Shown in pieces: positions 1 through 64,000 of a stretch of 64,000 nt of DNA; within the stretch, counting starts at the first letter, position 1, and the number at the start of each line of letters is the position of its first letter. A program made the translations under genes and the position numbers. The stretch is taken from positions 1,540,719-1,604,718 of the forward strand of contig CAVPTO010000003.1 of assembly GCA_963708675.1 (NCBI GenBank), written 5' to 3'. A model generated the notes under the pieces. It searched no databases. It was not told where the DNA came from and worked only from the letters and a program-made list of their open reading frames with translations. This DNA is from an uncultured Planctomycetota bacterium. GTDB taxonomy: Bacteria > Planctomycetota > Planctomycetia > Pirellulales > PNKZ01.

Positions 1-323
1 TCGACCGCGTGATTCCGTTCGAAGATTTCTTCCGCTTGCGTGGGCCGAATCGTTCGATGTTCCGCGGCAAAGGCGCCTGGGAAGTCGCCACACGATGGTC
101 GCACATCGACTTGAATAGCGGCCCAATTGCCAATGTCGGCCAACCCAACTACAACCCGACCGTCGGCGGCGGCAAGGTCAACGACGTGACCTTCGGCGTG
201 AACTGGTACTTGAACCCGTACTCAAAAGTCCAGTTCAACTACATCCGCGCGATGCTGACCAACAACACCTACGGCTACAGCAACACGAACATTTTCGATC
301 TTCGCTACCAGATGGACTTCTAA
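1..323 (+). CDS. C-terminal fragment of an outer-membrane porin (OprO/OprP-like); the 5' end lies outside the window
   Basis: ORF 9..323 is open to the window edge. It ends ...GVNWYLNPYSKVQFNYIRAML...FDLRYQMDF, with an alternating beta-strand pattern and a terminal aromatic residue typical of OM beta-barrels. Confidence 0.55.
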   Translation, partial: DRVIPFEDFFRLRGPNRSMFRGKGAWEVATRWSHIDLNSGPIANVGQPNYNPTVGGGKVNDVTFGVNWYLNPYSKVQFNYIRAMLTNNTYGYSNTNIFDLRYQMDF

Positions 324-355
324 ACACCTAAGGGGTGACCGAGCTAAGAATGGCT

Positions 356-508
356 TTAGTCTCGGTTCGGGTAGACGTCGTTGCGGTTCTGGTAGATCGG
401 GTCGTCGTGGGGCACGTCCTTGTCACTTGGGCTGCTTCGGCAACCCGTGCACGCTAGCGATAGCGTCGCCGCGACCAGGAGAAGACATGCCCATTGAATG
501 CCGCGCAT
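356..508 (-). CDS. small putative lipoprotein (about 50 aa)
   Basis: Internal Met of ORF 356..709: MRGIQWACLLLVAATLSLAC-TGCRSS..., a signal peptide plus a lipobox-like LSLAC. The upstream part of the ORF is Arg-rich and looks spurious. Confidence 0.4.
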   Translation of the reverse strand: MRGIQWACLLLVAATLSLACTGCRSSPSDKDVPHDDPIYQNRNDVYPNRD

Positions 509-687
509 GCTAAGTCCTTTCAGCACAGCGATTGACGGTGGGACGCCACGATAATCGTTACAGGCGTCAATCTTTGCCCGTCTTACCAATCGGCATCCGC
601 CGGGCGCGAAATGAGGACTTCGCGGAAATTTAACGAGGAATACCGCGACTGTTACACGTCGTTGTTCACGGCTGAGAGCTACGCGAC

Positions 688-1545
688 CTAGCTGCCGCGT
701 ACGTTGCAACGCTCGAGCATTTCGCGCGGCGACACGACGAAGCTCGTATAGAAAGGCCCGAACTCGGCGTATCGGGCGCTGGCCTCATCGAAGCGCATCT
801 TGTAGACGATCTCTTTGAGGAACTCGGGACGACGGGCCCAAAGTGTCACGCCCCATTCCCAATCGTCGAGCCCGACCGAAACCGTAATCAATTGCGTCAC
901 GCGGCCGCCGAATTTCATGCCGCTGCGGCCATGCTCGGCCATCATGCGGTTACGGTCCTCGAACGGCATGAGGAACCAGTTCTCGCCGACCTTCCGCTTC
1001 TTGTTCATGGGGTAGAAGCAGGTGTTCGGCCAAGGCGGCAAGTCGGGCGTGAGCCGCTGCTTGCGCATCATCTCTTCGCGAGACTCATACGCCTTGAGCT
1101 TCGCACGGTAGGCAGGCCCCTCGGGATTCTCGCCTTCTTCGACCAGCCGTTTGCCATACTGCTCGACACTCGGCACGTACTCCGAGACTTCGGTGAGCGA
1201 GACGAACGAGTACGTTGACACGATCGCCGGCCCCAGCGGCCCCGACATCAACCGCTGATGCACCGAGTCGAGCTTGAGCGGATCGGGGTCGAGCATCATC
1301 AGGCCGAAGTCAGCCTTATGACCGCACACGAGTGACGTTTGCAGCCGGGCCGGGGCGTCTGCCGACTCGGGGTTCAACACCTCAGCGACGGCCTCGACGC
1401 CTTTGACGACGTCGCTGCCCAGCTTTTGCAGCACCCCACGATCGAAGCGATAGAAGAAATGTTGGCAGTGCCAACCTTCCGCGGGTTGCAGTGATGTTTC
1501 GGTCGACGGCGCTTCGTGATGGGCGTGGTTCATGGCGGCCATCAT
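688..1545 (-). CDS. chlorite dismutase / HemQ-family heme-binding protein
   Basis: ...FLMPFEDRNRMMAEHGRSGMKFGGRVTQLITVSVGLDDWEWGVTLWARRPEFLKEIVYKMRFDEASARYAEFGPFYT matches the Cld/HemQ family. The start is taken at the MMAAMNHAHH Met cluster (1533-1545), not the ORF maximum at 1635. Confidence 0.7.
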   Translation of the reverse strand: MMAAMNHAHHEAPSTETSLQPAEGWHCQHFFYRFDRGVLQKLGSDVVKGVEAVAEVLNPESADAPARLQTSLVCGHKADFGLMMLDPDPLKLDSVHQRLMSGPLGPAIVSTYSFVSLTEVSEYVPSVEQYGKRLVEEGENPEGPAYRAKLKAYESREEMMRKQRLTPDLPPWPNTCFYPMNKKRKVGENWFLMPFEDRNRMMAEHGRSGMKFGGRVTQLITVSVGLDDWEWGVTLWARRPEFLKEIVYKMRFDEASARYAEFGPFYTSFVVSPREMLERCNVRGS

Positions 1546-1679
1546 AACACGCCACCAGCATGACGCGCAAGCGCGTGTCCGCGCTCGGCGCGAGTCTCCG
1601 ACCCCGCCGATCTCGGGAGACCTTCGGTCGGTCAAGCGGCGGGGTCAGAGACCCGCGCCGAGCGCGCACTTTCAGTCGG

Positions 1680-2159
1680 TTAACCCGCGGCGGCCGAGAA
1701 ATCTCGCACGAGGCGCAAGAAAACCTCGCGTGTCACCTGGGCCAGAATCACCTGCCGGCCCGCTCCAACATCCACGGCATAGCGAACGAGGCTCAACTCG
1801 CCACCTTTGCGGACAAGCAGCTCATAGTAGCTCGTGCGGTCGTCGGTCTTCGTGGGCGGCACCGAGCGCATCTGCACCGTGCACTGCTGCGAGTCGATCT
1901 CGATCGGCTGGATCGGCTCGAGCAGATACGTGAGCCGCTTCGACAGATCGTCAGCAACAGCTTTCAAGGCGACCACGTCGACGCTTCGCAACTTGTCGGC
2001 ATGAAGCGCAAAGCGCTCGAACGCGCAGCCGATCGAGTCCAAGGCCGCCAGGTCACACTCGAACCGCTGTCCCGCATCGGCTTCGTCGATGCGCATCGGC
2101 CCGGTGTTCGGACACGGTAGCGCTGCGAGTGCCGTTTGAACTTGCTGAGCGACGGACAT
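1680..2159 (-). CDS. hypothetical protein downstream of spoVR (160 aa)
   Basis: Balanced composition from MSVAQQVQTALAAL... (ATG at 2159). The overlapping + strand ORF 1560..2120 is Arg-rich shadow sequence. Same strand as, and close to, the prkA-yeaH-spoVR genes. Confidence 0.55.
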   Translation of the reverse strand: MSVAQQVQTALAALPCPNTGPMRIDEADAGQRFECDLAALDSIGCAFERFALHADKLRSVDVVALKAVADDLSKRLTYLLEPIQPIEIDSQQCTVQMRSVPPTKTDDRTSYYELLVRKGGELSLVRYAVDVGAGRQVILAQVTREVFLRLVRDFSAAAG

Positions 2160-2182
2160 GAAATCGTTTCTACCTCGCAGCC

Positions 2183-3718
2183 TCAGCGGCTGATCGACGC
2201 GATGTGCGTCTGTTCTTGCGAGTGTTCCGAACCATCGTACGACAACACCGTTCGCACGCCGTCGAACTCGGTTTCGATATGCACCGGGCGCATCCACAAG
2301 CGATGCAAATTCGTCAACGTATCGCGAGCATAGGCAAACTGCAGCTCGGTATCGCTGTGGATGTGTTCGAGATACAGCTCGCCACGATTCTTATAGTTGG
2401 CGTCGCGAATTCGGATGATCGGCAATCCGCGATTCGTCAGGTTGAACAGCAGCCGTTGCTTGATCTTGGGGAACTCGCGACTCTCAATCTCGTATTGATC
2501 GGCGCCTGGGTTGTAGCCGAACGAAAACAGCTTGTGCCGTCGGCAGAAGTCGAGCGTCAGGAACTCATCGATGAACGTCAGATCGTTGTGAATCTTGCGT
2601 ACTTCGAAGATTTTTTGACGGCCGAGATTCGCGTTCGTGTTCCAATCGCGCTTCGCCACGAGATCGTCGCAGTCCTCGTAGTCTTTGCCAAATTGGCCGC
2701 GATTCCATCGTTCCTCGACATCGCGGAACAATTCGATGCCGAGTTTGTAGGGGTTCAAGCGATTTTGGCTCGTCGCCATCGTGCCCGAGTGGTGGTCGGC
2801 ATAGTTGACGATGTCGGCCGACGTGAGCCCCTGGCGCGTCATGATCGTCGAGTGCCAATAGCTGGCCCAGCCTTCGTTCATGATCTTTGTTTGACCCTGT
2901 GGCGCGAAGTAATACGCTTCGTCGCGCAGGATCGACAAAACATCCAACTGCCACGGCTTGAGCGGCGCGTGCTCGAGAATGAACAACATCACATCGCGCT
3001 GCGGATGCTCGGGGAACGTCGGCGTCGACTCATCCTGCTTGCGGCGACGCTCGGCCTCGGCGGCCATGGCTGCGGGAGGATTGATGTAATGATCCATGTA
3101 GCTCTTGGCGTCGAAGCGAGCCGGGCCATGATCCGTTTCACCCATTTCTTCGTCAGCCAATGCTCGCTTGCGTTCGGTCTGCGCACTCGGCCGTTTGATA
3201 AACGGTGAATGGATGTCGATCAGATCTTCGATGCTGAGACACGCATCGATGAATGTTTCTACTTCGTCAACTCCAAAGCGATCCATGTAACGACGGATGC
3301 GATTGCCATTGTTGGCCATCTGATCCATCATCTTGCGATTCGTTTGGCTGAACCAGAAGTTGTTTTTGAAGAAGTCGCAGTGGCCATAGACGTGCGCCAT
3401 GACCATCTTTTGGTCGGTGAGCGCGTTGCAACTCATCAAGTAGGCGTAGCACGGATCGTTATTGATCACGAGCTCGTAGATCTTCTGCAGTCCGTAGGCG
3501 TAGCCCTTCGAAAGCTGTTCGTACTCCATGCCGAAGCGCCAGTGCGGATAGCGCGTCGGGAAGCCGCCGAAGGCCGCGACGGCGTTCAACTGGTCGTAGT
3601 CGACGACTTCGAAGACGGTCGGAAAGAAGTCGAGTCCGTAGCCGGCCGCGTACTCTTGCATCCGGCCTTGGACATCCGACAACTCGGTCGGCAACGCTTT
3701 TGGGCTATGGATCGTCAT
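2183..3718 (-). CDS. spoVR: SpoVR/YcgB family protein
   Basis: 511 aa. ...GLDFFPTVFEVVDYDQLNAVAAFGGFPTRYPHWRFGMEYEQLSKGYAYGLQKIYELVINNDPCYAYLM is the SpoVR family signature. It is third in the conserved prkA-yeaH-spoVR order. Confidence 0.9.
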   Translation of the reverse strand: MTIHSPKALPTELSDVQGRMQEYAAGYGLDFFPTVFEVVDYDQLNAVAAFGGFPTRYPHWRFGMEYEQLSKGYAYGLQKIYELVINNDPCYAYLMSCNALTDQKMVMAHVYGHCDFFKNNFWFSQTNRKMMDQMANNGNRIRRYMDRFGVDEVETFIDACLSIEDLIDIHSPFIKRPSAQTERKRALADEEMGETDHGPARFDAKSYMDHYINPPAAMAAEAERRRKQDESTPTFPEHPQRDVMLFILEHAPLKPWQLDVLSILRDEAYYFAPQGQTKIMNEGWASYWHSTIMTRQGLTSADIVNYADHHSGTMATSQNRLNPYKLGIELFRDVEERWNRGQFGKDYEDCDDLVAKRDWNTNANLGRQKIFEVRKIHNDLTFIDEFLTLDFCRRHKLFSFGYNPGADQYEIESREFPKIKQRLLFNLTNRGLPIIRIRDANYKNRGELYLEHIHSDTELQFAYARDTLTNLHRLWMRPVHIETEFDGVRTVLSYDGSEHSQEQTHIASISR

Positions 3719-3753
3719 GATGATAGCGCATGAAAGTCACGCCGCGCGGGCGA

Positions 3754-4861
3754 TTACTTTCCCTTTCCTAGAAACAACTTGATCGACTCGTAGATTCCAT
3801 TGCGGTCGCGAATTTCGGAGAGGACCAGCTTCTCGGACTCCGAAGACATTCGCTCACGCAAGGCGCAGATACTCGCCGCTTCCGTAAGGGCTTTCGACTT
3901 GCCCGTAGCAGAAGAGGTTCACGTTCGGAAGGATTTCATCCTTCAACATCGCGAGACTCGCCTGGTTGTCTTCGCCCCAGTTGTCGCCGTCAGAGAATTG
4001 GAAACAGTACACATTCCAATCGCTGACGGGGTACTCGTCTTTCATGACTTCGATGCAGGCCTTATAGGCCGAGCTGATGCGCGTGCCACCGCTCTCGCGG
4101 GTGTGATAGAACGTCTGCTCGTCGACCACCTTGGCGGCCGCGTCGTGAATGATGTATTTCACCGCAACGCCGCCGTATTGGCTCTTGAGCCAGGTGTCGA
4201 TCCAGAACGCCTCGGTGCGGACGATCTGTTTCTGCTCGTCGGTCATCGAGCCAGAAACATCCATCATGTAGATGATGGCTGCGTTGGCCTCGGGATGGCT
4301 GACCGTCGTCCACGACCGGTAGCGTTTGTCCTCGCGAATCGGGACGATCTTAGGCTGTTCGCTGTTGTAGGTCTTCGACGAGATCTGACGTCGCAACGCT
4401 TCCATGTAGGTGCGGCGAAAGTGTCGTAGCGACTCGGGGCCGCTGCGGCGAATGCTCGTGTACTTGGCTTTTTCCTGCACGATGTTCGCGGTGCCGCGCG
4501 GTTCAATCCGCGGAAGCTGTAACTCGTCGGCCATGATGCCGGCCAGTTCTTCGAGCGAGACTTCGACTTCGAGAACGTGAGCGCCGGGATCGCTGCCGGC
4601 CTGCCCTCCGCCGCCGCCTTTGTCGCCACCGGCTCCCACGGGCGTGCCTTCGTCGCCGTCGCCTTGGCCGACGCCTCCGCCACCGTTTTTGCCGTAACGG
4701 AAGTGGGGCACATCGAGTTGCGGGATCGGAATGCTGACCAGGTCGTTCCCCTTGCGACCGATCATTTCGCCGTGCGTCACGTACTTGCGAAGATTCTCGC
4801 GAATTCTGCCGCGAACAATCTCCTTGAATCGCGAACGATCGCGATCGATTTTCATCACCAT
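3754..4861 (-). pseudogene. yeaH: YeaH/YhbH (DUF444) family protein with an apparent 1-nt frameshift near its 3' end (about 3862)
   Basis: ORF 3854..4861 ([28 protein letters not shown]...DVSGSM...[10 protein letters not shown]) stops at ...GEYLRLA*. The +1 frame continues [35 protein letters not shown] to 3754, which resembles the family C-terminus (E. coli ...HIRDQDDIYPVFRELF). Confidence 0.85.
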
Positions 4862-4919
4862 GGCGGTCCCTCAGCTCCCGCAGAACTCACGTAACGCGAT
4901 GCTCAGCAGCCTTTGTCGC

Positions 4920-6971
<2,052 letters not shown>

Positions 6972-7660
6972 TGCACACGTTCTCCAGTCGAAACGACATG
7001 ATGTCGCGAATTCTCGCGTGTTACGTCACGCTCGACGGAGGTGCTCGAATGAGCAAGCAGCGCGCCGCCGAAGCCCGCTACGCCGTACACCAATTCCCTC
7101 TAGTCCACGCTGAATTCCTGGGATTACGCCGATTCTGCGGCGCGTGCCGCCTTCGGTGCCTCGACGAACGCTCCTCCGATGAGGTGACCGTTCAGACGCC
7201 GAATTCGAGGCGTAGTAACAGACGGCCGTGTCGACAGAAGAACCAAGTTCTTCGGACGGCGGTGCCTGTCCGACCAGGAAAAGAACTTGGAAAAGAGCAG
7301 TGTGACGGTTGCGAATCGAGCTCAGGAGGCGGGCTGATGCGTCTTCGTTCGTTCCGCCGAACGTAGCCGCCGACCGTCGTTAAGGCGGCCGGACCGCGCC
7401 ATTGCGTCGGCTACTATCGATAAGTATTGCCTCGATCGATTTTTACGGCAATACCGAGTCTGGGCCGCAAGGCCAATCTCCAGTCGAGAATGGCGAGCAC
7501 CGAGCGGGGCCAAACCCTCAACGCATACTGGCTTTAGACAGGCTCCGTGCATCCGCGAAAAGAAAGTACGCATTTTCCGTAGAAGGTGTGTTCGCCGAGT
7601 GCTCAAAGGCATTCGCGACAACACTTCGCCACCGCGTTGAACTCTAGAAACGACGTTCGT

Positions 7661-8077
7661 TTACGTCGCGAGTAACTTACCAACGCTGTCGATCAGCCGG
7701 TCCATCGCGAACGGCTTGCGAATGTAATCATCCACGCCCAGCATCTCAGCGTAGACCTTGTGTCGGCTGCCTTCGTTGGCCGTGATCATGATCACACGCA
7801 CCGGTATGGGACGCGTCCGACGCAGCTTTTCGAGCACCAAAAAGCCGCTCCGCTTGGGCATCATCATGTCCAAGATCAAAAGATCGGGGTCTTCCCGCTC
7901 GGCGAGCGCCAGCCCCTGATTGCCGTCGCGGGCCACGAGGATTTGATACCCCTTGGCCTCGAGCGCCATCCGCATCGACTCGACGATTTCGTGGTCGTCG
8001 TCGACCAGCAGAATGCGCTTTTGGGCGACGCCGTCTTTGGCCGGTGCTTTGGCTTCCGCAGTTTTCTCTTCCGCCAT
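7661..8077 (-). CDS. single-domain response regulator (CheY-like receiver)
   Basis: KRILLVDDDHEIVESMRMALEAKGYQILVARDGNQGLALAEREDPDLLILDMMMPKRSGFLVLEKLRR...K: a receiver domain with DD...D...K residues. Confidence 0.85.
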   Translation of the reverse strand: MAEEKTAEAKAPAKDGVAQKRILLVDDDHEIVESMRMALEAKGYQILVARDGNQGLALAEREDPDLLILDMMMPKRSGFLVLEKLRRTRPIPVRVIMITANEGSRHKVYAEMLGVDDYIRKPFAMDRLIDSVGKLLAT

Positions 8078-8146
8078 AATTCACTCCGCCGCTTACGACG
8101 GTCCTTTGTCACTACAAGTACTGGACAGACCTGTCGCTTGCAACGG

Positions 8147-9301
8147 TCAAGCGCTCGGAATCATGGCCAAGCCGCTGGCAATAATCGCTGTAAGCGCGCT
8201 CTCAAGCTCACCAGACACCTGGGAATCGGTCTCAATTGCTCGCCGCGCTATCAACGCTGCCTGGGCTTTCACATCACGAAATTTACCTAACGCCCAAGCG
8301 CTAGCGCCACGAACGAGCGGCTCGGCGTCGTTCAAACCGGCAACCAGTGCATCGATTGCCTTCTCGTCGGGCCCGTTTCCCAGAATGATGGCCGCGTTGC
8401 GAAGGATTCCGCGTCGGCGAGGCCGCCACAGCGGTGTGTCCTTGAATCGCTGCCGAAAAGCGTCCTCGTCGAGAAAGAACAGCTCGGCCAGTTCCACGGG
8501 ATTCATCCCCTCGCGAGGATGGAGGTCGCGGTTCTCCGTCACCGGCGCCTTGTTGTTCCACGGGCAAACATCCTGGCAGACATCGCATCCGAGCAGCCAA
8601 TCGCCGATGCCGGGGCGAAGCTCCGCAGGAATGGGGTCGCGCAACTCGATCGTGAGATAGCTAATGCAGCGGCGGCTATCGAGCACATAAGGCGCGACGA
8701 ACGCCTTGGTTGGGCAGGCGTCGAGGCACGCGTGGCACGTTCCGCAATGATCGGTTGCCTGTTCCGCGTCGTATTCCAATTCGACGTCCGTCAGCAACGT
8801 CGCCAGAAAGAACCAACTCCCCTCGCTTCGATTCAGCAGCAGCGTGTTCTTACCGATCCAACCGAGGCCGGCCAACTGCGCGAATTCTCGTTCCAACAAG
8901 GGCGCCGTATCGATCACGCCCCGAACGGTCGCGCCTGGGCTTTCCGATCGAAAATAGTCGGAAAGTTCGTTGAGTCGGTCGCGGATAAGATGGTGGTAGT
9001 CGACGCCCCAGGCGTATCGCGATACTCGCCCTTGGCCGGGCTCCGTCGCGTCCGGTTCGACGGTGCGATACGGAAAGCCAAGCATCAACAGACTTCGCAC
9101 GCCCGGCAGAACATGGTCGGGATGCGCGTATGCCTCCGCCCGCGTCGAAAGATATGTCATCTCTCCCGCGTAACCCGCCGCGAGCCAATCGTGGAACCGC
9201 GACAGCCCGGTTGGCTCTACGGCCCGACAGACGCCCGAGAGCGAAAAGCCGAGTTTCGCGGCTTCGGCCTTCAGGCGGGTGGTGAGTTCGGCTGCTGTCA
9301 T
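8147..9301 (-). CDS. queG: tRNA epoxyqueuosine(34) reductase QueG
   Basis: AGYAGEMTYL, 4Fe-4S motifs CGTCHACLDACP and CDVCQDVCPWN, CISYLTIE, and C-terminal HEAT-like repeats. Confidence 0.85.
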   Translation of the reverse strand: MTAAELTTRLKAEAAKLGFSLSGVCRAVEPTGLSRFHDWLAAGYAGEMTYLSTRAEAYAHPDHVLPGVRSLLMLGFPYRTVEPDATEPGQGRVSRYAWGVDYHHLIRDRLNELSDYFRSESPGATVRGVIDTAPLLEREFAQLAGLGWIGKNTLLLNRSEGSWFFLATLLTDVELEYDAEQATDHCGTCHACLDACPTKAFVAPYVLDSRRCISYLTIELRDPIPAELRPGIGDWLLGCDVCQDVCPWNNKAPVTENRDLHPREGMNPVELAELFFLDEDAFRQRFKDTPLWRPRRRGILRNAAIILGNGPDEKAIDALVAGLNDAEPLVRGASAWALGKFRDVKAQAALIARRAIETDSQVSGELESALTAIIASGLAMIPSA

Positions 9302-9328
9302 GTCATCAGCATGATGCGACGACGGCGG

Positions 9329-10303
9329 TCATTTCAAGAGCAAACGCTGAATGTCGTCAGTGACGATGAACTGCTCGCGCGGCACGACGCTGAAATCGAA
9401 GTCGTGAATCAGTTCCTTCGCAGCGATGGGCGAGTTCGTGGGTCGCAATCGACACGACCACGCCAAGAACCCAACCATCTGCTCGGCCGTGCACCCGACA
9501 TCGCGGAACGTGGCGAGACGCGTATCACCGTGACGTTTCGCCAATCGCCGGCCGTCGGGACCGACCACCAACGGCACATGCGACATTATTGGCGGCGGCC
9601 ATCCGAAGAAGGCGTACAGTTCGAGTTGGCGGAAGGCGCTGGGAATCAGGTCGTCACCGCGCACGACTTCGCTGACGCCCATCGCGTGATCGTCGACCAC
9701 GACCGCCAACTGATAAGCCGGCGTCCCGTCCCCCTTGGCCACAACGAAATCGCCAAGCTCGTCGGCGGCGGTGCATTCGATTCGTCCCACGAAGCGATCG
9801 TTGAGAACGCGACGTTCATTCGACGCACGGAATCGCCAAACGTATGGGCGGTCGAGCGCCGCGGCGTCGGCTGACGTGCGGCCGGCACAGGTGCCGGGAT
9901 AGCGAGGCGATTCCTGTCCCGCATGGGGCGCACTTGTGGCGTCGGCGACGTCCGATCGCGTACACGTACACGGATAAACTCGTTCGGCCTTGCGAAGTTC
10001 TTCAAGTGCTGCAGCGTACAACTCTCTTCGCTGCGTCTGCACATACGGAGCGTGCGGCCCGCCGACGTCGGGGCCATCGTCCCAATCGAGTCCCAGCCAG
10101 TGCAGATCGTCGATCGCCTGCTGTGCGGCCCCGACCTTCACGCGGGGCGAGTCGATGTCTTCGATGCGTAACACGACGCGGCCACCTTGCGACCGTACGG
10201 AAAGCCAGGCCAGCAGATACGTTCGCGCGTTGCCGAGGTGCTGCGCCCCGGTAGGCGACGGAGCCAGACGCCCGACGACTTGGCTTGCGGTGTAGGCGTC
10301 CAA
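9329..10303 (-). CDS. gluQ: glutamyl-Q tRNA(Asp) synthetase (GluQRS)
   Basis: VGRLAPSPTGAQHLGNARTYLLAWL...RIEDIDSPR...DDLHWLGLDWD is a class-I Glx-tRNA-synthetase catalytic core without an anticodon-binding domain. ORF maximum is 10720, but it overlaps fliW. The start is placed provisionally at in-frame TTG 10303. Confidence 0.75.
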   Translation of the reverse strand: MDAYTASQVVGRLAPSPTGAQHLGNARTYLLAWLSVRSQGGRVVLRIEDIDSPRVKVGAAQQAIDDLHWLGLDWDDGPDVGGPHAPYVQTQRRELYAAALEELRKAERVYPCTCTRSDVADATSAPHAGQESPRYPGTCAGRTSADAAALDRPYVWRFRASNERRVLNDRFVGRIECTAADELGDFVVAKGDGTPAYQLAVVVDDHAMGVSEVVRGDDLIPSAFRQLELYAFFGWPPPIMSHVPLVVGPDGRRLAKRHGDTRLATFRDVGCTAEQMVGFLAWSCRLRPTNSPIAAKELIHDFDFSVVPREQFIVTDDIQRLLLK

Positions 10304-10565
10304 AGTTCGTTGATCAGTCCGTGTTGATCTGACGTGTTCTCTGTCCGGTTGGTGTCGATTGTACCGGTCGGGCAACGATCGCGGACGTCGACACAACGGC
10401 GAATTTAGCGACCATGCACCGTTTGCCGAAACGCCTATGCGGTCACTGGACGAGGTCGCGCAGCATCGAGTCTTTTTGCTCTCGCCGCAATGCAAGCATG
10501 CCGATTTAGCCCAATGAGCGCTGGCCGACGCCAGCACGAGCAACAACATGGAAGGTAGGCTCGCG

Positions 10566-11006
10566 ATGCTAATCAAGACGACCAGGTTCGGTGCGTTGGA
10601 GGTCAACGCTGCCGACATGATCCGCTTCCCCAGTGGCGTGTTGGGTCTGGACGACTGTAAGCATTGGGTGCTGTTGGCCGACGCACAGAACCAATCCTTG
10701 GGATGGCTGCAATGCACCACGCGTCCCGAGGTTGCATTGGCCGTGGTCAGTCCGCGGCGGTTTGTGCCCGACTATCAGTTCCGCATCTTTCGCAGCGAGT
10801 TGGAAGCACTGCGGCTTGGCGGCATTGAAGACGCGCAAGTGCTCGTGATCGTCGGCAAAGGCGTCAACGGCGCGACGCTGAACCTGAAGGCCCCGGTCGT
10901 CATCAACGTTGCGGAACGTTTGGCGCGCCAGGTCATCGCCAACGGCGACTTGCCCCTGCAATACGAATTAACACACACGTCGGCGTTGCTGAAGAAGTCG
11001 GCCTAA
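10566..11006 (+). CDS. fliW: flagellar assembly factor FliW (CsrA antagonist)
   Basis: [39 protein letters not shown]...[17 protein letters not shown] matches the FliW family. It sits directly upstream of csrA. Confidence 0.85.
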
Positions 11007-11041
11007 CTGCCGCTCGCGCCCCCACCCTTAAGGAGTTTGCG

Positions 11042-11293
11042 ATGCTAGTGTTGTCGAGACAACGCGATGAGAGCATCATCATTGGCGACAACATCGTCAT
11101 CACGATCGTCGACATTCGCGGCGACAAGGTGCGGCTGGGGATCAATGCGCCGACGGAGATCCCCGTCCATCGTCGCGAAGTGTACGAGGCGATTCAGCGC
11201 GAAAACCTGAAGGCCAGCAACCTCGATCCTCGCGACGCGCGCTCGGTCGGCAAAGGCCCGGGGCCACGACCCGCGCCAGGCGAGAAGAAGTAA
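11042..11293 (+). CDS. csrA: carbon storage regulator CsrA
   Basis: [55 protein letters not shown]. An AAGGAG Shine-Dalgarno sits 7 nt upstream of the ATG. Confidence 0.95.
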
Positions 11294-11304
11294 CATCTCC
11301 CCAA

Positions 11305-11324
11305 GCCGCCGGCTCTGCCGGCGG
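11305..11324 (+). terminator. GC-rich hairpin after csrA (weak terminator candidate)
   Basis: GCCGCCGGC-tct-GCCGGCGG lies 12 nt after the csrA stop. No U-tract follows. Confidence 0.3.
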
Positions 11325-11430
11325 AACGACACCACAAGGCGCCGGCCCACGCGCCGATTGACCGCGCCCCTGCTCCGCGCCAAACTTGAGTTTTCGCGAC
11401 CTCCGAAACTCAAGACGATTGGCTCACTCC

Positions 11431-12290
11431 GTGACGGCAACGAAGCAGCTCATCCGCGTCGGGCATAGCCCCGACCCCGACGACGCGTTCATGTTCCACG
11501 CGCTCGCGAACGACAAGATCGACACCGGCGACTTTGAATTTCGTCACGAGCTGGTCGACATCGAAACGCTTAACCGCCGCGCGACCACCGGCGAGCTCGA
11601 GCTCACGGCCGTCAGCCTGCACGGGTATGCGTATCTGACCGACATTTACGCTCTGTGCCCCTGCGGAGCGAGCATGGGGGATGGCTATGGGCCGATGGTC
11701 GTCGGCGCGAGCCGATGAGCCTCGAAGCGCTCAAAAACAAAACGATCGCCGTCCCGGGAACCCGCACGACAGCATACCTCGCATTGCGATTGTGTCTGGG
11801 CGTCGACTTCAAATATGTCGTGGTGCCGTTCGACCAGATTCTCGACGCTGTCGAGAAGGGCCAATACGAAGGCAAGCCCATCGACGCTGGCCTCATCATT
11901 CACGAGGGGCAGCTCACTTACAGCTCACAGAACTTGTCGTTGATCGTCGACACCGGCAAGTGGTGGCTAGAAAAGACCGGGCTGCCGCTTCCGCTCGGCG
12001 CCAACGCCATTCGCAAGGATCTCGGCGCGAAGGCGATGCACGAGGTCAATCGCCTGCTCAAGGAAAGTATCCGCTACGGTCTGGAGCATCGGCAGGAAGC
12101 GCTCGATTACGCCCTGCGCTACGGCCGCGATTTGGATCGCTCGCAGGCCGACGAGTTCGTGGGCATGTACGTGAACGACTGGACGCTCGACTTTGGCCCG
12201 CGTGGGCGCGAGGCGGTGCGACTGTTGCTTGAGCACGGCTACAAGGCCGGTGTGATCCCGACACGCGTCGAGCCCGAATTCATCGATTAA
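11431..12290 (+). pseudogene. MqnA/MqnD/SBP-family (futalosine-pathway menaquinone biosynthesis-like) protein with an apparent frameshift at about 11701-11712
   Basis: Frame 1: ...[26 protein letters not shown]...[13 protein letters not shown]. Frame 2 continues [29 protein letters not shown]...IIHEGQLTY.... Inserting one nt after GTCGTCGG joins them. The start is uncertain (GTG 11431 or 11386). Confidence 0.75.
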
Positions 12291-12334
12291 AGGCCGCCGG
12301 CTTTTCGCGTAGTGAGCGCGGCCGGCACGCATCT

Positions 12335-12586
12335 ATGGCTGTGCCGGAACCATTACGCCCGCCGGAGCCTGTGAAGCCGCGAGGCTCGTTGTTGCCGATC
12401 GCGCTAGCGGGGATGCTCGCGATTATCGTCTGCACGGTGCTCTTCTTTTTGACGCTCGGCGGCTTCGGCGCGGTAATGGTGGTCGCCGCCGGCGTGTTCC
12501 TCGTCGGAGCGTTTCACTACGTGGTGTGGGGATGGTGGCTGAGCGCCGCCATCCGCGAAGACGTCGAGGCGGATGAACGCGACTAA
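12335..12586 (+). CDS. small two-TM membrane protein
   Basis: 83 aa with two hydrophobic segments (LLPIALAGMLAIIVCTVLFFL, GAVMVVAAGVFLVGAFHYVVWGWWL). Confidence 0.45.
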   Translation: MAVPEPLRPPEPVKPRGSLLPIALAGMLAIIVCTVLFFLTLGGFGAVMVVAAGVFLVGAFHYVVWGWWLSAAIREDVEADERD

Positions 12587-12653
12587 GGTTAGCCGCGTCG
12601 CTTGCGACGCGCTTGATGCGCATCGCGACTAAACAACGTTCGCATGTCACCCG

Positions 12654-13100
12654 TTACGAGCAGCGTTTCTCGATCTCGGTGATCTTCTCGACACGCCGAG
12701 CATGACGGCCACCTTCGAAATCGGTCTTCAACCAAATCTCGACCATGCGGTCGATGAGTCGTTCGCCGAGCATGTCGGACGATAGGCACAACACGTTCAG
12801 GTCGTTGTGCCGACGGCTCATTTCGGCCGACAGATCGTCGTGACACGGCGCCGCACGCACGCCGGGGAACTTGTTGGCGGTGATGCACATGCCGATGCCG
12901 GTGCCGCAAATGAGAATGCCGCGATCGACCTCGTGACGGCTGACCATTTGCGCAACGACCGAGCCGATGTCGGGGTAGTCGACGCTTTCGCAATCGTGCG
13001 TTCCCACGTCGACGCCTTCCTGCTGCAACCGGCGCAGCAGGTCGAGAATGCGTTCTTTGACTGTGAAGCCCCGGTGGTCGCTGCCGACGGCAATTCGCAT
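12654..13100 (-). CDS. rpiB: ribose 5-phosphate isomerase B
   Basis: MRIAVGSDHRGFTVKERIL...GILICGTGIGMCITANKFPGVRAA...RRHNDLNVLCL matches the RpiB/LacAB family. Start at ATG 13100. Confidence 0.9.
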   Translation of the reverse strand: MRIAVGSDHRGFTVKERILDLLRRLQQEGVDVGTHDCESVDYPDIGSVVAQMVSRHEVDRGILICGTGIGMCITANKFPGVRAAPCHDDLSAEMSRRHNDLNVLCLSSDMLGERLIDRMVEIWLKTDFEGGRHARRVEKITEIEKRCS

Positions 13101-13117
13101 AGTTGCGTTCCTTACGT

Positions 13118-14284
13118 TCACTCGCCTTTCGACGTGTTTGCCCCGCCAATACCTAAATAGTCGAGCCAGCCATCGAGTTCACCGCGAATTTGCGTCGCAC
13201 ATCGGCGGTACAACTCGGCCGGCCCGCCGACGGGGTCGCCGACATCGGAACCCGACTGAGACAGCAGCTTCGTGCGTCCCGCAGCTTCGGGCCACTCCGA
13301 CAAAATCGCCTGGCGATGCGATCGCGTCATCGTCAGCACCAGATCGGCATGATGCACGAGCGCTTCGGTGAGCGGTTGACTCTCATGCGTAGAAATATCG
13401 ATGCCCATTTCACGCAGCACCACGACTGACTCGGTGCTTGCGCGGCCACCGGTCATCGCGGCCAGTCCTGCCGAGACGACGATTAACCCGTGATCTTCGA
13501 CTTCGTCGGCGCGACAACCGATCCGATCAGCGGCGGCACGTCGGAACATGCCCTCAGCCATCGGGCTACGGCAGGTGTTACCGGTGCAAACGAAGAGCAC
13601 GATCGTGCTCGCCAAACGTTTCAAGGCCTGCGGCGATACGACGCCGACACGCATCATTTCGTAGCGGTTGTCGTCGACGCGGACGACGCTCGAAGGCTGG
13701 CCGAAACGACTGCGGCCGTCATCGAGGACCAGTTTGATGTGATTCGACGACGCCTCGATCACCTCTTGCGCAGTGATGGCGTCGTGAAAGTCCTTGCGCG
13801 GAGCGTTGGCCATCACGACGGGACCGGCGAGCAATCGCAAAACGTCGTGCAAGGCTTTGTGTGCCGGCACGCCGAGACCGATGTGCCCCTCGGGCGCGAT
13901 CGCCTTTTGAACGGCGGGCGAAAGCTGCCGCAGTAGGCTGTCGGGATGATGGTCCTCAGCGACCAACGTGAGCGGACCTGGCCAGCAACGGCGGCCGAGA
14001 CGTTGGCCCATCGAGCAGAGGTCGGGAACGTAATCGAGCGCTTCGTCGGCACTACGGATCGCCAGCGACATCGGATTCCGACCGTGGCCGTGCGCGGCCG
14101 CGGCATGGTGAGCGATGCCGGCCAAACGTTGGATGGCGGGCTCACTCAAAGCACTGGCAGCCAGCACGTAGACCGTCTCAGTCGGAAAGGCGACGACTTC
14201 CCCCTCGGCAAGTGCCTGGACGGCACGATGCACCACATCGCGCGAGTCTTCCGCGCTTCGGACATCGATAACGTGTGGAGGCAT
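13118..14284 (-). CDS. fusion protein: YrdC/Sua5-type threonylcarbamoyl-AMP synthase domain plus low-molecular-weight protein (Tyr/Arg) phosphatase domain
   Basis: N-terminus ...EGEVVAFPTETVYVLAASAL... is a YrdC fold. C-terminus IVLFVCTGNTCRSPMAEGMF... is the CX5R(S) P-loop of LMW-PTP/YwlE. It sits next to rpiB, as in B. subtilis ywlC-ywlE-ywlF. Confidence 0.8.
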   Translation of the reverse strand: MPPHVIDVRSAEDSRDVVHRAVQALAEGEVVAFPTETVYVLAASALSEPAIQRLAGIAHHAAAAHGHGRNPMSLAIRSADEALDYVPDLCSMGQRLGRRCWPGPLTLVAEDHHPDSLLRQLSPAVQKAIAPEGHIGLGVPAHKALHDVLRLLAGPVVMANAPRKDFHDAITAQEVIEASSNHIKLVLDDGRSRFGQPSSVVRVDDNRYEMMRVGVVSPQALKRLASTIVLFVCTGNTCRSPMAEGMFRRAAADRIGCRADEVEDHGLIVVSAGLAAMTGGRASTESVVVLREMGIDISTHESQPLTEALVHHADLVLTMTRSHRQAILSEWPEAAGRTKLLSQSGSDVGDPVGGPAELYRRCATQIRGELDGWLDYLGIGGANTSKGE

Positions 14285-14644
14285 GGGAGAAGACGAAACG
14301 GCGACAGGTCTGGCGGGACCAGCATCTTCGCACGCCGGGCGCCGTTTCTTACGCTGGGCGTTTGCGGAGTGCTGTTGCCCGCGTCGATAAGGTTCGAGTT
14401 CGTGGGGCCCGACCAGCCAGCAGTGCAGGCGGGACGGAGGTGTCGGAAGCGAAGATGGGCACCTCGCCTATCCGAAACGTAATGGATTACTATACAGGTG
14501 CTTACGCAGAATCGTCAAGTGGATAAACCACCCAAACAGAGGGGTATTCACGATCAGAAATGAGCATAGCTAGCGCTCTAAGTGCTTATCTTATGGTGCG
14601 CTCCGCTACACTGATGTCGTTCGTTCGCAACGGGAGCTTGTCAC

Positions 14645-15754
14645 TTGGCACGTGTTGTTGTCGCAATGTCGGGGGGAGTGGACAGTAGTGTCGCCGCGCA
14701 CCTGCTGCGGACCGAGGGACACGACATCGTTGGATTGTTCATGCGGCATGGTCAGGCGGCTCCCGGTGCTTGCGCCACCGGTGCCAGTCCAGCGGCGCTT
14801 CCGATCGTGACCCCTGCGGCTCACAAGCAAGGCTGCTGCAGCGCCAGCGATGCCGACGACGCACGACATGTGGCCGACCGACTCGATATTCCATTCTACG
14901 CCCTGAATTTCGAGCAGGAGTTCGGGCGGATCATCGACTACTTCGTCGACGAGTACACCTCGGGCCGAACGCCGAACCCGTGCGTGATGTGCAATAACTG
15001 GCTGAAGTTCGGCAAGTTGTTCGATTACGCCGACCAGATCGGGGCTGATCTCGTCGCGACGGGGCACTACGCCCAAATCGGTCGTGGCGCGGCGGGCGAG
15101 ACGACACTGTTGCGCGGCATGGATGCCAGTAAGGACCAATCGTACGTGCTGTTTGGCATCGAGCGGCGCAACCTCGACCGCGTGTTGTTCCCCATCGGCG
15201 GATATCAGAAGGCCGACATTCGCGCGATGGCCAAGGACCTGGGTCTGCGCGTCGCCGACAAAAAGGACAGCCAAGAGATTTGCTTCGTGCCTGACGGCGA
15301 CTACGCGAAGTTCGTCGAGACGCGTTTGGGCGACGACTTCGAGAGCGCTGGTGAGTTAGTCACGGTCGAAGGGGACGTTGTCGGTCATCACGCCGGCGTA
15401 CAGCATTACACGATCGGGCAGCGTAAGGGCTTGGGCGTCGCCTTCGGCGAGCCGCGCTACGTCGTGCGCCTTGAACCCGTGGAGCGACGCGTCGTGATCG
15501 GAACGCGCGAACAGTTAGCCCGCAACGAGTTCACCGCAAGCGCCGTGAATTGGCTCATCGACGAACCGCCCGCCGCGTTCGAGTGCGACGTGAAGATTCG
15601 CTATCTCAGCAAGCCAACCGCGGCAACGATCACGCCGCTGTCCGAACGCCGCATGCGTGTCGCGTTGCACGAGCCGCGTGACGGCGTAGCCCCCGGCCAG
15701 GCCGCTGTGTGTTACGACGGCGACCGCGTGTTGGGCGGCGGGTGGATTGAGTGA
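14645..15754 (+). CDS. mnmA: tRNA 2-thiouridine(34) synthase MnmA
   Basis: VVVAMSGGVDSSVAAHLL (PP-loop), ...GRTPNPCVMCNNWLKFG..., DKKDSQEICF. TTG start at 14645. Confidence 0.9.
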   Translation: MARVVVAMSGGVDSSVAAHLLRTEGHDIVGLFMRHGQAAPGACATGASPAALPIVTPAAHKQGCCSASDADDARHVADRLDIPFYALNFEQEFGRIIDYFVDEYTSGRTPNPCVMCNNWLKFGKLFDYADQIGADLVATGHYAQIGRGAAGETTLLRGMDASKDQSYVLFGIERRNLDRVLFPIGGYQKADIRAMAKDLGLRVADKKDSQEICFVPDGDYAKFVETRLGDDFESAGELVTVEGDVVGHHAGVQHYTIGQRKGLGVAFGEPRYVVRLEPVERRVVIGTREQLARNEFTASAVNWLIDEPPAAFECDVKIRYLSKPTAATITPLSERRMRVALHEPRDGVAPGQAAVCYDGDRVLGGGWIE

Positions 15755-15824
15755 AGATGGAGAGAAATTCCAATACGTAGAATGTCCCGTTGTCGACCCC
15801 TAGTGACGCGGAAACAAGAACGTT

Positions 15825-16169
15825 CTATTGACCATTCACTACCTCATCCGCATCCTCGACGGATTTGAATTCGCGAACGATCTCTATGTCTTCGACTGGA
15901 AACCAATATGTCATCTCCGGAACTTCCTCGGCAGCGCCGGGAAGATTGATGGACTCACCCACTAGAAAGGCGCGACCAGCGATCCGCTTGATCCGGGGAT
16001 TTTGAACAACCGCACCGCTGATCGGAAGCGGAACCTGCACCCCTACGAGTTTCTGTGTGAAAATCGTGTCGTCTGAACTAGCCGTCGACGAGTCGTGCTT
16101 CTTAGCGGACACTAATCCCACTGCGACAATCGCTACTGCAAAGGTCAGAGCACCCGTCTTAAGATTCAT
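15825..16169 (-). CDS. secreted/anchored hypothetical protein
   Basis: MNLKTGALTFAVAIVAVGLVSAKKHD... is a signal/anchor sequence, from ATG 16169. The upstream part of ORF 15825..16286 is discarded. Confidence 0.5.
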   Translation of the reverse strand: MNLKTGALTFAVAIVAVGLVSAKKHDSSTASSDDTIFTQKLVGVQVPLPISGAVVQNPRIKRIAGRAFLVGESINLPGAAEEVPEMTYWFPVEDIEIVREFKSVEDADEVVNGQ

Positions 16170-16778
16170 ACGCTGACTCCCTTCGTATTCTACAACGACC
16201 ACCCAAAGAATCCGTATAAGCCGTGGGGCTGTTGCACGAGTGGATGCTCGTGAAAGAGATTGATTGTTGTGTGGACGAATCAACACGGTTACACAGGGCC
16301 CACGACCTTGAAGACGATTATCGGTTTAGACCTCAGCAAGTACAACGGTGTGGCGTGCACGTTCTTCACGCAGGAAGCACTCGATGAGTTCAGCCCGTCA
16401 TCTAAGGATCAATAGCCGGCGAGGCTCACGCTTGAAAGTAGGCCATCGCAGGCCGTATGTTGGCCGACTCGCGATGTCGCGATTGTGGTGATTCCGGGCG
16501 GCGATGGATCGCAGAAAACTCGGGAGGTTTCTAGCGCAACCCCCCTGGGAACCCTCAGGAATCGGGACGAAAAACGCGGGGAGTTTTTTGCGATGAAAAT
16601 GGTTAGCCGCGGCGCGCGGCGGAGCGCGGGTGTGGTAAGTGATGCCGTTGGGCGATGGGGCGCACAATCGCGCTCCGCTGGCGCGTCGCGGCTAACCGAC
16701 GCAACCAATTTGAATGTGATTTATTCGCGTAATTCGATGCGCAGGTAGCGCGACCTGGGGGCGGCAGGCGATCGGACG

Positions 16779-17909
16779 CTAATGCGTCGAGGCGTACCAT
16801 GCGATGGTTGCGATAGTTGCCAGGGCGGCCAGGGCGACGGTGGTGATCTTAGCCCAACTGTCAGGGCGCGAACCGGAGATTTCGCCGGTGCGGGCGTTGA
16901 CCAGAATGCGATACGTCTGGTCGTGGTAACGATAGATCGCCAGCCAAATGGGCAGCAGCACGTGTTTGAACGTCACGCCTACGTGTTGCGTGTTGACTGT
17001 CGCGAGTTGTTGATGGTCGCCGCCGATGTCACGGCAACAAAGCTTGCGGATCTCGACATCCACGGCCTGTTGTGCCAAGGCGAAACCATCTCCTAGGCCG
17101 ACGGTGTAGCGCTCGGTCTTAAAGCCAGAAAGAAACTCTGGCTGGAACGGCGTGAGGCTGTTCAAGTCCCACGGCTCAAGCGTCGCGACCATGTCAGAAG
17201 GCAAGCTGTGCGAGGCGCAAACCAAAACGTCGTCGAAGAAGTGATCAACCTCTCCGGACGCGCTGCTCCATTCTGTACGCGTCACCTGTCGGGTCTTCGT
17301 TTCGGCGATTCCTTGCGAATTGGTTTCTGTATAGGTTTGGGTTTCGGTGTAGTCATCACCGCGCTGACCCGTGTAGTGCGTGTACGTCATCGAGTCGAAC
17401 GTCCAAAACGGCACGTAGACTCCGGAGAGCTGTCCAAGGTTAGCAAACTGCTTCAGCGAGTTCGGCGCAAACCATAGGCCAGCGATCCAACGGTTGAACG
17501 CTTCGACTCCTTTCCGCTGGCTCACGGCGAACGGCAGCAACGATTCGGGCGCAATCATCGCCTCGGCCGTGTGCGGCGCGTTGTGGAGCGGCGCCGCGCA
17601 GAAAGGGCAATGATCGGTTACGACTTTGTCTTCGAGCAGCACCACCGCCCCACACCCACCGCATCGGACCTCAGTGGATCGCCCGTCGAGTGTCGTTTCG
17701 TTGGTGGCCTGCTTCTCTAAGTACGTCTCGAAGTCGCGCTCTTCGATGGCTTGAGTCTGGGGCGCGATCGGTTCAACGTAGCCGCAATACGGGCACTTGA
17801 GAGCGCGCGACGTTGGATCGAACGAGAGCTTCGCCCCGCATCGTTTGCAAGGAAACTTGCGACCCTCGGGAGGCAAGCTATCGACCTTCGGCGTCGGCGC
17901 TAAGTTCAT
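16779..17909 (-). CDS. zinc-ribbon protein with a C-terminal TM anchor (YdjG-like partner of the SPFH protein)
   Basis: Two CxxC...CxxC ribbons (CKRCGAKLSF...CPYCG; CGGCGAVV...CPFCAAPL) and a C-terminal hydrophobic tail ITTVALAALATIATIAWY. It lies directly downstream of the SPFH gene. Confidence 0.65.
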   Translation of the reverse strand: MNLAPTPKVDSLPPEGRKFPCKRCGAKLSFDPTSRALKCPYCGYVEPIAPQTQAIEERDFETYLEKQATNETTLDGRSTEVRCGGCGAVVLLEDKVVTDHCPFCAAPLHNAPHTAEAMIAPESLLPFAVSQRKGVEAFNRWIAGLWFAPNSLKQFANLGQLSGVYVPFWTFDSMTYTHYTGQRGDDYTETQTYTETNSQGIAETKTRQVTRTEWSSASGEVDHFFDDVLVCASHSLPSDMVATLEPWDLNSLTPFQPEFLSGFKTERYTVGLGDGFALAQQAVDVEIRKLCCRDIGGDHQQLATVNTQHVGVTFKHVLLPIWLAIYRYHDQTYRILVNARTGEISGSRPDSWAKITTVALAALATIATIAWYASTH

Positions 17910-17976
17910 GCAAAGGAAACCACAACGAACGCAGATTGCTGGGGATCACGGACGATCCGACCCACGAGTTCGGTGG

Positions 17977-19080
17977 TTACTTCGGCAACGGCGGCGGAAT
18001 GGCGCCCAACAGGCTTTGCAGTTCAGGCAGTGTGCCGGCCGCGACCCATGCGGCCATTCCCTGTCGCCATACGAGCGATTCACACGTGAGCGCGCCCTCG
18101 CTGGCTTTTGCGGAGAGTTCGGCCGGATTGAATGGGCCAGCCTGCTGTCCGTTGATCGCCACGTAGAACACTTGCGAACTTAAGGGTGGCGGTCCACCAG
18201 CAGCTGTCGCGGGGTTTACGGCTGCGCCCAGTTGGTTGGCCATTTGCTGCCCGATCGCGACTCCTGCACCAAGCCCAACCCCGGCACCAGCGACGCCGCC
18301 AGGGTTCTTGGCTGCGTCGCCGATGGCCGTAGCCGTCTGATAGCGCGTGTACTGATTCATGTCGCCGAGCACGCCCATTTTGGTGCGAGTGTCGAGCGCT
18401 TGTTCGACTTCCTCCGGCAGCGAGATGTTCTCGATATAGAAAAGCGTGAGCGCCAAACCCAGCATCGCCAGATCAGGCCGAATCGTTTCCATCGCTAAGT
18501 TGCTGATCTTGTCGTAGTTGCCCGCCAGATCGAGGACCGGAATCTTTGCGTGTCCCATCACGTCGACAAACCGCGCGACGATGGTGTTGCGCAGCTGATT
18601 CGAGATTTCGTACGACTCGAACGATGGATCGGTAACGACGAGCTGTCGCAGAAAGACCGCGGGGTCGGCGACGTGCATGGCGTAAGTGCCGTACGCGCGA
18701 ATGCGAACGGGTCCGAATTCCGGATCGCGGAGCATGATCGGATTCTGGGTACCCCATTTCTGGTCGGTCCACTGCCGCATCGAGATGAAGTACACTTCGG
18801 CCTTGAACGGCGAGTTGAAACCATACTTCCATCCGCGCAATGTCGCCAAGATTGGCATGTTTTGGGTGTTGAGCGTGTAGGTGCCTGGCGTGAACACGTC
18901 GGCCAACTGACCTTCGTTGACGAACACGGCAGTCTGTCCCTCGCGCACGATGAGCTTCGCACCCATCTTGATTTCGTTCTGGTAGCGCGGAAACCGGTAG
19001 GCCAACACGTCGTTTTGCGACGGCTCGGTCCACTCGATGATGTCGACCAACTCAGCCCGAAGTTTGTCCATGAGTCCCAT
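17977..19080 (-). CDS. SPFH/band-7-like (YdjI-type) protein with a C-terminal GYF_2 domain
   Basis: MGLMDKLRAELVDIIEWTEPSQNDVLAYRFPRYQNEIKMGAKLIVREGQTAVFVNEGQLADVF... matches the YdjI/virion-core-like SPFH family. The C-terminus FYVAINGQQAGPFNPAEL...LVWRQGMAAWVAAGTLPEL is a GYF_2 motif. Confidence 0.75.
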   Translation of the reverse strand: MGLMDKLRAELVDIIEWTEPSQNDVLAYRFPRYQNEIKMGAKLIVREGQTAVFVNEGQLADVFTPGTYTLNTQNMPILATLRGWKYGFNSPFKAEVYFISMRQWTDQKWGTQNPIMLRDPEFGPVRIRAYGTYAMHVADPAVFLRQLVVTDPSFESYEISNQLRNTIVARFVDVMGHAKIPVLDLAGNYDKISNLAMETIRPDLAMLGLALTLFYIENISLPEEVEQALDTRTKMGVLGDMNQYTRYQTATAIGDAAKNPGGVAGAGVGLGAGVAIGQQMANQLGAAVNPATAAGGPPPLSSQVFYVAINGQQAGPFNPAELSAKASEGALTCESLVWRQGMAAWVAAGTLPELQSLLGAIPPPLPK

Positions 19081-19269
19081 GAGCTACTCCTGCGTTTTGC
19101 GAACTAGCAACACGTAGTTCGTATGTGAGGTCACGGCCTACAACCGATTTTCGATTACCGAGAAGTCTGAGCGGGTGCATCATCTCATTAGCGTGAAACG
19201 AAAACAACGATTTCGAGCCGACGGAATTTTGTCGCGCCGGCGGAGCGCGTCGCAAGCGACGCGGCTAAC

Positions 19270-20204
19270 CTACTCGCGTAATACGATACGCAGGTAGCGC
19301 TGCGTGCGGTCGGCGTCGTGGGGGCGACCGGCGCTGCGGAAGTCGTCGGCGAGATTGCGAAGCATGCGGGCGAGCGAGTCGCGCGGCGTGGCGGGGGTGA
19401 GGTGCGTCGCGTGGTCGAAACCGAAGCCGAGGCCGGCGACGACGTCTTCGAGTTCGTCGAAGGTATAGATCTTTCCGGCGGCGTAAGGATCGATGACCAT
19501 CTCGTCTTCGGCGTGACCGCGCGGGGCGTCGTACTTGACCATGTAACGGCCGGGGATCGGGAGGCCGCGAAGGGGCAAGCCGTGGCGGCGCCCGACGGCG
19601 ATCATGACGTGCGAGAGCATGATCGGGAGGCCCTTGCGCGTGGCGAGGACCTGTTCGAGGGAGCTGTTCGCGGGATCGTCGTAGTTGGCGGCGTTGCCGG
19701 TGAAGCCTTCTTGGACGAAGAGCGCGTCGCATAGGGCTTCGACGGCTTCGCGAGCGGGCAGCTCGCTCAGTTTTCGGGCGCGACGAGATCGCCGACACGC
19801 TCGGCTAACTCGTCGAGTGACTTCAACAATTCGGGTGAACGGATTAGAGGGTTACCGATGCGGGCGACGAGCACCATGCCGCGTTCGAGGTCGAGCTTTT
19901 CGTCCGACGCGATCGCCAGTGCTTCGAACTCACCGACGAGCAGCTCGTCCTGAATCGCCTGCGAGATGCGGCGTGCTCGTGAACGAACCTCGGCCGAGGG
20001 GCTGTCGAGGATCTGATCGAGGGTTGGCAGAGCCGCGACGCCGGCCTGTCGCAACGTGCGTTCGGCGGCCTGGCGATCGGCGAAGCTGTCGCTGTCGAGC
20101 TGTGCTGCGAGGCGCTCAAAGTCGAGCGGCGGCTCGGCGGCTTTTGAAGGCTGCCGACTTGGCAGCAGAAGCGTCAGAACGATGACCATCGCGGTGCGTC
20201 GCAT
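19270..20204 (-). pseudogene. secreted transglutaminase-like / SirB1-family protein with an apparent frameshift at the A4 run (plus-strand TTTT 19771-19774)
   Basis: ORF 19767..20261 ends ...SLDELAERVGDLVAPEN*. The next frame reads (A)RKLSELPAREAVEALCDALFVQEGFTGNAANYDDPANSSLEQVLATRKGLPIMLSHVMIAVGRRHGLP... and has no ATG/GTG/TTG upstream of 19620. One extra A fuses the two frames. Start MRRTAMVIVLTLLL at 20204. Confidence 0.75.
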
Positions 20205-20245
20205 GATCGCGCAGTGTAAGCGATCGCCATGCAACGCGCGCAAAG

Positions 20246-20281
20246 AAAAACGGCGGGCCAACCCTCTTGGTTGACCCGCCG
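20246..20281 (-). terminator. rho-independent terminator of the YTV-repeat gene
   Basis: On the minus strand: CGGCGGGTCAACC-aagag-GGTTGGCCCGCCG followed by TTTTT, 60 nt after the stop at 20340. Confidence 0.65.
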
Positions 20282-20339
20282 TCTTTATGACAACCAGGCC
20301 CTCTTCACATGCGTCGAAGAGGCGTGACGTTTTAACTAA

Positions 20340-22664
20340 CTACTGGCCACAGCAAGGCGACGAGCACGGAGCAGGGCAGCAGCAAGTCGGAACCGGGCAG
20401 CAAACGCAGACCGGAACTTGCTTGCAGACAACCCGCGGGCAGCAGCGAGTGACCGTGTAGGCCACTTGCTTGGGCACGCAGCGAGTGCAGTTCACCGTCT
20501 TGGTGTAATGCACCGGCTTGCAGACCGTGTACGCAACCTGCTTGGTGCACTTCTCGGGCACCATGGTGCAGACCGTGTACGGGCACTGCATGCTCTTGCA
20601 CTCGGCAACCATCTTGCAGCACGTGTAGGTGCACGTCTTGGTGCGTTGCTCGGGGACCATACGGCACACCGTGTAAGTGCACGTCTTGTGGCACTGTTCG
20701 GGGACCATGTGGCAGACCGTGTACGAGCAGGTCTTGGTGCGCTGTTCGGGCACCATGTGGCAGACCGTGTACGTGCAAGTCTTGACGCACTGTTCGGGAA
20801 CCATCTTGCAGACCTTATACGTGCAGGTCTTGGTGCGTTGTTCGGGCACCATGTGGCAGACCGTGTACGTGCAAGTCTTCGTGCGGCACTCGGGCACCAT
20901 GCGGCAGGTGGTGTACGTGCAGGTCTTGTGGCAGACCTCGGGAACCATCTTGCAGCAGGTGTAGGTGCAGGTCTTCTTGCAGACCTCGGGCACCATGTGG
21001 CAGACCTTGTAGGTGCAGGTCTTGTGGCACACTTCCGGCACCATCTTGCAGCAGGTGTAGGTGCAAGTCTTGTGGCAGACTTCGGGCACCATCTTGCAGC
21101 AGGTGTAAGTGCAGGTCTTGTGGCAGACCTCTGGAACCATCTTGCAGACGGTCCAGGTGCAGGTCTTCGTGCGCTGCTCGGGCACCATCTTGCAGACGGT
21201 GTACGGGACGCGCTTCTCGTGGCATTCCTTGACCATATGGCAAACGGTGTAGCAGCAGGTCTTCTTGCAGACCTCGGGAACCATCGTGCACACCGTGTAC
21301 GGGCACTGCTTGACGCAGGTTTCGGCAACCATCTTGCAGCAGTTAATGGTCTGCTGCTTGACTTCCGGAACCCACACTTGCTTGCAGCACTTGATCGACG
21401 GGCACTGGCATTGAACCGTGCGGCACGGTCCGGCCTTGTACACGCAGCGGCAGCAGCAAGGATCCCACACCCAACAACCCGGGTCTTGCACGCAACGAGT
21501 GACTACCGGGCCTGGCTTTTCGCAAACTTGCGTTTCCCAGTGACCGCAGCAGACGTTGATCGTCTTGGTGAAGTGGACGGGCTTGCAGACCGTGTAGCAG
21601 ACGTCGCGAGTCTTCGTCTCATACACGGGCTTGCAGACGGTGTAGCAAATTTCCTTGGTCTTGGTCTCGTACACCGGCTTGCAGGTGGTGTAGTGGCAGA
21701 CCTTTTCGCGAGTCTCGTAGACCGGCTTGCAGACGGTGTAGCAAATGTCTTTACTGCACGTCTCGTAGACGGGCTTGCAGACCGTATAGCAAATGTCCTT
21801 GGTCTTCGTTTCGTAGACCGGCTTGCAGACCGTGTAGCAGATATCCTTGGTCTTGGTCTCGTAGACCGGCTTGCAGACCGTGTAGCAGATATCCTTGGTC
21901 TTCGTCTCCCACACCGGCTTGCAGACCGTGTAGCAGATGTCCTTGGTCTTCGTTTCGTAGACCGGCTTGCAGACGGTGTAGCAAATGTCCTTGGAGTGAG
22001 TCTCGTACACCGGCTTGCACACCGTGTACGGGATTTCCTTGGTGCGGGTCTCGTAGACCGGCTTGCAGACCGTGTAGCAAATGTCCTTTGAGAACGTCTC
22101 CCACACTGGCTTGCACACCGTGTAGCAGATGTTCTTGGTCTTCGTTTCGTAGACCGGCTTGCACACGGTGTAGCAAATGTTCTTGGTCTTTGTTTCGTAG
22201 ACCGGTTTGCAGACCGTGTAGCAGATGTCCTTGGTCTTCGTCTCGTAGACCGGCTTGCAGACCGTGTAGCAGATGTCCTTGCTGAACGTCTCGTACACCG
22301 GCTTGCAGACCGTGTAGTTCACCGTGCGGTATTTGGTCTCGTAGACCGGTTTGCAAACGGTGTACTCACAGGTCTTGTAGCACGTCTCGGCGACGTACTT
22401 CACGCAATCGATCGTCTTCGGCTCGCAGACCGTCTCGTAGCAGGTCTTGTAGCAGGTATAGTTCTGCTGCTCGTAGACCACTTCACGACAGGTCTTCATG
22501 ACTGTGTGGCATTGCTGCCGGCAACATGCGTAGCTGGCCGTATCGCAGCACGCCGATGCACAACACTTGTAACGGGCTGCACCGCACCATGCGGCGTCAG
22601 CTGATGCTGCCGACATGACCGTCAATACGACGGCGAATATCGGCACCCCCAACAGAGATTTCAT
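20340..22664 (-). CDS. secreted Cys-rich YTV-repeat protein (17 + 17 tandem 16-aa repeats)
   Basis: GGAGGA Shine-Dalgarno, then MKSLLGVPIFAVVLTVMSAASADA signal peptide. 17 copies of YTVCKPVYETKTKDIC, then a Cys-rich linker, then 17 copies of (T)YTVCHMVPEQRTKTC. Matches the Pfam YTV repeat family first described in Rhodopirellula. Confidence 0.85.
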   Translation of the reverse strand: MKSLLGVPIFAVVLTVMSAASADAAWCGAARYKCCASACCDTASYACCRQQCHTVMKTCREVVYEQQNYTCYKTCYETVCEPKTIDCVKYVAETCYKTCEYTVCKPVYETKYRTVNYTVCKPVYETFSKDICYTVCKPVYETKTKDICYTVCKPVYETKTKNICYTVCKPVYETKTKNICYTVCKPVWETFSKDICYTVCKPVYETRTKEIPYTVCKPVYETHSKDICYTVCKPVYETKTKDICYTVCKPVWETKTKDICYTVCKPVYETKTKDICYTVCKPVYETKTKDICYTVCKPVYETCSKDICYTVCKPVYETREKVCHYTTCKPVYETKTKEICYTVCKPVYETKTRDVCYTVCKPVHFTKTINVCCGHWETQVCEKPGPVVTRCVQDPGCWVWDPCCCRCVYKAGPCRTVQCQCPSIKCCKQVWVPEVKQQTINCCKMVAETCVKQCPYTVCTMVPEVCKKTCCYTVCHMVKECHEKRVPYTVCKMVPEQRTKTCTWTVCKMVPEVCHKTCTYTCCKMVPEVCHKTCTYTCCKMVPEVCHKTCTYKVCHMVPEVCKKTCTYTCCKMVPEVCHKTCTYTTCRMVPECRTKTCTYTVCHMVPEQRTKTCTYKVCKMVPEQCVKTCTYTVCHMVPEQRTKTCSYTVCHMVPEQCHKTCTYTVCRMVPEQRTKTCTYTCCKMVAECKSMQCPYTVCTMVPEKCTKQVAYTVCKPVHYTKTVNCTRCVPKQVAYTVTRCCPRVVCKQVPVCVCCPVPTCCCPAPCSSPCCGQ
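20487..21302 (-). repeat. coding tandem repeat block B: 17 x 48 bp (xYTVCxMVPExxxKTC)
   Basis: Counted directly from the translation: aa 466-737 of ORF 20340..22697. Confidence 0.9.
21549..22364 (-). repeat. coding tandem repeat block A: 17 x 48 bp (YTVCKPVYETKTKDIC)
   Basis: Counted directly from the translation: aa 112-383 of ORF 20340..22697. Confidence 0.9.
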
Positions 22665-23264
22665 AGTTGTTGCCTCCTCCAAGACATCGCAGTTCACCGG
22701 GCCTGGTTGGAACGGGCGCGTGGGCCCGCTCTTACTAATGAGGTCGTCTTATGCATATGTCGTGCATTAGCCAGCTTGCCCAAGTACCTCATCCATGAAG
22801 AACCTGTTAACGGTTCGGGGCATGTGCAAGCTGTGCATATTGACGCCTCTTATCGAATGCTATCGGACCGCCTGGGCAGCTAGCTTAAGGTGGGAAGCAT
22901 GCATAAATTGAAGATGATCGTGCTCACCAGGTAAGCCAGGCATAGTGCGCTCGCTCATGCCGCGAGTTACGATCCCGCCACGTAAGCCATGAGCGCCGGT
23001 GCCGATGGCCTACGCCCCCCGTTGCACTCGAAGCGATTGTGTCGAATGTGCGGCTTCTAACGGCGAACTTCCGTCGCTTGTCGTGCGAATGCAAATCTTG
23101 GCAGGCCTCGCGTTTGACAGCGCCAACGACGTGACCTACGTACCTTAGCGGGGATTCGTAGCGATCCCGTGTTCGCCCCACTGACCGTCACGGCCAACGG
23201 CCGGTCAGTTCGGTCCCAGGCAGGCGTTGCAAACAGAGCCACACAAAAACGAAGGGTCCGTGCA

Positions 23265-23717
23265 ATGAGTCAGCGTAAAAAGCGCAATGCAGGTTTCACG
23301 TTGGTCGAAGTGCTGATCGTGGTCGTCATCATGGCGATCCTGGCCGCGACCGTTATTCCGCAGTTCTCGAACTCGACGAACGATGCGAAGAGCAGCACCG
23401 CGAAGTTCAACCTGAACACGCTGCGTTCGCAGGTCGAACTCTACAAGTCGCAGCACAACGGTTCGCTGCCCAGCCAGACGCTCGTCGAGCTCACCAGCCA
23501 GACGAACGCGACGGGCACCACCGGAACGGGAACGAACTTCCCCTACGGCCCGTACGTGCAGACGATCCCGGTCAACCCGTACACCAGCAGCAACACTGTT
23601 GTCGCGGCCGGCGCGAACCCGCCGACATCGACGATCAGCGGCGCCGGTTGGTTGTTTGACCTCGGCAGCGGAAAGATCTGGATTAACGACACGACCACGC
23701 CGTTCGCCTCGCAATGA
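23265..23717 (+). CDS. prepilin-type N-terminal cleavage/methylation domain protein (type II secretion / type IV pseudopilin-like)
   Basis: MSQRKKRNAGFTLVEVLIVVVIMAILAATVIPQF has the canonical G|FTLVE prepilin motif. ATG at 23265. Confidence 0.85.
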   Translation: MSQRKKRNAGFTLVEVLIVVVIMAILAATVIPQFSNSTNDAKSSTAKFNLNTLRSQVELYKSQHNGSLPSQTLVELTSQTNATGTTGTGTNFPYGPYVQTIPVNPYTSSNTVVAAGANPPTSTISGAGWLFDLGSGKIWINDTTTPFASQ

Positions 23718-23757
23718 GGCTTCGAGCTAGCACTGTCTGATCCTGGACCGATCATCG

Positions 23758-23797
23758 AAGGCCCTGGCACGAAGCGATTCGCGTCAGGGCCTTTTCG
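23758..23797 (+). terminator. rho-independent terminator after the pseudopilin gene
   Basis: AAGGCCCTG-(18 nt)-CAGGGCCTT followed by TTCGTG, starting 41 nt after the stop. Confidence 0.55.
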
Positions 23798-23826
23798 TGC
23801 GCGCTTCGGAAACGCGGGCACATGTA

Positions 23827-23943
23827 CATAAAGCCGCGACCGGTGGTCGCGCTCCGCGGGCGACGCTCAACGACAAATCGCCATTTCGCATGGAATCTGG
23901 GGAACATCACACGCGGAGCGCGACCACCGGTCGCGGCTTTATG
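23827..23943. repeat. perfect 32-bp inverted repeat pair (REP-like element), 53-nt spacer
   Basis: 23827-23858 CATAAAGCCGCGACCGGTGGTCGCGCTCCGCG is the exact reverse complement of 23912-23943. Each arm holds its own small hairpin, GCGACC-nnn-GGTCGC. Confidence 0.9.
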
Positions 23944-24053
23944 GCACGGCACCCTTCCCTTGTCGTTGTAAGCACAGCCGCGTAAAGTGTTACCGATCAC
24001 TCCCAGGGGCGGCAGACGGTCTCGCGCCGCCACGGCAGGCCGCGACGCGGAAC

Positions 24054-24734
24054 ATGGGCGAAGCCAAAGACAAAACCGACGGTCCGTCTCCCGAGCCTGC
24101 GGTCCCCAAAGCGGTTGTCAGCCGCCTCAGCCTTTATCTCCGCGAGCTTCAGCACTTGGTTCGCGATGGTCACGACACGACCAGCAGCAGCCAACTCGGC
24201 CGAGTCCTCGGCTTCACCGATGCCCAGGTCCGCAAGGATCTCGCCTATTTCGGGCACTTCGGCTACCCAGGCATCGGCTATCGCTGCGAAGAGTTGATTG
24301 CTGCCGTGAAACGCATCCTCGGTACCGACCAGCAATGGCCGGCGGCACTCATCGGGGTCGGCAACCTCGGCCGCGCGCTTTTGGGCTATAAGGGCTTCCA
24401 GCAGCGCGGATTTCGCATCGTGGCGGCGTTCGACCTCGATCCCTCACGCATTGACACGGAAATCGACGGCGTCCATGTGTACCACCTCGACCGCCTTCAG
24501 GAACTCGCAGAAGTCCACACGATTCGGCTCGCGATGCTTGCCGTTCCTTCCGTCGCGGCACAATCGGTGGCCGACCGGCTGGTGAGCGTCGGTGTCGAAG
24601 GGATTCTCAACTTCGCCCCCGTGACGATCTCGCTGCCAGAAAGCGTGAGCTTGATCGGCGTCGACCTCGCCATCGAACTCGAGCAATTGGCGTTCTCCGT
24701 CGCCAAACGCTCGACGCCTCGCCCGATGACGTAG
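24054..24734 (+). CDS. rex: redox-sensing transcriptional repressor Rex
   Basis: VSRLSLYLRELQHLVRDGHDTTSSSQLGRVLGFTDAQVRKDLAYFGHFGYPGIGY...ALIGVGNLGRALLGY: Rex winged helix plus a Rossmann GxGxxG. Confidence 0.9.
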   Translation: MGEAKDKTDGPSPEPAVPKAVVSRLSLYLRELQHLVRDGHDTTSSSQLGRVLGFTDAQVRKDLAYFGHFGYPGIGYRCEELIAAVKRILGTDQQWPAALIGVGNLGRALLGYKGFQQRGFRIVAAFDLDPSRIDTEIDGVHVYHLDRLQELAEVHTIRLAMLAVPSVAAQSVADRLVSVGVEGILNFAPVTISLPESVSLIGVDLAIELEQLAFSVAKRSTPRPMT

Positions 24735-24803
24735 CGTATTCCATCGTAACCGCCACAATTGCTTGCCTCGTCGCGGGTGCCCAACTACGTTGAATCTCCC
24801 GCC

Positions 24804-26360
24804 ATGCATCCCGCTTATCCACGGACGCAGCTTATGTCGTGTTCCTCGCACTTAACTCGCGTTTTCGCGAGCATCGCGCTGTTTGTAGTCGCGCCTGCAC
24901 TGTCGTTCGCTCAAGCTACGAACAAACAGGCGACCGATTCGAAGTATCTCGATGTCGTCCGCCGCTCGGCTGACGCGCTTCTTCGCAATGCGCTCGACAC
25001 GCAAGGCAAGCAAACGTCGGGCATGATTCTGTCGGTGCTCGATCGCAAGACCGCAATGCCGCTGACGAAGCTTCCGAATCCGCCGTCAGGCGTTCGGCGA
25101 GACGATCGCTGTGTTCCCGGCGGCTCGAACATGAACCTTCAACAGGATCTGTGTCGAACGCTGATGCACCTGAGTCGGCTGACGGGTGATCCGCGTTACG
25201 ACAAGGCTGCTCGCGCCGCAATGCTTGATTGCCTGCGTGTGACGCAAAACGAAGTCACCGGCTTCCCCGCATGGGGCGAACACATGTGTTGGAACTGCGT
25301 CGACGACCGGCCGGACACCTTCATCACCGACCGCAAGATTCACGAACCGAAGCGAAAGTTGCTGTTCTTTGATCTGTGGTACGACAACGAGCCACAGCGC
25401 ACGCTTGCCTTCAGCAAAGGACTGTGGGAGCACCAGATTTACGACCACGAAACGGGCAACTTCTGCCGTCACGCGACCTACGACAAGCACGGGCCTCGCA
25501 AGGATCACGACTTCGAAAAAGAGGCGAGCTACTTCATCGATTGCTGGTCGTGCGCTTACGAGAAGACGAAGGATCCCGTCTATCAGCAGGCGATCACGGT
25601 GCTGGCCAATCGCTACATCAACAAGGCCGACCCGAAGACGTTGCTCGTCGAAATCGATTGCTCAGGCGAAGCTGGCCGCGAGAATATGTGCACGACGCTG
25701 TGGCTGATTTCGATGGCCATGGAGGCCGGTCCCGCAGCCGCGAGAATCGATTCCTCTACTCGCGAGATTCTCGAGCAGCTTGCCGCACGGCACGACAAGG
25801 CGTTCCTGTCACTCAAGCATGAAGCGGCCAACCCAGAGCTTGGATTCGTCTGCTACGCCCATCTCGATTCGGGCAAGCCGTATGCCTGGGAGCGAAAGAA
25901 GTCGAACGGCTACTCGCGTCATTGGGTCATGGGCTACGGCATCAATCCGACCTCGATGTTCGGTTTACTCAGCTACGGCCGCCAGTCGCAACTGACCGAC
26001 GAGCGAGCCGCTGCCTATCGACAACTCGTGACGCAAGCCGCGGACGTCTATTGCACGGCGCCTCCCGAGCCCAAAAAGGAAGACATCTGGGCCGGAGAAT
26101 ACGGCATGGCGATCTCGGTTGAGCTCGCGGCCTTCCGCCTCACTGGCGATGCGAAGTATCTGGACCGAGCGCGTCAGTTGGCCGACGACTCGATTGCCGT
26201 GCTTTGGGACAACGGCGCCGTATTGCCGCGGGCGAGCTCGAAGACGAGCCATTACGAATGCATTTCGTACCCCGACATCCTGCTGCTTTCGCTTTTGGCG
26301 CTGCACGAACACACCAACGAGATCGAACCTCTGGTCGAGATCAGCACTCTCAATCGATGA
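24804..26360 (+). CDS. secreted hypothetical protein (possibly an alpha/alpha-toroid carbohydrate-active enzyme; function not established)
   Basis: Signal-like SHLTRVFASIALFVVAPALSFAQ, then a long uninterrupted ORF with balanced composition. I recognise no confident family motif. Confidence 0.6.
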   Translation: MHPAYPRTQLMSCSSHLTRVFASIALFVVAPALSFAQATNKQATDSKYLDVVRRSADALLRNALDTQGKQTSGMILSVLDRKTAMPLTKLPNPPSGVRRDDRCVPGGSNMNLQQDLCRTLMHLSRLTGDPRYDKAARAAMLDCLRVTQNEVTGFPAWGEHMCWNCVDDRPDTFITDRKIHEPKRKLLFFDLWYDNEPQRTLAFSKGLWEHQIYDHETGNFCRHATYDKHGPRKDHDFEKEASYFIDCWSCAYEKTKDPVYQQAITVLANRYINKADPKTLLVEIDCSGEAGRENMCTTLWLISMAMEAGPAAARIDSSTREILEQLAARHDKAFLSLKHEAANPELGFVCYAHLDSGKPYAWERKKSNGYSRHWVMGYGINPTSMFGLLSYGRQSQLTDERAAAYRQLVTQAADVYCTAPPEPKKEDIWAGEYGMAISVELAAFRLTGDAKYLDRARQLADDSIAVLWDNGAVLPRASSKTSHYECISYPDILLLSLLALHEHTNEIEPLVEISTLNR

Positions 26361-26421
26361 GGTCGCAGACGTCGGATAGGCTAGCCAGGCCGCACGAGCC
26401 ATCGCTAGAATGCCCGTCGGA

Positions 26422-26492
26422 TACCCGGTGGTGTAATGGTAACACTGGAGATTTTGGCTCTCCCATTCAAGGTTCGAGTCCTTGCCGGGTAG
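26422..26492 (+). tRNA. tRNA-Gln (anticodon UUG)
   Basis: Cloverleaf folded by hand: acceptor TACCCGG/CCGGGTA (U1-A72, typical of bacterial tRNA-Gln), anticodon arm GGAGA-TTTTGGC-TCTCC, T-arm CAAGG-TTCGAGT-CCTTG. Confidence 0.9.
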
Positions 26493-26534
26493 TTTGTCTT
26501 TGAGAGAACGAGATTCTCGCGAACGCGGAATCGC

Positions 26535-26738
26535 ATGCTGAAGATCGAGATCGACCAGGAAGACGACGGCCGTTGGATCGCCGAGATTCCCGATCTACCG
26601 GGCGTCATGGGCTACGGCAAAACACGCCAAGAGGCGATCGACCGAGTCCAAGCGTTGTCGTTGCGAGTCATGGCAGATCGGCTCGAGCACGGCGAAGCGA
26701 TTCCAGAAATAACCGGTGTGTTCGCGGTCGCTCCATGA
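26535..26738 (+). CDS. hicB: HicB-family antitoxin (UPF0150)
   Basis: MLKIEIDQEDDGRWIAEIPDLPGVMGYGKTRQEAIDRVQALSLRVM... is the HicB N-terminal fold. Its stop overlaps the hicA start (ATGA). Confidence 0.8.
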   Translation: MLKIEIDQEDDGRWIAEIPDLPGVMGYGKTRQEAIDRVQALSLRVMADRLEHGEAIPEITGVFAVAP

Positions 26739-26946
26739 CATCATGGCGTTCGACGAAAGCGCGACAAGTTCTCGCGGCGCTTCTGCGAATCGGATGGTCT
26801 GTGAACGTCAATCGGGATCGCATCGAACACTCGAACGCGATGGTTGGCCGAATTACGTGTTTGCGTTTCACGACAACGAAGAACTCGGCCCGCGGATTCT
26901 TGCCCGAATCGCGAAGCGAACTGGTTTAATGCCCGACGACGTGTAA
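26735..26946 (+). pseudogene. hicA: HicA-family toxin with an apparent 1-nt frameshift at about 26804
   Basis: Frame A: MTSWRSTKARQVLAALLRIGWSV.... Frame B: ...(E)RQSGSHRTLERDGWPNYVFAFHDNEELGPRILARIAKRTGLMPDDV*. Changing GTGAACGT to GTGAAACGT restores a typical HicA of about 70 aa. Confidence 0.75.
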
Positions 26947-26975
26947 CCGCCGGACCCACCCAAGGAACTCTTGTC

Positions 26976-27806
26976 ATGCAAGTCGCGTGCTTCGCGAAAA
27001 GCTTTCAGGACATGCCGTTCGACGCGTTTTGTCGCGCGGCGTATGAGATCGGCTTCGAGGGGATCGATCTCACGGTCCGCAAGGGCGGCGTTATCGAGCC
27101 AGCCAACGTCGCGACCGAGTTGCCCGGCGCTGCCGACACGATTCACAAGGCCGGCCTGAAGTTCTTCTTCCTCACGACAGACCTCACCGAGGCTGATGAC
27201 ACAGCCGACCGTGTGCTCGGAGCAGCGGCGCAGCTCGGCGTCGATCGCGTGAAACTCGGTTATTATCGCTATGTGCCCTTCGGGACATTGAAGAAGCAAC
27301 TGGCCGACGCGCGTCCTAAGATCGCCGGCGTCGCGAAGCTCGCGAAGAAGCATGGCATTCTGCCCTGCGTTCACACCCATTCGGGCACCTATTTGTCGTC
27401 ACACGGTACGCTGCTTTACGAGCTCATCAAGGACATGCCGCCGGACGAAGTCGGCGCGTACGTCGACCCGTATCACATGACGCTCGAAGGCGGAAACGCC
27501 GGCTGGCAACAAGGGCTCGATCTACTCGCGCCGTGGATCGCTCTCGTCGCGGTGAAGAACTTTGCCTGGGTGCAAGGCGAACGCGACAAGACCGGCCAAC
27601 AGCGGTGGCACACGCAGACGGTGCCGGTCGCCGACGGCGTGGCGCCGTTGCCGAACTTCTTCGCGATGCTCAAGAAGATTGGCTACGATGGAACGTACTC
27701 GCTGCACAGCGAGTACAAAGGCTCGCACACGTTCAAGGACTTGTCGACGGACGAGTGCCTGAAACAAACGGCCACCGACCTCAAGTACTTCCACTCCATC
27801 GTTTGA
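26976..27806 (+). CDS. sugar phosphate isomerase/epimerase (xylose isomerase-like TIM barrel)
   Basis: MQVACFAKSFQDMPFDAFCRAAYEIGFEGIDLTVRKGG...CVHTHSGTYL...DPYHM matches the AP-endonuclease-2/XylA-like TIM family. Confidence 0.75.
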   Translation: MQVACFAKSFQDMPFDAFCRAAYEIGFEGIDLTVRKGGVIEPANVATELPGAADTIHKAGLKFFFLTTDLTEADDTADRVLGAAAQLGVDRVKLGYYRYVPFGTLKKQLADARPKIAGVAKLAKKHGILPCVHTHSGTYLSSHGTLLYELIKDMPPDEVGAYVDPYHMTLEGGNAGWQQGLDLLAPWIALVAVKNFAWVQGERDKTGQQRWHTQTVPVADGVAPLPNFFAMLKKIGYDGTYSLHSEYKGSHTFKDLSTDECLKQTATDLKYFHSIV

Positions 27807-28496
27807 TTGCCACTCGTGTTTCGCATCAAGATTTGCGGCATAACAACGGTTTCCGATGCTCGCTCGGCCGTCGAAGCAGGTGCCGACGCGATCGGCCTGA
27901 ACTTCTTCCGTGGCAGCCCGCGCTATGTGACGTTCGACGTAGCTCGCGAGATCGCCGCGGCGCTGCCCCCGGGCGTGGCGAAGGTTGGGTTGTTTGTGAA
28001 CGCCTCGCCGGCCGAAATCCGCAGCGTGGCCGAAGCGCTCGAGCTCGATTACGTCCAACTCCACGGCGACGAACCGCCAGAGCATCTTGCGGCCCTCACG
28101 GGATTAGCCGTCATGCGAGCGTTCCGCTTGGGCCCCGACGGCCTGACCAGCGTGTCGCTCTATCTGCGAACCTGCGGCGAACTTGGCGCGTTGCCACAAT
28201 ATGTCCTTCTCGATGCCATGAAGCCCGGACAATACGGTGGCACCGGGGCGACTTTCGATTGGCAACGAGCAATCGATTATCTCGGCTTGCCGAACGTTCC
28301 ACCGCTCGTTCTCGCCGGCGGACTCACCCACCAGAACGTGGCCGACGCGATCGCTATCGTTCGGCCGTCGGCAGTCGACACGGCCAGTGGAGTAGAGTCG
28401 TCACCCGGCCGCAAGGATGTGGCTCGCATGATGCGATTCGTCGCCATGGCTCGCTCGGCATTCGAGGCGTGTGAAACGGCAGCGAATCGGACCTAG
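27807..28496 (+). CDS. trpF: phosphoribosylanthranilate isomerase
   Basis: FRIKICGITTVSDARSAVEAGADAIGLNFFRGSPRYV...VQLHGDE...GGTGATFDW...LAGGL. Non-ATG start (TTG 27807, or GTG 27816). Confidence 0.85.
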   Translation: MPLVFRIKICGITTVSDARSAVEAGADAIGLNFFRGSPRYVTFDVAREIAAALPPGVAKVGLFVNASPAEIRSVAEALELDYVQLHGDEPPEHLAALTGLAVMRAFRLGPDGLTSVSLYLRTCGELGALPQYVLLDAMKPGQYGGTGATFDWQRAIDYLGLPNVPPLVLAGGLTHQNVADAIAIVRPSAVDTASGVESSPGRKDVARMMRFVAMARSAFEACETAANRT

Positions 28497-28633
28497 CACC
28501 CCGTCGCTGCCCCATTGCCAGCCGAAGCGGGTAGGCCTATCATCTTTTCCGTCGTCCCAGAGGGATCGGCACCTGGCCCGCAGAGCCTCTCGCCGCCGAG
28601 AATCGTTTTCTTTCCAACGAGGAGTTTACACAG

Positions 28634-29956
28634 GTGGCACAAGTCGAAACGAAACTGCCGTACAAAGTCGCCGACCTCTCGCTGGCCGACTGGGGCCGCA
28701 AAGAGATCATGCTGGCCGAAAACGAGATGCCAGGCCTCATGGCCTTGCGTCGCAAGTACGGGCCGCAGAAGCCGTTACAAGGCGCGCGCATCGCTGGCTG
28801 CCTGCACATGACGATCCAAACGGCCGTGCTCATCGAGACGCTGCAAGAGCTCGGTGCCCAGGTCACCTGGAGCAGCTGCAACATCTTCTCGACGCAGGAC
28901 CACGCGGCCGCCGCGATGGCCAAGGCTGGCGTCCCCGTTTACGCCTGGAAGGGTCAGAACAACGAAGAATTCGACTGGTGCATCGAGCAAACGCTCTTCT
29001 TCCCCGACGGCCAGCCGCTGAACATGATTCTCGACGACGGTGGCGACCTGACCAACATGGTCCACGACAAGTATCCCGAGCTGCTCACCGGCATTCGTGG
29101 CCTGTCGGAGGAGACGACCACCGGCGTTCACCGCCTCTATCAACGCCTGCAACAGGGGACGCTCAAGGTTCCCGCCATCAACGTCAACGACTCGGTCACG
29201 AAGAGCAAGTTCGACAACCTTTACGGCTGTCGCGAGTCGCTGGCCGACGGCATCAAGCGCGCGACCGACGTGATGATTGCCGGCAAGGTGGCGGTCGTCG
29301 CTGGCTACGGCGATGTCGGCAAGGGATGCGCTCACTCGCTGCAACGGTACGGCGCACGCGTCATCATCACCGAGGTCGATCCGATCATCGCGCTGCAAGC
29401 GGCGATGGAAGGCTTCCAAGTGATGACGATGGAAGACGCCGCGCCGCTCGGCAACATTTTCGTCACCACGACCGGTTGCTGTGACATCATCCGCGGCGAT
29501 CACTTGTTGGCGATGAAGAACGATGCCATCGTCTGCAACATCGGCCACTTCGATATCGAGATCGACGTTGCATGGCTCGACGGCCAGGTGAAGTCGGGGA
29601 AGGCGAAGAAGACGGTCATCAAGCCGCAAGTCGATCGCTACACGCTCTCGACCGGCCGCAGCATTCTGCTGCTCGCCGAAGGTCGTCTCGTGAACCTCGG
29701 CTGCGCGACGGGCCATCCGTCGTTCGTCATGAGCAACTCGTTCACCAACCAGGTCATGGCGCAGATCGCGCTGTGGACCGAGACCGACAAGTTCGATCTC
29801 GGCGTGCACATGTTGCCCAAGAAGCTCGACGAGGAAGTGGCTCGGCTGCACCTGGACCAGCTCGGCGTGAAGCTCACAAAGCTGACGCCGAAGCAGTCGC
29901 AATACCTCGGAATCTCTCCCGAAGGTCCGTACAAGCCCGAGCACTATCGGTACTAG
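28634..29956 (+). CDS. ahcY: adenosylhomocysteinase
   Basis: [30 protein letters not shown]...[20 protein letters not shown]...[17 protein letters not shown] Shine-Dalgarno precedes GTG 28634. Confidence 0.95.
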
Positions 29957-29959
29957 CCA

Positions 29960-30544
29960 CTAAGATTCGGGGTTGTCGAGCAGTCCCTGCAACCGCTCAG
30001 CTAGCGCCGGCGGGAAGCGCGGTGGCCAGGTGTCGTCGATCAAACCGATCTCGATCATGTCGAGCAGGTGCATTCGATCTTTGGTCCGAAACGAGTTCAG
30101 CTTCATACGCACCAGCGCTTCCAGGGCGGCAATCCGAAAGTGAACGTCGCGCACCGACTCGTCGACATCGGGAGATGGGATTTCGTAGTCCTTGTGCACT
30201 TTCTCGTTCGCAAAGACGAGGTGCACCGAATGACGCGGGTGCGCATCCTGCCCGTCGAGAAATGCCTCAATTCCAAGAATCTGGGCGTGAATAAATCCGG
30301 CTGCGACTAGCGCGGTCTTGGCACGTTCAAAATCCTCGCGCCGGATGAGAATGTCCACATCCTGAGTATTGCGGACCGCTGCTACGTCAACTCGTGCCAC
30401 CCATGCCGCCACGGCATTGCCGCCGACCACGGCATACGGAACCCCCGACTGTTCGAGAGCAGCCGAAGCGCCAACAGGCGCTCGCGGACTTTCTCCACGG
30501 CGCGAACCATCCTTTCCAGGGAGAACGGCTGAAGCGGAATCATC
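29960..30544 (-). pseudogene. nucleotidyltransferase-family protein (DUF2204/AbiEii-like fold) with an apparent frameshift at about 30470-30478
   Basis: From ATG 30544: MIPLQPFSLERMVRAVEKVRERLL..., then another frame reads ASAALEQSGVPYAVVGGNAVAAWVARVD...DVDILIRREDF.... The two frames are separated by a 1-nt shift. Confidence 0.6.
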
Positions 30545-30654
30545 GCTTACAAGTATACCATCCAGCCTCGTTCCGCTCCTGGATTTGACAACTCCGCAAG
30601 CCTGCGCGATAACACCCTCAACGCCTAATAAATCGCCCCTGCAGCAAGTCGACC

Positions 30655-32001
30655 ATGCCCGATATTCAAGCCTTTCGCGGACTTCGCTACGACCTGAAGC
30701 ACGTCGGGTCGCTGAGCGATGTCATCTGTCCGCCGTACGATGTCATTGGTCCCGAGTTCCAAGAGTCGCTGTACAAGCGACATCCCGCGAACATCGTTCG
30801 CCTCGAGCTGAACCGAGACGAACCCGGCGACGACGAATCGAACAGCCGCTACACCCGGGCGGCCCGCTTCCTTCGCAACTGGCGACAGGAAGGTGTTCTC
30901 AAGACCGACGCCGAGCCCACGCTTTACGTCTACCACCAGGTCTTCGAGCACGATGGCGTCACGCACACTCGGCGCGGATTCATGTCGCGTTGCCGGCTCG
31001 AGCGATTCGGCGAAGGCAACATCTACCCGCACGAGGAGACGCTCGCTGGACCGAAGGCCGACCGTTTGCAACTGATGCGGGCCTGCAAGGCGAATCTCAG
31101 CCAAATCTTCGGCCTGTATCCCGACGCTTCGAACCAGGTGCAAGATCAGCTCGAAGCCGCAAAGGACGCCGCGTCGCTCGTCGAGGCGACCGATCATCTT
31201 GGCGTCATTCATCGCATGTGGACCGTTCGCGACAAGGTGGTCATTTCGAAGGTCGCAAGTCTGATGGGGCCAAAGGCGGTGTTCATTGCCGATGGCCACC
31301 ATCGCTACGAGACGGCCTGTAACTACCGCGACGAGTTAGCGGCGAAGGAAAAGCTCGGCGCCGATCATCCCGCCAACTTCGTGCTGATGATGTGCATCGG
31401 CATGACCGACCCCGGCCTGCTCGTGCTGCCCACGCATCGCCTGTTCCGAGGCCTTCCCCCTATGACCGCTGGCGAACTCGCGCTGCGGTTGGAGCCCTGC
31501 TTTACTTCCAAGCATGCCGGCGACGGCCCTGCCCTGGCGCCCAACGTTTGGGCGGAGATCGAGGCCGAAGGCGACCAAGGGACGTTGGGCCTGTACACGC
31601 ACAAGGACCAGCACTGGACGATCGCCCGCATTACACCCGAGGGCCGCTCGCGGATGGCGAAGATCGCGACCGATCACGGCCGCGACTGGCAGGGCCTCAG
31701 CGTGGCAATCCTTCACCGCCTGCTCATCGAGACACTGCTCGAGGCGAAGGATCTGCCCAAGCCGCTCTATGTACACTCGGCCGAGGAAGTCGCCACTGCC
31801 CTGGCCCGCGGCGACGTCGGCGGACGCGACGCCACGGGCGTCATGAGCTCCGGTGGGCAGTTCGAGCTCGCCGCCCTCGTGATGCCCGCCACCGTCGACC
31901 ACATCCGCGTTATCAGCGAACGTGCCGAGCGAATGCCCGCCAAGAGCACCTACTTCTACCCGAAGCTACTCAGCGGCTTCGTCATCAATCCGCTCGAATA
32001 A
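30655..32001 (+). CDS. DUF1015 domain-containing protein
   Basis: MPDIQAFRGLRYDLKHVGSLSDVICPPYDVIGPEFQESLYKRHPANIVRLEL...FIADGHHRYETA is the DUF1015 signature. Confidence 0.8.
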   Translation: MPDIQAFRGLRYDLKHVGSLSDVICPPYDVIGPEFQESLYKRHPANIVRLELNRDEPGDDESNSRYTRAARFLRNWRQEGVLKTDAEPTLYVYHQVFEHDGVTHTRRGFMSRCRLERFGEGNIYPHEETLAGPKADRLQLMRACKANLSQIFGLYPDASNQVQDQLEAAKDAASLVEATDHLGVIHRMWTVRDKVVISKVASLMGPKAVFIADGHHRYETACNYRDELAAKEKLGADHPANFVLMMCIGMTDPGLLVLPTHRLFRGLPPMTAGELALRLEPCFTSKHAGDGPALAPNVWAEIEAEGDQGTLGLYTHKDQHWTIARITPEGRSRMAKIATDHGRDWQGLSVAILHRLLIETLLEAKDLPKPLYVHSAEEVATALARGDVGGRDATGVMSSGGQFELAALVMPATVDHIRVISERAERMPAKSTYFYPKLLSGFVINPLE

Positions 32002-32096
32002 CGGTTGAACGCCACCTTCGGTGTTCGCGCCGCCGAACCGCTTGCGGTTTCGCGTGACCATTTCTGCCTCGCCGCCGCACTCTGGATAATCTGGCG

Positions 32097-32112
32097 AGTT
32101 CCACGTGAAACA
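32097..32112. promoter_or_regulatory. parS site 1
   Basis: AGTTCCACGTGAAACA matches the canonical parS tGTTnCACGTGAAACa at 15/16 positions. Confidence 0.8.
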
Positions 32113-32163
32113 GAATTGCATGATGTGGGGTTCGCGCCGAGTAACGCCTTCAGGCAAGATGGG

Positions 32164-32179
32164 TGTTCCACGTGAAACC
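32164..32179. promoter_or_regulatory. parS site 2
   Basis: TGTTCCACGTGAAACC matches at 15/16 positions. It lies 134 nt upstream of parA. Confidence 0.8.
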
Positions 32180-32206
32180 GGGTGAACGTTGATTGGCGAG
32201 GCGACC

Positions 32207-32233
32207 AGCGCGACCACCGGTCGCGGCTTTATG
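32207..32233 (+). repeat. third copy of the REP-like element seen at 23.8-23.9 kb
   Basis: AGCGCGACCACCGGTCGCGGCTTTATG is identical over 27 nt to 23917-23943. Confidence 0.85.
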
Positions 32234-32312
32234 ACATTCCGCAATTGGTCGCCACGTCCCCCGCTGTTACAATCCCGCCCCCGAACGTCACGCCAGGGAG
32301 GGTCGTCTGCCG

Positions 32313-33056
32313 GTGGCTCGTATTCTTTGTGTCGCCAATCAGAAAGGCGGCGTCGGAAAGACAACGACGGCCGTCAACCTCGCCACCGCCTTGGCTAAGA
32401 GCGGTAATCGCACGTTGCTGGTCGATCTCGACCCGCAATGCAATGCGACCAGCGGCCTCGGCCAATCTCCGGCCGCCCGGCATCCGCTCGTTTCACGTGA
32501 ACCGCTCCGCGAAGCGCTGAAGCCCACGGCGATCCCAGGTCTCGAGGTGCTTCCCGGCTGCCGCCGGTTTGCCGATGTCGAAACCCTCGCGACTTCGTCC
32601 GAACCCGAGGCGACGCTCCGCCAACACATGGAAAGCGGCCTGGCCGACTACGACTTCGTGCTCATCGACTGCCCGCCGTCGCTCGGGCAACTGACTCGCA
32701 CGGCCCTGGCGAGTTCGACCGAGGTGCTGATGCCGATCCAGTGCGAGTATTTCGCCATGGAAGGCCTCGCGCAAATGATCGAGGTCATTCGCCAGGTGAT
32801 GAGCGCTCCGCCGGCGCGGCTGAAGTTCGGCGGCATCGTGCTCACGATGTACGACGAGACGTTGGAGCTCACGCACGAAGTCGATCACGAAGTGCGCGAG
32901 TTCTTCGGTGACGTCGTTTTCAACACGGCAATCCCGCGCGATGTCGCCGTGGCCGAGGCTCCGAGCCATGGAATGAGCGTCTTAGATTTTGCTCCCCGTT
33001 CGCGCGGCACTCGCGCGTATGTTGAACTGTGCATGGAGGTCCTCGAACGTGACTAA
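32313..33056 (+). CDS. parA: chromosome partitioning ATPase ParA/Soj
   Basis: ARILCVANQKGGVGKTTTAVNLATALA... (deviant Walker A KGGxxK[ST]), LLVDLDPQCNATSGLG. Confidence 0.95.
   Translation: MARILCVANQKGGVGKTTTAVNLATALAKSGNRTLLVDLDPQCNATSGLGQSPAARHPLVSREPLREALKPTAIPGLEVLPGCRRFADVETLATSSEPEATLRQHMESGLADYDFVLIDCPPSLGQLTRTALASSTEVLMPIQCEYFAMEGLAQMIEVIRQVMSAPPARLKFGGIVLTMYDETLELTHEVDHEVREFFGDVVFNTAIPRDVAVAEAPSHGMSVLDFAPRSRGTRAYVELCMEVLERD
32489..32504. promoter_or_regulatory. degenerate parS-like site inside parA
   Basis: CGTTTCACGTGAACCG matches at 13/16, with the core GTTTCACGTGAAC palindrome retained. Confidence 0.45.
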
Positions 33057-34030
33057 AGAACGACGCCTTGGACGTGGACTCGAAGCACTTCTCGGCCGCT
33101 TGCCCGACGGCTATGCCGACGACACGAACGCGGCGGCGCCCTCTGCGACGGGCGGGCAGACGCCGCAGGCCGCGGGTTCGCCGATGGAAATCAGCGTTTA
33201 CGAGGTCGACGGCAATCCGTTCCAACCACGTCGTGACTTCGAAGAGCCGGAGCTCGCCGCACTGGCCGACAGTCTGAAGCAGCACGGTCTGCTACAGCCC
33301 ATCGCCGTGCGCAAGGTGGGCGATCGCTATCAACTCATCGCCGGCGAGCGACGCCTGCGCGCCGCAATCAAGGCCGGCTGGCAGCGCAGTTCCCGCGCAT
33401 CTCATCGAGGCCGACGATCGCCAGGTCGCCGAGTTGGCGATCATCGAGAACTTGCAGCGGCAAGACCTCAACCCGTTGGAAAAAGCAGCGTCGTTCCAGC
33501 AGTATCTCGAGCGCTACGGCTGCACCCAGGAAGAACTCGCCGGCCGTTTGCAGCTCGATCGCTCGACGGTTTCCAATCTGATCCGACTGCTCGAACTTCC
33601 CGATGCCGTGCAGCAAGCCGTTCGTCGCGGGGCGATCTCGCAAGGTCACGCCCGTGCTCTCCTCTCGCTAGGCGACGAGCGTGAGCAGACGGAGCTTTGC
33701 CAACGAATTCAGACCGAAGGCCTGAGCGTGCGTGCGATCGAGTCGATCGTGCAACATGCCGTCAGCCAAAGTGAGCGTGAAGAGCTTGGCATCGCCTCAG
33801 AGGATGACACCGACTCGACTGAGGCATCATCACGGCCGAAGCGCAAGCCCAGCGCCGAGTTGACGGTACTCGAGCAAGAACTTCGCGGCGCCCTTGGCAC
33901 GAAAGTCGAGATTCGCACTGGGGCGCGAGGTCGTGGCAAGATCATCGTGCATTTCACCAGTCACGACGAGTTCGAACGCCTTCGCAGTCACATGCACGGT
34001 TCGTCGTCGCGATCTCGTAAGGCCGGGTAA
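33049..34030 (+). pseudogene. parB: chromosome partitioning protein ParB/Spo0J with an apparent frameshift at about 33384-33390
   Basis: GTG 33049 overlaps the parA stop. Frame 1: ...KERRLGRGLEALLG...NPFQPRRDFEEPELAALADSLKQHGLLQPIAVRKVGDRYQLIAGERRLRAAIKAGWQ. Frame 2: VPAHLIEADDRQVAELAIIENLQRQDLNPLEKA...HARALL.... Four nt (CGCA) sit between the CAG and GTT codons. Confidence 0.85.
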
Positions 34031-34079
34031 CGATTGCCGGTGACTCGTCGCGCCGATACGATGGGTCCACAAACGCCTT

Positions 34080-34154
34080 CGGGGCGTAGCTCAGCCTGGC
34101 TAGAGCGTCTGGTTTGGGACCAGAAGGTCGCAGGTTCGAATCCTGTCGCCCCGA
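34080..34154 (+). tRNA. tRNA-Pro (anticodon UGG)
   Basis: Acceptor CGGGGCG/CGCCCCG, anticodon arm TCTGG-TTTGGGA-CCAGA, T-arm GCAGG-TTCGAAT-CCTGT. Confidence 0.9.
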
Positions 34155-34184
34155 CTTTTCACCCGGTCGTCGTCGCGCGATTTT

Positions 34185-35204
34185 TCATGCGGTGACTGCC
34201 CGCCAGATTGCGTCGAGATATGCCTGCGTCTTCAGCGACGCATCGATGTAGGCTGTCCGGTGCTGTGCATTTCTCGATGCCGCGAGTTCCGCAAAGTCCT
34301 CGATCATCAAGACTTCCTGCGGTGTCGAAGTGGGCGTCGCTAGGAACTCCCAATCTTTGCGCGTCGCCATTTTCGTGCGAACGGCGTAGCCTACTTCAAC
34401 ACTCGGATCGTTGAACGCGAAGCTGCCGTTCCAGTCGAGAACGAAGTCGTCCATTTCGATGACGCCGGTCGTTCCAAGCAGCTGCAGGTCCATGAGAACC
34501 GTGTCGGCGGTGTATCCAACGTCGTACGTCGAAACCTCACCGCTCTCGAAAGCGATCAGTCCCGACGCGCGAATGATCGCATTGGTCTCAGGATCTCGCT
34601 CTGGCACGGTCATCGCATTGTTGACCCTGCCCGCAGGACGTAGATATTCGACGATGGCGCGCATCGAATACCAGGCCATGTCTCCGAGCGCGGTCATCGG
34701 CTCCTGCTTCGGGTCGAAGCGAATGTTGTTGCGATCGGAAAAGGGAAAGTAGAACGCCGTGTGCAGCGAACGCGGCTGCCCGATCTTTTCGGCGGTAGCC
34801 GCCTGCACGGACTTCGTGCGAGGGTGATGCACAAAATGGGTCGCGTCCATGAACACGACTCCTTTAGCCGCTGCGGCGTTGGTCATTCGCCGTAGGGAGC
34901 TAGAGTCGGCAAACGGCTTGTCGACGAGCACGTGCTTCCCGGCCGCAATCGCCGCGAGCGTGATTTGCTCTTTGGCGACGGTCGGCGTTGCGACGTAGAT
35001 GGCGTCGACATCGGGTCGAGCCAGTAAAGCATCGACGCCTTCGACCGGTGTCACGCCTTCGCGGCCGGCCACGAAACCTCGGGCGTTGTCGATGCGCCGG
35101 CTTGAGACCGCAATCAGCTTGGCGTTTTTCGATTTCGCGATCGCATCGGCAACGACGCCCGCGATCATCCCCGGTCCAACAATGCCGAATCCCAATGGAG
35201 GCAT
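34185..35204 (-). CDS. Gfo/Idh/MocA family oxidoreductase
   Basis: LGFGIVGPGMIAGVVADAIAKSKNAKLIAVSSR... is a Rossmann N-terminus; ...DAIYVATPT...GKHVLVDKP follows. Confidence 0.8.
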   Translation of the reverse strand: MPPLGFGIVGPGMIAGVVADAIAKSKNAKLIAVSSRRIDNARGFVAGREGVTPVEGVDALLARPDVDAIYVATPTVAKEQITLAAIAAGKHVLVDKPFADSSSLRRMTNAAAAKGVVFMDATHFVHHPRTKSVQAATAEKIGQPRSLHTAFYFPFSDRNNIRFDPKQEPMTALGDMAWYSMRAIVEYLRPAGRVNNAMTVPERDPETNAIIRASGLIAFESGEVSTYDVGYTADTVLMDLQLLGTTGVIEMDDFVLDWNGSFAFNDPSVEVGYAVRTKMATRKDWEFLATPTSTPQEVLMIEDFAELAASRNAQHRTAYIDASLKTQAYLDAIWRAVTA

Positions 35205-35307
35205 GTGCTACTTCCTGTGCGTTGAACGATGAATGTAGCGGGCCATTCTACGAATAAATCGTTTCCAGCATCATCCTCTTCGGACGCGGCTGGGACTTGA
35301 CCAGATG

Positions 35308-35321
35308 TCTGTTACAACATA
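35308..35321. promoter_or_regulatory. candidate MarR operator 1 (upstream of marR)
   Basis: TCTGTT-AC-AACATA is an imperfect palindrome ending 10 nt before the marR ATG. It shares ATnTCTGTTACAACAnAC with the site at 35858. Confidence 0.45.
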
Positions 35322-35330
35322 CAGTTAGGC

Positions 35331-35807
35331 ATGGCGCGCAACCGAACGCAAGGGCTGGCAGAGGAGATCGGAAAGAAGTCGGCATTCCTCTGCGCCGAGC
35401 AAGAGGTTTACCTCAATCTGGTGCGAACCGCGGAAAAGCTGTCGAGCGATTTCGCAAAGCTGTTCAAGACCCACGGCCTTTCGGACTCGCAGTACAACGC
35501 TTTGCGAATCCTTCGTGGCGAAGACAAGCCGATGCAGGTCTACCAGGTCGCCGAACGCATGGTGACGCCGCATCCCGACATCCCGCGACTCATCGATCGG
35601 CTTGAGGCGGCTGGCTTTGTACGGCGCGAGAAGTGTGCCGAGGATCGCCGCGTCGTTTGGGTGACGCTCACGCCGCGAGGCGCAGCGGTCCTCAAGAAGC
35701 TGGATCGACCCGTCGTCGAGCTACATCAGTCACAACTCGGCCATCTTGGCCGGCGCGATCTGGCGTCGCTGAACCAACTTCTGTCCCAAGCACGCAGCAG
35801 ATCCTAG
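35331..35807 (+). CDS. MarR family transcriptional regulator
   Basis: ...LSDSQYNALRILRGEDKPMQVYQVAERMVTPHPDIPRLIDRLEAAGFVRREKCAEDRRVVWVTLTPRG is a MarR winged helix. Confidence 0.85.
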   Translation: MARNRTQGLAEEIGKKSAFLCAEQEVYLNLVRTAEKLSSDFAKLFKTHGLSDSQYNALRILRGEDKPMQVYQVAERMVTPHPDIPRLIDRLEAAGFVRREKCAEDRRVVWVTLTPRGAAVLKKLDRPVVELHQSQLGHLGRRDLASLNQLLSQARSRS

Positions 35808-35857
35808 CTTAATTAACTCTCCGCGTCGAACCATTTGAGATGACATACGTACATATA

Positions 35858-35871
35858 TCTGTTACAACAGA
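35858..35871. promoter_or_regulatory. candidate MarR operator 2 (upstream of the pirin gene)
   Basis: TCTGTT-AC-AACAGA has perfect 6-bp inverted arms. It ends 22 nt upstream of the pirin ATG. Confidence 0.45.
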
Positions 35872-35892
35872 CGTTTAAGAAAGGGTGCTGCG

Positions 35893-36591
35893 ATGATTAC
35901 CATCCGAAGAAGCCACGAGCGTGGACATGCCGACCATGGTTGGCTCAATTCGTATCACACGTTTTCGTTCGCTGGATACCACGATCCGCGGCACATGGGA
36001 TTCCGCGCGCTGCGCGTGATCAACGAAGATCGAGTCGCACCGGAGCAAGGTTTTGGCGAACACCCACATCGCGACATGGAGATTATCTCTTACGTGCTTG
36101 AGGGTGCGCTCGAGCACAAGGACAGCATGGGCAATGGTTCGATCCTTCGACCGGGCGAATTTCAACGCATGTCGGCCGGCACGGGGGTGTTGCACAGTGA
36201 GTTCAACCCGTCCAGTAGCGAGCCCGCGCATTTCTACCAGATTTGGCTGCAGCCGAATCGACGTGGAGTGCGCCCGAGCTACGACCAACGCGACTATCCG
36301 CTCGCGGAGAAGCACAATCGTCTGCGACTCGTCGCATCCAACGACGGACACCATGATTCGTTCACGATTCAGCAAAATGCGTCGGTCTACCTCGCAACTC
36401 TCGACAAGGATGTCACCGTTGAACACACGCTGACGGCCAATCGCCACGCGTGGGTGCAGGTGATGCGCGGCGCCGTTCGCATTGGTGAGGTGGAACTTGA
36501 CACCGGTGACGCTGCGGCAATCAGCAATGAAACGGACGTGAAGATCACAGCGTCGAAGGATGCCGAGATCATGCTGTTCGATTTGGAGTGA
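35893..36591 (+). CDS. pirin family protein (cupin; quercetinase-like)
   Basis: RRSHERGHADHGWLNSYHTFSFAGYHDPRHMGFRALRVINEDRVAPEQGFGEHPHRDMEIISYVLEG is the pirin N-terminal motif. Confidence 0.9.
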   Translation: MITIRRSHERGHADHGWLNSYHTFSFAGYHDPRHMGFRALRVINEDRVAPEQGFGEHPHRDMEIISYVLEGALEHKDSMGNGSILRPGEFQRMSAGTGVLHSEFNPSSSEPAHFYQIWLQPNRRGVRPSYDQRDYPLAEKHNRLRLVASNDGHHDSFTIQQNASVYLATLDKDVTVEHTLTANRHAWVQVMRGAVRIGEVELDTGDAAAISNETDVKITASKDAEIMLFDLE

Positions 36592-36609
36592 TCGCCGCTC
36601 ACGACGACC

Positions 36610-38124
36610 TCATTTGCCGCTGCCTCGAGCCTTCACTTGAATGTGAGGCTCGGGCTCGGCGTTGAGTAGCGCTCGAAGTTGCTCGACGACCTTCGGCTGG
36701 TCAGTGGCCTGGTTTCGCGTCTCGTCCGGATCGGCCACATAGTCGTAGAGTTCGAGTTCTGCCGTATCCGCTGGCGCGCCGGACTTTTTCCATTCCACGA
36801 GTCGATATCTCGGCGTTCGCACGGCGCGGCCGAGCAGTCCGTTGCGCGGATAAACATGAATGACCGCCTCGCGATGAGGTGTCGCTGGATCATTCAAGAC
36901 AACGGCAAAGCTGCGGCCATCAACTCCAGCCGGCAGTGATTCGTCGGCCAGTTCACACAACGTCGGATAAATGTCCACCGTTTCGACGAGGGCTTCGGTA
37001 TGTGCGACCGATCGAGGTCGCCGTGGATCGACGACGATCAATGGAATGTGCGTTGCTTGTTCGTAGTTGGTGTGCTTACACCACATGCCATGGTCGCCGA
37101 GGTGCCATCCGTGATCGCCCCAAAGCACGACAATCGTGTTCGCCGCGAGCCCTGTCTCATCCAACGTGTCGAGCACCTTGCCGATTTGCGCATCCATGTA
37201 ACTCACGGCAGCGTGATAACCATGAATAAGCGTTCGTTGCAGTTCGGGCTTTAACGGTCCCGATTCGGGAATGGCGGCATACTGTCGCAACTCGCCGCCA
37301 AACTGCGGAGCGTAGCTCGGTGCTCCATCAGGTGGCGTTTGCCTCGGCGCGGGTTTGAAGGACGACCGGTCATAGAGATCCCAATAGCGCTTCGGTGCAC
37401 AGAACGGAAGGTGCGGCTTTACGAAACCTACCGCGAGCAAGAATGGCTCGTCCGGTTTCGCCGCGGCTGACTTCAAACGTCGCCCGGCCTCCTCGGCGAT
37501 GCGGCCATCGGGATACGCATCGTCGTCGACATCGGCGGCTTCGTAAGCTGCGCCGCGTGGCAACCCCTTCGCCGATTTGTTGGCGAACAGCGCTTCCTCG
37601 CGCGTCAATTCACCTTCGTGACCTTGTGGAAGGGCATAGGCGACGACATCCCCTTTCCATGACGGAACCGTCCACGACGCATCGTCATCGTGATTGCCGT
37701 GTCCGACATGGAACACCTTGCCGATAGATTCGGTGCGGTAGCCATGCCGCATGAATTGCTGCGGTAGGGTTACGACTTCGGGCCGCGCGACGCGAAAGTT
37801 CGTGCCGAGATCGTAGATGCCCAAAGTCTGTGGGCGCAACGCCGTGAGCAACGCATTGCGCGACGGCGCACAAACTGCCTGGTTGCAGTACGCTCGGTCG
37901 AACACGATGCCACGCGACGCGAGACGATCGATGTTCGGCGACTTCACGGTCTTGTCGCCGTAGCATCCCAATAAAGGTTTCAGATCGTCGACGCATATCA
38001 GCAAAACGTTCGGTCGATTCGCCGCTTGCGATTCAGCGTGTAGCGCCATCGCCACCGCGACGAACGCTGCGAGAACCCAACAACAGAATTGACGACTACT
38101 GGTCGCCTTGAATGAGCTGAGCAT
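36610..38124 (-). CDS. sulfatase (iduronate-2-sulfatase-like; formylglycine type)
   Basis: Signal peptide, then NRPNVLLICVDDLKP...CNQAVCAPSRNALLT (the C-x-P-S-R formylglycine motif). Confidence 0.85.
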   Translation of the reverse strand: MLSSFKATSSRQFCCWVLAAFVAVAMALHAESQAANRPNVLLICVDDLKPLLGCYGDKTVKSPNIDRLASRGIVFDRAYCNQAVCAPSRNALLTALRPQTLGIYDLGTNFRVARPEVVTLPQQFMRHGYRTESIGKVFHVGHGNHDDDASWTVPSWKGDVVAYALPQGHEGELTREEALFANKSAKGLPRGAAYEAADVDDDAYPDGRIAEEAGRRLKSAAAKPDEPFLLAVGFVKPHLPFCAPKRYWDLYDRSSFKPAPRQTPPDGAPSYAPQFGGELRQYAAIPESGPLKPELQRTLIHGYHAAVSYMDAQIGKVLDTLDETGLAANTIVVLWGDHGWHLGDHGMWCKHTNYEQATHIPLIVVDPRRPRSVAHTEALVETVDIYPTLCELADESLPAGVDGRSFAVVLNDPATPHREAVIHVYPRNGLLGRAVRTPRYRLVEWKKSGAPADTAELELYDYVADPDETRNQATDQPKVVEQLRALLNAEPEPHIQVKARGSGK

Positions 38125-40030
38125 TGAGCGACTTCAACGTCTCGGGTTCGATTTTGATCACGCGTCGATCGTAGGTCATGAACCCGTTCACCTCGCCTTC
38201 GACGTCGGTTGTCTGCGTGTAAACGGCGGCCGATAGCCCGAGGTTGCGATGCATCGGCACCAGCGCCTCGACCTTCTTGGTCAATGCAGCGACATAGGCT
38301 TCACGATCGTGATACGTCTGATAGCCCCAATTGCGCGTCGCGGGATCCCAGAGACGACCGTCGATCGGCCAACCGACGCCGCCGTACTCGCCGATGACGA
38401 TGGCGCGGTCGGGCTTCGCCATCGGCGCCAGCGGCAGCTCTTGATAGGTGTGAATGTCGTAGACGTCGCCAAGGTTTTCGTCGAGCCAACCCGACGTGGC
38501 ATTCACCCATCGCGATGGATCGATCGACTTGAGCCACGGTGTAAGCGAGGCCGTTTCGTATTGACCCCACCCTTCGTTGTGGAGCACCCACATCACGATG
38601 CTCGGATGGTTGTAGAGCCTCGCCACCATCCGTCGCAGTTCGAGTTCATGTTGCTCGCGACTTCCCGAATGACGAATCGCCTCGCCGCTGGCTTCGCGGC
38701 CGACGCCCGTTCCGCGGCGGAATCCCGACGGCATGTCCTGCCACACGAGCAGGCCGAGGCGATCGCAATGGTAGTAATACCGGTCGGGCTCAACCTTGAT
38801 GTGCTTGCGAAGCATGTTGAAGCCCGCGTTCTTCAGCCACTCAAGCTCCCAAACCATTGCGGCATCGGACGGCGGAGTGAGCAGTCCGTCGGGCCACCAA
38901 CCTTGGTCGAGCGGGCCATGCTGAAACACCGCGCGGCCGTTCAGCAGCAACACCGGTTGCTGTTCCACCGACGACGGGCCAAGCGTGAGCTCGCGCATGG
39001 CGAAGTACGAGGTCACCGAGTCGAGCGGTTGGCCGACGACCTTCGCCTTGGCATACGCGGCACGTTCCACCTCGCCGAAGGCCGGAAGCGGTTTTGCCCC
39101 TTTCGTCGCCGGCTTCCGGGGGTTCTCGACGTTCACGAGTTCGGCCGTCAGATCGTAGAGAAACGGATCGTCGGGTGACCACAGATGCGGCTCGGAAATG
39201 TCGAGCCATCCTTTACGATTGACGCGAACGATGGTCGTCGCCACCGGCTTCCCGTCGTGACGGGCGGTCAATCGAACGGCAAGGCGATCGTCGGGCGTCG
39301 ACTCGTTGACGAACGCTTCGACAAGAAGTCGCTTACGCGGCACGTCGGGAGTCAGTCGCAACTCGGCAAGGTGCATCGCCTTCGGCACTGGTTCGAGCCA
39401 CACCGTTTGCCAGATGCCCGAGACGGGCGTGTACCAAATGCCTTGCGGCTTCAGTTGCTGCTTGCCGCGAGGCTGTTCCCCCATGTCGGTCGGATCGACC
39501 ACTGACACGATGAGTGTGTTCTCGCCGTCGCGAAGATACGCCGTCACGTCGAACGTGAACGCGTCATTGCCACCTTGATGCGAACCGACGAGCGCATTGT
39601 TCACGAACACCGTGCATTCATAGTCGACGCCGCCGAAATGCAGCAGCACCCTTTGATCGTTCCACTCCTTCGGAATGCTGAACGTGCGGCGATACCAAAG
39701 GCGATCGTCGGGCGTGAACGTCTTACCCACGCCCGACAACGCCGATTCAACCGCGAATGGCACGAGTATCTTGTCGTCGAACTTCGTCGGCGCGGCACTC
39801 GTCTTCGGAAGGATGGCGTAGTCCCACAGGCCGTTGAGATTCTGCCAGCCCTGTCGCACGAATTGCGGCCGCGGATACTCCGTCCATGCGTTCTCCGGTC
39901 GCACGGCCTCGCCCCACTCGGTCATTAACCGCGGGTTCGCGGGATGCCACGTCTCGTCGGCTCGAACAAAGGTAGAGACGCAAAGCAGAACCGAAACGAC
40001 GACGGCAAATAACGAACGTTCACGGGCCAT
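38096..40030 (-). CDS. glycoside hydrolase family 2 protein
   Basis: Signal peptide. Sugar-binding domain motifs (WYRRTF...HFGGVDYECTVFVNNALVG), ...MLRKHIKVEP...MWVLHNEGWG (TIM barrel with NE catalytic acid). Confidence 0.75.
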   Translation of the reverse strand: MARERSLFAVVVSVLLCVSTFVRADETWHPANPRLMTEWGEAVRPENAWTEYPRPQFVRQGWQNLNGLWDYAILPKTSAAPTKFDDKILVPFAVESALSGVGKTFTPDDRLWYRRTFSIPKEWNDQRVLLHFGGVDYECTVFVNNALVGSHQGGNDAFTFDVTAYLRDGENTLIVSVVDPTDMGEQPRGKQQLKPQGIWYTPVSGIWQTVWLEPVPKAMHLAELRLTPDVPRKRLLVEAFVNESTPDDRLAVRLTARHDGKPVATTIVRVNRKGWLDISEPHLWSPDDPFLYDLTAELVNVENPRKPATKGAKPLPAFGEVERAAYAKAKVVGQPLDSVTSYFAMRELTLGPSSVEQQPVLLLNGRAVFQHGPLDQGWWPDGLLTPPSDAAMVWELEWLKNAGFNMLRKHIKVEPDRYYYHCDRLGLLVWQDMPSGFRRGTGVGREASGEAIRHSGSREQHELELRRMVARLYNHPSIVMWVLHNEGWGQYETASLTPWLKSIDPSRWVNATSGWLDENLGDVYDIHTYQELPLAPMAKPDRAIVIGEYGGVGWPIDGRLWDPATRNWGYQTYHDREAYVAALTKKVEALVPMHRNLGLSAAVYTQTTDVEGEVNGFMTYDRRVIKIEPETLKSLNAQLIQGDQ

Positions 40031-40099
40031 GGGCGAGCTCTCGCGGCGTGAGTGATGCTGACGCCGAGTGTAATCGAGCCACGACCGCGGCGACAGCGT

Positions 40100-41581
40100 T
40101 CAATCGCCGAGCGTCGATTTCCGCCGCAGGATGTGGTGATAGTGCTGCGCGAAGCGATGGGCCTCATCTCTCACGTATTGCAGCAATCGGAGCGCGTACG
40201 AATGCCGGCTCAGGCGCAGAGGTTCCGAAACACCGGCGATGAAGATCTCTTCCTCGCGCTTGGCCAGCGAAATGACCGTAGGTGGTTGCAGCTCCAACTC
40301 GCGAAACGCCGCCAGCCCTGCGTTAAGCTGCCCCTTGCCGCCGTCGATCAGCAGGATGTCGGGCTTCGGATCGCCGTCATCGCTTAACCGTTTGAACCTT
40401 CGCGCCACCACTTCGTGAATGCTCGCAAAGTCGTCGATCCCTTCGACGCCGCGAATCTTGTAACGCTTGTAGCCCGGTTTGAACGGCACGCCGTCGATGA
40501 ACTGCACGAGGCTCGCGACCGTCTCGCCACCACCCAGGTGCGCAATGTCGACACCTTCGATCGTCCGCGGCGTCTCGTCGAGTTGCAGCACCTTCTTCAA
40601 TCCCGCCAGCCCGCGCTTCGGGTCGATGTAGAACACCTCAGGCTGAGCGTGCGTCGACAGTTCGCCGCGTCGATCGAGCGTTTCGAGCATCTGAATCTCG
40701 TCGCGCAGTCGGGCGGCCTTCTCGAACCGTCGCCCCTCGGCCGCTTTCTTCATTTCGCGACGCATGCTGTTCAGCAGCCGATCTTTCTTCCCCTCGAGCA
40801 CCATGCGCAGCTTGGCGATGTCGCGGCGATAGTCCTCTTTCGAGATCCGCATGTTGCATGGCGCGGTGCACTGGTCGATGCTCGCGAGCAAACAGGGGCG
40901 AAACCATCGCCAACGGTCGTCCCCTTCCTCGATGTCCAGCGAGCACGTGCGGAACTTGAAGATCTTCTGCAGCACCTGGATCGCCCCGCGAAGGCTGCCG
41001 GCACTTGTGAACGGCCCGTACAGTTTCGTCCCGCGAGTCTCCGGCTTTCGGGTGAACTCGATACGTGGGAAATCCTCGCGCGTCGTCAGCTGCAGATAGG
41101 GGAACGTCTTGTTGTCTTTCAGCTCCTGATTGAACTTCGGCTGAATGTCCTTGATCAACCGCGCCTCGGCCAACAGAGCGTCGACTTCGCTGTCGCAGGC
41201 CAGAAAATCGATATCGGCGATCTCGCGCGTCAGCTCGGCCGTGCGTCGTTCTTCGGCGGCGGCTTTCAGGAAGTAACTCCCCGCACGGCTGCGCAGGTTC
41301 GTTGCCTTGCCGATGTAAATGACCGTCCCCGCGGCGTCCTTCATCAGATACACGCCTGGCGTGGTCGGAAACTCGCGCACCTTCGCCGCTGCGGCACGAA
41401 ACGCCTCGCGGCGCGTGCTCAAATAGGTCGCCTCGACGGCGGGCGCCGCTGGCTCGGGCGGCGGAGCTTCTTCCTCCGTAACCTCGGCAACTTCCTCGAA
41501 TTCGTCGCTAAATTCGTCGCCGTCAATCATGCTGCTTTCCTGGCGCCACGCATCTTGGGCCCTACGCGGCGTTCCTGGCAA
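40100..41581 (-). CDS. uvrC: excinuclease ABC subunit C (short form lacking the C-terminal HhH2 domain)
   Basis: GIY-YIG motif GVYLMKDAAGTVIYIGKATNLRSRAGSYF; endonuclease domain IEGVDIAHLGG...LLIDGGKGQLN...VRDEAHRFA. The ORF ends ...HHILRRKSTLGD*, just where the (HhH)2 domain normally begins. Confidence 0.85.
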   Translation of the reverse strand: MPGTPRRAQDAWRQESSMIDGDEFSDEFEEVAEVTEEEAPPPEPAAPAVEATYLSTRREAFRAAAAKVREFPTTPGVYLMKDAAGTVIYIGKATNLRSRAGSYFLKAAAEERRTAELTREIADIDFLACDSEVDALLAEARLIKDIQPKFNQELKDNKTFPYLQLTTREDFPRIEFTRKPETRGTKLYGPFTSAGSLRGAIQVLQKIFKFRTCSLDIEEGDDRWRWFRPCLLASIDQCTAPCNMRISKEDYRRDIAKLRMVLEGKKDRLLNSMRREMKKAAEGRRFEKAARLRDEIQMLETLDRRGELSTHAQPEVFYIDPKRGLAGLKKVLQLDETPRTIEGVDIAHLGGGETVASLVQFIDGVPFKPGYKRYKIRGVEGIDDFASIHEVVARRFKRLSDDGDPKPDILLIDGGKGQLNAGLAAFRELELQPPTVISLAKREEEIFIAGVSEPLRLSRHSYALRLLQYVRDEAHRFAQHYHHILRRKSTLGD

Positions 41582-41669
41582 TCCGTTGGGTCCGTAGCTA
41601 TTGTATCTGCAAAGGGGAAGTGCCGGTCTTTACGCTTGCATGCCGAACCATTTATCCGGGAAACCATTC

Positions 41670-42503
41670 ATGCCCACGCCGCTATCACGTCGTCATTTCC
41701 TCAAAGCAGCCACCGCCACCGGCGTCGCCCTGATCGGTGCTCGCCACGCCTCCGCTGCCTTCGCCGCACCGGCCTACAAAGTCGGCATCCAGATGTACTC
41801 GCTCCGCGGCTACCCGGTCGACGTGGCCCTCAAGCACGCTCATGACCTCGGCTTCGAAGTCATCGAAATGTATCCCGTACAGTTCCCGATCAAGTCCGAC
41901 GACGAACAAATCGCCGCGACGAAGAAGAAGTTCGCCGAGCTGAACCTCAAATGCCTCGGCCACGGCGTGAACCGTTTTACCGCCGACGCCGAAGCCAACC
42001 GCCGCATCTTCGAGTTCGCCAAGAAGGCCGGCATTCGCAATCTGACGGCCGACCCCGATCCCGCCGCGTTCGACAACCTCGACAAGCTCGTCGAGGAGTT
42101 CGACATCCGCATCGCGATCCACAATCACGGCCCGTCGCACCGCTACAACAAGGTGACCGACGTCCTCAACGCCGTTCGCGATCATCACACCCACATCGGC
42201 GCCTGTGCCGACCTCGGCCACTACATCCGCAGCGGCGAAGACCCGGTCGAGGTGATCCGTTCGCTCAAGGGCCGCTTGTACGGCGTCCACCTCAAGGACT
42301 TCGCCGAGCAGAAGGAGAAGACCGAAGGCGTGATCCTTGGCAAAGGCCATCTCGACGTCCCCGCCGTCTTCCGCGCTCTGCGTCAGGTCGAGTTCCCCGC
42401 CGACGGCAGCTTGTCTCTCGAATACGAAGAGCACAAAGACAACCCGTTGGCCGACATCCGCGAGTGCCTCGCCATCGCCAACTCCGCCGCCCAATCGGCC
42501 TAG
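41670..42503 (+). CDS. Tat-signal sugar phosphate isomerase/epimerase (xylose isomerase-like TIM barrel)
   Basis: MPTPLSRRHFLKAATATGVALIGA is a twin-arginine signal. ...IAIHNHGPSH...GACADLGHY.... Confidence 0.75.
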   Translation: MPTPLSRRHFLKAATATGVALIGARHASAAFAAPAYKVGIQMYSLRGYPVDVALKHAHDLGFEVIEMYPVQFPIKSDDEQIAATKKKFAELNLKCLGHGVNRFTADAEANRRIFEFAKKAGIRNLTADPDPAAFDNLDKLVEEFDIRIAIHNHGPSHRYNKVTDVLNAVRDHHTHIGACADLGHYIRSGEDPVEVIRSLKGRLYGVHLKDFAEQKEKTEGVILGKGHLDVPAVFRALRQVEFPADGSLSLEYEEHKDNPLADIRECLAIANSAAQSA

Positions 42504-42547
42504 CGCGACACCGATCGAACGCCTCACCGCATCCAAAACCGCCTCGC

Positions 42548-42588
42548 ATTATTGCGCACCCTATAGACACGGGTTTATGCGCAATAAT
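42548..42588. repeat. 11-bp perfect inverted repeat with a 19-nt spacer at the left edge of the cassette-like array
   Basis: ATTATTGCGCA (42548-58) and TGCGCAATAAT (42578-88). Confidence 0.8.
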
Positions 42589-42665
42589 TCGGGGTGCGGA
42601 TAGTTCCTGCGCTCAGAAGTCAATGGATGAAGAGGCCGTTGCACAAGGCGATCGCGCTCGTCGAT

Positions 42666-42770
42666 CCGCAGGATCTTGACTGTTTTGGCTCGTTCGCTTC
42701 GATCACGGTAGAATGGCCATTAACTTTGCTAACGGTGAGCGGGTATCTGAGCTTCTTTTTTTCATTAGGT
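42666..42770 (+). repeat. array repeat copy 1 (attC-like / promoter-leader repeat)
   Basis: CCGCAGGATCTTGACTGTTTTGGCTCGTTCGCTTCGATCACGGTAGAATGG...GAGCGGGTATCTGAGC...ATTAGGT aligns with copies 2-6. Confidence 0.8.
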
Positions 42771-42793
42771 CCAACTCCGCGAAGTGTGTCCGC

Positions 42794-43036
42794 ATGTCGG
42801 AGCGTATCGAACCCCATAGAGCCGCTTCTTGGCCCTCGCAATTCAGTGTAAGGGCGCTGCTCCTGTTTGTTGGAGTCGTTTGTGTCTTGGCCGCAAGCTT
42901 AACTTGGGCTAAACGCCTCCTTGATGAATTGGATGAATTGGGCGAGGCAATGGTCCTTGGTGCGACAGGCCCCGTGGAGACAGAAAGCGCTTACCAGATG
43001 CGCTCAAGCCACTTATTCGCGGCGAGATCGGTCTAA
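42794..43036 (+). CDS. cassette ORF: N-terminally anchored small protein (possibly the 5' part of one gene continuing in 43054..43371)
   Basis: MSERIEPHRAASWPSQFSVRALLLFVGVVCVLAASL.... The adjacent frame is open from 42937 and reads ...ALKPLIRGEIGLKLDGKTLSVQC..., so a frameshift near 42990-43000 is possible. Confidence 0.45.
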   Translation: MSERIEPHRAASWPSQFSVRALLLFVGVVCVLAASLTWAKRLLDELDELGEAMVLGATGPVETESAYQMRSSHLFAARSV

Positions 43037-43053
43037 AGCTCGACGGAAAGACG

Positions 43054-43371
43054 TTGTCCGTTCAATGTTTGCAATCCGGATGGGATGCGGAATACGTTTG
43101 TAAATTTGCAGCCAATGAACAACTGCGCAACAAGATCATCACACAATTTGGGTTATCGCCCGTAACAATTCCTCCCCAATGGAGTCTATTCGTCCGTCAC
43201 TTCCCCCTCACGAGATCGCAGACACCGCCTTGGCAGATTCCGAAAGCGACCCAGTGCGACGCTTACTGTGCATCCGATGGTTTCATGAATCACGAACCGA
43301 ACGATCGATTTGAGATGCTGTATAAAGCTGATACTGGCGTTATCTATCTGCACCATTATTACGATTTCTGA
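43054..43371 (+). CDS. cassette ORF (hypothetical; possibly the 3' part of the preceding gene)
   Basis: ...LSVQCLQSGWDAEYVCKFAANEQLRNKIITQFGLSPVTIP...VIYLHHYYDF. No family recognised. Confidence 0.4.
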   Translation: MSVQCLQSGWDAEYVCKFAANEQLRNKIITQFGLSPVTIPPQWSLFVRHFPLTRSQTPPWQIPKATQCDAYCASDGFMNHEPNDRFEMLYKADTGVIYLHHYYDF

Positions 43372-43416
43372 GACATCATCGAACAACCCGATTGACCGCA
43401 GAATCCACGACTACAT

Positions 43417-44070
43417 TTGAGTTGCACTTGTTCGCGCAATTGGCATATTCGCTTGGGCCTTTACGAATACTTGGTGCGATTGGATGCTCGACGAGCGATT
43501 ATAGTAGGCAATGGTTTTTTCGGCCTTCTTTGGCTGTTGATAACCGGCTACGGATTGGCCTCCTTCTTTTCGCGTGATGTCCATGGCCTTGGAAAGATCG
43601 TCTGGATCGCGGGGAGTTTTTGGCTGGGAATCCTTCTCTCTATTGCACTACTGGTTGTCGCTCATCGACGAAGCGTGGCATGGCACATTGGGGCATGCAT
43701 TCCGGCAATCGTTTCCGTCTGCGTTCTCGCCCTCGCGTTTGCGGTAAATCCTCCGGTGCAAGAAGCCGCCCAGGTCGCCTTCAACAGCGCCGAGTGGAAG
43801 GGCAAGAAAGAAACCCGAAACGCAATGGTAAGCGACCTCATTGCACACCACCTTTCTACGGCAATGACTTCCGCCGACGTAGAGACCCTACTTGGTAGGC
43901 CGACCGAGTCCTATCGCTCCGAAGAACTGTTAAATCCATACCCGCGAGAATCGACGTTCTTTTTATTCTACGAGATGAAGCCGTGCGAAGGATGTCTTGA
44001 TTACAGCAGAATCGTAGTGTCGTTCGGCCCAGACGGCCGGTACCGCTTCGCAGAAGTACAAAACAAGTAG
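43417..44070 (+). CDS. cassette ORF: multi-TM membrane protein with a soluble C-terminal domain (start uncertain)
   Basis: Four hydrophobic segments (FFGLLWLLITGYGLASFF, IVWIAGSFWLGILLSIALLVV, IGACIPAIVSVCVLALAFAV). No ATG near the 5' end, so an alternative start is likely. Confidence 0.5.
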   Translation: MSCTCSRNWHIRLGLYEYLVRLDARRAIIVGNGFFGLLWLLITGYGLASFFSRDVHGLGKIVWIAGSFWLGILLSIALLVVAHRRSVAWHIGACIPAIVSVCVLALAFAVNPPVQEAAQVAFNSAEWKGKKETRNAMVSDLIAHHLSTAMTSADVETLLGRPTESYRSEELLNPYPRESTFFLFYEMKPCEGCLDYSRIVVSFGPDGRYRFAEVQNK

Positions 44071-44189
44071 CCCTTAAGGTTAGGACGTACGGGAGGGTAG
44101 AGGGTACAAGGGGACAGTCTACGTTATTGGGAATAAGTAGAATGTCCCTATTCTGTCCTCCTATTCTGTCCTCAATCGCTGCCGTGGAA

Positions 44190-44289
44190 CCGCAGCTACT
44201 TGGCGCGTTTTGATCGTTGACTTCGGCAGCGTTACAATCAGCCTTAACCCTGCTGATGTCGAGCGGGCAACTAATTTTCCTCGTAAGGC
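44190..44289 (+). repeat. array repeat copy 2
   Basis: CCGCAGCTACTTGGCGCGTTTTGATCGTTGACTTCGGCAGCGTTACAATCAGCCTTAACCCTGCTGATGTCGAGCGGGCAACTAA...GTAAGGC. Confidence 0.8.
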
Positions 44290-44299
44290 GAATGAAGTC

Positions 44300-44617
44300 G
44301 TGACGGACGAAACCGCGGGCCGGTGCGTTGTTTGTGGTGCACCGGGAAAGGTTCATTGCACGTCGGCAGACGCAAGAAGTTGTGCGTCATCGAGTCAATC
44401 GTTCTGCCTCGAACACTTCCCTGTCGAAATGCGCGACAAGCTGCCATTTGGGCCGCACAAGACTGCCGCTGAGGAGGTAGCGCTGCTTCGTAACAAACTC
44501 GCCGCGCTCGATTCACGAGCTATCGACGCTACCCTGCGAGACGAAATTCGCACTGAGTTGGAGCAAATCATCGCCGACATTGAGGCCGGTAGACGACGCC
44601 TAAGCGATCTCGCCTAA
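44300..44617 (+). CDS. cassette ORF: small Cys-containing (zinc-finger-like) protein with a coiled-coil tail
   Basis: From GTG 44300: TDETAGRCVVCGAPGKVHCTS...CLEHFP...EEVALLRNKLAALD.... Its stop codon TAA lies inside GCCTAAC (the R''-like box of copy 3). Confidence 0.5.
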   Translation: MTDETAGRCVVCGAPGKVHCTSADARSCASSSQSFCLEHFPVEMRDKLPFGPHKTAAEEVALLRNKLAALDSRAIDATLRDEIRTELEQIIADIEAGRRRLSDLA

Positions 44618-44735
44618 CAAGACGCAGCGGTTAACCCGCAACTTCTTGGCGCGTTTGGCTCGTTCGCTTCGGCTGCGGTACAATCAGCTTCAACCCTGCT
44701 CAACGTGGGCGGGCAACTGAGCCTTTTCGGTAGGC
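44612..44735 (+). repeat. array repeat copy 3 (best attC-like: GCCTAAC ... GGTAGGC, 124 bp)
   Basis: Outer complementary boxes are GCCTAAC and GGTAGGC. Inner stem is GGTTaACCCGC / GCGGGCAAC. The core is identical to the other copies, including TTGGCT-N18-TACAAT. Confidence 0.85.
44655..44684 (+). promoter_or_regulatory. sigma-70-like -35/-10 motif inside the array repeat (example from copy 3)
   Basis: TTGGCT, 18 nt, TACAAT. The motif is conserved in position in copies 3-5 (TTGGCT or TTGGTT). Copies 1 and 6 carry TAGAAT as the -10. Copy 2 has a degenerate -35 (TTGATC). Confidence 0.4.
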
Positions 44736-44737
44736 CG

Positions 44738-45277
44738 ATGATGCCGAGGCCAAGATTCACGCTCTCACAGTTTCTTTTAATCGCGACATGGTGCGCTATC
44801 TCGGCCATGATCACTGTCCGGTATTTTGCAGCGAGACCGTACGCCGGAGAATTCCCGGACATTCAAGAAGCGACGTATCCCAGTTCCGGACTCGATCGAG
44901 ACTGGTCGACAACAATTACTCCCGATGTCATTGCACGCTTACCAACTTGGCATCCAGCAGATCAGAATCCACCGGTTAGTGCATATTCCGCCCTTTCGAT
45001 TGCGAATCGCTACCGACGCGACCATCTTCGTGATCGAAACGATTGGAAATGGATTCTTGAATCGATCGCGCTCATTCCAATTGACGGCAAAAACAACAAG
45101 TGGTGCTGGTCGGTCAGTTTTGCAGCGTACCCTGAAAGTGGAGGATCAAGTGGCTGTCCCACGCTCTCGGTTTTCGTGAGAATGGACGGAACAGTCATCG
45201 AGCCCACTTCTGAAGCGCAGCATGCTAGGGTCGACATGGGGATTCTTGAGACACACGTCATCGGGCACAGGAACTAA
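44738..45277 (+). CDS. cassette ORF: N-terminally anchored hypothetical protein
   Basis: MMPRPRFTLSQFLLIATWCAISAMITV... is an anchor. The ATG lies 2 nt after the GGTAGGC box. Confidence 0.55.
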   Translation: MMPRPRFTLSQFLLIATWCAISAMITVRYFAARPYAGEFPDIQEATYPSSGLDRDWSTTITPDVIARLPTWHPADQNPPVSAYSALSIANRYRRDHLRDRNDWKWILESIALIPIDGKNNKWCWSVSFAAYPESGGSSGCPTLSVFVRMDGTVIEPTSEAQHARVDMGILETHVIGHRN

Positions 45278-45282
45278 CGCCG

Positions 45283-45404
45283 TCCTAACCGTTCGCTCCA
45301 GTTGACCGCAGGTTCTTGGCGCGTTTGGCTCGTTCCCTTCAGTCACGGTACAATCGGCTTCAACCCTGCTGACGGTCAGCGGCAACTGAGTCTTTTTGTT
45401 AGGT
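45283..45404 (+). repeat. array repeat copy 4 (TCCTAAC ... GTTAGGT, 122 bp)
   Basis: Outer CCTAAC/GTTAGG are complementary. Inner stem is CAGTTGaCCGC / GCGGCAACTG. Confidence 0.85.
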
Positions 45405-45406
45405 CT

Positions 45407-45874
45407 ATGTGGTGTCGTATCAAACGACTTGCCTTTCCCGCTCTTTGCTGGATTGTCACGTTCGTGTCTGCGATCGGCGTGTGGCTCTTCGGTGCAGCGA
45501 TTTTGAACGTTATCGCTGCAAGATCATGGCCAGCGTGTGAGTGCTTGATAAAGAACGCTGCAATCGAAACGCAGCGAGGCAATAGTCGCGTCAAGGTCGA
45601 GTACGAGTACATCGTCGGACAGACCACGTATACGTCTTCTCGCTATAAATTCCTTCACGGCTACACAAGCTGGCGAAAAGTCCTTCCGGCAGGCTTGGTT
45701 TCTGGCGCACGTGCTAAGTGCTTTGTCGACCCCGGCAATCCAAACAGTGCGGTCATCGAGCGCGGCATGACCTGGGATATGCTCTTCGGCCTTATTCCCT
45801 TGCTCCTCTTCATTATTTGTGGCCCAGCTGCGGTAGCGACCATTTTCGCGCGAAGCGACCTATCTAATCGCTGA
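45407..45874 (+). CDS. cassette ORF: DUF3592-like membrane protein
   Basis: MWCRIKRLAFPALCWIVTFVSAIGVWLFGAAIL...GNSRVKVEYEYIVGQTTYTSSRY... with a C-terminal TM segment. This architecture is typical of DUF3592. Confidence 0.6.
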   Translation: MWCRIKRLAFPALCWIVTFVSAIGVWLFGAAILNVIAARSWPACECLIKNAAIETQRGNSRVKVEYEYIVGQTTYTSSRYKFLHGYTSWRKVLPAGLVSGARAKCFVDPGNPNSAVIERGMTWDMLFGLIPLLLFIICGPAAVATIFARSDLSNR

Positions 45875-45981
45875 AAGTTGCTCCGCAGGTTCTCGGGCAT
45901 TTGGTTCGTTCGCTTCGGTCACGCTACAATCAGCTTCAACCCTGCTGGCGTGCAGCGAGCAACTGGGCCTTTTCGTTAGGC
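45862..45981 (+). repeat. array repeat copy 5 (ATCTAAT ... GTTAGGC, 120 bp)
   Basis: Inner stem is AGTTGCTCcGC / GCGAGCAACT, which covaries relative to copies 3 and 4. Confidence 0.85.
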
Positions 45982-45983
45982 AT

Positions 45984-46472
45984 ATGAACGAGCTTATCGC
46001 GCTGATCGATGATGCGTTTGATAAGCGACCTCGCCCAGACGATTGGGATATCACGCACTGCACCTACGACAAGAAATACGGAGGTTCCTTTAACGGGCCT
46101 TGCGGCGAGTGCGCCAGGATGTCCGCTTTTTTCAAAGGGAAATCCTGGCGACATCTTACGGGCAAAGAGTTGCATCGCGAGGGTCAGTCGGCCGGTCTCT
46201 TTACAGTTCCGGCATACTGCTATTTTCTTCCTGCATTTTTAATCGCGGCAATACGGGAACGCGAAGACGCCGACGTTTGCGTTGACCATCTCGCGTATAC
46301 TTTTGGTCCTAAAAGCGACAACAAATGGGCTACGGACCGGGCAGCACACATCTTCGCGCAACTGAGTGTCGAAGAGCGAGAGGCAACTTTAGCGTACTTT
46401 CGCTTGGCTCTATCTGGTGACGGAGACTTTGACGGTTATTGTGAGCGCGCTATCCGCACGCTTAGCGCGTAA
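45984..46472 (+). CDS. cassette ORF: hypothetical cytoplasmic protein
   Basis: MNELIALIDDAFDKRPRPDDWDITHCTYDKKYGG.... The ATG lies 2 nt after GTTAGGC. No family recognised. Confidence 0.55.
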   Translation: MNELIALIDDAFDKRPRPDDWDITHCTYDKKYGGSFNGPCGECARMSAFFKGKSWRHLTGKELHREGQSAGLFTVPAYCYFLPAFLIAAIREREDADVCVDHLAYTFGPKSDNKWATDRAAHIFAQLSVEEREATLAYFRLALSGDGDFDGYCERAIRTLSA

Positions 46473-46526
46473 CCGTTCTCTGGCTCTCAAGAACAAAGGC
46501 GGTTCGTGATTCGCTGTCGACAACAC

Positions 46527-46850
46527 TGGAATGCCCCGGATTTCTGTACCAGGGATTATGAGAGTATGGGTTGGGTAAACGAAACGGCAGTGTGCTGCTG
46601 GAGTGAGGGCTGAGGCGCAGCCGAAGCCCGAACGGAAGCAGCACACTGCCGTGCGAACTCCGCCGGGGTCTGGTAGCCAAGACTGCTGTGCGGTCGCTCC
46701 TGGTTGTGCTCGTGCAGCCGTCGCTGGGCGAACCAACGAGCCTCGGCCAGGTTCATGAACTCTTCCACGTTCAACAACTCGTCTCGCAGCCGACTGAAGA
46801 ACGATTCGGCATAGCCGTTCTGCCACGGCGCACCAGGCTCGATGTACAAC
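46527..46850 (-). repeat. extra copy of the IS left end (IR plus the 3' part of orfB)
   Basis: ORFs 46556..46849 and 46880..47263 share the identical C-terminal tract YIEPGAPWQNGYAESFFSRLRDELLNVEEF... Confidence 0.8.
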
Positions 46851-46879
46851 TGGAATGCCCCGGATTTCTGTACCAGGGA

Positions 46880-47801
46880 TTATGAGAGTATGGGTTGGGT
46901 AAACGAAACGGCAGTGTGCTGCTGGAGTGAGGGCTGAGGCGCAGCCGAAGCCCGAACGGAAGCAGCACACTGCCGTGCGAACTCCGCCGGGGTCTGGTAG
47001 CCAAGACTGCTGTGCGGTCGCTCCTGGTTGTGCTCGTGCAGCCGTCGCTGGGCGAACCAACGAGCCTCGGCCAGGTTCATGAACTCTTCCACGTTCAACA
47101 ACTCGTCTCGCAGCCGACTGAAGAACGATTCGGCATAGCCGTTCTGCCACGGCGCACCAGGCTCGATGTACAACAGCTCCAGGCCCGCGCCGGGCATGTC
47201 CACGGATCGCCGTCGCGATGAACTCCGGGCCGTTGTCGCTGCGAACATGCTCGGGAACGCCACGTGTCAGGAACAGGTGCGTCAGAACGTCGAGCACCCG
47301 CTCGGCCGGCAGGCTCCGATCGACCTCCAACGCCAGGCATTCACGCGTGTATTCATCGGTGATCGCGAACCACTTCAGCGGTCGACCCGACGCCGTACGA
47401 TCGTGAATGAAGTCCCAAGTCCAAACGTGATCCTTCCGCTCTGCACGACGCCGCACACAGCTGTTGGCACTGTGCCCCAAACGACGGCGTTTCACGGTTC
47501 TTTTCGGCACTTTCAAGCCCTCACGCTGCCACAGACGGTACACCCGCTTGAAGTTCACACGCCACCCCGCTTGTCGCAACTTCGCCGTCATCATCCGATA
47601 GCCGTAACGCGGATACCGCGCCGCCAACGCGTGCAGATCCTTCACCAGCCGCTGCTCTTCGAGCGAGTCTTCGTTCGCTCGATATCGTTGCGTGCTACGC
47701 GGCTGACCCAACGCCTGACATGCCCGACGCTCACTCACGCACTGCCGCTGCCGAACGTAGTCGACCGCAGCGCATCGTCGCGCCGGGCTCAGTAGTTTCC
47801 C
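46880..47801 (-). pseudogene. IS3-family transposase OrfB (DDE integrase core) with an extra frameshift at about 47200-47212
   Basis: ...SPARRCAAVDYVRQRQCVSERRACQALGQPRSTQRY...WTWDFIHDRT...VRSDNGPEFIATAIR, then a frame change, then VDMPGAGLELLYIEPGAPWQNGYAESF...RPHSSLGYQTP. Confidence 0.75.
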
Positions 47802-48067
47802 TCAAGCGCCTCTTTCAAGATCGCCTTGTCCAGTTCCGCCTCGGCCAGCAGCTTCTTCAAACGCTTGTTCTCACCCTCCAACTCTTTCAGTCGCTTCGCC
47901 TCTTCCGACTTCATTCCGCCATATTGATTCCGCCAGCGATGCAGTGTCTGCTCGCTGATCTCCAACGACTGCACCACCTGGCCAATCGTCTTGCCCGCCG
48001 CCAGCATCGTCTCCGCCTCGCGAAGCTTCTTGATGATCTGCTCCGCCGAATGCTTCTTGCCTTTCAT
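47789..48067 (-). CDS. IS3-family transposase OrfA (HTH)
   Basis: MKGKKHSAEQIIKKLREAETMLAAGKTIGQVVQSLEISEQTLHRWRNQYGGMKSEEAKRLKELEGENKRLKKLLAE is the IS3/IS911 OrfA pattern with a leucine zipper. Confidence 0.9.
   Translation of the reverse strand: MKGKKHSAEQIIKKLREAETMLAAGKTIGQVVQSLEISEQTLHRWRNQYGGMKSEEAKRLKELEGENKRLKKLLAEAELDKAILKEALEGNY
47795..47801 (-). promoter_or_regulatory. programmed -1 ribosomal frameshift heptamer G_GGA_AAC at the orfA/orfB overlap
   Basis: The minus strand reads GAG GGA AAC TAC TGA. orfB continues in the -1 frame as GGG AAA CTA CTG AGC.... This fits the X_XXY_YYZ pattern. Confidence 0.7.
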
Positions 48068-48176
48068 CGAAAGTCCTCCTGCCCAAAATGGGCCAATGGA
48101 CTCTCATACCACCCGGATCAAGATTTGGGGAGCATTCCAACACTCGCTGCAACCGATCCCTGCCCGGCGGCCGCCG

Positions 48177-48983
48177 ATGCTTCTCGTCGTGTTTACGGTG
48201 ATGCTGACAGCATTGCCGAGTTGTGAATGCGATTCGCTAAAAACTCAAATCGCTTGGGTTCACGCTACAAAGACGCCTCGAGAGTTATCCGAACGGACGA
48301 GCGCGTTATATGAAACCGCAAGTCCAAGTCGGCTGCGAGCTCTTGAAGCGGCGAAGGAAACCGACATCGCCTTGTCGGCATCGTGGGAATCGGTGCGACG
48401 AATTTCGATCCTCGCCGGCGGCAATGAGCAGGAGGCCTTCAACGCGAAAGCGATCTCTTCCTTTCTAAGCATCGTGGAACGTCGCACCGGTACTCCCTTG
48501 CCGCTGTTCTGGCGATCCGTCTTGAAAACGGCTCGCTTCAATAATCGAAGGATGACGCATTTTGCGGAGCCGAGTGACTACGAGCTTTTCGCTGCCATTG
48601 CCGATTCCGTTCGTGACTCACCACGCCAAGAAACTTGGCGCAAAGCGTTCTCTTCAACACCGATGGGCGGAAAACTCGCCATGACGACCGCCAGTGGCGT
48701 TGTCTACATCTCGCTTTACCAAGACCGGCCGCACAAGCACCCACTTTATGCTGTTGATGAAGCAACGGGGCGACTCCTTTGGGAGTCGACGGTGTGGTCA
48801 GAGTGGGTTGGGGTTAGCCATTCGGGGCCAACATGGACATGCGAATTGCTAACCGTCCGGCCGTCAGATGAGTTGACCGTGTTCGGGATCTCGGGTTCGT
48901 TGTTCTTTGTCGAGTCGTTTGACGCCAGAACCGGGGTCAATCTGGGGCGATTCTGCACGGCCTTCGTTGAGTACAACCTCTAA
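48177..48983 (+). CDS. cassette ORF: putative lipoprotein/secreted hypothetical protein
   Basis: MLLVVFTVMLTALPSC-ECDS... is a signal plus a Cys. The part of ORF 47991..48983 that reads through the IS end is discarded. Confidence 0.55.
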   Translation: MLLVVFTVMLTALPSCECDSLKTQIAWVHATKTPRELSERTSALYETASPSRLRALEAAKETDIALSASWESVRRISILAGGNEQEAFNAKAISSFLSIVERRTGTPLPLFWRSVLKTARFNNRRMTHFAEPSDYELFAAIADSVRDSPRQETWRKAFSSTPMGGKLAMTTASGVVYISLYQDRPHKHPLYAVDEATGRLLWESTVWSEWVGVSHSGPTWTCELLTVRPSDELTVFGISGSLFFVESFDARTGVNLGRFCTAFVEYNL

Positions 48984-49039
48984 ACGTTTCCCGATTGTCT
49001 AGCGCACTGGCAATTCGGAGCGTTCATATCCTTTTGTCC

Positions 49040-49150
49040 GTCGCCGCGGTTAACCATAGGTTCTTGACGCGTTTGGCTCGCTCACTTCGGATGCGTTAGA
49101 ATGACCTCCAATCCCTAACGACGGTCAGCGGGCAACCGAGCTCAGGCGAC
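49040..49150 (+). repeat. array repeat copy 6 (outer stem GTCGCC/GGCGAC), immediately upstream of tRNA-Leu
   Basis: GGTTCTTGACGCGTTTGGCTCGCTCACTTCGGATGCGTTAGAATGACC...GGTCAGCGGGCAACCGAGC aligns with copies 1-5. The inner stem CGGTT/AACCG covaries. Confidence 0.8.
49073..49102 (+). promoter_or_regulatory. sigma-70-like promoter candidate for tRNA-Leu (inside repeat copy 6)
   Basis: TTGGCT, 18 nt, TAGAAT, about 104 nt upstream of the mature tRNA 5' end. Confidence 0.4.
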
Positions 49151-49205
49151 ATCATGCTTCGCGGACGGACTAGAATTGTCGAAAACTGTTACTGGGTAAG
49201 CACAA

Positions 49206-49287
<82 letters not shown>

Positions 49288-49334
49288 TTCTCTTTCATGG
49301 CGTCGGCCGGATTCGCAAACTCGTCGAGGAAACT

Positions 49335-49898
49335 GTGAAAGTCATCCAAACGGCCTTCCTCGTCCTAATCTGCCTGTGCTCGTCAGACGTGGGCAGAGCT
49401 GCCCAGCGCAATTACGACGAGGTACAACGCGAACTCGAATACGCCCGAGCGGTGCTGGCGAAAACCACCATTGATTTGTCCAAAGCCATTGTGATTGCGC
49501 AGGAGAAAGTGCCAACGGGCAAACCGATCTACGCCATCACCGAAAAGGGGCATGGCAAGCTCATGTATGAAGTGTTCTTTCTCGTCGGTGATTTGGTGAC
49601 TGAAGTCAAAGTCGACGCGATCACGAGCGAAATCGTGAAGATCGAAAAAGACGAAGGCGACGACATCGATCACCTGTCAGATGCAAAGAAAGGGCTAGGC
49701 CTCTCGAAGATCAGCTTCACTGAGGCGATTGCAACAGCGCTTGACAAGGTTGAAGGCGGAAAGCCGTTCAAAGTTGAGTTTGAAGCGAAAGACGGCACGA
49801 TCGCCATCGAGGTCGAACTCGTCGCCGGCGACAAAACCGTGATGGTTGAGATTGACCCGGCAACTGGCACGGTGTCGATGGTCGAAGAGAAGGACTAA
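49335..49898 (+). CDS. secreted PepSY-domain protein (two PepSY-like repeats)
   Basis: GTG 49335 follows a GAGGA Shine-Dalgarno. VKVIQTAFLVLICLCSS is a signal peptide. ...DLSKAIVIAQEKVPTGKPIYAITEK... and ...ISFTEAIATALDKVEGGKPFKVEFE.... Confidence 0.65.
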   Translation: MKVIQTAFLVLICLCSSDVGRAAQRNYDEVQRELEYARAVLAKTTIDLSKAIVIAQEKVPTGKPIYAITEKGHGKLMYEVFFLVGDLVTEVKVDAITSEIVKIEKDEGDDIDHLSDAKKGLGLSKISFTEAIATALDKVEGGKPFKVEFEAKDGTIAIEVELVAGDKTVMVEIDPATGTVSMVEEKD

Positions 49899-49922
49899 AT
49901 TCGACAAGGCTGCAGCTCGCGG

Positions 49923-50411
49923 CTACTTGCCTTCGGCGACGCGCTGAATGCGTAACGCGGCTTTTGCGACTTCGGTGCGCATCATGAAGCGAAGGCCGGA
50001 GGAGTCGAGGTCGTCGTAGTGGACCTTGACGCGAACGAGCATCACGGTGTTTTTGTCGTTCGTCGGTTCGGGATAAATCTCGACGTGGGTTTCCCACAGC
50101 TTGAGCGGACCGTCGCCGTCGAGCAGCGCCCCTTCGAAGGTGATGAGGCCGTCGGAGTCTTGCCCGCGCTGGCGCTTGATGCGGTAGTTGTAGCCGTCGA
50201 TCTCGATCGCAAAAACCTCCGCACGTGGCTCGTTGTCGACGACGACGCCCGTCGATTCGATGACCTTGAGAAAGTGCTGCTCGAAGGTCTCGGCCACTTT
50301 CGCCAGTGGGGCGTCGATTGTCTTGCTTTGTTCAACGACGCACGAACCGGCGAAGACCTGCGGCGCAAGAAGCAGCATCGCCGTGACGACGCAAGCGGGG
50401 ACTTTGATCAT
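49923..50411 (-). CDS. secreted hypothetical protein
   Basis: MIKVPACVVTAMLLLAPQVFAGS is a signal peptide. Balanced composition, no family recognised. Confidence 0.55.
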   Translation of the reverse strand: MIKVPACVVTAMLLLAPQVFAGSCVVEQSKTIDAPLAKVAETFEQHFLKVIESTGVVVDNEPRAEVFAIEIDGYNYRIKRQRGQDSDGLITFEGALLDGDGPLKLWETHVEIYPEPTNDKNTVMLVRVKVHYDDLDSSGLRFMMRTEVAKAALRIQRVAEGK

Positions 50412-50809
50412 GAGGGGCTCGCTCGTCGGTATTTGCGGTTGTCGTTTCGATGCCGATGAGCTTCATTAGACCGTTTGCTATGTGCCTCCGCCTTCGAATT
50501 CGCCGTCGGTATTTTCGGATGTGATCAACGGCGCACCGGCACAACCCGCACATTCCGCACGACCGTTACACAGAGGGGCGAGAACTTTGGTCGACGAAGG
50601 GGATTTACTCGAAACCGCGCCGATCGATTCAAGTTCACCGCGAAGAGTGAGCGACCGTTTCGGGGCTGAATTTGAGGGCTAATGGCCTCATAAATGGAAT
50701 CTTGCGTATCGTTGGCACGCGGCTTGCCTTTTCAAATCCAGGATTCAGACTTGCTCACAAGCGTCGCGTTGACGCCTGCGGTGAGTTTGACAAAGAGTGA
50801 GGCAAAGTT

Positions 50810-51001
50810 ATGCGTCGTTTTGTCCCGTTGCTTGTCATCCTTGGCCTGGTGATTTCGAGTGTTGGCAGTGCTGAAGCTGCTTGGACGGTTGCCATCCCCG
50901 GCAGCCCGAAGGCCCAGCAGATCCGCTCGATGGACATCCACAGCCGACCGAATCGTCCGCTGCACGTCTACGGAAACGCGGTTCGCGCACGCAGCCGATA
51001 A
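50810..51001 (+). CDS. small secreted hypothetical protein
   Basis: MRRFVPLLVILGLVISSVGSAEA is a signal peptide. 63 aa. Confidence 0.4.
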   Translation: MRRFVPLLVILGLVISSVGSAEAAWTVAIPGSPKAQQIRSMDIHSRPNRPLHVYGNAVRARSR

Positions 51002-51156
51002 GCGATTTTTCCCCTTCTCCCTCTGGGAGAAGGTGGTCCGCCGAAGGCGGATCGGATGAGGGCGGGCCGAGCTGTGAACGGGGCGAATCGCGGTGCAACC
51101 CGCCCTCACCCGGCGGCTGCGCCGCCACCCTCTCCCGAAGGGAGAGGAGTTAGCGG
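50988..51156 (+). repeat. multi-hairpin intergenic repeat, copy A
   Basis: Five stems: CCTTCTCCC/GGGAGAAGG, TCCGCC/GGCGGA, TGAGGGCGGG/CCCGCCCTCA, GGCGGC/GCCGCC, CCCTCTCCC/GGGAGAGG. Flanked by a 15-bp direct repeat, GCACGCAGCCGATAA (50987-51001 and 51157-51171). Confidence 0.85.
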
Positions 51157-51229
51157 GCACGCAGCCGATAAACCCGCCCTTCGATCATGGTCCTTGCGGA
51201 TCGAGCGACGCGTCGGCTGTAATGCAACG

Positions 51230-52252
51230 GTGACCAATACCGTGCATGCCGCCGTGCTAGTCGTTGACGCTCAGCATCCGCAGGCCGAGGTCATCGCGCG
51301 AGCCGCCGAGGTTTTACGCTCGGGCAAGCTCGTCGCGTTTCCGACCGAGACGGTTTACGGCCTCGGAGCCCATGCGCTCGATCGCGCCGCGGTCGCGCGC
51401 ATCTTCGAGGCCAAAGGCCGTCCCGCGACCAATCCGCTGATCGTGCATGTTTCAGATGCCGCGGCGGCGCGCGAGCTGGTCACGCAATGGCCCGAGGCGG
51501 CCGAACGATTGACGCGGGAGTTTTGGCCAGGTCCGCTCACGATTGTGCTGCCGAAGCGCGCAATCGTTCCCGACATCGCGACGGCAGGGGGTTCGACCGT
51601 TGCGATTCGTTCCCCCGCGCATCCGGTGGCGAGAGCGCTCATCATCGCTGCCGGGTTTCCGATCGCGGCGCCCAGCGCCAACACCTCGAACCGAGTTTCG
51701 TCCACGACGGCCGAGCATGTGCGAAAGATGCTGGGCGACCGCATCGAGATGATCCTCGACGGAGGTCCGTGCTCGGGCGGACTTGAATCGACGGTGATCG
51801 ACTTGTCGGGCGAACAACCAACGCTGCTACGGCCGGGACTGATCGATGTCGCCGCGTTGGAGGCCGTCTTAGGAACCAAGGTCGCTCTGCCCGATCGAGG
51901 TGCGACGGATTCCGTGCTGCGATCGCCAGGCATGTTGGAGCGGCATTACGCTCCGACGGTGCCGCTCGAATGCGTCGATGCCGGAAGCAATCTTCGGCGT
52001 ATCGGCAGTTTAGCCGAGACTTGTATAGGCACGCTCACGTTCGGGCCGCGTGGCGACCTTCCGCCGGGGCCGACGATCGCGATGCCGACAGACGTGACGG
52101 GCTACAGCGCGCTGCTGTACGACGCCTTGCATCGCATGGAACAATCCGATGTCTCGCGGATCATTGTCTCTCGGATCATCGTGGAATTGCCGCCGGATGA
52201 GCCGGCATGGCAAGCGGTGCGCGATCGATTGCGACGCGCTAGTTGGCGCTAG
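51230..52252 (+). CDS. L-threonylcarbamoyladenylate synthase (Sua5 type, with the Sua5 C-terminal domain)
   Basis: ...AEVLRSGKLVAFPTETVYGLGAHALDRAAVARIFEAKGRPATNPLIVHV...WPGPLTIVL.... Start is inferred at GTG 51230, because the upstream part of ORF 51056.. reads through the repeat element. Confidence 0.8.
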   Translation: MTNTVHAAVLVVDAQHPQAEVIARAAEVLRSGKLVAFPTETVYGLGAHALDRAAVARIFEAKGRPATNPLIVHVSDAAAARELVTQWPEAAERLTREFWPGPLTIVLPKRAIVPDIATAGGSTVAIRSPAHPVARALIIAAGFPIAAPSANTSNRVSSTTAEHVRKMLGDRIEMILDGGPCSGGLESTVIDLSGEQPTLLRPGLIDVAALEAVLGTKVALPDRGATDSVLRSPGMLERHYAPTVPLECVDAGSNLRRIGSLAETCIGTLTFGPRGDLPPGPTIAMPTDVTGYSALLYDALHRMEQSDVSRIIVSRIIVELPPDEPAWQAVRDRLRRASWR

Positions 52253-52718
52253 CCGGGCGCGGCGTGTTGGTGTCGGCCGCCGCGAGAATGCGATCGGCGA
52301 ACCAGCAATTCTTCAACTCACGCACCGCGGCGACGAACTTGTCGATGTTGACCGGCTTCGTCATATAGTGCTCGACCTGCAGCGATTGGCTGCGCGAGCG
52401 GAGCAACTCGTCGGGGCTGGCCGTGAGAATCACAACGGGAATCTCGCGCAGGTCGAAATGCCCACGCAACTCGGCAAGCAGATCGAGGCCGTTCTTCTTC
52501 GGCAGATGCAGGTCGAGCAAGATGAGGTCCGGCCGCGGGGCGCTGGCGAACTTCCCTTTGCGGAACAGAAACTCGTGGGCTTCCTCGCCGTCACGCATCA
52601 GCGTCAGGCGATGTTTCACCTGTGCGTGTCGCAGGGCGCCCATCGTGGCACTGGCATCGACGAGGCTATCCTCGACGAGCAGAATCTCCATCATCCGCCC
52701 AAACATCTCGCGAGCCAT
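52239..52718 (-). CDS. single-domain response regulator (receiver)
   Basis: MEILLVEDSLVDASATMGAL...PDLILLDLHLPKKNGLDLLAELR...PVVILTAS...KP. Confidence 0.8.
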   Translation of the reverse strand: MAREMFGRMMEILLVEDSLVDASATMGALRHAQVKHRLTLMRDGEEAHEFLFRKGKFASAPRPDLILLDLHLPKKNGLDLLAELRGHFDLREIPVVILTASPDELLRSRSQSLQVEHYMTKPVNIDKFVAAVRELKNCWFADRILAAADTNTPRPASAN

Positions 52719-52863
52719 CGATCCGATCCTCGGCATTGCGATCTTCGGCGTTCTACTTTCCACGTTTCCACGCTCACCGCATCACCTCGTTTCATTATTC
52801 CCTGCCGTGACGCAAAATGTACAGCGCGATCTGTGTCGCACCCCCTCATAACTACGGACCGAA

Positions 52864-53727
52864 TTGCCCGTGCAAACCGTACATCACGTCCGCGACGCCA
52901 TGGCGACACGGTTCGAGGTGTGGCTCGTGGGCGATGACGGCGAACATCTCGACGCGGTCGCTACTGCTGCCCTTGATGAGGTTTCGCGTCTCGAGCAGTT
53001 GCTATCACGCTTCGACGCGCGGAGCGAAATCTCGCGGATCAATCGCAACGCCCATCGCGAGGCGGTGCTTGTCGATTATGAAGTGTTAGGAATCTTGCAG
53101 TCGTGCCTCGAATGGTCGAAGGCCACGGGTGGACACTTCGATATCGCCGCTCGGCCCGGTGTTTTGAGCAACATGAACGACGTCTCGCTTGATGCGGCGA
53201 GTCGCACGATACGACTGTTACGACCTGACGTGCGGCTCGACCTCGGCGGTTATGGCAAGGGTTACGCGCTCGATTGCACGGCCGACGTGTTGCGAGCGAA
53301 TGGTGTCACCCGAGCGCTGTTGCACGGCGGGACGAGTTCGGTTCTCGCGCTCGGTAGCGACGCGGACGGCCAACCGTGGACAGTTGGGTTACGCGGCCCC
53401 GCAGGTGGCGAGGCTGCCGGCGTCGTGCTGGAACAAGTGACGCTGGTCGATCGGGCGATATCGACGTCATCGGTGTTTGCCGCGGTGGGACAGGCGTCGG
53501 ATATCGTCGATCCCCACAGTGGAAATCGCCTCACCGACCCCGCCAGTTGCACCGTCATCGCGCTTTCGGCGGCGACGGCAGAAGTGCTGAGCACCGCCTT
53601 GCTCAGCATGGGCAGGCAGCGCGCGGCGACTTATACTGAAAGCTCCCACCTCGCGGAGCTGTCGGTCGCTTGGATCGACGCCGGCGGCGATGACAATGGT
53701 CCCCGACTCACGTGGTTCAGGCGGTGA
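52864..53727 (+). CDS. apbE: FAD:protein FMN transferase (ApbE family)
   Basis: AMATRFEVWL...SEISRINR...GHFDI...LDLGGYGKGYALD...HGGTSSVLALG...IVDPHSG. Confidence 0.8.
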   Translation: MPVQTVHHVRDAMATRFEVWLVGDDGEHLDAVATAALDEVSRLEQLLSRFDARSEISRINRNAHREAVLVDYEVLGILQSCLEWSKATGGHFDIAARPGVLSNMNDVSLDAASRTIRLLRPDVRLDLGGYGKGYALDCTADVLRANGVTRALLHGGTSSVLALGSDADGQPWTVGLRGPAGGEAAGVVLEQVTLVDRAISTSSVFAAVGQASDIVDPHSGNRLTDPASCTVIALSAATAEVLSTALLSMGRQRAATYTESSHLAELSVAWIDAGGDDNGPRLTWFRR

Positions 53728-53731
53728 TGCG

Positions 53732-55090
53732 ATGTCGAAGCAGCACATAGCGCAGACGCTGACAGCGCAGAAGCTCAACTGGACACGATCGACACGACGC
53801 GACTTTTTGGGCGTCGCCGCCGGGACAGCGATCTCGGCCACCGCTCAAGCGCTCGAAGCCGCCGATAAGCCGGAGCCCGTGACCGTCGCGGTGATTGGCA
53901 CCGGCGGGCGCGGCTCGGACCTGGTGCGAGCTTTGTCGACGATCACGAGCGCGCGAATTGTCGGCGTGTGCGACGATTATGCCCCGCATCTCGAACGCGG
54001 CGCGAAGTACGCGGGCCCCGAGGCGCAGACGTTCGACGACTATCACAAGATGATCGAGACGCTTCGCCCGCAGGCGATCGTCATCGCCGTGCCGCTGGTG
54101 TTGCACTCGAAGGTTGCCAACGACGCGCTCGACGCCGGCTGCGATGTGTTCTGCGAAAAGACGATGTGCTACAGCGTCGACGAAGCCCGCAAGCTCGTCG
54201 AGAAAGTCGAGAGCAGCGGTCGCGTCTTCCAGGTTGGCCTGCAACGACGCGCAAATCCGATCTACCAACAGGCCGCCGCGATGGTGCAGGCCGGCGTGCT
54301 TGGGCAGATCACCGCGATCAAAAGCCAGTGGCATCGCAACAACAACTGGCGACGCCCCGTTCCCGTGCCGCGCACCGATGCCGAGTGGGCCAAGCTGGAA
54401 CGTCGATTGAATTGGCGGCTTTATCGCGAAGCGTCGGGCGGGTTGATGACGGAACTGGGCAGCCATCAGATGGATGTCGCGAATTGGGTGCTCGGCAGCA
54501 CGCCAACGCGCGTGATGGCCAGCGGCGGAGTCGATTACTGGCGCGATGGCCGCGACGTGAAGGACAACGTCTTTTGCATTTACGAATACGAGTTGCCGCC
54601 GTCGAAGTTCGGCGCCGCGCCGAATCCTCAGAGCGCTGAGCCCGCCAGTCCGTACACGGTGCGCGTGACGTACTCATCGCTGTGCAACAACGCCTACGAA
54701 GGGGCGTCGGAACTCGTCATGGGGACGCGCGGGTCGCTGTTTCTGACGAGCGATAAGGGGCTGCTCTTCCGCGAAGGCGCCGCGGCCGACGTCGGCTGGG
54801 CGAAAAGCCGCTCGAGCACGAAGGAAATCGACGCCGACGCCGCGGTCATCACGTCGGGCAAGACGCTCAAGCTGTCGAACAGCCCTTGGGCTCATCGCGG
54901 CCAGCCGATCGAGATCGACAACATGGACGGCGACGACACACGCGACGAGCTTGTGTCGTTTGTCGATCACGTACGTCGCCGTGACACTCGCACCATTTGC
55001 GACGTGCACGAAGGCTTGCGCGACACCTGCACCGTGCTGATAGCGAACATCGCCATGGACCGCGGAACGACGGTCGATTGGCCGCTCTGA
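53732..55090 (+). CDS. Tat-signal Gfo/Idh/MocA family oxidoreductase
   Basis: ...STRRDFLGVAAGTAISATAQA is a Tat signal. VAVIGTGGRGSDLV is a Rossmann motif. ...DVFCEKTM.... Confidence 0.8.
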   Translation: MSKQHIAQTLTAQKLNWTRSTRRDFLGVAAGTAISATAQALEAADKPEPVTVAVIGTGGRGSDLVRALSTITSARIVGVCDDYAPHLERGAKYAGPEAQTFDDYHKMIETLRPQAIVIAVPLVLHSKVANDALDAGCDVFCEKTMCYSVDEARKLVEKVESSGRVFQVGLQRRANPIYQQAAAMVQAGVLGQITAIKSQWHRNNNWRRPVPVPRTDAEWAKLERRLNWRLYREASGGLMTELGSHQMDVANWVLGSTPTRVMASGGVDYWRDGRDVKDNVFCIYEYELPPSKFGAAPNPQSAEPASPYTVRVTYSSLCNNAYEGASELVMGTRGSLFLTSDKGLLFREGAAADVGWAKSRSSTKEIDADAAVITSGKTLKLSNSPWAHRGQPIEIDNMDGDDTRDELVSFVDHVRRRDTRTICDVHEGLRDTCTVLIANIAMDRGTTVDWPL

Positions 55091-55115
55091 GTTTTCAGTG
55101 GCCTATCGACCACCT

Positions 55116-55307
55116 CTAGTGCGGGTGCATCGAGGCACGCGAGCGCTGCTTCGCCGGACGCTCTTCGAGATTGTCGGACAGCCGACTGAGATATCCGGCA
55201 AGTCTGGAAAGGCCGACGACGAACGTGAACACGTGATAGTGTGACAAGCAGCGAATGCAGAAGATCGGCAGCACCAGCGGCGACGCAATCCAGTCGCCGG
55301 TCGACAT
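55116..55307 (-). CDS. small hypothetical membrane protein (weak call)
   Basis: MSTGDWIASPLVLPIFCIRCLSHYHVFTFVVGLSRLAGYL.... No family recognised, and there are competing ORFs on both strands. Confidence 0.25.
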   Translation of the reverse strand: MSTGDWIASPLVLPIFCIRCLSHYHVFTFVVGLSRLAGYLSRLSDNLEERPAKQRSRASMHPH

Positions 55308-55498
55308 GTCGTCCACGTGGGCTTCGCGAGAAAGGCAGTTGCAGCAACGCATGATTCAAAACCTTGAGTGGGTGGCTCACGAATTGCTCGCATATCGTGT
55401 GCCAACTTGTTTCTCTTCCGCGGCTTGCGTCTGCTAAAGTGGTCGTTTGACGCTTCATTCACCGTGCTTCAAGCACATCGTTTAACCGAGAACAACCC

Positions 55499-56218
55499 AT
55501 GGCTGAGATTTCGGGCACCACCGTGGTGGGGATTTTTGACAACACACACGCGGCCGCTGAGGCTGTTCGTGAACTTCGCGCGGCCGGCTTTGGCGAGGAC
55601 GGAATCGGCGTGGTCGCCCGTCAATCGGACAATTCCGACGACGACCCATCGCCCGAGGACCTCGAAATGCTCGCGGCCGAAGAAAACGTTGTGAAAGGTG
55701 TCTCGGCCGGCGCGATGACGGGCGCAGGCATCGGAACGCTGTGGGCCCTGGGCGCCGCGAGCGGATTCTTGCCCGTTGTCGGCCCCTTCGTGGCCGCGGG
55801 GATTCTCACGACTCTCGCCGCAGGCGCGGCCGGTGGAGCGCTCGCGGGCGGATTTATCGGAGCTTTGGTAGGCCTCGGAATTCCCGAGCACGATGCCGCG
55901 CGCTACGAAGAAGCCTTCCACGCCGGCCAGGTAATCGTCACCGTGAGCGCTCCGGATCGCCAACTCGAGGCCGTCGAGATTCTCAATCGTCACGGTGCGG
56001 TGAACGTCGGCCCACCATTGCCCGGCACACCGTCGACCGACTCCCACGGACGCACGCCGCACGTCGACCTGAGTCCCGAGCACCGGCTAGAGCGAGACGA
56101 TACACTCTCGGCGGGTGGGTTCACCTCGACGGGCGGCTTCGGCTCGCTGTCTCAGTCTCACGACTCGACAAAACATTTCCATCTTCCCGGCGAAGACCCA
56201 GAGCAATCGGCCGAGTAG
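55499..56218 (+). CDS. glycine-zipper membrane stress protein (general-stress-protein/DUF1269-like)
   Basis: TTVVGIFDNTHAAAEAVRELRAAGFGEDGIGVV..., then a Gly-zipper segment GAMTGAGIGTLWALGAASG...AAGGALAGGFIGALVGLGIPE, then ...YEEAFHAGQVIVTV. Confidence 0.6.
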   Translation: MAEISGTTVVGIFDNTHAAAEAVRELRAAGFGEDGIGVVARQSDNSDDDPSPEDLEMLAAEENVVKGVSAGAMTGAGIGTLWALGAASGFLPVVGPFVAAGILTTLAAGAAGGALAGGFIGALVGLGIPEHDAARYEEAFHAGQVIVTVSAPDRQLEAVEILNRHGAVNVGPPLPGTPSTDSHGRTPHVDLSPEHRLERDDTLSAGGFTSTGGFGSLSQSHDSTKHFHLPGEDPEQSAE

Positions 56219-56382
56219 CGACGTTCTGTCGCTTTGTTTGTCGCCCGGCCATTGAGGCGTCGGTCAGCATTTGACCACACTCACATTCGGTTGATCGCAC
56301 GTTGACCAAGTGGCATCGGCCACGAACGACGGGTACGATAACACGTCTCCCCGATCCTTCTCCCGCCCCAGGTCAGCATCCC

Positions 56383-58341
56383 ATGCAACGCCGCGACTTT
56401 TTGGCCTCTTTGGGCTTTAGTGGTTACAGCCTGATCGTTCTCGCTGACGGCGAGTCAGCCGTCGAAGCCGCCGAGGTTTCGACCGAGCAAATGCGGAAGG
56501 AGTTTGCCAAGTTGGCGCCTCCCGACGGAGCCCGCCAATCGACGCCTCGCGAGCCGCACATGGCGCAGGTCGATCTGGAATGCGATCTGTTCGTCGCCGG
56601 CGGCGGCATGGCCGGCGTCTGTGCCGCGGTCGCCGCAGCCCGCAATGGCGCGAAGGTCGTCCTCGTGCAAGACCGCTCGCGCTTGGGCGGGAACGCAAGC
56701 AGCGAAGTCAAAATGCACATTGTTGGCGCGAACCATCACAAAGGCCGTCCCGGCTGGCGCGAAGGCGGCCTGATCGAAGAGTTCCGGCTCGAAGATGCGG
56801 TCAACAATCCGCAGCGCTGTTGGGAGCTTTGGGACTTGCTGCTCTACGACAAGTGCGTGAGCGAGCCGAACATCACGCTGCTGCTCGACACGACGTTGTT
56901 TGCAATCGAAATGGACGGCGACAAGATCGCGACCGCTTACGCGCGTTGCGACAAGAGCGAGCACGTTTATCGCATCAAGTCGAAGATCTACATGGACGCG
57001 ACCGGCGACAGCCGCTTGGCGCTCGAGGCCGGCGCCGAGATGCGTTACGGGCGCGAGTCGCGAGCCGATTATGGCGAGCCGTTGGCGCCTGTTGAAAAAG
57101 ACAAGGAGACGATGGGTTCGAGCATCCTTTTCACTTCGCGGAAACACGATAAGCCGATGCCCTTCACGCCGCCGAAGTGGGCTCGCAACGTGAAGAAGGA
57201 GCATCTCGTCAAGCGCTCGATCCGCTCGTGGGAGTACGGCTACTGGTGGATCGAGTGGGGCGGTCAGCTCAACACGATTCACGACAACGAGCGCATTCGC
57301 TTCGAGCTGTTGTCGATCGTCATGGGCGTATGGAACTATATCAAGAACAGTGGCAACCATCCCGACGCCGCGAATTGGGCGCTCGACTGGGTCGGCATGA
57401 TTCCCGGCAAACGCGAGAGCCGCCGGGTGATCGGAGATCACGTGCTCACGCAATTCGACTTGATGAGCGGCGGCAGCAGCTTCGACGATTCGGTGTGCAT
57501 CGGTGGTTGGCCGATGGACGATCATCCGCCGGGCGGTTTCGACGCGGTCGAGCTCCCTCCGACGGTGATGGTCAAGACGCCGATCTACAACATTCCGCTG
57601 CGCACGATGTACAGCAGCAGCGTGAAGAACCTGATGATGGCCGGCCGCAACATCAGTGCGACGCACTCGGCATTCAGCTCGACGCGCGTGATGGCCACGT
57701 GCGCTGTCGTGGGCCAGGCCGCTGGCACCGCCGCTGCGCTGTGTACCCGCTACGGCATGTCGCCGGCCCAGTTGTATGCCGACAAGCAGAAGCTCGTCGA
57801 CTTACAACAGACGCTGTTGCGCGACGATCAAACCATCGCAGGCGTAATCAACGAGGACGTCCGCGATCTCGCCCGTTCGGCAAAGTTGTCGGCTTCCGCG
57901 GAAACGGCCGACGCACCGGTAAAGAACATCACCAACGGCACGACACGCGATATTCCGAACGAATCGATCAACCGCTGGAGTGCGGACCTCGGTGCCGACG
58001 GCGCGTGGCTGGAACTCGCATGGCCGAAGCCGCAAAAGATCGGCCAGGTGCAACTCACGTTCGACAGCGGCTTCCAACGTGAGCTGACGTTATCGTCCAG
58101 CGATGGCACGACGAAGGGAATCATTCGCGCCGCACAGCCCGAGACCGTGCGCGAATACACGCTCGAATATCGCGCCGAAAAGGACGGCGAGTGGAAGACG
58201 CTCGCCACGGTCAACGGCAACTATCAGCGCGTCGTGCGTCACACGTTCTCGCCCGTCGAAGCGCAGTCGCTTCGACTGAAGATCACCGCCACGAATGGCG
58301 ACAAGCTCGCGCGCGTGTTCGAAGTGCGCTGCTATGCATAG
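56383..58341 (+). CDS. Tat-signal FAD-dependent oxidoreductase with a C-terminal discoidin (F5/8 type C)-like domain, paralog 1
   Basis: MQRRDFLASLGFSG... is a Tat signal. CDLFVAGGGMAGVCAAVAAARNGAKVVLVQDRSRLGGN is a dinucleotide-binding fold. The C-terminus ...WLELAWPKPQKIGQVQLTFD...LRLKITATNGDKLARVFEVRCY is discoidin-like. Confidence 0.75.
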   Translation: MQRRDFLASLGFSGYSLIVLADGESAVEAAEVSTEQMRKEFAKLAPPDGARQSTPREPHMAQVDLECDLFVAGGGMAGVCAAVAAARNGAKVVLVQDRSRLGGNASSEVKMHIVGANHHKGRPGWREGGLIEEFRLEDAVNNPQRCWELWDLLLYDKCVSEPNITLLLDTTLFAIEMDGDKIATAYARCDKSEHVYRIKSKIYMDATGDSRLALEAGAEMRYGRESRADYGEPLAPVEKDKETMGSSILFTSRKHDKPMPFTPPKWARNVKKEHLVKRSIRSWEYGYWWIEWGGQLNTIHDNERIRFELLSIVMGVWNYIKNSGNHPDAANWALDWVGMIPGKRESRRVIGDHVLTQFDLMSGGSSFDDSVCIGGWPMDDHPPGGFDAVELPPTVMVKTPIYNIPLRTMYSSSVKNLMMAGRNISATHSAFSSTRVMATCAVVGQAAGTAAALCTRYGMSPAQLYADKQKLVDLQQTLLRDDQTIAGVINEDVRDLARSAKLSASAETADAPVKNITNGTTRDIPNESINRWSADLGADGAWLELAWPKPQKIGQVQLTFDSGFQRELTLSSSDGTTKGIIRAAQPETVREYTLEYRAEKDGEWKTLATVNGNYQRVVRHTFSPVEAQSLRLKITATNGDKLARVFEVRCYA

Positions 58342-58343
58342 TT

Positions 58344-58485
58344 CACGCAGCCAAACCCTTCTCCCTCCGGGAGAAGGTGGCCGAAGGCCGGATGAGGGCG
58401 GGTCGAAGTAGAATGCGACCGCTACTGCAACCCGCCCTCACCCGGCGGCTGCGCCGCCACCCTCTCCCAAAGGGAGAGGGGTTCG
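58344..58485 (+). repeat. multi-hairpin intergenic repeat, copy B
   Basis: Same architecture as copy A. The second stem covaries (GGCC/GGCC versus TCCGCC/GGCGGA). It lies between the two FAD-oxidoreductase paralogs. Confidence 0.85.
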
Positions 58486-58541
58486 ATCCAACCACTTAAT
58501 TAACTCCATCCCACAGAAGACAACTCACTAGGAATCAGATC

Positions 58542-60504
58542 ATGCAACGACGCGACTTCTTGGCGTCGCTCGGATTTGGCGGCTACAGCCTTCTTGTGTT
58601 CGCCGACGACGGACCTTCTGCCGTCGACGCCGCCGAAATCCCGAAGGACCAAATGCTTCGCGAGTTCGCGAGCATCGCGCCTCCCGACGGTAAGCGCATC
58701 GCGGCGCCGCACGAGCCGCACATGGCGCAGGTCGATCTGACGTGCGATGTGTTCATCGCCGGCGGCGGTATGGCAGGCGTGTGTGCCGCGGTCGCCGCTG
58801 CCCGCAACGGCGCCAAGGTCGTGCTCGTGCAAGATCGCTCGCGCTTGGGCGGCAACGCGAGCAGCGAAGTCAAAATGCACATCGTCGGCGCGAACTCGCG
58901 CAACCCTGGATGGCGCGAAGGCGGCCTGATCGAAGAATTCCGTCTCGACGACGCGGCCAACAATCCGCAGCGCTGCTGGGAGCTGTGGGATCTGCTGCTG
59001 TACGACAAGTGTGTGAGCGAGCCGAACATTACGCTGCTGCTCGATACGGTGCTCTTCGCAGTCGACAAGAAGGACGACGCGATCACCGCCGCCTACGCGC
59101 GTTGCGACAAGAGCGAACATATCTATCGAATCACGTCGAAAATCTACATGGACGCGACGGGCGATAGCCGCCTGGCGTTGGAAGCCGGCGCCGAGATGCG
59201 TTACGGCCGCGAGTCGCGCAGCGAGTTCGGTGAGCCGCTGGCTCCTGTCGAAAAAGACAAGGAGACGATGGGCTCGAGCATCCTTTTCACGTCGCGCGAT
59301 TACGGCAAGCCGATGCCTTTCACGCCGCCGAAGTGGGCTCGCAAGGTGACCAAGGAACATCTGCACAAGCGCAGCACCAAGTCGTGGGAGTACGGCTACT
59401 GGTGGATCGAATGGGGCGGGCAGCTCAACACCGTCCGCGACAACGAACGCATTCGCTTCGAGTTGTTGTCGATCGTGATGGGCGTGTGGGATTACATCAA
59501 AAACAGCGGCGATCATCCCGACAGTGCGAACTGGGCGCTCGATTGGGTCGGCATGATTCCCGGCAAGCGCGAGAGTCATCGCCTGATCGGCGACCATCTG
59601 CTCACGCAGTTCGACCTCATGGCTGGCGGCGCCAGCTTCGACGACGCGGTCTGCATCGGCGGTTGGCCGCTCGACGATCATCCTCCGGGTGGTTTCGACG
59701 CCAGCGACATTCCGCCGAACGTGGCGATCACCGTCCCGCCGTTCAACATGCCGCTGCGCTCGATGTACAGCCGGAACGTTAAGAACCTGATGATGGCCGG
59801 CCGCAACATTAGTGCGACGCACGCGGCCTTTAGCTCGACCCGCGTGATGGCGACTTGCGCGGTCGTCGGCCAGGGGGCGGGCACCGCGGCCGCGTTCTGC
59901 GCACGGTACGGCGTGTCGCCGCGCGAGTTGGCTGCGGACAAGAAAAAGGTCGCTGAGCTGCAACAGACGCTCGTGCGCGACGATCAGAACGATCCTCAAT
60001 GTCGTCAACGACGACACTCTCGACCTCGCTCGCGAGGCGAAAGTTACCGCGTCGGCCGAGGAAAGCGAATCGCCTGCCGCGAACATGATCAACGGCGTGA
60101 CGCGCGACATTCCGAAAGTTTCGATCAATCGCTGGAGCACCGAGCTGACCGGCGAAGGAGCGTGGCTGGCATTGGAGTGGAAGAAGCCACAAAAGATCGG
60201 CCAGGTACAACTGACGTTCGACACCGGCCTCGGTCGGTTCCTCACGCTCACGTCGCAGGACAATTACAACAGCCGCATGATTCGCGGCGTGCAACCCGAG
60301 ACCGTGCGCGACTACACGCTTGAGTATCGCACCGAAAGGGACGGCGACTGGAAGACGCTCGCCACCGTCAACGGCAACTACCAGCGCATGGTGCGTCACA
60401 CATTCGAGCCCGTGAAGGCGCAGGCCATGCGCCTGAACATCACGGCGACCAACGGCGACAAGCTGGCCCGCGTGTTTGAAGTGCGCTGCTATCCATCGTC
60501 GTAG
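58542..60504 (+). pseudogene. FAD-dependent oxidoreductase/discoidin paralog 2 with an apparent 1-nt insertion at about 59987
   Basis: ORF 58542.. reads ...LVRDDQNDPQCRQ... (nonsense), while the other frame reads TILNVVNDDTLDLAREAKVTASAE...MINGVTRDIPK...ARVFEVRCY. That is collinear with paralog 1 (DDQTIAGVINEDVRDLARSAK...). Deleting one A from CAGAACG restores the frame. Confidence 0.8.
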
Positions 60505-60726
60505 TGAGCACAATTCCGCTCCGCTCCGCGGAACGGTCAAGCACATATCAATGTAGACGCAGGAGGACTGCAAAGTCGACGAGAAGCGTCGTAACTCGAA
60601 GAACGATGGTAAAGGCTTGCCTCTTCGCGGCGGCACTTGTGAGCACGACCGTCGGCTTTGCAGTCCACCTGCAATGTAGAAGCGTGATTGCCGCGATCGA
60701 CCGCCGCATTGGCTACAATGTTTGAC

Positions 60727-61020
60727 ATGTCGGAGCGCCCAACCGGAATCGAGCGAGGCATCGAGGCTGCACGGCGCAACCGGCTACCGACGTGGGTGCT
60801 GTTGCTGCTTCTGGCGCTGTCGATCGCGCTGGGCGCCTTGTTCGCCGGCATACGTGGCGGTTCGATCATTCTGCCCGAGACGGCTGCGAACGCGGCGAGG
60901 CTCGCGATCTTCTGGACTTTGATTGTCTCGGTGTTTGTCGCCTGGCGCCGACGCATCACGCTCGGCGAGATGCTGGTCATTGTCGCCGGCTACGCGATTG
61001 CGATGGGCATCGCGAGATGA
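60727..61020 (+). CDS. small membrane protein
   Basis: MSERPTGIERGIEAARRNRLPTWVLLLLLALSIALGALFAG... plus two further TM segments. Confidence 0.45.
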   Translation: MSERPTGIERGIEAARRNRLPTWVLLLLLALSIALGALFAGIRGGSIILPETAANAARLAIFWTLIVSVFVAWRRRITLGEMLVIVAGYAIAMGIAR

Positions 61021-61080
61021 CCGTGGCTTCGTGCTTCTGTTCCTGCGCGTCGCGTCGCAGTAAGCTGACGAATCATTCGA

Positions 61081-61154
61081 GCGCCCGTAGCTCAACTGGA
61101 TAGAGCAGCGGACTTCTAATCCGCAGGTTACAGGTTCGATTCCTGTCGGGCGTA
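61081..61154 (+). tRNA. tRNA-Arg (anticodon UCU)
   Basis: Acceptor GCGCCCG/CGGGCGT, D-arm GCTC-AACTGGATA-GAGC, anticodon arm GCGGA-CTTCTAA-TCCGC, T-arm ACAGG-TTCGATT-CCTGT. Confidence 0.85.
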
Positions 61155-61206
61155 ATGAGTTACGTCGATTGATAATGGTCGACAGTAAATAAACCGTCCA
61201 TCGCCA

Positions 61207-62343
61207 TCAGCCTGAGGCGGTTTTCAGGAACTCGGGAACGTACACCTGATCGGCGCTCTTCTTCATCTTGTCCGCCAGCCCGATGTAACGCAGCGTTGTC
61301 GTGAACGACTTGTGCCGCATCTTCTTCTGCAGGACGGCCGCGGGCAGCCGCTCGGCGTTCAGCGTCGCATAGCCCCGCCTGAGGGCATGGAAGCCATAGT
61401 AATCGCAAGCGTCCGTGCATTCGTGCTCGCGGGCACGTTGGCACACCAACTTGACGCCGGCCGCTTTCTGGATTCGCTTGAACTCGTCCCATAGCAGGCG
61501 GTCGTTGTGCGGCCACTCAAATACGAACGTGCCAAAGCCGGCCACCAACTTGACCAGCTCTAGCGCCGCGGGCGGCAGATAGTCCATGTCGTCCCGACTG
61601 CCCTTGTTATCGGCAGCGCGTGTCGTGATGGCGCCGGTCGTTCGGTCGAAGTCATCTCGTCGAAATGAGAGAATCTCGTCGATGCGCCAGCCCGTGGTAA
61701 TAGCGAACGTCAGCAGCCCCCGCCACCAGTCGCCATGAGCGCACGCCAGCCCGCGGGGCATCGTCGCGTTGTCGCACGCCTCATAGATCGCCTGGAAGTG
61801 CTCAGGCGTAATGACGGCACCGATGCGCTGGTCCTCGCGGAGCTTTCGCAACTTCGGCACCACGGGCAAGTAGCCCCATTCGTGCGCAATGCGCAGGATC
61901 GACTTCAGATGTCGCAGCTCTCGGTTGATCGTCGCTGGCGAAACCTTCGACTTCGGTTTCTTGCCATCCTCGGTCTGGCGCACGGCAACGTAGTTGTCGA
62001 TGTCTTGAGTGCGGATCGTGCCCGCCTTGGCTGGCTTCACGATGCGCTCGAAGTGCTCAATCGCAGACTCGGTCACGCGCTGCGTCCGCGGTGCTTGTCG
62101 AGGGAGAATCTTCGCTTTGTATTCGATGACGAAGTCCGCCCACGACTTCCGACACACCGACTGATATGAGCCGGCCGCTAGTTCGCCCTCGACCTTGCGT
62201 TGAAACTTCTCGGCCATGCTACGCGAGCCCACGCGCTTGGTCGTCTTGCGCCCTGTTGGCTCAAACCACCCGACGGACCACGCGGCCTTGTCGCCGAGCT
62301 TCTGCTTCTGCTTGTGATCTTGGAATAACCATGCCTTGCTCAT
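61207..62343 (-). CDS. tyrosine-type site-specific integrase (phage integrase family) adjacent to tRNA-Arg
   Basis: ...TGWRIDEILSFRRDDF...GFHALRRGYATL...MRHKSFTTTLRYI carries the R..HxxR..Y catalytic pattern. ATG at 62343. It lies 53 nt from the tRNA-Arg 3' end. Confidence 0.85.
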   Translation of the reverse strand: MSKAWLFQDHKQKQKLGDKAAWSVGWFEPTGRKTTKRVGSRSMAEKFQRKVEGELAAGSYQSVCRKSWADFVIEYKAKILPRQAPRTQRVTESAIEHFERIVKPAKAGTIRTQDIDNYVAVRQTEDGKKPKSKVSPATINRELRHLKSILRIAHEWGYLPVVPKLRKLREDQRIGAVITPEHFQAIYEACDNATMPRGLACAHGDWWRGLLTFAITTGWRIDEILSFRRDDFDRTTGAITTRAADNKGSRDDMDYLPPAALELVKLVAGFGTFVFEWPHNDRLLWDEFKRIQKAAGVKLVCQRAREHECTDACDYYGFHALRRGYATLNAERLPAAVLQKKMRHKSFTTTLRYIGLADKMKKSADQVYVPEFLKTASG

Positions 62344-62568
62344 TGGCTGCTGCCTTTCGTGCTGAGAACTGAAAACCGAACTCGTAGAACGCACCAGAAT
62401 CGCCCCGCGACGCCTCGAACGTGTCTGAATACGTCCGAGGCGCGAGGGGCTTAAATCGCGTCTCACGCGTTTCGCCCGTAGGCCCCGAAGCAACGGCCTG
62501 ACACTACCCAGGCCGTCACCCCGAGGCTTTCGCAACGGCCCGGTTCACACGGGTCGTCACGTCGGGCG

Positions 62569-62769
62569 CTACGCTCTCACCTCTCTCTTGTGCTGTTGCT
62601 GACCGATCGCCAATGCCAAGCACTTCATCCCGCACTCATCGCGAACGCTTTGGAGTTCCATCGTCTTGCAATCGTCGTCGACGAAACCAGCGATATAGGT
62701 CAGGTAAAGCTCGTCGGGCGCGTTCTCCGCGATGACAAGTACGCGGTTGCGCTTGCATTCGACCTTCAT
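62569..62769 (-). CDS. small island-encoded hypothetical protein
   Basis: 66 aa. Its start overlaps the stop of the upstream recombinase gene by 4 nt, which suggests translational coupling. Confidence 0.4.
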   Translation of the reverse strand: MKVECKRNRVLVIAENAPDELYLTYIAGFVDDDCKTMELQSVRDECGMKCLALAIGQQQHKREVRA

Positions 62770-63971
62770 GCAGCACCGCCTTTCGTGACGTTCAGCGTGG
62801 GAAGACGATCAGCAGCGGTCGCCCGCGTGATCTTCGTCCGGTCGATGTAATGCCGGCGTGTTACGGCGGTCGACGTGTGACCCATTGCCTCGGCAGCAGC
62901 ATCGTCGCCAGCCGCAACCGCGATCGCCGTGCAGACCGTTTTGCGGATCGTGTGAAAGCGCCCGTAGTCGGGAACCTCGGCACGCTTGATGCAATCGCCG
63001 AGCACGGCGTTCAGTTGCTTCCACTGGCGAGCCCCACGATCGAATGGCCAATCGCCGAACAGGTGCTCACGCTCGCCCCATATCTTCTGAACGGCTCGGA
63101 TCGCTTGCGGCGACAACTTCGCGGTGCGTTCCTCGGACGTCTTCGTTTCGATCGACGAGACGAATCCCGAACGCATCGAAACGTGATCGCACCGCAGACG
63201 CATGACGGTCGAGATGCGCCAGCCGGTGGACCAGCAGACCAGCAGCAGCGCCGTAAACCACTCGCTACGCTTCCACGGCCCGATCTGGCCGGTCAATCCA
63301 TCGGCAGCCCACAGCACGCGCTCGAACTCGGCCAGATGCCACGCACGCGGCTGCAATCGCGTAGCCTTTGGCCGAGGTATCTCGTCGATGTCGACGGTGG
63401 TGAGCTTTCGACGCTTGGCCAGCGAGAGCACGGCACAGATAGACCGCCGATGGGCTAGAGCCGTGACCAGCTTCGAACCACCACCCGTGAGCCACACGAA
63501 GTATTGGCCCATCGTCTCCGGCGTCACATTGTCGAACGTGTCGGCCTTGCCGGCGAGCAGGCAGAACATCCTGAACTTATGCAGCGCACTTGCGTAGGTT
63601 TCGCACGTGGCCGGAGTGAGCATGCGCACCGAACAGTAGACCTGCTGGAAGAACGCCATCAGCCCTTTGCTCGGGTCGAATGAATCTGCGGCCGTCGGCG
63701 CGAGCTTCACCGCGATCGCTTTCATCCATTCGCGATCTTCAAGGGCTTTCGAAACCGCCGCTTGCTTGGCGCGTGCAACGGATGTTCGCCAGAGTGCTGA
63801 ATGCCGTCGCCGGTCGTCGTGCAGTGCGCTCGCGGATATGCCGAGTGCATCGGCTGCGGATTTCAGTGTGCCACCTGCACCGAGCACCGCGGCTGCGACC
63901 TTGATGCGATTAGCGACTCGTGGTGACGGCTGGCGACACTTTCGCTGTCTCGGAGTGGGGTGCTTTCTCAT
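62766..63971 (-). CDS. second tyrosine recombinase with an N-terminal HTH-like region
   Basis: ...STGWRISTVMRLRCDHV...GRFHTIRKTVCTAI...GHTSTAVTRRHYI carries the R..HxxR..Y pattern. The N-terminus has GTLKSAADALGISASALHD (HTH-like). Confidence 0.8.
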   Translation of the reverse strand: MRKHPTPRQRKCRQPSPRVANRIKVAAAVLGAGGTLKSAADALGISASALHDDRRRHSALWRTSVARAKQAAVSKALEDREWMKAIAVKLAPTAADSFDPSKGLMAFFQQVYCSVRMLTPATCETYASALHKFRMFCLLAGKADTFDNVTPETMGQYFVWLTGGGSKLVTALAHRRSICAVLSLAKRRKLTTVDIDEIPRPKATRLQPRAWHLAEFERVLWAADGLTGQIGPWKRSEWFTALLLVCWSTGWRISTVMRLRCDHVSMRSGFVSSIETKTSEERTAKLSPQAIRAVQKIWGEREHLFGDWPFDRGARQWKQLNAVLGDCIKRAEVPDYGRFHTIRKTVCTAIAVAAGDDAAAEAMGHTSTAVTRRHYIDRTKITRATAADRLPTLNVTKGGAA

Positions 63972-64000
63972 GCGTCGCCCCCTTTCAACTCGGGCAGCAC

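Follow-up and report, generated by a model that had tools for sequence, protein, structure and literature searches.

Mirror-image co-variation of two repeat arms points to a long β-hairpin in a planctomycete YTV-family protein

The window, by which we mean the whole 64,000-nucleotide stretch of DNA from an uncultured Planctomycetota bacterium analysed here, carries on its reverse strand a gene for a large repeat protein (Table 1). The reading frame (20340..22664) opens with an ATG at 22664 and closes with a stop codon at 20342-20340; an in-frame GTG at 22697 is a second possible start. The initial annotation credited the gene with its own Shine-Dalgarno sequence and a clean terminator, and both stand: GGAGGAGG lies 8 nt before the ATG, and the downstream hairpin (20246-20286) folds at -33.3 kcal/mol (z = -4.84), a stability reached by 0/200 shuffles. 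No sigma-70-like promoter emerged from a consensus scan, which also missed this terminator; direct folding confirms the terminator. No paralog of the YTV gene was found elsewhere in the window by tblastn. Rex is upstream and divergent in 54/79 ortholog loci, with the pseudopilin in between in 35/79.

Table 1. Features of the YTV gene and its surroundings, in window coordinates.
Feature	Position	Strand	Basis or remark
CDS of 774-aa YTV-family protein	20340..22664	-	ORF list, Pfam PF07639, positional orthologs
Shine-Dalgarno GGAGGAGG	22673..22680	-	8-nt spacer to ATG; read from sequence
Putative signal peptide, aa 1-24 (MKSLLGVPIFAVVLTVMSAASADA)	22593..22664	-	Read from sequence: K, hydrophobic core, ASADA
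N-terminal Cys cluster, aa 25-52, 8 Cys	22509..22592	-	Open hairpin end (predicted); low AlphaFold2 confidence
Degenerate units, arm-1 base, aa 53-100 (QCHTVMKT...CVKYVAETCYKTCE)	22365..22508	-	phmmer anchor
Arm 1 (block 1): 17 x 16-aa YTVCKPV[YW]ETKTKDIC, aa 101-372	21549..22364	-	TRF, 16-aa register
Predicted hairpin tip region, aa 373-452, 16 Cys	21309..21548	-	Conserved central anchor in orthologs; AlphaFold2
Arm 2 (block 2): 16 x 16-aa YTVC[KH]MVPE(Q/V)(R/C)xKTCT, aa 456-711	20532..21299	-	TRF, 16-aa register
Closing KPV-type unit and conserved tail strand, aa 712-751 (YTVCKPVHYTKTVNCTRCVPKQVAYTVTRCCPRVVCKQVP)	20412..20531	-	TAIL anchor, AlphaFold2
C-terminal Cys/Pro tail, aa 752-774 (9 Cys, 5 Pro)	20343..20411	-	Low pLDDT from ~aa 760
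Intrinsic terminator: 18-bp stem, then U-tract UUUUUCUUU	20246..20286	-	RNA folding and sequence
Divergent neighbours (context only): pseudopilin-like gene (N_methyl + T2SSG) 23169-23717; Rex 24054-24734	23169..24734	+	Pfam

Each half of the gene contains arrays with a 48-bp period according to Tandem Repeats Finder (TRF). The 17 copies annotated for block 1 (21549-22364) are recovered identically in a 16-aa register (aa 101-372). Seventeen units likewise occupy 20487-21302, where the annotation had placed 17 copies of the second repeat, but only 16 are of the MVPE type and the last, YTVCKPVHYTKTV, resembles block 1. The intervening linker is Cys-dense as described, although its quoted length of 82 aa depends on the register, the middle segment measuring 80-82 aa. 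This tip region reads CGHWE..PGPVV..CWVWDPCCCRC..CPSIKCCKQVWVPE.., and it ends in two degenerate arm-2 units that take up ~32 aa. A conserved N anchor at the base of arm 1 (aa 53-100) is present in most orthologs (phmmer). The composition is rich in Thr (15%), Val (14%), Lys (11.5%) and Glu (6%), and Cys, put earlier at about 20%, counts 127/774 (16.4%), concentrated in the tip (16) and at the predicted open end (8 N-terminal and 9 C-terminal), and periodic along the shaft.

The protein matches the Pfam YTV profile (PF07639) over 23 stretches (E = 1.8e-214; 694 bits, the gathering score being 21). No other Pfam family matches at E <= 1, and NCBIfam gives no match. The apparent n-h-c signal with ASADA, read from the sequence rather than called by a predictor, has a layout shared by orthologs. 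The 79 related loci are all from Planctomycetia or from less resolved MAGs labelled Planctomycetia/Planctomycetota, under the labels Pirellulales, Pirellulaceae, Lacipirellulaceae, Thermoguttaceae and Planctomycetaceae; named protein matches come from Pirellulaceae, Pirellulales, Planctomycetota and Gemmata. With its profile match, Planctomycetia-only distribution, export (by the signal read from sequence) and Cys richness, the gene joins the known YTV family as a new member, and its description as a secreted, Cys-rich YTV repeat protein with a signal peptide is upheld. The exact protein sequence is absent from a 153-billion-gene index; the closest match in a large protein collection is ~50% identical and the closest genomic ortholog 72% identical.

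The same annotation regarded the YTV family as lacking a known function, which the literature contradicts: YTV proteins are major components of the SDS-resistant cell walls of planctomycetes, and Planctopirus limnophila has a YTV gene that is essential (PMC8567305, PMC5287468, PMC12673574, PMC10632474). SDS-insoluble wall preparations yield other YTV members (PMC5287468, PMC8567305). The present protein is like the YTV wall proteins of R. baltica, G. obscuriglobus, T. immobilis and P. limnophila in PF07639, secretion and Cys richness. More distant YTV members likewise have two repeat blocks flanking a conserved centre, and compared with other YTV proteins the present copy, at 17+17, is among the longer and more regular ones. 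YTV cell-wall proteins of R. baltica were reportedly described by Hieu et al. in 2008. In the accessible literature (Hieu 2008 and Mahajan 2020 being outside this scope) we found no structural model for YTV proteins and no description of the paired-arm, mirror-symmetric architecture developed below, which seems to be undescribed so far.

At the DNA level, the repeat units are not recently homogenised. The blocks had been called internally homogenised, which fails for the DNA: identical peptide units carry synonymous differences, mean identity between units is 77% in block 1 and 69% in block 2, between-unit dS is ~0.7 and dN/dS 0.19-0.29. Given this divergence and a longest exact DNA repeat of 44 bp, collapsed assembly is unlikely for this window. 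We also considered a DNA-level palindrome as the source of the mirror symmetry described below and rejected it; the inverted repeats between the two blocks are all short, at 20-28 nt and 75-80% complementarity.

The equality of the two blocks was proposed to be meaningful, and comparison of repeat number among relatives bears this out. Using the N, central and TAIL anchors to delimit the blocks in 43 complete orthologs, we found that block 1 exceeds block 2 by exactly 4 aa in 30/43, although these orthologs are phylogenetically related and the count overstates the number of independent events. The 4-aa offset holds over 17 different block lengths, the shortest 128 aa and the longest 336 aa, and 100,000 permutations gave a mean of 2.5 and a maximum of 11 such orthologs, against the 30 observed. 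Nine of the 43 orthologs come from long-read or complete assemblies, and none of the nine breaks the rule: eight have an offset of exactly 4 aa and one (L069) of -1. The same offset recurs in distant subfamilies at 30-50% identity (P0001, P0002, P0009, P0010, P0014, P0017, P0066, P0082). Unit numbers in relatives run from 8 + 8 up to 29 + 28. The rule is broken by whole units in 11/43 orthologs, and 11/11 of these are short-read MAGs, where assembly error is a possible cause. These comparisons point to the 17+17 symmetry as one instance of a conserved rule. A 29-unit giant (L030), measured by hand outside the 43, has blocks of 450 and 446 aa; it is a tenth long-read or complete assembly that fits the 4-aa offset.

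The order of the units is mirrored as well. In orthologs that mix 14- and 16-aa units, the block-2 order is the reverse of the block-1 order in 86/86 unit pairs, while all alternative mirror or parallel shifts match at <=73%, and the L030 giant shows the mirrored order in 27/27. Unit-length matching places the tip-side mirror register at an offset of two units. Correlating simple Cys/Cys indicators across the arms gave a signal swamped by the 16-aa periodicity, which left mirror and parallel arrangements inseparable; unit-length matching and APC-corrected mutual information (MI) took the place of this approach. At the residue level, the variant units ..EKVCH in arm 1 and MVKECHEKRVP in arm 2 occur together only at mirror partners (OR 74, p = 3e-18), the association being absent at neighbouring shifts. 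Mutual information between unit positions is concentrated on one anti-diagonal, at p+q = 26 for the partner unit and p+q = 10 for the next unit, both corresponding to i+j = 805; the APC-corrected value is 0.060, whereas 200 shuffles did not exceed 0.026. Across the ortholog sequences the arms thus co-vary in mirror image in length, unit-length order and residues, which argues that the two blocks pair with each other.

AlphaFold2 predicts a hairpin. In the full-length model, strands E50-113/E694-757 and E311-383/E424-496 pair with i+j = 807 throughout and pLDDT 70-89. The pairing was read from DSSP boundaries rather than contacts, and the register differs by two residues from the 805 given by covariation. 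The N anchor (pLDDT 80-86) faces aa 712-751 in the model, with strand E694-757 mirroring E50-113. The tip (aa 373-452) folds into four short paired strands at pLDDT 80-91, with a predicted turn at aa 402-405 (PCCC, 21450-21461). Mid-arm pLDDT is below 50 in both arms of the full-length model, and the models reach a pTM of just 0.24-0.25. An artificial symmetric mini-construct of 6+6 units gave strands E48-207 and E248-407, of 160 residues each, at a mean pLDDT of 73.5. AlphaFold2 may be prone to long hairpins for β-rich repeats.

From this evidence we think it probable that the two blocks are the paired arms of one long β-hairpin in a Sec-exported envelope protein. After removal of the signal peptide, the chain would fold back at the Cys-rich tip, turning near aa 402-405, so that arm 1 (aa ~48-383, 17 KPVYET units) would lie antiparallel to arm 2 (aa ~424-759, 16 MVPE units), with block-1 unit k facing block-2 unit 16-k in a register of i+j = 805-807. 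Gain or loss of a unit, or a 2-residue shortening, in one arm would be tolerated in the long term only with a mirror change opposite, because each unit needs a partner; the result would be 17 + 17 units here and 8 + 8 to 29 + 28 in relatives. We further infer the physical length of this protein, its location in the wall and its intermolecular disulfides: the product would be one two-stranded β-ribbon with ~336 residues in each strand, which would measure roughly 110 nm at full extension and whose cysteines, mostly not opposed within the ribbon, would cross-link ribbons and perhaps other wall proteins into the SDS-resistant proteinaceous wall layer of planctomycetes. An elongated, rod-like structure outside the cell or in its envelope, as first suggested, remains the best reading. 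The intramolecular disulfide ladder suggested with it finds no such backing, since only 2-4 Cys pairs face each other at i+j = 805-807. Cross-strand disulfides in other registers were also considered, and those that would oppose many cysteines (798, 803, 810 and 814) are unsupported by AlphaFold2 or MI.

Much of this evidence would also be expected if the arms paired between chains, arm 1 with another chain's arm 2, in a closed antiparallel dimer or a domain-swapped polymer (A1-B2, B1-C2, ...). An antiparallel homodimer or runaway domain swap predicts the same equal-length rule, mirror order and anti-diagonal covariation, and pairing between chains suits both a wall-forming polymer and the scarcity of opposed cysteines inside the hairpin; if true, domain-swapped pairing would directly make a network or fibre. 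Against it, AlphaFold2 closes the hairpin in a monomer, placing the turn clearly and modelling the tip with confidence (pLDDT 80-91), and the compact Cys-rich tip is kept in all orthologs, consistent with a fixed turn. We therefore infer intramolecular pairing and judge the intermolecular arrangement unlikely. The original proposal of a solenoid-like fold fares worse. It would make each block an independent disulfide-laddered solenoid separated by a linker, with the equal repeat number incidental or otherwise constrained, and one coil per repeat could in principle accommodate the strict 16-aa period with its two Cys in each unit. Yet the predicted strands run uninterrupted for 64-160 residues without coils, and independent blocks would leave unexplained the 4-aa offset over 17 lengths, the mirrored order of 14- and 16-aa units and the covariation of mirror units. 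This reading is disfavoured, and we give it very little credence.

A chemical rather than mechanical role is also very improbable in our view. A periplasmic thiol/redox buffer or metal-binding protein is suggested by the 127 Cys, the CH/HC motifs, the conserved Cys-His variant unit pair and the adjoining Rex gene. The window nevertheless has fewer matches to the Rex operator TGTGAA-N6-TTCACA (<=3 mismatches) than expected by chance, with none near the gene, and neither Pfam nor NCBIfam detects a metal-binding or thioredoxin-like domain. A structural polymer is favoured by the strong selection acting on arm geometry and by the presence of YTV proteins in SDS-boiled walls.

Searching the PDB with Foldseek, the best matches were lysenin, anthrax PA, aerolysin, MAC/perforin and the phi29 tail, with no others retrieved; TMq was 0.03-0.11, E >= 4e-4 and identity <13%. 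These structures are known for very long antiparallel β-hairpins, and in this they resemble the present prediction, although their hairpins, as far as we know, are far shorter than the predicted ~336 residues per strand and are held in oligomeric barrels. Homology to β-pore-forming toxins was rejected, the TM-score being <=0.11 (criterion > 0.5) and a PDB sequence search giving no match at E < 0.1. To our knowledge there is no free-standing two-stranded ribbon of ~100 nm, so the ribbon may in reality coil or assemble laterally. Borrelia OspA has a single-layer, solvent-exposed β-sheet rich in Thr, Lys, Glu and Val. Its composition is similar to that of the present protein, but its sheet is a short three-stranded segment between globular domains, without repeats, Cys or arm-length covariation. 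In the chlamydial members of the PVC superphylum, the Cys-rich proteins OmcB and OmcA of the disulfide-cross-linked outer membrane complex stiffen the envelope. These offer a functional analogy only, with a different repeat structure and predicted fold and no sequence or domain relation (YTV is the only Pfam match, and NCBIfam has none).

The make-up and assembly of the protein-rich, SDS-resistant planctomycete wall have been debated since the 1980s, and YTV proteins are the best candidates for its material. It is possible, though we stop short of calling it probable, that YTV proteins form a new structural class of free-standing two-stranded β-ribbon hairpins of digital length, joined in a disulfide mesh that partly replaces peptidoglycan mechanically in Planctomycetia. 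If so, the ribbons would be tens to >100 nm long, with length set by matched units in two non-identical arms, the protein counterpart of compensatory changes in RNA helices. The repeat number would then serve as a heritable ruler for some dimension of the wall or periplasm. Mirror co-variation suggests a testable architecture, deduced from genome sequences alone: two arms paired in a hairpin whose ends are rich in Cys and whose length is proportional to the number of repeats. This would be a rare case of protein topology revealed by repeat-number covariation. Unequal arms could also be used as a quality check, as a sign of collapsed repeats in MAGs.

The window protein belongs to the YTV family, with a Pfam match (PF07639) of 694 bits spread over 23 stretches; NCBIfam holds no model for it and no solved structure is related to it by sequence. 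Cell-wall preparations of R. baltica have yielded Cys-rich YTV proteins, as have members of the Gemmataceae, including T. immobilis (PMC8567305, PMC12673574), and in G. obscuriglobus these proteins form "the major constituents" of walls obtained by boiling in 10% SDS (PMC5287468). P. limnophila has few essential genes that are restricted to Planctomycetes, and one of them encodes a YTV protein; the YTV domain has been suggested to take part in regulating wall rigidity (PMC10632474). In the cited literature the family is confined to the class Planctomycetia, and a contact-based modelling study lists it with other repeat families that lack a structural match (PMC8078820). Given this published wall location and essentiality, the statement in the initial annotation that YTV repeats have no known function is out of date (PMC5287468, PMC10632474). 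As a new member of a family that is already known and has been localised by experiment, the gene is ordinary for a Pirellulales genome.

The repeat protein with two blocks of 16-aa units is confirmed by the open reading frame, the unit register and Tandem Repeats Finder, which detects both 48-bp arrays, with some corrections. Block 1 does contain the 17 units claimed, but block 2 reaches 17 only if the closing KPV-type unit is added to its 16 MVPE-type units, and Cys makes up 127/774 residues (16.4%) rather than about 20%. These cysteines are concentrated at the tip, the centre between the two blocks (16), and at the open end (8 + 9), and are periodic along the shaft. A Shine-Dalgarno sequence and a terminator of its own were correctly noted: GGAGGAGG is read 8 nt before the ATG at 22664, and an 18-bp hairpin (−33.3 kcal/mol, z = −4.8) followed by a U-tract lies 54 nt beyond the stop codon, so that the gene looks monocistronic. 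Long open reading frames overlapping it (e.g., 20418-22091, + strand, 557 aa) are by-products of the repeats.

Features of the YTV locus and of the window (aa, residues of the YTV protein)
Feature	Position	Strand	Description
YTV CDS	20340-22664	-	ORF list; 774 aa
Signal peptide			MKSLLGVPIFAVVLTVMSAASADA; typical, read from sequence
Cys cluster	N-terminal, after signal peptide		
Degenerate units	between N-terminal Cys cluster and block 1		a few
Block 1 (arm 1)	aa 101-372		17 x 16-aa YTVCKPV[YW]ETKTKDIC
Cys-dense centre (tip)	between blocks		80 aa, 16 Cys
Block 2 (arm 2)	aa 456-711		16 units YTVC[KH]MVPE..KTCT
C-terminal end			one closing KPV-type unit, conserved strand (..VAYTVTRCCPRVVCKQVP), Cys/Pro tail
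Variant unit pair	aa 319-324 (21693-21710), aa 479-487 (21204-21230)	-	
Pseudopilin-like gene (N_methyl + T2SSG), then Rex redox repressor	23169-24734	+	divergent to YTV
Small ORFs downstream of YTV gene	19270-19620, 19767-20204	-	
Four tRNA genes	26422-26492, 34080-34154, 49206-49287, 61081-61154	+	Rfam

The blocks had been described as internally homogenised, yet units with the same peptide carry differing synonymous sites. At the DNA level the units average 77% identity in block 1 and 69% in block 2, with dS ∼0.7 and dN/dS 0.19-0.29 between units, and the units are therefore not recent copies. This divergence indicates that the 16-aa period is kept by selection on the protein and, as the longest exact DNA repeat in the gene is 44 bp, also makes repeat collapse in its assembly unlikely.

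A search of the protein database returned no record of the exact protein, and a large protein collection gave 185 matches, the best ∼50% identical among the matches listed; of these 120 listed matches, all except three carry a precomputed PF07639 match. A scan with one genome for each species located 79 related loci, all in Pirellulales or other Planctomycetia (best segment identity 72%), which are positional orthologs. As in the window, a divergent Rex gene lies upstream in 54 of them and a pseudopilin-like gene stands between it and the YTV gene in 35, while no conservation is seen among the downstream genes. One layout is common to all relatives: signal peptide, N domain, KPV-type block, conserved centre (GHWE..PGPV..DPCCCRC..CPP..VWVP), MVPE-type block and tail. 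Match length runs from ∼1.2 to 3.4 kb, and repeat number thus varies widely.

Despite this variation, the two blocks keep equal lengths. The N domain, centre and tail were located by phmmer as anchors, and the blocks were measured between them in the 43 proteins with all three. Block 1 exceeds block 2 by exactly 4 aa in 30/43 (272/268 in the window), over 17 block lengths from 128/124 to 336/332; 100,000 permutations gave this offset in a mean of 2.5 and a maximum of 11 proteins. All nine long-read or complete assemblies in the set obey the rule (eight exactly 4 aa; L069, −1), and the 1180-aa ortholog of a complete chromosome (L030) fits it at 450/446, with 29 and 28 units. The offset also holds in subfamilies only 30-50% identical (P0001 and P0002, 144/140; P0009, P0010 and P0017, 80/76; P0014, 112/108; P0066, 96/92; P0082, 94/90). 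The 17 + 17 symmetry first noticed in the window is thus one instance of a wider pattern.

The 11 clear rule-breakers are all short-read MAGs, and their deviations come in whole units (16n, or sums of 14 and 16), as expected if repeats had collapsed or expanded; a putative assembly origin is suggested. The rule could be used as an assembly check for the YTV gene. At least 14 contigs, by name mostly from short-read assemblies, end inside it (L011, L017, L022, L027, L029, L034, L036, L037, L040, L041, L042, L058, L064, L079). P0003 (450 aa, on a 43-kb contig) has ∼9 arm-1 units and almost no arm 2, and in P0004 (448 aa) arm 2 is longer by 30 aa (14 + 16); both cases reflect either errors of assembly or real variants with unequal arms.

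The order of the units is matched as well. In orthologs that mix 14- and 16-aa units, the unit lengths of block 2 read N to C repeat those of block 1 read C to N, in 86/86 unit pairs of nine proteins at a constant two-unit shift, which arises from two degenerate arm-2 units within the central anchor. Other mirror shifts and all parallel alignments reach ≤73%. L030 matches in 27/27 pairs at the same shift, and otherwise in at most 22/28. Since the window gene has no long inverted DNA repeat linking the blocks and tandem duplication can lengthen one block only, the mirror pattern must be maintained by selection on the protein. Equal arms, matched in length and mirror order from 8 to 29 units, are a conserved family-wide rule; we found it nowhere in accessible papers, though an earlier description is possible.

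Residue covariation follows the same geometry. Across the 16 x 16 unit positions, APC-corrected mutual information is highest along one anti-diagonal, at (14,12), (12,14), (16,10) and (13,13) in the partner unit (p+q = 26), with (8,2) and (2,8) the top pairs in the next unit (p+q = 10). Both sums give an absolute antiparallel register of i+j = 805, the sum of the residue numbers facing each other, and the diagonal mean is 0.060, whereas 200 within-protein shuffles never exceeded 0.026. Two variant units, one in arm 1 whose penultimate residue is Cys (..REKVCH; unit 14 of the window protein) and one in arm 2 (MVKECHEKRVP; unit 2), co-occur at mirror partners only (19/29 vs 8/321, OR 74, p = 3e-18), an association absent at neighbouring shifts. 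Register 805 sets C-H against H-C across the ribbon at this conserved pair, which in the window keeps a fixed spacing of three to four units to the tip and could be a specialised site (metal, kink or cross-link point).

For the full-length protein, AlphaFold2 (42 sequences) gives a model of low overall confidence (mean pLDDT 52.8, pTM 0.24). Its long strands (E50-113, E311-383, E424-496, E694-757) are continuous and all symmetric about i+j = 807, with pLDDT 70-89 at both ends of the arms. Because the arm middles are poorly covered by shorter homologs, we also predicted a 422-aa construct with 11 mirror-matched units removed per arm (44 sequences). Its mean pLDDT is 73.5 (80-91 over most of the chain), with two uninterrupted 160-residue strands (E48-207, E248-407) and a tip of four short paired strands closing at aa 402-405 (PCCC; full-length numbering). 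From the symmetry of the strand boundaries, we infer that the arms would be paired in these models. The AlphaFold2 and covariation registers agree within two residues, a difference that leaves the face of the sheet unchanged. Foldseek matched only long-β-hairpin proteins (such as pore-forming toxins and phage tail proteins, all at TM ≤0.11) and nothing else similar to the models.

The blocks are thus constrained to match unit for unit in antiparallel order, and the matched-arm rule together with the AlphaFold2 models implies a giant paired-arm hairpin. The independent solenoids proposed initially, one per block, are disfavoured by the unit-for-unit match and by the continuous, symmetric strands. 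The main rival is pairing of arm 1 with arm 2 between chains, as an antiparallel dimer or domain-swapped polymer, which fits the covariation equally well. Our best inference is intramolecular: both blocks would form the arms of one β-hairpin with ∼336 residues in each strand, which when extended would measure roughly 110 nm, and ∼60-170 nm in relatives. Each unit has a single Pro, at position 6 in arm 1 and at 8 in arm 2, whose pair class is the same in both registers; the geometry is consistent with outward-pointing, non-hydrogen-bonded positions. Registers 805-807 bring only 2-4 pairs of Cys opposite one another; by further inference, disulfides would mainly join ribbon to ribbon and so produce the wall fabric, resistant to SDS, that is known for the family. 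A redox or metal role is supported only circumstantially, by the neighbouring Rex gene, and the window yielded no Rex operator. With the paired-arm hairpin, the planctomycete protein wall gains a concrete, falsifiable structural model.

Of the small downstream open reading frames, one aligns to Transglut_core2 solely over its C-terminal half (profile 69-155 of 155) and is perhaps truncated or read from a wrong start; the other (145 aa) has a hydrophobic, signal-like N-terminus, no Pfam match and, among the ortholog loci, a homolog at L016 alone. Across the 64 kb of the window, Rfam matches at the gathering threshold are limited to the tRNA genes. Many of the "proteins" in databases, and some loci of long-read MAGs, are YTV genes translated after a shift of frame (P0006, P0011, P0015, P0018, P0019, P0020, P0035, P0037, P0059, L021, L025, L065), with stretches such as LLHGLQAGLRNQD or ATRSASRS that the repeats encode in their other two frames; P0011 resembles a copy, broken by many frameshifts, of a gene closely related to that of the window. 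In the subfamily of P0001, P0005, P0009, P0010, P0017, P0024 and P0040, arms and tip are kept, most shaft Cys are replaced by W, R, T or Y, and a ∼150-aa C-terminal extension has a TPR-like look (PF14559 recorded for P0001, PF13432 for P0024). Members with clean anchors still show the 4-aa arm offset.

Follow-up and report, generated by a model that had tools for sequence, protein, structure and literature searches.

An integrase-less cassette array on a Pirellulales-like chromosome whose attC-like repeats may double as portable promoters

The window analysed here is a 64-kb stretch of what is taken to be a Pirellulales/Planctomycetaceae-like chromosome. On balance, we favour the reading that its segment 42645-49150 is an integrase-less integron cassette array, with a clade-specific attC family that would double as a portable promoter and leader. 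The segment is partitioned into eight unrelated small ORFs by six copies of a repeat of ~120-129 bp, all on the + strand (Table 1), such that one unit would consist of one small ORF followed by an attC site of ~122-125 bp. The six copies had been proposed in a sequence-only reading and were recovered by nhmmer and pattern searches, at positions from 42645-42770 to 49031-49150. A 22-position core pattern, with three mismatches allowed, matched exactly these six copies and no further one in the 64 kb, and it matched none of 100 shuffles. At 43390 and at the IS insertion site, where degenerate copies had been suspected, 5′-arm remnants are indeed present, but neither is a full repeat copy and nhmmer misses both; the site split by the IS resembles the family in its R″ box and spacer only. 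As first read, the array is richer in AT than its surroundings, with a G+C content of 51-54% at 43-46 kb versus about 60-62% in the flanks.

Table 1. Features of the cassette array and its right flank; ORFs are listed from their true starts.
Feature	Position	Strand	Remarks
attC-family copy 1	42645..42770	+	truncated/degenerate, left edge of array; no R″ box, R′ ATTAGGT; promoter-like core TTGGCT-N18-TAGAAT at 42685-42714
Cassette ORF1	42794..43036	+	80 aa, no family match
Cassette ORF2	43054..43371	+	105 aa, no family match
attC 5′-arm remnant	43384..43401	+	GAACAAC-CC-GATTGACCGCAG; core and 3′ arm absent
Cassette ORF3	43417..44070	+	217 aa; membrane protein-like by eye; weak DUF6215 match only
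attC-family copy 2	44167..44289	+	degenerate arms; R′ GTAAGGC; core TTGATC-N17-TACAAT at 44210-44238
Cassette ORF4	44300..44617	+	105 aa, GTG start; weak zf-HIT match
attC-family copy 3	44612..44735	+	124 nt, canonical geometry; R″ GCCTAAC, R′ GGTAGGC (GTT therefore lost); core at 44655-44684
Cassette ORF5	44738..45277	+	179 aa
attC-family copy 4	45283..45404	+	122 nt, best copy; TCCTAAC-CGTTC-GCT-C-CAGTTG-A-CCGC ... GCGG-CAACTG-AGT-CTTTTT-GTTAGGT; core at 45325-45354
Cassette ORF6	45407..45874	+	155 aa, DUF3592
attC-family copy 5	45858..45981	+	variant; R″ ACCTATC (or ATCTAAT), R′ GTTAGGC; one base extra, bulge shifted; core TTGGTT-N18-TACAAT at 45901-45930
Cassette ORF7	45984..46472	+	162 aa, DUF6714
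Decayed or different attC, left part	46466..46526	+	GCGTAAC-CGTTC-...; interrupted by IS, right part 48140-48176
IS3-family insertion sequence	46527..48139	-	OrfA HTH_Tnp_1; OrfB HTH_21 + rve
Cassette ORF8	48177..48983	+	268 aa; lipoprotein-type signal (LPSC) by eye; weak PQQ_2 match
attC-family copy 6	49031..49150	+	degenerate arms, R boxes absent, right edge of array; core TTGGCT-N18-TAGAAT at 49073-49102
tRNA-Leu(TAG)	49206..49287	+	flanking landmark, 55 nt past attC copy 6

The ORFs between the repeats are mutually unrelated and none has a housekeeping function, in agreement with the initial description. Homologues of ORF5 form just two clusters among 5.8e9 proteins, one of which belongs to a different cassette-type array (L013). 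The interval between ORF1 and ORF2 contains no attC. The IS3 element is flanked by the direct repeat ACAC, and a unit of ~300 bp at its left end (46525-46824) reappears 324 bp further on (46849-47148). Conceivably, the repeat could be a REP- or MITE-like intergenic element, or the array a tandem duplication of a gene with its upstream region, as the repeat is short, intergenic and partly palindromic. We consider this very improbable: the copies lie on one strand within 6.5 kb and are absent from the remainder of the 64 kb, the intervening ORFs are unrelated, and the repeat has no visible terminal inverted repeats or target duplications. Furthermore, it gave a single match among 185,579 species genomes (L001, a Planctomycetaceae MAG) and three in the metagenome set.

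The arms of the repeat have the layout of attC sites. In published attC sites, an unpaired spacer of 5-6 nt is followed by a stem in which positions 16 and 23/24 of the double-prime arm are extrahelical and lie on either side of a 6-bp stem, position 23 being a T on the bottom strand (Nivina 2016, PMC5027507). This geometry is matched by copies 3 and 4 and by two family members on metagenome contigs (L002 and L003). Copies 3 and 4 open with an RYYYAAC box and the 5-nt spacer; a 3-bp and a 6-bp stem come next, each followed by a bulge (at 16 and 23, respectively), and a GTTRRRY box closes the site. Bulge 23 is an A on the top strand and thus a T on the bottom strand. The unpaired 7-9 nt and singly bulged stem described earlier are better resolved into a 5-nt spacer and stems with two bulges, in the order spacer, GCT/AGC stem, bulge 1, CAGTTG/CAACTG stem, bulge 2 and a further stem. 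The boxes GCCTAAC at 44612 and TCCTAAC at 45283, and the lengths of 124, 122 and 120 nt for the copies read from 44612, 45283 and 45862, were verified on the sequence. So were the TAA stop codon of ORF4 within GCCTAAC and the closing boxes GGTAGGC, GTTAGGT and GTTAGGC, which end exactly 2 nt 5′ of the ATG codons at 44738, 45407 and 45984. The arms carry the elements by which integron integrases recognise a folded bottom strand: the R box, an unpaired spacer of 5/6 nt, and an L stem whose two extrahelical bases are spaced by 6 bp.

A strict attC-geometry scanner, which gave one match per 20 shuffled windows (0.05 false positives per 64 kb), passed copy 4 alone among the window copies. The covariation of the stems suggested earlier is weak: the arms pair in 74% of cells versus 27-46% with slid partners, but the covariation score is reached by 47 of 500 shuffles. 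Cognate arms folded at -13.8 versus -11.3 kcal/mol for non-cognate ones, a small gap. As single-stranded DNA, the six window copies were no more stable than shuffles (z -1.3 to +1.3); the L002 member gave the only fold to stand out (z -3.5).

The link to an integrase is found outside the window. In L001, the family copy begins 16 nt past the stop codon of an integron-integrase C-terminal remnant, which scores 113.6 bits on TIGR02249 versus 80 bits on XerD. This copy is the first of at least four attC sites, and the first unit after the remnant is gene-less, consisting almost entirely of the family attC. In six related loci (L001, L005, L006, L008, L018 and L019) an array starts directly 3′ of an intI remnant on the same strand. 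The sites that follow the remnants in L005, L006, L018 and L019 share the attC geometry, and the strict scanner matched 3-5 sites in every array downstream of an IntI remnant. The intI genes of the clade that we observed beside these arrays are all truncated, and next to the repeat family itself we saw only a remnant and no full-length IntI. On contigs L002 and L003, family copies occur in same-strand arrays beside shorter elements that appear to be attC sites of other types, which were called by end boxes and fold only and were not matched by the geometry scanner. In contrast to the remnant-led loci, the window contains no intI, as first read: a tblastn search with 120 IntI fragments gave no match in the 64 kb. 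In addition, comparison with the corresponding locus of a relative (L010, 92% DNA identity) revealed an indel, synteny stopping at 42644, exactly at copy 1. The assignment as a CALIN (cluster of attC sites lacking an integron-integrase) with its own attC family, proposed from the sequence, gains support from four independent lines, namely the geometry, the position of the family behind an IntI remnant, its presence in mixed metagenome arrays and the missing integrase, and in addition from the break in synteny. The sites would be, or would once have been, competent for recombination.

Alternatively, a promoter/leader or other regulatory module could have been copied before the members of a small-gene cluster, such as a co-regulated island, the box-like ends of the repeat being fortuitous. 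Such a module would be in line with a promoter core that is the best conserved part of the repeat, with R boxes missing in 3 of the 6 window copies, with the non-significant folds and with a metagenome copy (L004) in which the core and 3′ half, lacking the 5′ arm, lie upstream of a ferredoxin-like ORF. We nevertheless regard it as unlikely, since it leaves aside the exact canonical geometry (16, 23, the 6-bp spacing and the bottom-strand T) at the low false-positive rate of the scanner, the adjoining IntI remnant and other attC sites, and the stop codons in or next to R″ with start codons 2 nt past R′. Moreover, an Rfam search with the repeat gave no match.

The integron-type array itself is decaying. 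Its left end is cut within the first attC and the IS3 element lies in another site; R boxes or stems are lost from three or four copies, yet all six have kept the promoter core. Copies 1, 2 and 6, first read from 42666, 44190 and 49040, no longer have R boxes and are missing a large part of their stems. Half of the copies are no longer plausible recombination substrates, a point that the sequence-only reading had missed, and the array is probably immobile now.

That reading had also missed the character of the centre, which is the most conserved part of the repeat, contributes little to the hairpin and appears promoter-like rather than structural. Its consensus TTGGCT-N18-TAcAAT faces the next ORF and is present, with variants, in every copy (N17 in one). 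The pattern TTGNNN-N16-18-TANAAT occurs seven times on the + strand of the 64 kb and not at all on the - strand, and six of the seven occurrences are the repeats. Promoter-like matches in 42400-49400 number five, all on the + strand and all inside repeats. Column identity is 0.97 for the -10 and 0.92 for the -35 element, versus 0.63-0.68 for R boxes and spacers, with 0.73 and 0.90 for the 5′ and 3′ stem arms; mismatches occur at 55 of 430 core positions versus 196 of 700 arm positions, figures in which the six window copies are non-independent observations and in which the conservation in L001-L004 partly reflects ascertainment, because these copies were retrieved with the core pattern. Variation in the promoter-like elements affects position 3 of the -10 and positions 4-6 of the -35 element. 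The 3′ mini-hairpin is 90% paired versus 25-51% with slid partners. Elsewhere in the same genome, TAGAAT occurs 10 nt upstream of a tRNA-Gln gene.

From this consensus and conservation we infer promoter activity of the centre. On a less likely but serious reading, the array is indeed a CALIN and has an attC family of its own, but the centre is not a promoter and the match to TTGGCT/TAcAAT is coincidental. The centre would then be retained through a recent common integron origin, through a role in the hairpin, or as a binding site for a host factor or the integrase. Sedentary chromosomal integrons are known for homogeneous attC sites (Cury 2016), the chance of a one-strand promoter-like match in a 125-nt element is about 0.03 by a shuffle-rate estimate, the 18-nt spacer is suboptimal, and in silico promoter predictions in cassettes are unreliable, being poor predictors of activity (Blanco et al.). 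The L002 and L003 copies pair part of their centre in the folded strand, but the -35 partner CCAAGCC of these copies reads TCAACCC, which is non-complementary, in the window. A non-promoter centre is also at odds with its conservation being higher than that of the arms bearing the recombination signals, with its persistence where the arms of a copy have decayed and with substitutions that spare key promoter positions. Furthermore, the site at 6685-6792 of L001 combines the arms of the family with a different centre, indicating that the centre is unnecessary for the arm geometry.

The repeats of Vibrio cholerae (VCR, about 123-128 bp), an example of the homogeneous attC families of sedentary chromosomal integrons, resemble the window family (120-129 bp) in being species- or clade-specific with a shared sequence, and in their long terminal structure with an R box, an unpaired spacer, an L box and extrahelical bases. 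VCRs fold as long imperfect hairpins along their whole length, whereas the centre of the window copies folds no better than chance and reads as a -35/-10 pair; the window array, moreover, has neither integrase nor attI. With CALINs (Cury et al. 2016, IntegronFinder) the array shares at least two same-strand attC sites within 4 kb, no intI nearby, one small ORF of unknown function at a time between sites, an IS within the array and a G+C content below that of the flanks. In contrast to typical short CALINs, and more as in sedentary integrons, its sites all belong to a single homogeneous family; half of them are decayed, and their centre holds a conserved promoter-like module. Promoters within an array that drive downstream cassettes independently of Pc, as predicted here, are known from the DAT722 case, and single cases of a promoter overlapping attC and of transcription starts within attC have been described. 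The published promoters either are isolated examples or belong to gene-less cassettes, where they lie outside the attC, whereas the module of the window would be built into a whole attC family on ORF-bearing cassettes.

What would be new is an attC family acting also as a portable promoter and leader. The ~45-nt centre, which forms no hairpin in the window copies, would be a sigma-70-type promoter, TTGGCT-N18-TA(C/G)AAT, directed toward the next cassette. Transcription is predicted to start ~7 nt past the -10 element, yielding a ~50-nt leader that would begin with a 7-bp hairpin and end with the R′ box, the AGG of which lies 3-5 nt before the ATG. With a promoter in its centre and a leader ending at R′, each attC would therefore supply both to the downstream cassette and, in an excised circle, to the cassette's own ORF. 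If this is true, each cassette would be expressed singly, whatever its place in the array and without need of a Pc promoter.

The repeat was recovered as six copies, all on the + strand, by repeat finding, MAFFT and nhmmer alike, in agreement with the number given by the sequence-only reading. We refer to the copies as 42666, 44190, 44612, 45283, 45862 and 49040; they are 120-129 nt long, and their refined starts are listed in the table. A core pattern of 22 positions that are invariant across the six window copies, TTTNGNTCGNTNNCTTCNNNNNCGNTANAATNNNCNNNAA, matched these copies only within the 64 kb, even with three mismatches allowed, and matched in 0 of 100 shuffles. A dispersed repeat of the REP or MITE type is very unlikely, as all six copies lie on one strand within 6.5 kb and none occurs elsewhere in the window. 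Between the copies there are eight same-strand ORFs, which are mutually unrelated; their family matches are DUF3592, DUF6714 and otherwise weak ones only, and PADLOC returned no defence-system match for any of the eight. The region is indeed AT-rich, with a G+C content of 51-54% in the array versus ~60-62% in the flanks. The two 'degenerate copies' that had been proposed at 43390 and at the IS site proved to be only 5′-arm remnants. The IS itself is an IS3-family element with ACAC on both sides. A ~300-bp unit at its left end is repeated 324 bp further on with 100% identity, which suggests either a partial IS next to a complete one or an artefact of assembly; this duplication breaks the transposase reading frame.

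Coordinates of the features in the window and at the compared loci
Feature	Sequence	Position	Strand	Remarks
Repeat copy 1 (42666)	window	~42645	+
Repeat copy 2 (44190)	window	~44167	+
Repeat copy 3 (44612)	window	~44612	+
Repeat copy 4 (45283)	window	~45283	+
Repeat copy 5 (45862)	window	~45858	+
Repeat copy 6 (49040)	window	~49031	+
Cassette ORF1	window	42794-43036	+	corrected start
Cassette ORF2	window	43054-43371	+	corrected start
Cassette ORF3	window	43417-44070	+	corrected start
Cassette ORF4	window	44300-44617	+	corrected start
Cassette ORF5	window	44738-45277	+	corrected start
Cassette ORF6	window	45407-45874	+	corrected start
Cassette ORF7	window	45984-46472	+	corrected start
Cassette ORF8	window	48177-48983	+	corrected start
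IS3-family element	window	46527-48139
IS3 left-end unit	window	46525-46824; 46849-47148
7-bp 3′-half hairpin	window	45364-45382		CCCTGCT...AGCGGG; alignment A3, columns 91-110
Sulfatase gene	window	36610-38124	-	504 aa
tRNA-Leu upstream region	window	49150-49205
Inverted repeat, intI-remnant 3′ end	L001	5080-5145
Repeat-family copy	L001	5169-5292
Further same-geometry sites	L001	6193-6283; 6685-6792; 7873-7978
Partial repeat copy	L004	~633-503	-
IntI C-terminal fragments	L005	8356-8592; 10001-10435
Inverted repeats, intI-remnant 3′ ends	L005	8560-8600; 10400-10440
Inverted repeat, intI-remnant 3′ end	L006	4800-4845
Inverted repeat, intI-remnant 3′ end	L008	1800-1845
Inverted repeat, intI-remnant 3′ end	L018	705-760
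Insert after isomerase gene	L010	9107-12542
Further interval at the Phage_integrase locus	L019	4693-7956
Phage_integrase gene	L019	8139-9374	-	411 aa

A folded attC site has an R box (RYYYAAC/GTTRRRY) and an unpaired spacer of 5-6 nt in each arm; extrahelical bases occupy positions 16 and 23/24 of its double-prime arm, on either side of a 6-bp stem, and the base at 23/24 is T on the bottom strand (Nivina et al. 2016, PMC5027507). Known attC sites are 57-141 bp long (PMC5027507), a range that includes the lengths of the present copies. In copy 45283, the 5′ arm reads TCCTAAC (positions 1-7), CGTTC (8-12), GCT (13-15), C (16), CAGTTG (17-22), A (23) and CCGC, and it pairs with a 3′ arm of GCGG, CAACTG and AGT, followed by CTTTTT and GTTAGGT. 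Counted from R″, the bulges are positions 16 and 23, on either side of the 6-bp stem CAGTTG/CAACTG. Copy 44612 has the same register with three stem mismatches and the boxes GCCTAAC/GGTAGGC, where the GTT of R′ is mutated to GGT, while copy 45862 (ACCTATC/GTTAGGC) has one additional base and a shifted bulge. Copies 42666, 44190 and 49040 no longer have R boxes and retain little of the pairing. The box coordinates, the stop codon within GCCTAAC and the gap of 2 nt between R′ and the next ATG were all confirmed in the sequence. Two metagenome contigs that carry the same repeat family, L002 and L003, have R″/R′ complementarity at 7/7 and 6/7 positions, respectively, and share with 44612 and 45283 a spacer of 5 nt in the 5′ arm and 6 nt in the 3′ arm. 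At position 23, the top-strand A corresponds to a bottom-strand T in 44612, 45283, L003 and L001, a Planctomycetaceae metagenome-assembled genome, and there is a C in L002; at position 16, the bottom-strand base is G in 45283 alone and C in the rest. The clade attC consensus is R″-N5-3 bp-N-6 bp-A. With a geometry scanner written for the exact attC layout, copy 45283 was matched by the strict form, which gives one match per 20 shuffled windows; the relaxed form added 44612, but at a setting that yields ~2.5 matches per shuffled window.

The pairing of the arms was supported by a 10-copy alignment, where 74% of the cells pair compared to 27-46% with slid partners. The compensatory change within the family is weak, as 47 of 500 shuffles reach the covariation score; within the family, the earlier statement that the stem covaries between copies thus holds only to a modest degree. 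Compensation is clearest for CCGC/GCGG, the pair in the window, versus CCCTGC/GCAGGG in L002 and L003. Cognate arms had a duplex energy of -13.8 kcal/mol and swapped arms one of -11.3 kcal/mol, a small difference in a weak test, since the arms are too similar between copies. From the same alignment, RNAalifold recovered only a small 3′ hairpin and a 3-bp stem. When whole copies were folded as single-stranded DNA, both strands of the window copies gave z-values of -1.3 to +1.3 against shuffles, and L002 and L003 gave -3.5/-3.2 and -1.0/-1.75. The minimum-energy fold of 45283 does contain the R and L boxes, but the window copies fold no better than shuffles and hairpin stability can therefore not be used as evidence for attC. 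Rfam 15 has no family matching the repeat at gathering thresholds and at E<=1, the only hits being tRNAs.

Four further family copies were found in public collections, one in L001 and the others on three metagenome contigs, while a scan of viral contigs with the core pattern gave 0 matches. In the one-genome-per-species GTDB set (185,579 species), L001 was the single match to the core pattern. Its family copy begins 16 nt past the stop codon of a truncated tyrosine recombinase, an IntI C-terminal remnant with the integron integrase family TIGR02249 as its best NCBIfam match (113.6 bits, model positions 248-313 of 315; XerD, 80 bits). This remnant is the only integrase that we found linked to the repeat family, and no full-length IntI was seen. 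The first unit after it is gene-less and consists almost wholly of the family attC, which fits the idea of a 'promoter cassette'. Three further sites of the same geometry follow in L001, each after a small ORF, and the one at 6685-6792 combines family arms (GCCTAAC..CTGCAGTTGACCGG / CCGGCAACTGAGCCTTTTACGTTGGGC) with a different centre. The copies in L002 and L003 have perfect boxes and stems and lie in same-strand arrays together with seemingly other, shorter attC sites, as judged from end boxes and fold; the scanner was negative for these. The copy on the third contig, L004, consists of the promoter core and the 3′ half with no 5′ R″/L″ arm. It follows an esterase-like gene with an interrupting stop codon and precedes a 2Fe-2S ferredoxin-like ORF, and it may represent the edge of an array or point to the origin of the promoter module.

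The best 120 matches of a search with the L001 IntI remnant were all short IntI pieces of 62-156 aa (P0001-P0120), many of them planctomycete. The IntI-specific patch is present in some of these, and others show internal deletions (P0020, P0041); some are located on megabase contigs, and one on the chromosome of Lignipirellula cremea. In this clade, decayed intI genes seem to be very frequent. We compared six remnant contexts (L005, L006, L008, L018, L019 and L020), and small same-strand ORFs directly follow the IntI remnant in all six. The scanner found canonical-geometry sites in five of them, L008 being the exception, with five in succession in L019. In loci L005-L021, nhmmer with the family profile detected no family copies; the arrays there use other attC families. 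The intI 3′-end DNA is conserved as far as GATAAACAC(T)A/GTT and divergent beyond: a conserved inverted repeat, GCGTTATCnTGC...GCATGATAAAC, is followed by ACTA/GTT, after which the loci diverge. This conserved end (GATAAACACTA/GTT) looks like an attI junction that falls inside the intI coding region of these same-strand integrons, or at its end. An intI on the cassette strand is known from Treponema integrons. As further observations on these loci, L005 has two IntI C-terminal fragments on the same strand of a 1.6-Mb contig, 1.4 kb apart and each followed by its own ORF. In L019, the remnant heads a cassette array of ~10 ORFs, one cassette encoding an Imm7 immunity protein; immediately upstream of the remnant, in divergent orientation, is a full-length Phage_integrase gene, and resolvase and PglZ genes are nearby.

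In the window itself, tblastn with the L001 remnant and the best 120 IntI fragments found no integrase within the 64 kb, consistent with the earlier statement that no intI is adjacent. The left edge of the array is a truncated attC abutting a sugar-phosphate isomerase gene. A comparison with related genomes, as the sequence-only reading had proposed, placed this edge precisely: L010, a relative with 92% DNA identity over window positions 37979-42644, ceases to be similar exactly at 42644, the 5′ edge of copy 1, and has other genes beyond; the more distant relative L011 also differs beyond the isomerase gene. In L010, the chromosomal position after the isomerase gene is occupied by a variable insert of another kind, which encodes an FGE-sulfatase, a DUF559 protein and bAvd, known as an accessory protein of diversity-generating retroelements, as well as one more large ORF. 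The region of a sulfatase gene in the window (~36668-37978) has no counterpart in L010. Homologues of ORF5 form only two clusters among 5.8 billion proteins, and one of these lies in L013, a same-strand array of small ORFs with a canonical-geometry attC of a different family. A complete sedentary chromosomal integron, with intI and attI next to the array, is not present in the window, which lacks an intI and where the left edge of the array is the truncated attC. Where CALINs are defined by at least two attC sites on one strand without an integrase, the region holds two to three competent-looking and three decayed sites within 6.5 kb. Together, the attC geometry, the IntI-linked relatives and the window context make it very probable that the region is, as had been proposed, an integron-type cassette array without an integrase, or CALIN as defined by Cury et al. 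(2016). Since its first site is truncated, the likeliest origin of this CALIN is an integron whose integrase end was lost or rearranged. The array is mostly decayed, and only the ORF6 unit (~45399-45975) has two intact crossover sites.

The most conserved part of the repeat is neither the R boxes nor the stems but a centre of ~45 nt. Mean column identity was 0.97 for TAnAAT, 0.92 for the TTTGGCTCG region and 0.63-0.68 for the R boxes and spacers, and mismatches occurred at 55 of 430 positions in the centre versus 196 of 700 in the arms; in these figures the six window copies represent one evolutionary observation, and the core identity of L001-L004 is inflated because these loci were found with the core pattern. 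A promoter scanner predicted five sigma-70-like sites in 42400-49400, all on the + strand, at the same repeat position and 55-60 nt before an ATG. The motif is TTGGCT-N18-TA(C/G)AAT in five of the six copies and has TTGGTT in the sixth, the 18-nt spacer counting as a caveat to the promoter reading. Throughout the window, TTGNNN-N16-18-TANAAT occurs seven times on the + strand, six of these in the repeats, and never on the - strand. The core varies at -10 position 3 and -35 positions 4-6, where sigma-70 promoters tolerate it, and a TAGAAT lies 10 nt upstream of tRNA-Gln in the same genome. The centre is unpaired in the window copies, where the partner of the -35 region of L002 and L003 is not complementary, and the three copies with decayed arms retain the core. 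Past the predicted start lies a 7-bp hairpin (columns 91-97 with 103-110) with 90% pairing, compared to 25-51% for slid partners, and one of its pairs flips from CG to GC in three copies. The hairpin draws on the GGG that the innermost attC stem also needs, and would thus be an alternative fold available to an RNA starting inside the site. Furthermore, the R′ box puts AGG 3-5 nt before each ATG. From the conserved centre, the promoter match, the retention of the core in decayed copies, the leader hairpin and the AGG of R′, we infer that this attC family carries a putative promoter and leader serving the next cassette. Activity is poorly predicted by in silico promoter calls in cassettes (Blanco et al.), and we consider the chance that the promoter-like centre is functional to be even or slightly better.

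As to whether promoter-bearing centres are general in the clade, that of L001 6685-6792 scans as TTGACC-16-GATAAT and that of 7873-7978 reads, by eye, TGGTAGAAT, while no comparable promoter motif was seen in L018. The L001 and L018 sites are too small a sample for a general statement. The array ends 55 nt before a tRNA-Leu gene, the upstream region of which (GCTTCGCGGACGGACTAGAAT) resembles the repeat core (GCTTCGGTCACGGTACAAT). The last copy was set aside as a tRNA-Leu promoter, as a TAGAAT of its own lies 29 nt upstream of this gene.

Integron cassettes are commonly regarded as lacking promoters, with their expression set by the distance from Pc. Some exceptions have been described: promoters carried by cassettes in 5′ UTRs, promoter cassettes without a gene in Treponema and Vibrionaceae, a single sigma-70 promoter that bridges an attC in Vibrio sp. 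DAT722, and the occasional transcription start within an attC. These promoters are either outside the attC in gene-less cassettes or isolated instances, whereas here a promoter-like centre is shared by a whole attC family, and we found no literature description of an attC family with a promoter as its conserved centre. Conceivably, though with a likelihood that we put somewhat below even, the present family combines the roles of recombination site and of portable promoter plus leader. Each attC-bearing cassette would then switch on the cassette behind it, as well as its own ORF in the circular form, and the whole array could be expressed without a Pc promoter. Upon loss of the integrase, the recombination half of the site would decay and the promoter half would be retained by selection; a promoter-bearing attC thus predicts that the promoter core outlives the recombination arms.

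Integrons in Planctomycetes have been little studied, and the present finding documents integron remnants and arrays in this group and provides a clade attC consensus. The class of the element is already known, as CALINs, intI pseudogenes and planctomycete integrons are all documented in the literature (including Cury et al. 2016); what is new is a testable twist on the expression of cassette arrays. According to Cury et al. (2016), cassettes 'rarely contain promoters' and the expression of CALIN genes is an open question. A conserved promoter built into a whole attC family would, if true, be a simple means of keeping every cassette active, also in arrays that lack an integrase. If this were general for same-strand integrons of the Treponema/planctomycete type, it would change, for this branch, the model in which expression is limited to the first cassettes.

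Follow-up and report, generated by a model that had tools for sequence, protein, structure and literature searches.

attC repeats with a putative promoter in the central loop in a planctomycete gene cassette array

The repeats that separate the small genes of this planctomycete cluster are well supported as an integron attC family, rather than a freestanding promoter module. In the reading that we favor (probability about 0.55), they are the attC repeats of a cassette array and hold in their loop an outward promoter that would transcribe the downstream cassette. Unusually, the conserved promoter-like sequence sits in the attC middle (VTS), which is normally variable. An attC-borne outward promoter is its most likely, putative, function as judged from the sequence. 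The preliminary description had raised this possibility alongside that of a portable promoter-plus-leader module. The module does not stand as stated, since the ORFs are unrelated and the repeats have complementary arms with integron core sites. In the other reading, the attC identity has good support, and the putative promoter draws on the conservation pattern and on its likeness to probable promoters elsewhere in the window (the whole 64,000-nt stretch of DNA analyzed here).

The family comprises six clear copies of ~130 nt each in the window, all on the forward strand. They are strictly co-oriented and occupy the gaps between unrelated small same-strand ORFs, where the repeat takes up the entire interval from stop codon to start codon. 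A 30-nt core pattern has five matches, against 0.00 expected in shuffles, and a search with the family model found no further copies in the other 57 kb of the window. The array first described is thus real, although the range given for it (44636-49205) omits the first two copies. As had been noted, TTGGCT (TTGGTT in copy 5), an 18-nt spacer, and TACAAT or TAGAAT are in register in copies 1 and 3-6, while copy 2 has a different -35 hexamer (TTGATC) and a 17-nt spacer. The hexamers are followed by the conserved stretch CAACCCTGCTGACGG.CAGCGGGCAACTGAG in all six copies.

The repeats have the architecture of attCs. From 5' to 3', they consist of R'', ~5 unpaired nt, L'', a 70-nt central loop (VTS), L', a T-rich spacer, and R'. 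R'' (GCCTAAC) overlaps the upstream stop codon, L'' is GCT[G]CAGTTG[A]CCCGC with two extrahelical bases, L' is GCGGGCAACTGAGC, and R' (GTTAGGC/T) lies 2-3 nt ahead of the next ATG. An AGG before the ATG of copies 3-5, previously taken for a ribosome-binding site at a distance of 5-6 nt, is indeed present; however, the gap is 3 nt, and the AGG is part of the R' recombination core GTTAGGC/T (GTTRRRY).

Individual copies have retained these parts to different degrees. Copy 1 (42639-42771; 96 bits with the family model, R1) is an attC-derived repeat without R''. It has L'' at 42654-42669, TTGGCT at 42685-42690 and, after 18 nt, TAGAAT at 42709-42714, followed by L' (GCGGGTATCTGAGC, 42739-42752) and an R'-like ATTAGGT (42765-42771). 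Copy 2 (44163-44295; 104 bits) also lacks R''; its TTGATC (44210-44215) and TACAAT (44233-44238) precede a hairpin (44248-44267), L' (44263-44276), and an R'-like GTAAGGC (44283-44289). Copy 3 (44609-44741; 131 bits) has R'' GCCTAAC at 44612-44618, with the upstream TAA stop codon within it, L'' at 44624-44639, TTGGCT at 44655-44660, and TACAAT 18 nt further on (44679-44684). Its 3' part holds the hairpin CCCTGCTCA/TGGGCGGG (44694-44713), L' with the sequence given above (44709-44722), R' GGTAGGC (44729-44735), and the ATG at 44738. Copy 4 (45280-45410), likewise a family-model match, runs from R'' TCCTAAC (45283-45289) and L'' GCTCCAGTTGACCGC (45295-45309) through TTGGCT (45325-45330), 18 nt, and TACAAT (45349-45354) to a hairpin (45364-45382), L' GCGGCAACTGAGT (45379-45391), R' GTTAGGT (45398-45404), and the ATG at 45407. 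Copy 5 (45855-45987; 114 bits) has R'' ACCTATC (45858-45864), L'' around AGTTGCTCCGC, TTGGTT (45901-45906) and TACAAT (45925-45930) 18 nt apart, L' GCGAGCAACTGGGC (45955-45968), R' GTTAGGC (45975-45981), and the ATG at 45984. Neither R box is recognizable in copy 6, the last (49028-49157; 94.5 bits), which keeps L'' CGGTTAACC, TTGGCT (49073-49078), 18 nt, TAGAAT (49097-49102), and L' GCGGGCAACCGAGC (49128-49141).

The arms of the best-preserved copies are complementary. In the MFE fold of copy 4, CCTAAC pairs with GTTAGG and CAGTTG.CCGC pairs with GCGGCAACTG; none of 300 shuffles gave an arm duplex as good (z -4.7). Pairing between the 5' and 3' arms is far above shuffles in copy 4 and in the relatives L005, L014, and L042 (z -4 to -7; 0/300), lower in copies 5 (z -2.3) and 1 (z -1.7, a weak duplex), and hardly present in copy 2 (z -0.4). 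In an alignment of 12 copies, 74.5% of the R/L pairs that we propose are formed, versus 30-44% with a slid partner. Folded as whole ssDNA elements, the window copies did no better than shuffles (z -1.3 to +0.8). L014, the relative in the best state of preservation, gives a textbook attC fold (dG -28 to -31 kcal/mol, z about -3): its R box is 8 bp long (GGCCTAAC/GTTAGGCC), the 5/6-nt spacer is unpaired, and two bases bulge from the L box on the R''/L'' arm.

Relatives in other Planctomycetaceae are placed within cassette arrays, which they share with classical attCs and intI remnants. One family copy (L002) lies 14 nt after a truncated integron-integrase gene fragment. The arms resemble classical attCs beside truncated integron-integrase genes in Lignipirellula cremea (L006), Thalassoroseus (L008), L007, and L002; the classical attC at L002 6683-6794 has almost the same arm sequences. 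The motifs in common are GCCKAAC-CAnnCG-CTGCAG... in the 5' arm and ...CTGAGCT..GTC-GTTRRGG in the 3' arm, and the bulged G is shared as well. The best match of the integrase fragments is TIGR02249, integron integrase (E 1e-32 to 8e-52). A model built from 10 classical attCs only (R2) detects the family members L005 (E 2.5e-5), L014 (E 4.9e-5), and L042 (E 1.7e-3). Copies 3 (14.6 bits, E 0.029, full length) and 4 (12.2 bits, E 0.1) are its top two matches in a 10-kb region; the window copies are only marginal for this model (E 0.03-0.1), and copies 5, 1, 2, and 6 went undetected by it.

The same features link the window array to known integrons. Vibrio VCRs and classical planctomycete attCs beside intI remnants (L002, L003, L006-L008) have the same inverse R''/R' cores (GCCTAAC ... 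GTTAGGC). The attCs of chromosomal integrons share the 5/6-nt unpaired central spacer, the extrahelical bases on the R''/L'' arm, the placement between the stop of a small ORF and the next start, and the co-orientation; their arrays share cassette sizes of 450-700 bp and attCs that are alike within one array. In the classical planctomycete attCs that we examined, the VTS usually forms a paired stem, whereas that of the window family is ~70 nt long, largely unpaired, the most conserved part, and the bearer of promoter-like hexamers. Decay of the R boxes, seen in half of the window copies, also sets the array apart from classical attCs.

The genes between the repeats belong to cassettes of unknown function. 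The ORF downstream of copy 2 most likely starts at a GTG (ORF B, 44300-44617; 105 aa, weak zf-HIT-like match) and has its TAA stop within the R'' of copy 3. It is followed on the same strand by ORF C (44738-45277; 179 aa, N-terminal hydrophobic segment, no Pfam family), ORF D (45407-45874; 155 aa, DUF3592 membrane protein, PF12158, E 7.9e-8), and ORF E (45984-46472; 162 aa, DUF6714, PF20461, E 3.7e-7), with cassette spacings of 446, 670, and 576 bp. Further downstream is ORF F (48177-48983, forward strand; 268 aa), which matches PQQ_2/beta-propeller weakly and has an N-terminus like that of a lipoprotein. Between copies 1 and 2 lie three small forward-strand ORFs (42794-43036, 43054-43371, 43417-44070), which match no Pfam family above cut-off; the R2 search found no attC-like site between them, and an imperfect palindrome (GGGGACAGTCTAC...GTAGAATGTCCC, 44110-44148) follows them. 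No integrase gene is present within the window, which makes the array a CALIN (cluster of attC sites lacking an integrase), and one in decay. Like other CALINs (Cury et al. 2016, PMC4889954), it has two or more attC-type sites that lie within 4 kb of each other on a single strand, an IS within the array, cassettes of unknown function, and no integron-integrase nearby; it differs in that every attC may have its own promoter. Such promoters could explain how cassettes are expressed without an integrase or a common promoter nearby.

The conservation pattern of the repeats is inverted: conservation is highest in the central loop and lowest in the recombination cores. Among the six unselected window copies, which have a common ancestry and do not represent independent samples, the -10 window ranks first of 124 six-column windows (pairwise identity 0.91), followed by 0.84 for the -35, 0.73 for the spacer, 0.53 for L'', 0.46 for R', and 0.33 for R''; 9 of 12 hexamer columns are invariant, compared with 23 of 112 elsewhere (Fisher p 2.4e-4). 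Variation in the -10 is confined to position 3 (C/G), and there are zero indels between the hexamers in 12 aligned copies. Both metagenome copies have TACAAT, although the search pattern left the -10 free. TA[CG]AAT occurs rarely, at 20 sites on the two strands of the window, and outside the repeats it is found 10-40 nt upstream of tRNA-Gln, tRNA-Leu, and the ORF starts 32313, 35204(-), and 41581(-). Thus, the promoter signal is the conservation of the hexamers, not the quality of their match, which reaches only 9/12 across a sub-optimal spacer of 18 nt.

We propose that each cassette consists of a small unrelated ORF followed by an attC, the VTS of which would carry a sigma-70-type promoter (TTGGCT, 18 nt, TA[C/G]AAT) aimed into the next cassette. 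The inverted repeat downstream of the hexamers (CCCTGCTGA/TCAGCGGG) would lie at the 5' end of a leader of roughly 45-50 nt that begins at a predicted transcription start site, and each attC would drive transcription of the cassette downstream. The array was presumably assembled by IntI in the past; recombination activity may since have been lost, with R boxes decayed and an IS3 element inserted, and the promoter retained by selection.

Cassette-borne or intra-array promoters are known from cmlA, qac, qnrVC, and TA cassettes and from ORF-less or gene-less promoter cassettes (PMC6557892; bioRxiv 10.1101/2023.11.21.568050; review PMC8876359); as would be the case here, they make cassette transcription independent of Pc. 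In Vibrio sp. DAT722, a sigma-70-type promoter spans the attC junction of cassettes 20/21, with a -35 inside the attC that recurs in several attCs (PMC2945992). Transcription starts have also been mapped inside an attC, for cassette F2. In the known cases, the promoter lies in the cassette 5'UTR or body, or the attC supplies the -35 alone and the -10 belongs to a single cassette. In the window family, both hexamers and their spacing are inside the attC loop and common to the whole attC family; a promoter there would therefore travel with the upstream cassette and act on anything downstream. Group IIC-attC introns with outward-oriented promoters (PMC3001079) also show that a promoter at an attC can drive the downstream cassette. 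Their promoters belong to an inserted ~1.8-kb intron, whereas the window module is 70 nt long, inside the attC hairpin, and has no intron sequence or reverse transcriptase. A promoter-like site is not a general property of planctomycete attCs, since only 1 of 15 others examined has one on the sense strand.

It is possible, if doubtful, that this is an attC family of a decaying array whose resemblance to a promoter is functionless, the block being conserved through recent amplification or homogenization or through a DNA-level role (such as helping the long loop to fold, or being bound by a protein of the host or the integron). This alternative draws on the same attC evidence, chromosomal integron arrays hold very similar attCs (PMC4889954), and 9/12 hexamer matches are common by chance (6 in 9 kb versus 3.7 +/- 2.2 in shuffles). 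Furthermore, the conserved block TTTGGCTCGTTCGCTTCGG extends 12 nt into the spacer, which a plain promoter leaves unexplained, and the distant L006 copy retains GCTCG..GCTTCG there and the 18-nt spacing while its hexamers are weaker (TTAGCT / TAGACT). Recent amplification, however, predicts even divergence, not the observed identities of 0.33-0.53 in the arms versus 0.84-0.91 in the hexamers, and the -35/-10 region is mostly unpaired in predicted folds. Copies 1, 2, 6, and L001 have lost their arms, and hence recombination function, but kept the hexamers and their spacing; the same -10 hexamer is also found at the likely promoters elsewhere in the window. These points argue against this alternative.

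It is unlikely that a portable element unrelated to integrons (a promoter-plus-leader module, or a repeat of the MITE/REP type with terminal inverted repeats) spread by duplication or transposition to sites before small genes and tRNA-Leu. Copies do lie upstream of every cluster ORF and a tRNA, they have inverted-repeat ends, and the L001 copy lacks recognizable integron cores and follows a terminator-like palindrome. Neisseria Correia elements are likewise short repeats with inverted-repeat ends that can supply -35/-10 sequences to adjacent genes; they duplicate their target on transposition and are scattered in either orientation. The window repeats instead form one co-oriented cassette array with integron core sites. 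Their ends are RYYYAAC/GTTRRRY in the canonical spacer, L-box, and bulge layout, their relatives share arrays with classical attCs and intI remnants, and no target-site duplications were seen. Confinement to this array and full occupation of the stop-to-start gaps also speak against a portable element. The ORFs downstream of the repeats are mutually unrelated (DUF3592, DUF6714, or no family), so tandem gene duplication is excluded. Less likely still is a structured RNA, i.e., a cis-regulatory leader or small RNA with the hairpin CCCUGCUGA/UCAGCGGG as functional unit. This hairpin pairs in 84% of cells (22-45% when slid), has one pair with CG<->GC covariation (six and four sequences, respectively), and is present in the MFE folds of the predicted leaders of copies 3 and 4. 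Against this, there was no Rfam family match, the predicted 5'UTR RNAs fold no more stably than their shuffled versions (z -0.8 to +1.1), and the downstream genes have no common function for a riboswitch-like leader. The 3' arm of the hairpin doubles as the L' partner in the long-range attC helix; thus, DNA-level pairing can explain it.

The link between copy 6 and tRNA-Leu(UAG) (49206-49287, forward strand) at the downstream end of the array is positional. As reported earlier (~104 nt), the -10 hexamer of copy 6 ends 103 nt before the tRNA, with no credible ORF in between. The tRNA, however, has a TAGAAT of its own 29 nt upstream (49171-49176), which by analogy is likely the -10 of its own promoter: the geometry is like that of tRNA-Gln (TAGAAT 10 nt upstream) and tRNA-Pro (TACGAT 17 nt upstream). 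Copy 6 is simply the last, R-box-less attC, and read-through from it into tRNA-Leu would be incidental. In a sister-strain scaffold (L066), tRNA-Leu is likewise preceded by a near-identical copy.

An IS3-family insertion sequence (46527-48139, reverse strand) occupies the junction between ORFs E and F. Its boundaries are as first described, with ACAC duplicated on both sides (46523-46526 and 48140-48143). The further claim that it interrupts the -10 of a degenerate copy is not supported: after removal of the element in silico, a family profile HMM search (nhmmer --max, E<=100) found only the six copies and no repeat match in the IS-free junction, and local alignment of the junction to the consensus scored 21 versus 18.6 +/- 3.3 for shuffles (122/500 as good). 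The 87-nt junction upstream of ORF F, taken without the element, falls outside the repeat family. The element has terminal inverted repeats (TGGAATGCCCC / GGGGAGCATTCCA), encodes orfA (47789-48067) and orfB fragments, and carries an internal 324-bp direct duplication.

The repeat occupies the gaps between small ORFs of the window. Six clear direct copies of about 130 nt lie on the + strand, here with their promoter-like -35 and -10 hexamers: c1 at 42639-42771 (TTGGCT-18-TAGAAT), c2 at 44163-44295 (TTGATC-17-TACAAT), c3 at 44609-44741 (TTGGCT-18-TACAAT), c4 at 45280-45410 (TTGGCT-18-TACAAT), c5 at 45855-45987 (TTGGTT-18-TACAAT), and c6 at 49028-49157 (TTGGCT-18-TAGAAT). The preliminary description had recognized the repeat, although its range (44636-49205) omits c1 and c2. 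Its statements that the hexamers stand in register and precede a conserved putative leader are both borne out: all six copies align, with a spacer of 17-18 nt and TTGATC as the -35 of c2, and CAACCCTGCTGACGG.CAGCGGGCAACTGAG is found downstream of the hexamers in 6/6 copies. A 30-nt core pattern, with up to three mismatches allowed, matched five of the six copies, against 0.00 matches expected by chance. Between small ORFs, the gap from one stop codon to the next start codon is entirely taken up by the repeat. Well-preserved copies have, in addition, complementary ends that lie outside the “promoter plus leader” part. On its 5' side, c3 carries GCCTAAC, which holds the TAA stop of the upstream ORF within R'', followed by 5-9 unpaired nt and GCAGCGGTTAACCCGC; on its 3' side come GCGGGCAACTGAGC, a T-rich spacer, and GGTAGGC, with the ATG 2 nt further on.

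We show that the window elements are attC-derived, as one of the two earlier readings had it, based on the R''/R' cores, the pairing of the arms, and the detection of relatives by an attC model. They stand in an array of the cassette type that has no integrase gene nearby. The core sites R'' (RYYYAAC) and R' (GTTRRRY) read GCCTAAC/GGTAGGC in c3, TCCTAAC/GTTAGGT in c4, and ACCTATC/GTTAGGC in c5, while R'' is absent from c1 and c2, and c6 lacks both. In the predicted fold of c4, the R and L boxes pair as expected of an attC; single-stranded DNA folds of the window copies, on both strands, were no better than shuffles, and a clear attC fold is seen in the better-preserved relatives only. Arm-to-arm duplexes reach z-scores of -4 to -7 relative to shuffles in c4 and in three family copies from elsewhere (L005, L014, and L042), are moderate in c3, c5, and the relative L002, and are weak in c1, c2, c6, L001, and L003. 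When 12 copies are aligned, the R/L pairs proposed here form in 74.5% of cases, versus 30-44% when the partner is slid. The context is likewise that of attCs: the sites are co-oriented, each follows a short ORF, spacings are 446, 670, and 576 bp, and the ATG lies 2-3 nt past R' in c3-c5. The AGG proposed as a ribosome-binding site is indeed present in c3-c5, but it is part of R' (GTTAGGC/T) and sits 3 nt before the ATG. Compared with a Shine-Dalgarno site, which would be a purine-rich anti-Shine-Dalgarno match 5-10 nt ahead of the start codon, AGG is all that is seen; c6 lacks it, and c1 and c2 have it at another spacing.

Detection by covariance model is clear for several relatives and marginal for the window copies. 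As a surrogate for the attC covariance model of IntegronFinder, we used R2, built from ten classical planctomycete attCs and zero members of the window family. It detects the relatives L005 (E 2.5e-5), L014 (E 4.9e-5), and L042 (E 1.7e-3), with L003 borderline (E 0.06). With filters off, c3 (E 0.029) and c4 (E 0.1) rank first and second in the surrounding 10 kb, in full-length alignments as proposed; c1, c2, c5, and c6 were missed in that same search. From these results, and from the arms that classical attCs share with it, we read the repeat family as an attC family in which the window copies are the more decayed members. An attC finder of our own, which combined AAC...GTT with the energy of the arm duplex, gave 46 matches in the window versus 7-20 in shuffles and was dropped as too noisy in favor of the covariance model.

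Other origins of the repeat fit these observations poorly. Gene duplication cannot account for it, since the flanking cassette ORFs are unrelated to each other: they match DUF3592, DUF6714, weakly a zf-HIT-like domain, or no family. As to a dispersed repeat of the MITE or REP type, the six copies form one cluster with a single orientation, target-site duplications were not seen, and neither covariance model nor HMM finds further copies elsewhere in the window. An Rfam scan of the window at gathering score returned four tRNAs and no other family.

Relatives of the family occur in other planctomycetes. A scan for the core, with one genome per species, found four Planctomycetaceae MAGs and one chance match in a Bacillus genome. 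Among 56 matches of a metagenome pattern scan, the family members are L014 and L042 only; the others are unrelated coding sequences. The family covariance model added one distant copy, in Lignipirellula cremea (L006). The arms of the relatives read GCCTAAC ... CAGTTGACCC ... with a matching 3' arm; GCCTAAC is shared by L002, L003, and L005, and in L014 R'' and R' are a perfect GCCTAAC/GTTAGGC. L014, the best-preserved relative, has a textbook attC structure: in its minimum-free-energy fold, an R box of 8 bp is separated by 5/6 unpaired nt from an L box in which two bases bulge out on the R''/L'' arm (dG -28 to -31 kcal/mol, z about -3).

Small elements may mark the starts of such arrays. At L003 3520-3545, the 3' half of an attC stands alone (GCAGCTGAGCTGGGTC-GTTAGGA), after a palindrome and directly before the first small ORF; it looks like a half-site boundary at the array start. 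In the window, an imperfect palindrome (GGGGACAGTCTAC...GTAGAATGTCCC) occupies 44110-44148, after the stop codon of ORF 43417-44070 and before c2. Very similar palindromes (GGGGACATTCT...CAGAATGTCCCC) are found in two other Planctomycetaceae contigs, at L001 1601-1645 and L003 3433-3475, just upstream of the array or repeat, and may be a shared terminator-like element marking the start of such arrays. Directly 5' of c2, where R'' would be expected, there is a 13-nt tandem duplication (CCTATTCTGTCCT x2, 44146-44171).

Truncated integron integrases seem to head many planctomycete arrays, co-oriented with the cassettes. The family copy in L002 starts 14 nt past a truncated gene (4772-5152) whose product shares 72% identity with the IntI1 C-terminus, and whose best NCBIfam match is the integron integrase TIGR02249 (E 1e-32). 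Fragments like it stand at the head of arrays of small ORFs on one strand in Lignipirellula cremea (L006 10001-10294), Thalassoroseus pseudoceratinae (L008 10001-10408), and a metagenome contig, L007, which carries two (8356-8592 and 10001-10435). For the integrase fragments tested, the top score was to integron integrase, and the best 120 database matches to the C-terminal fragment are all short (62-156 aa). The classical attCs of these arrays share their arms with the window family, including the bulged G after GCT; their R/L helices are 84.9% paired with clear covariation, and 0/500 shuffles attain the observed score. The attC at L002 6683-6794 has arms almost as in the window family around an ordinary paired stem. 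L002 7871-7980 and this site, both classical attCs in another genome, bear sense-strand promoter-like motifs: one has an extended -10-like TGGTAGAAT in its hairpin loop, the other TTGACC-16-GATAAT, in which TTGACC belongs to the L'' box CAGTTGACC.

The window array has no such integrase remnant within reach of our search. In the 64-kb window, tblastn with IntI1 gave no match below E 2.6; with that query, the L002 remnant is recovered at E 1e-24. No complete integron, with intI, attI, and a cassette promoter (Pc) adjoining the array, is present within the 64-kb window. The attC-like c3, c4, and c5 lie on one strand with at least two attCs within 4 kb and no integron-integrase nearby, surrounded by the more decayed c1, c2, and c6. 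An integrase-less attC cluster of this kind is termed CALIN by Cury et al. (PMC4889954), and the window array, with an IS3 element inside, is in this situation.

The loop is the most conserved part of the element. Classical planctomycete attCs examined here have a mostly paired central stem, whereas in predicted folds the window family has a largely unpaired central loop of about 70 nt. Among the six window copies, chosen without any pattern, mean pairwise identity is 0.91 for the -10 hexamer, 0.84 for the -35 hexamer, 0.73 for the spacer between them, and 0.72 for the hairpin 3' arm/L', falling to 0.53 for L'', 0.46 for R', and 0.33 for R''. The loop is conserved while the recombination cores are not. 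The -10 ranks first of 124 six-column windows for conservation and varies at position 3 only. Invariant columns amount to 9/12 in the hexamers and 23/112 elsewhere (Fisher p 2.4e-4), in copies that are not independent observations because of their common ancestry. Across 12 aligned copies there are zero indels between the hexamers, and the distant L006 copy also has the 18-nt spacer. TACAAT is present in both metagenome copies (L014 and L042), though the search pattern left the -10 free, and c1, c2, c6, and L001, whose arms are lost, still have the hexamers.

The hexamers have the geometry of a sigma-70-type promoter, with a spacer inside the 16-18-nt range. They are sense-oriented in all copies, 50-57 nt from the start codon, and by the criteria of the scan 9 of 12 hexamer positions match in 5/6 copies (c5 has TTGGTT); such a match, combined with an 18-nt spacer, counts as weak and often arises by chance. 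The conserved block reaches 12 nt into the spacer (TTTGGCTCGTTCGCTTCGG), and the attC family has an extra conserved block, TCGTTCGCTTCGG; the spacer block may be under constraint besides, or instead of, that of a promoter. TA[CG]AAT occurs at 20 sites on both strands of the window, six of them within the repeats. Sites outside the repeats include 26406, 32268, 35250(-), 41605(-), and 49171, with the motif 10 nt before tRNA-Gln, 29 nt before tRNA-Leu, and 18-40 nt ahead of the starts of the ORFs at 32313 (TTGGTC-17-TACAAT), 35204(-), and 41581(-). This rarity and placement before tRNAs and ORFs make it a plausible -10 element of the source organism, for which it may serve as a working motif. 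Promoter-bearing attCs are not general in planctomycetes: a sense promoter-like site was seen in 1/15 classical attCs, plus one with the extended -10-like motif in its loop. Most other planctomycete attCs examined lack such sites; the promoter-like loop is a trait of one attC lineage and not of the phylum.

The most likely mechanism, we infer, is that the attC loop serves as a sigma-70-type promoter for the cassette that follows it. A predicted leader of about 45-50 nt would run from roughly the base of an inverted repeat, CCCTGCTGA/TCAGCGGG, into R' just before the ATG; recombination would have been lost, and the promoter then retained by selection. The inverted repeat is 84% paired, a value that drops to 22-45% on sliding, and one of its pairs covaries (CG<->GC). 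Because its 3' arm is also the L' partner of L'', the leader hairpin and the L''/L' helix are alternatives in DNA. Predicted folds of the 5'UTR RNA were not significant and lend no statistical support to a role of the hairpin at the RNA level. In its full form, the reading is that a planctomycete attC lineage turned its normally variable loop into a conserved outward promoter with a 5' stem-loop, that the cores decayed after loss of the integrase while the promoter was kept and the attC co-opted, and that each such cassette would switch on its downstream neighbor without Pc. We give this a probability of roughly 0.45, slightly short of even odds.

[quoted passage not shown] Phrase searches of the literature for promoters within or inside attC found no attC family with a complete conserved loop promoter, and a search on planctomycete transcription start sites found nothing usable. 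A complete conserved promoter in the loop of an attC family, its function as yet putative, is what would be new. Integron cassettes are regarded as promoterless and dependent on a single Pc beside the integrase. The literature leaves open by what means distal cassettes are expressed, and whether those of CALINs are expressed in the first place (PMC4889954; PMC8876359). If true, an attC family with a loop promoter would be a simple answer to cassette expression in such arrays. The attC would then bear regulatory information besides its recombination signals, and the promoter would travel with one cassette and act on its neighbor. The pattern of a conserved loop and decaying cores also offers a way to trace the repurposing of recombination sites after recombinase loss.

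An IS3-family element lies inside the array at 46527-48139, with ACAC duplicated at both sides. The element is real; the claim that it had inserted into a degenerate copy of the repeat is not supported. With the IS deleted in silico, the family profile HMM finds nothing at the junction even at E<=100, and the junction aligns to the consensus no better than shuffled sequences do. Within the element, a 324-bp stretch that takes in the terminal inverted repeat of the IS is perfectly duplicated in direct orientation (46525-46848 = 46849-47172), which looks like either a partial copy abutting a full one or an internal duplication. Its orfB is divided between two reading frames, and the element is probably inactive.

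Copy 6 most plausibly represents the final attC of its array. As first described, its core lies upstream of tRNA-Leu(UAG) (49206-49287), the -10 ending 103 nt before the tRNA. It retains the L''-loop-L' body of the family, both R boxes missing. For the tRNA itself there is a separate TAGAAT at 49171-49176, in the same geometry as upstream of tRNA-Gln and tRNA-Pro. A comparison through PepSY homologues reached a 53%-identical relative (L065) with neither the tRNA nor the repeat at the locus, and no synteny. A scaffold of a near-identical sister strain (L066) keeps c6 and tRNA-Leu, but another IS lies some 35 nt upstream of this copy. There, a DDE_Tnp_1 (IS4-like) transposase gene (L066 83-1530) replaces the window ORF 48177-48983, which marks the left flank of copy 6 as a rearrangement hotspot.
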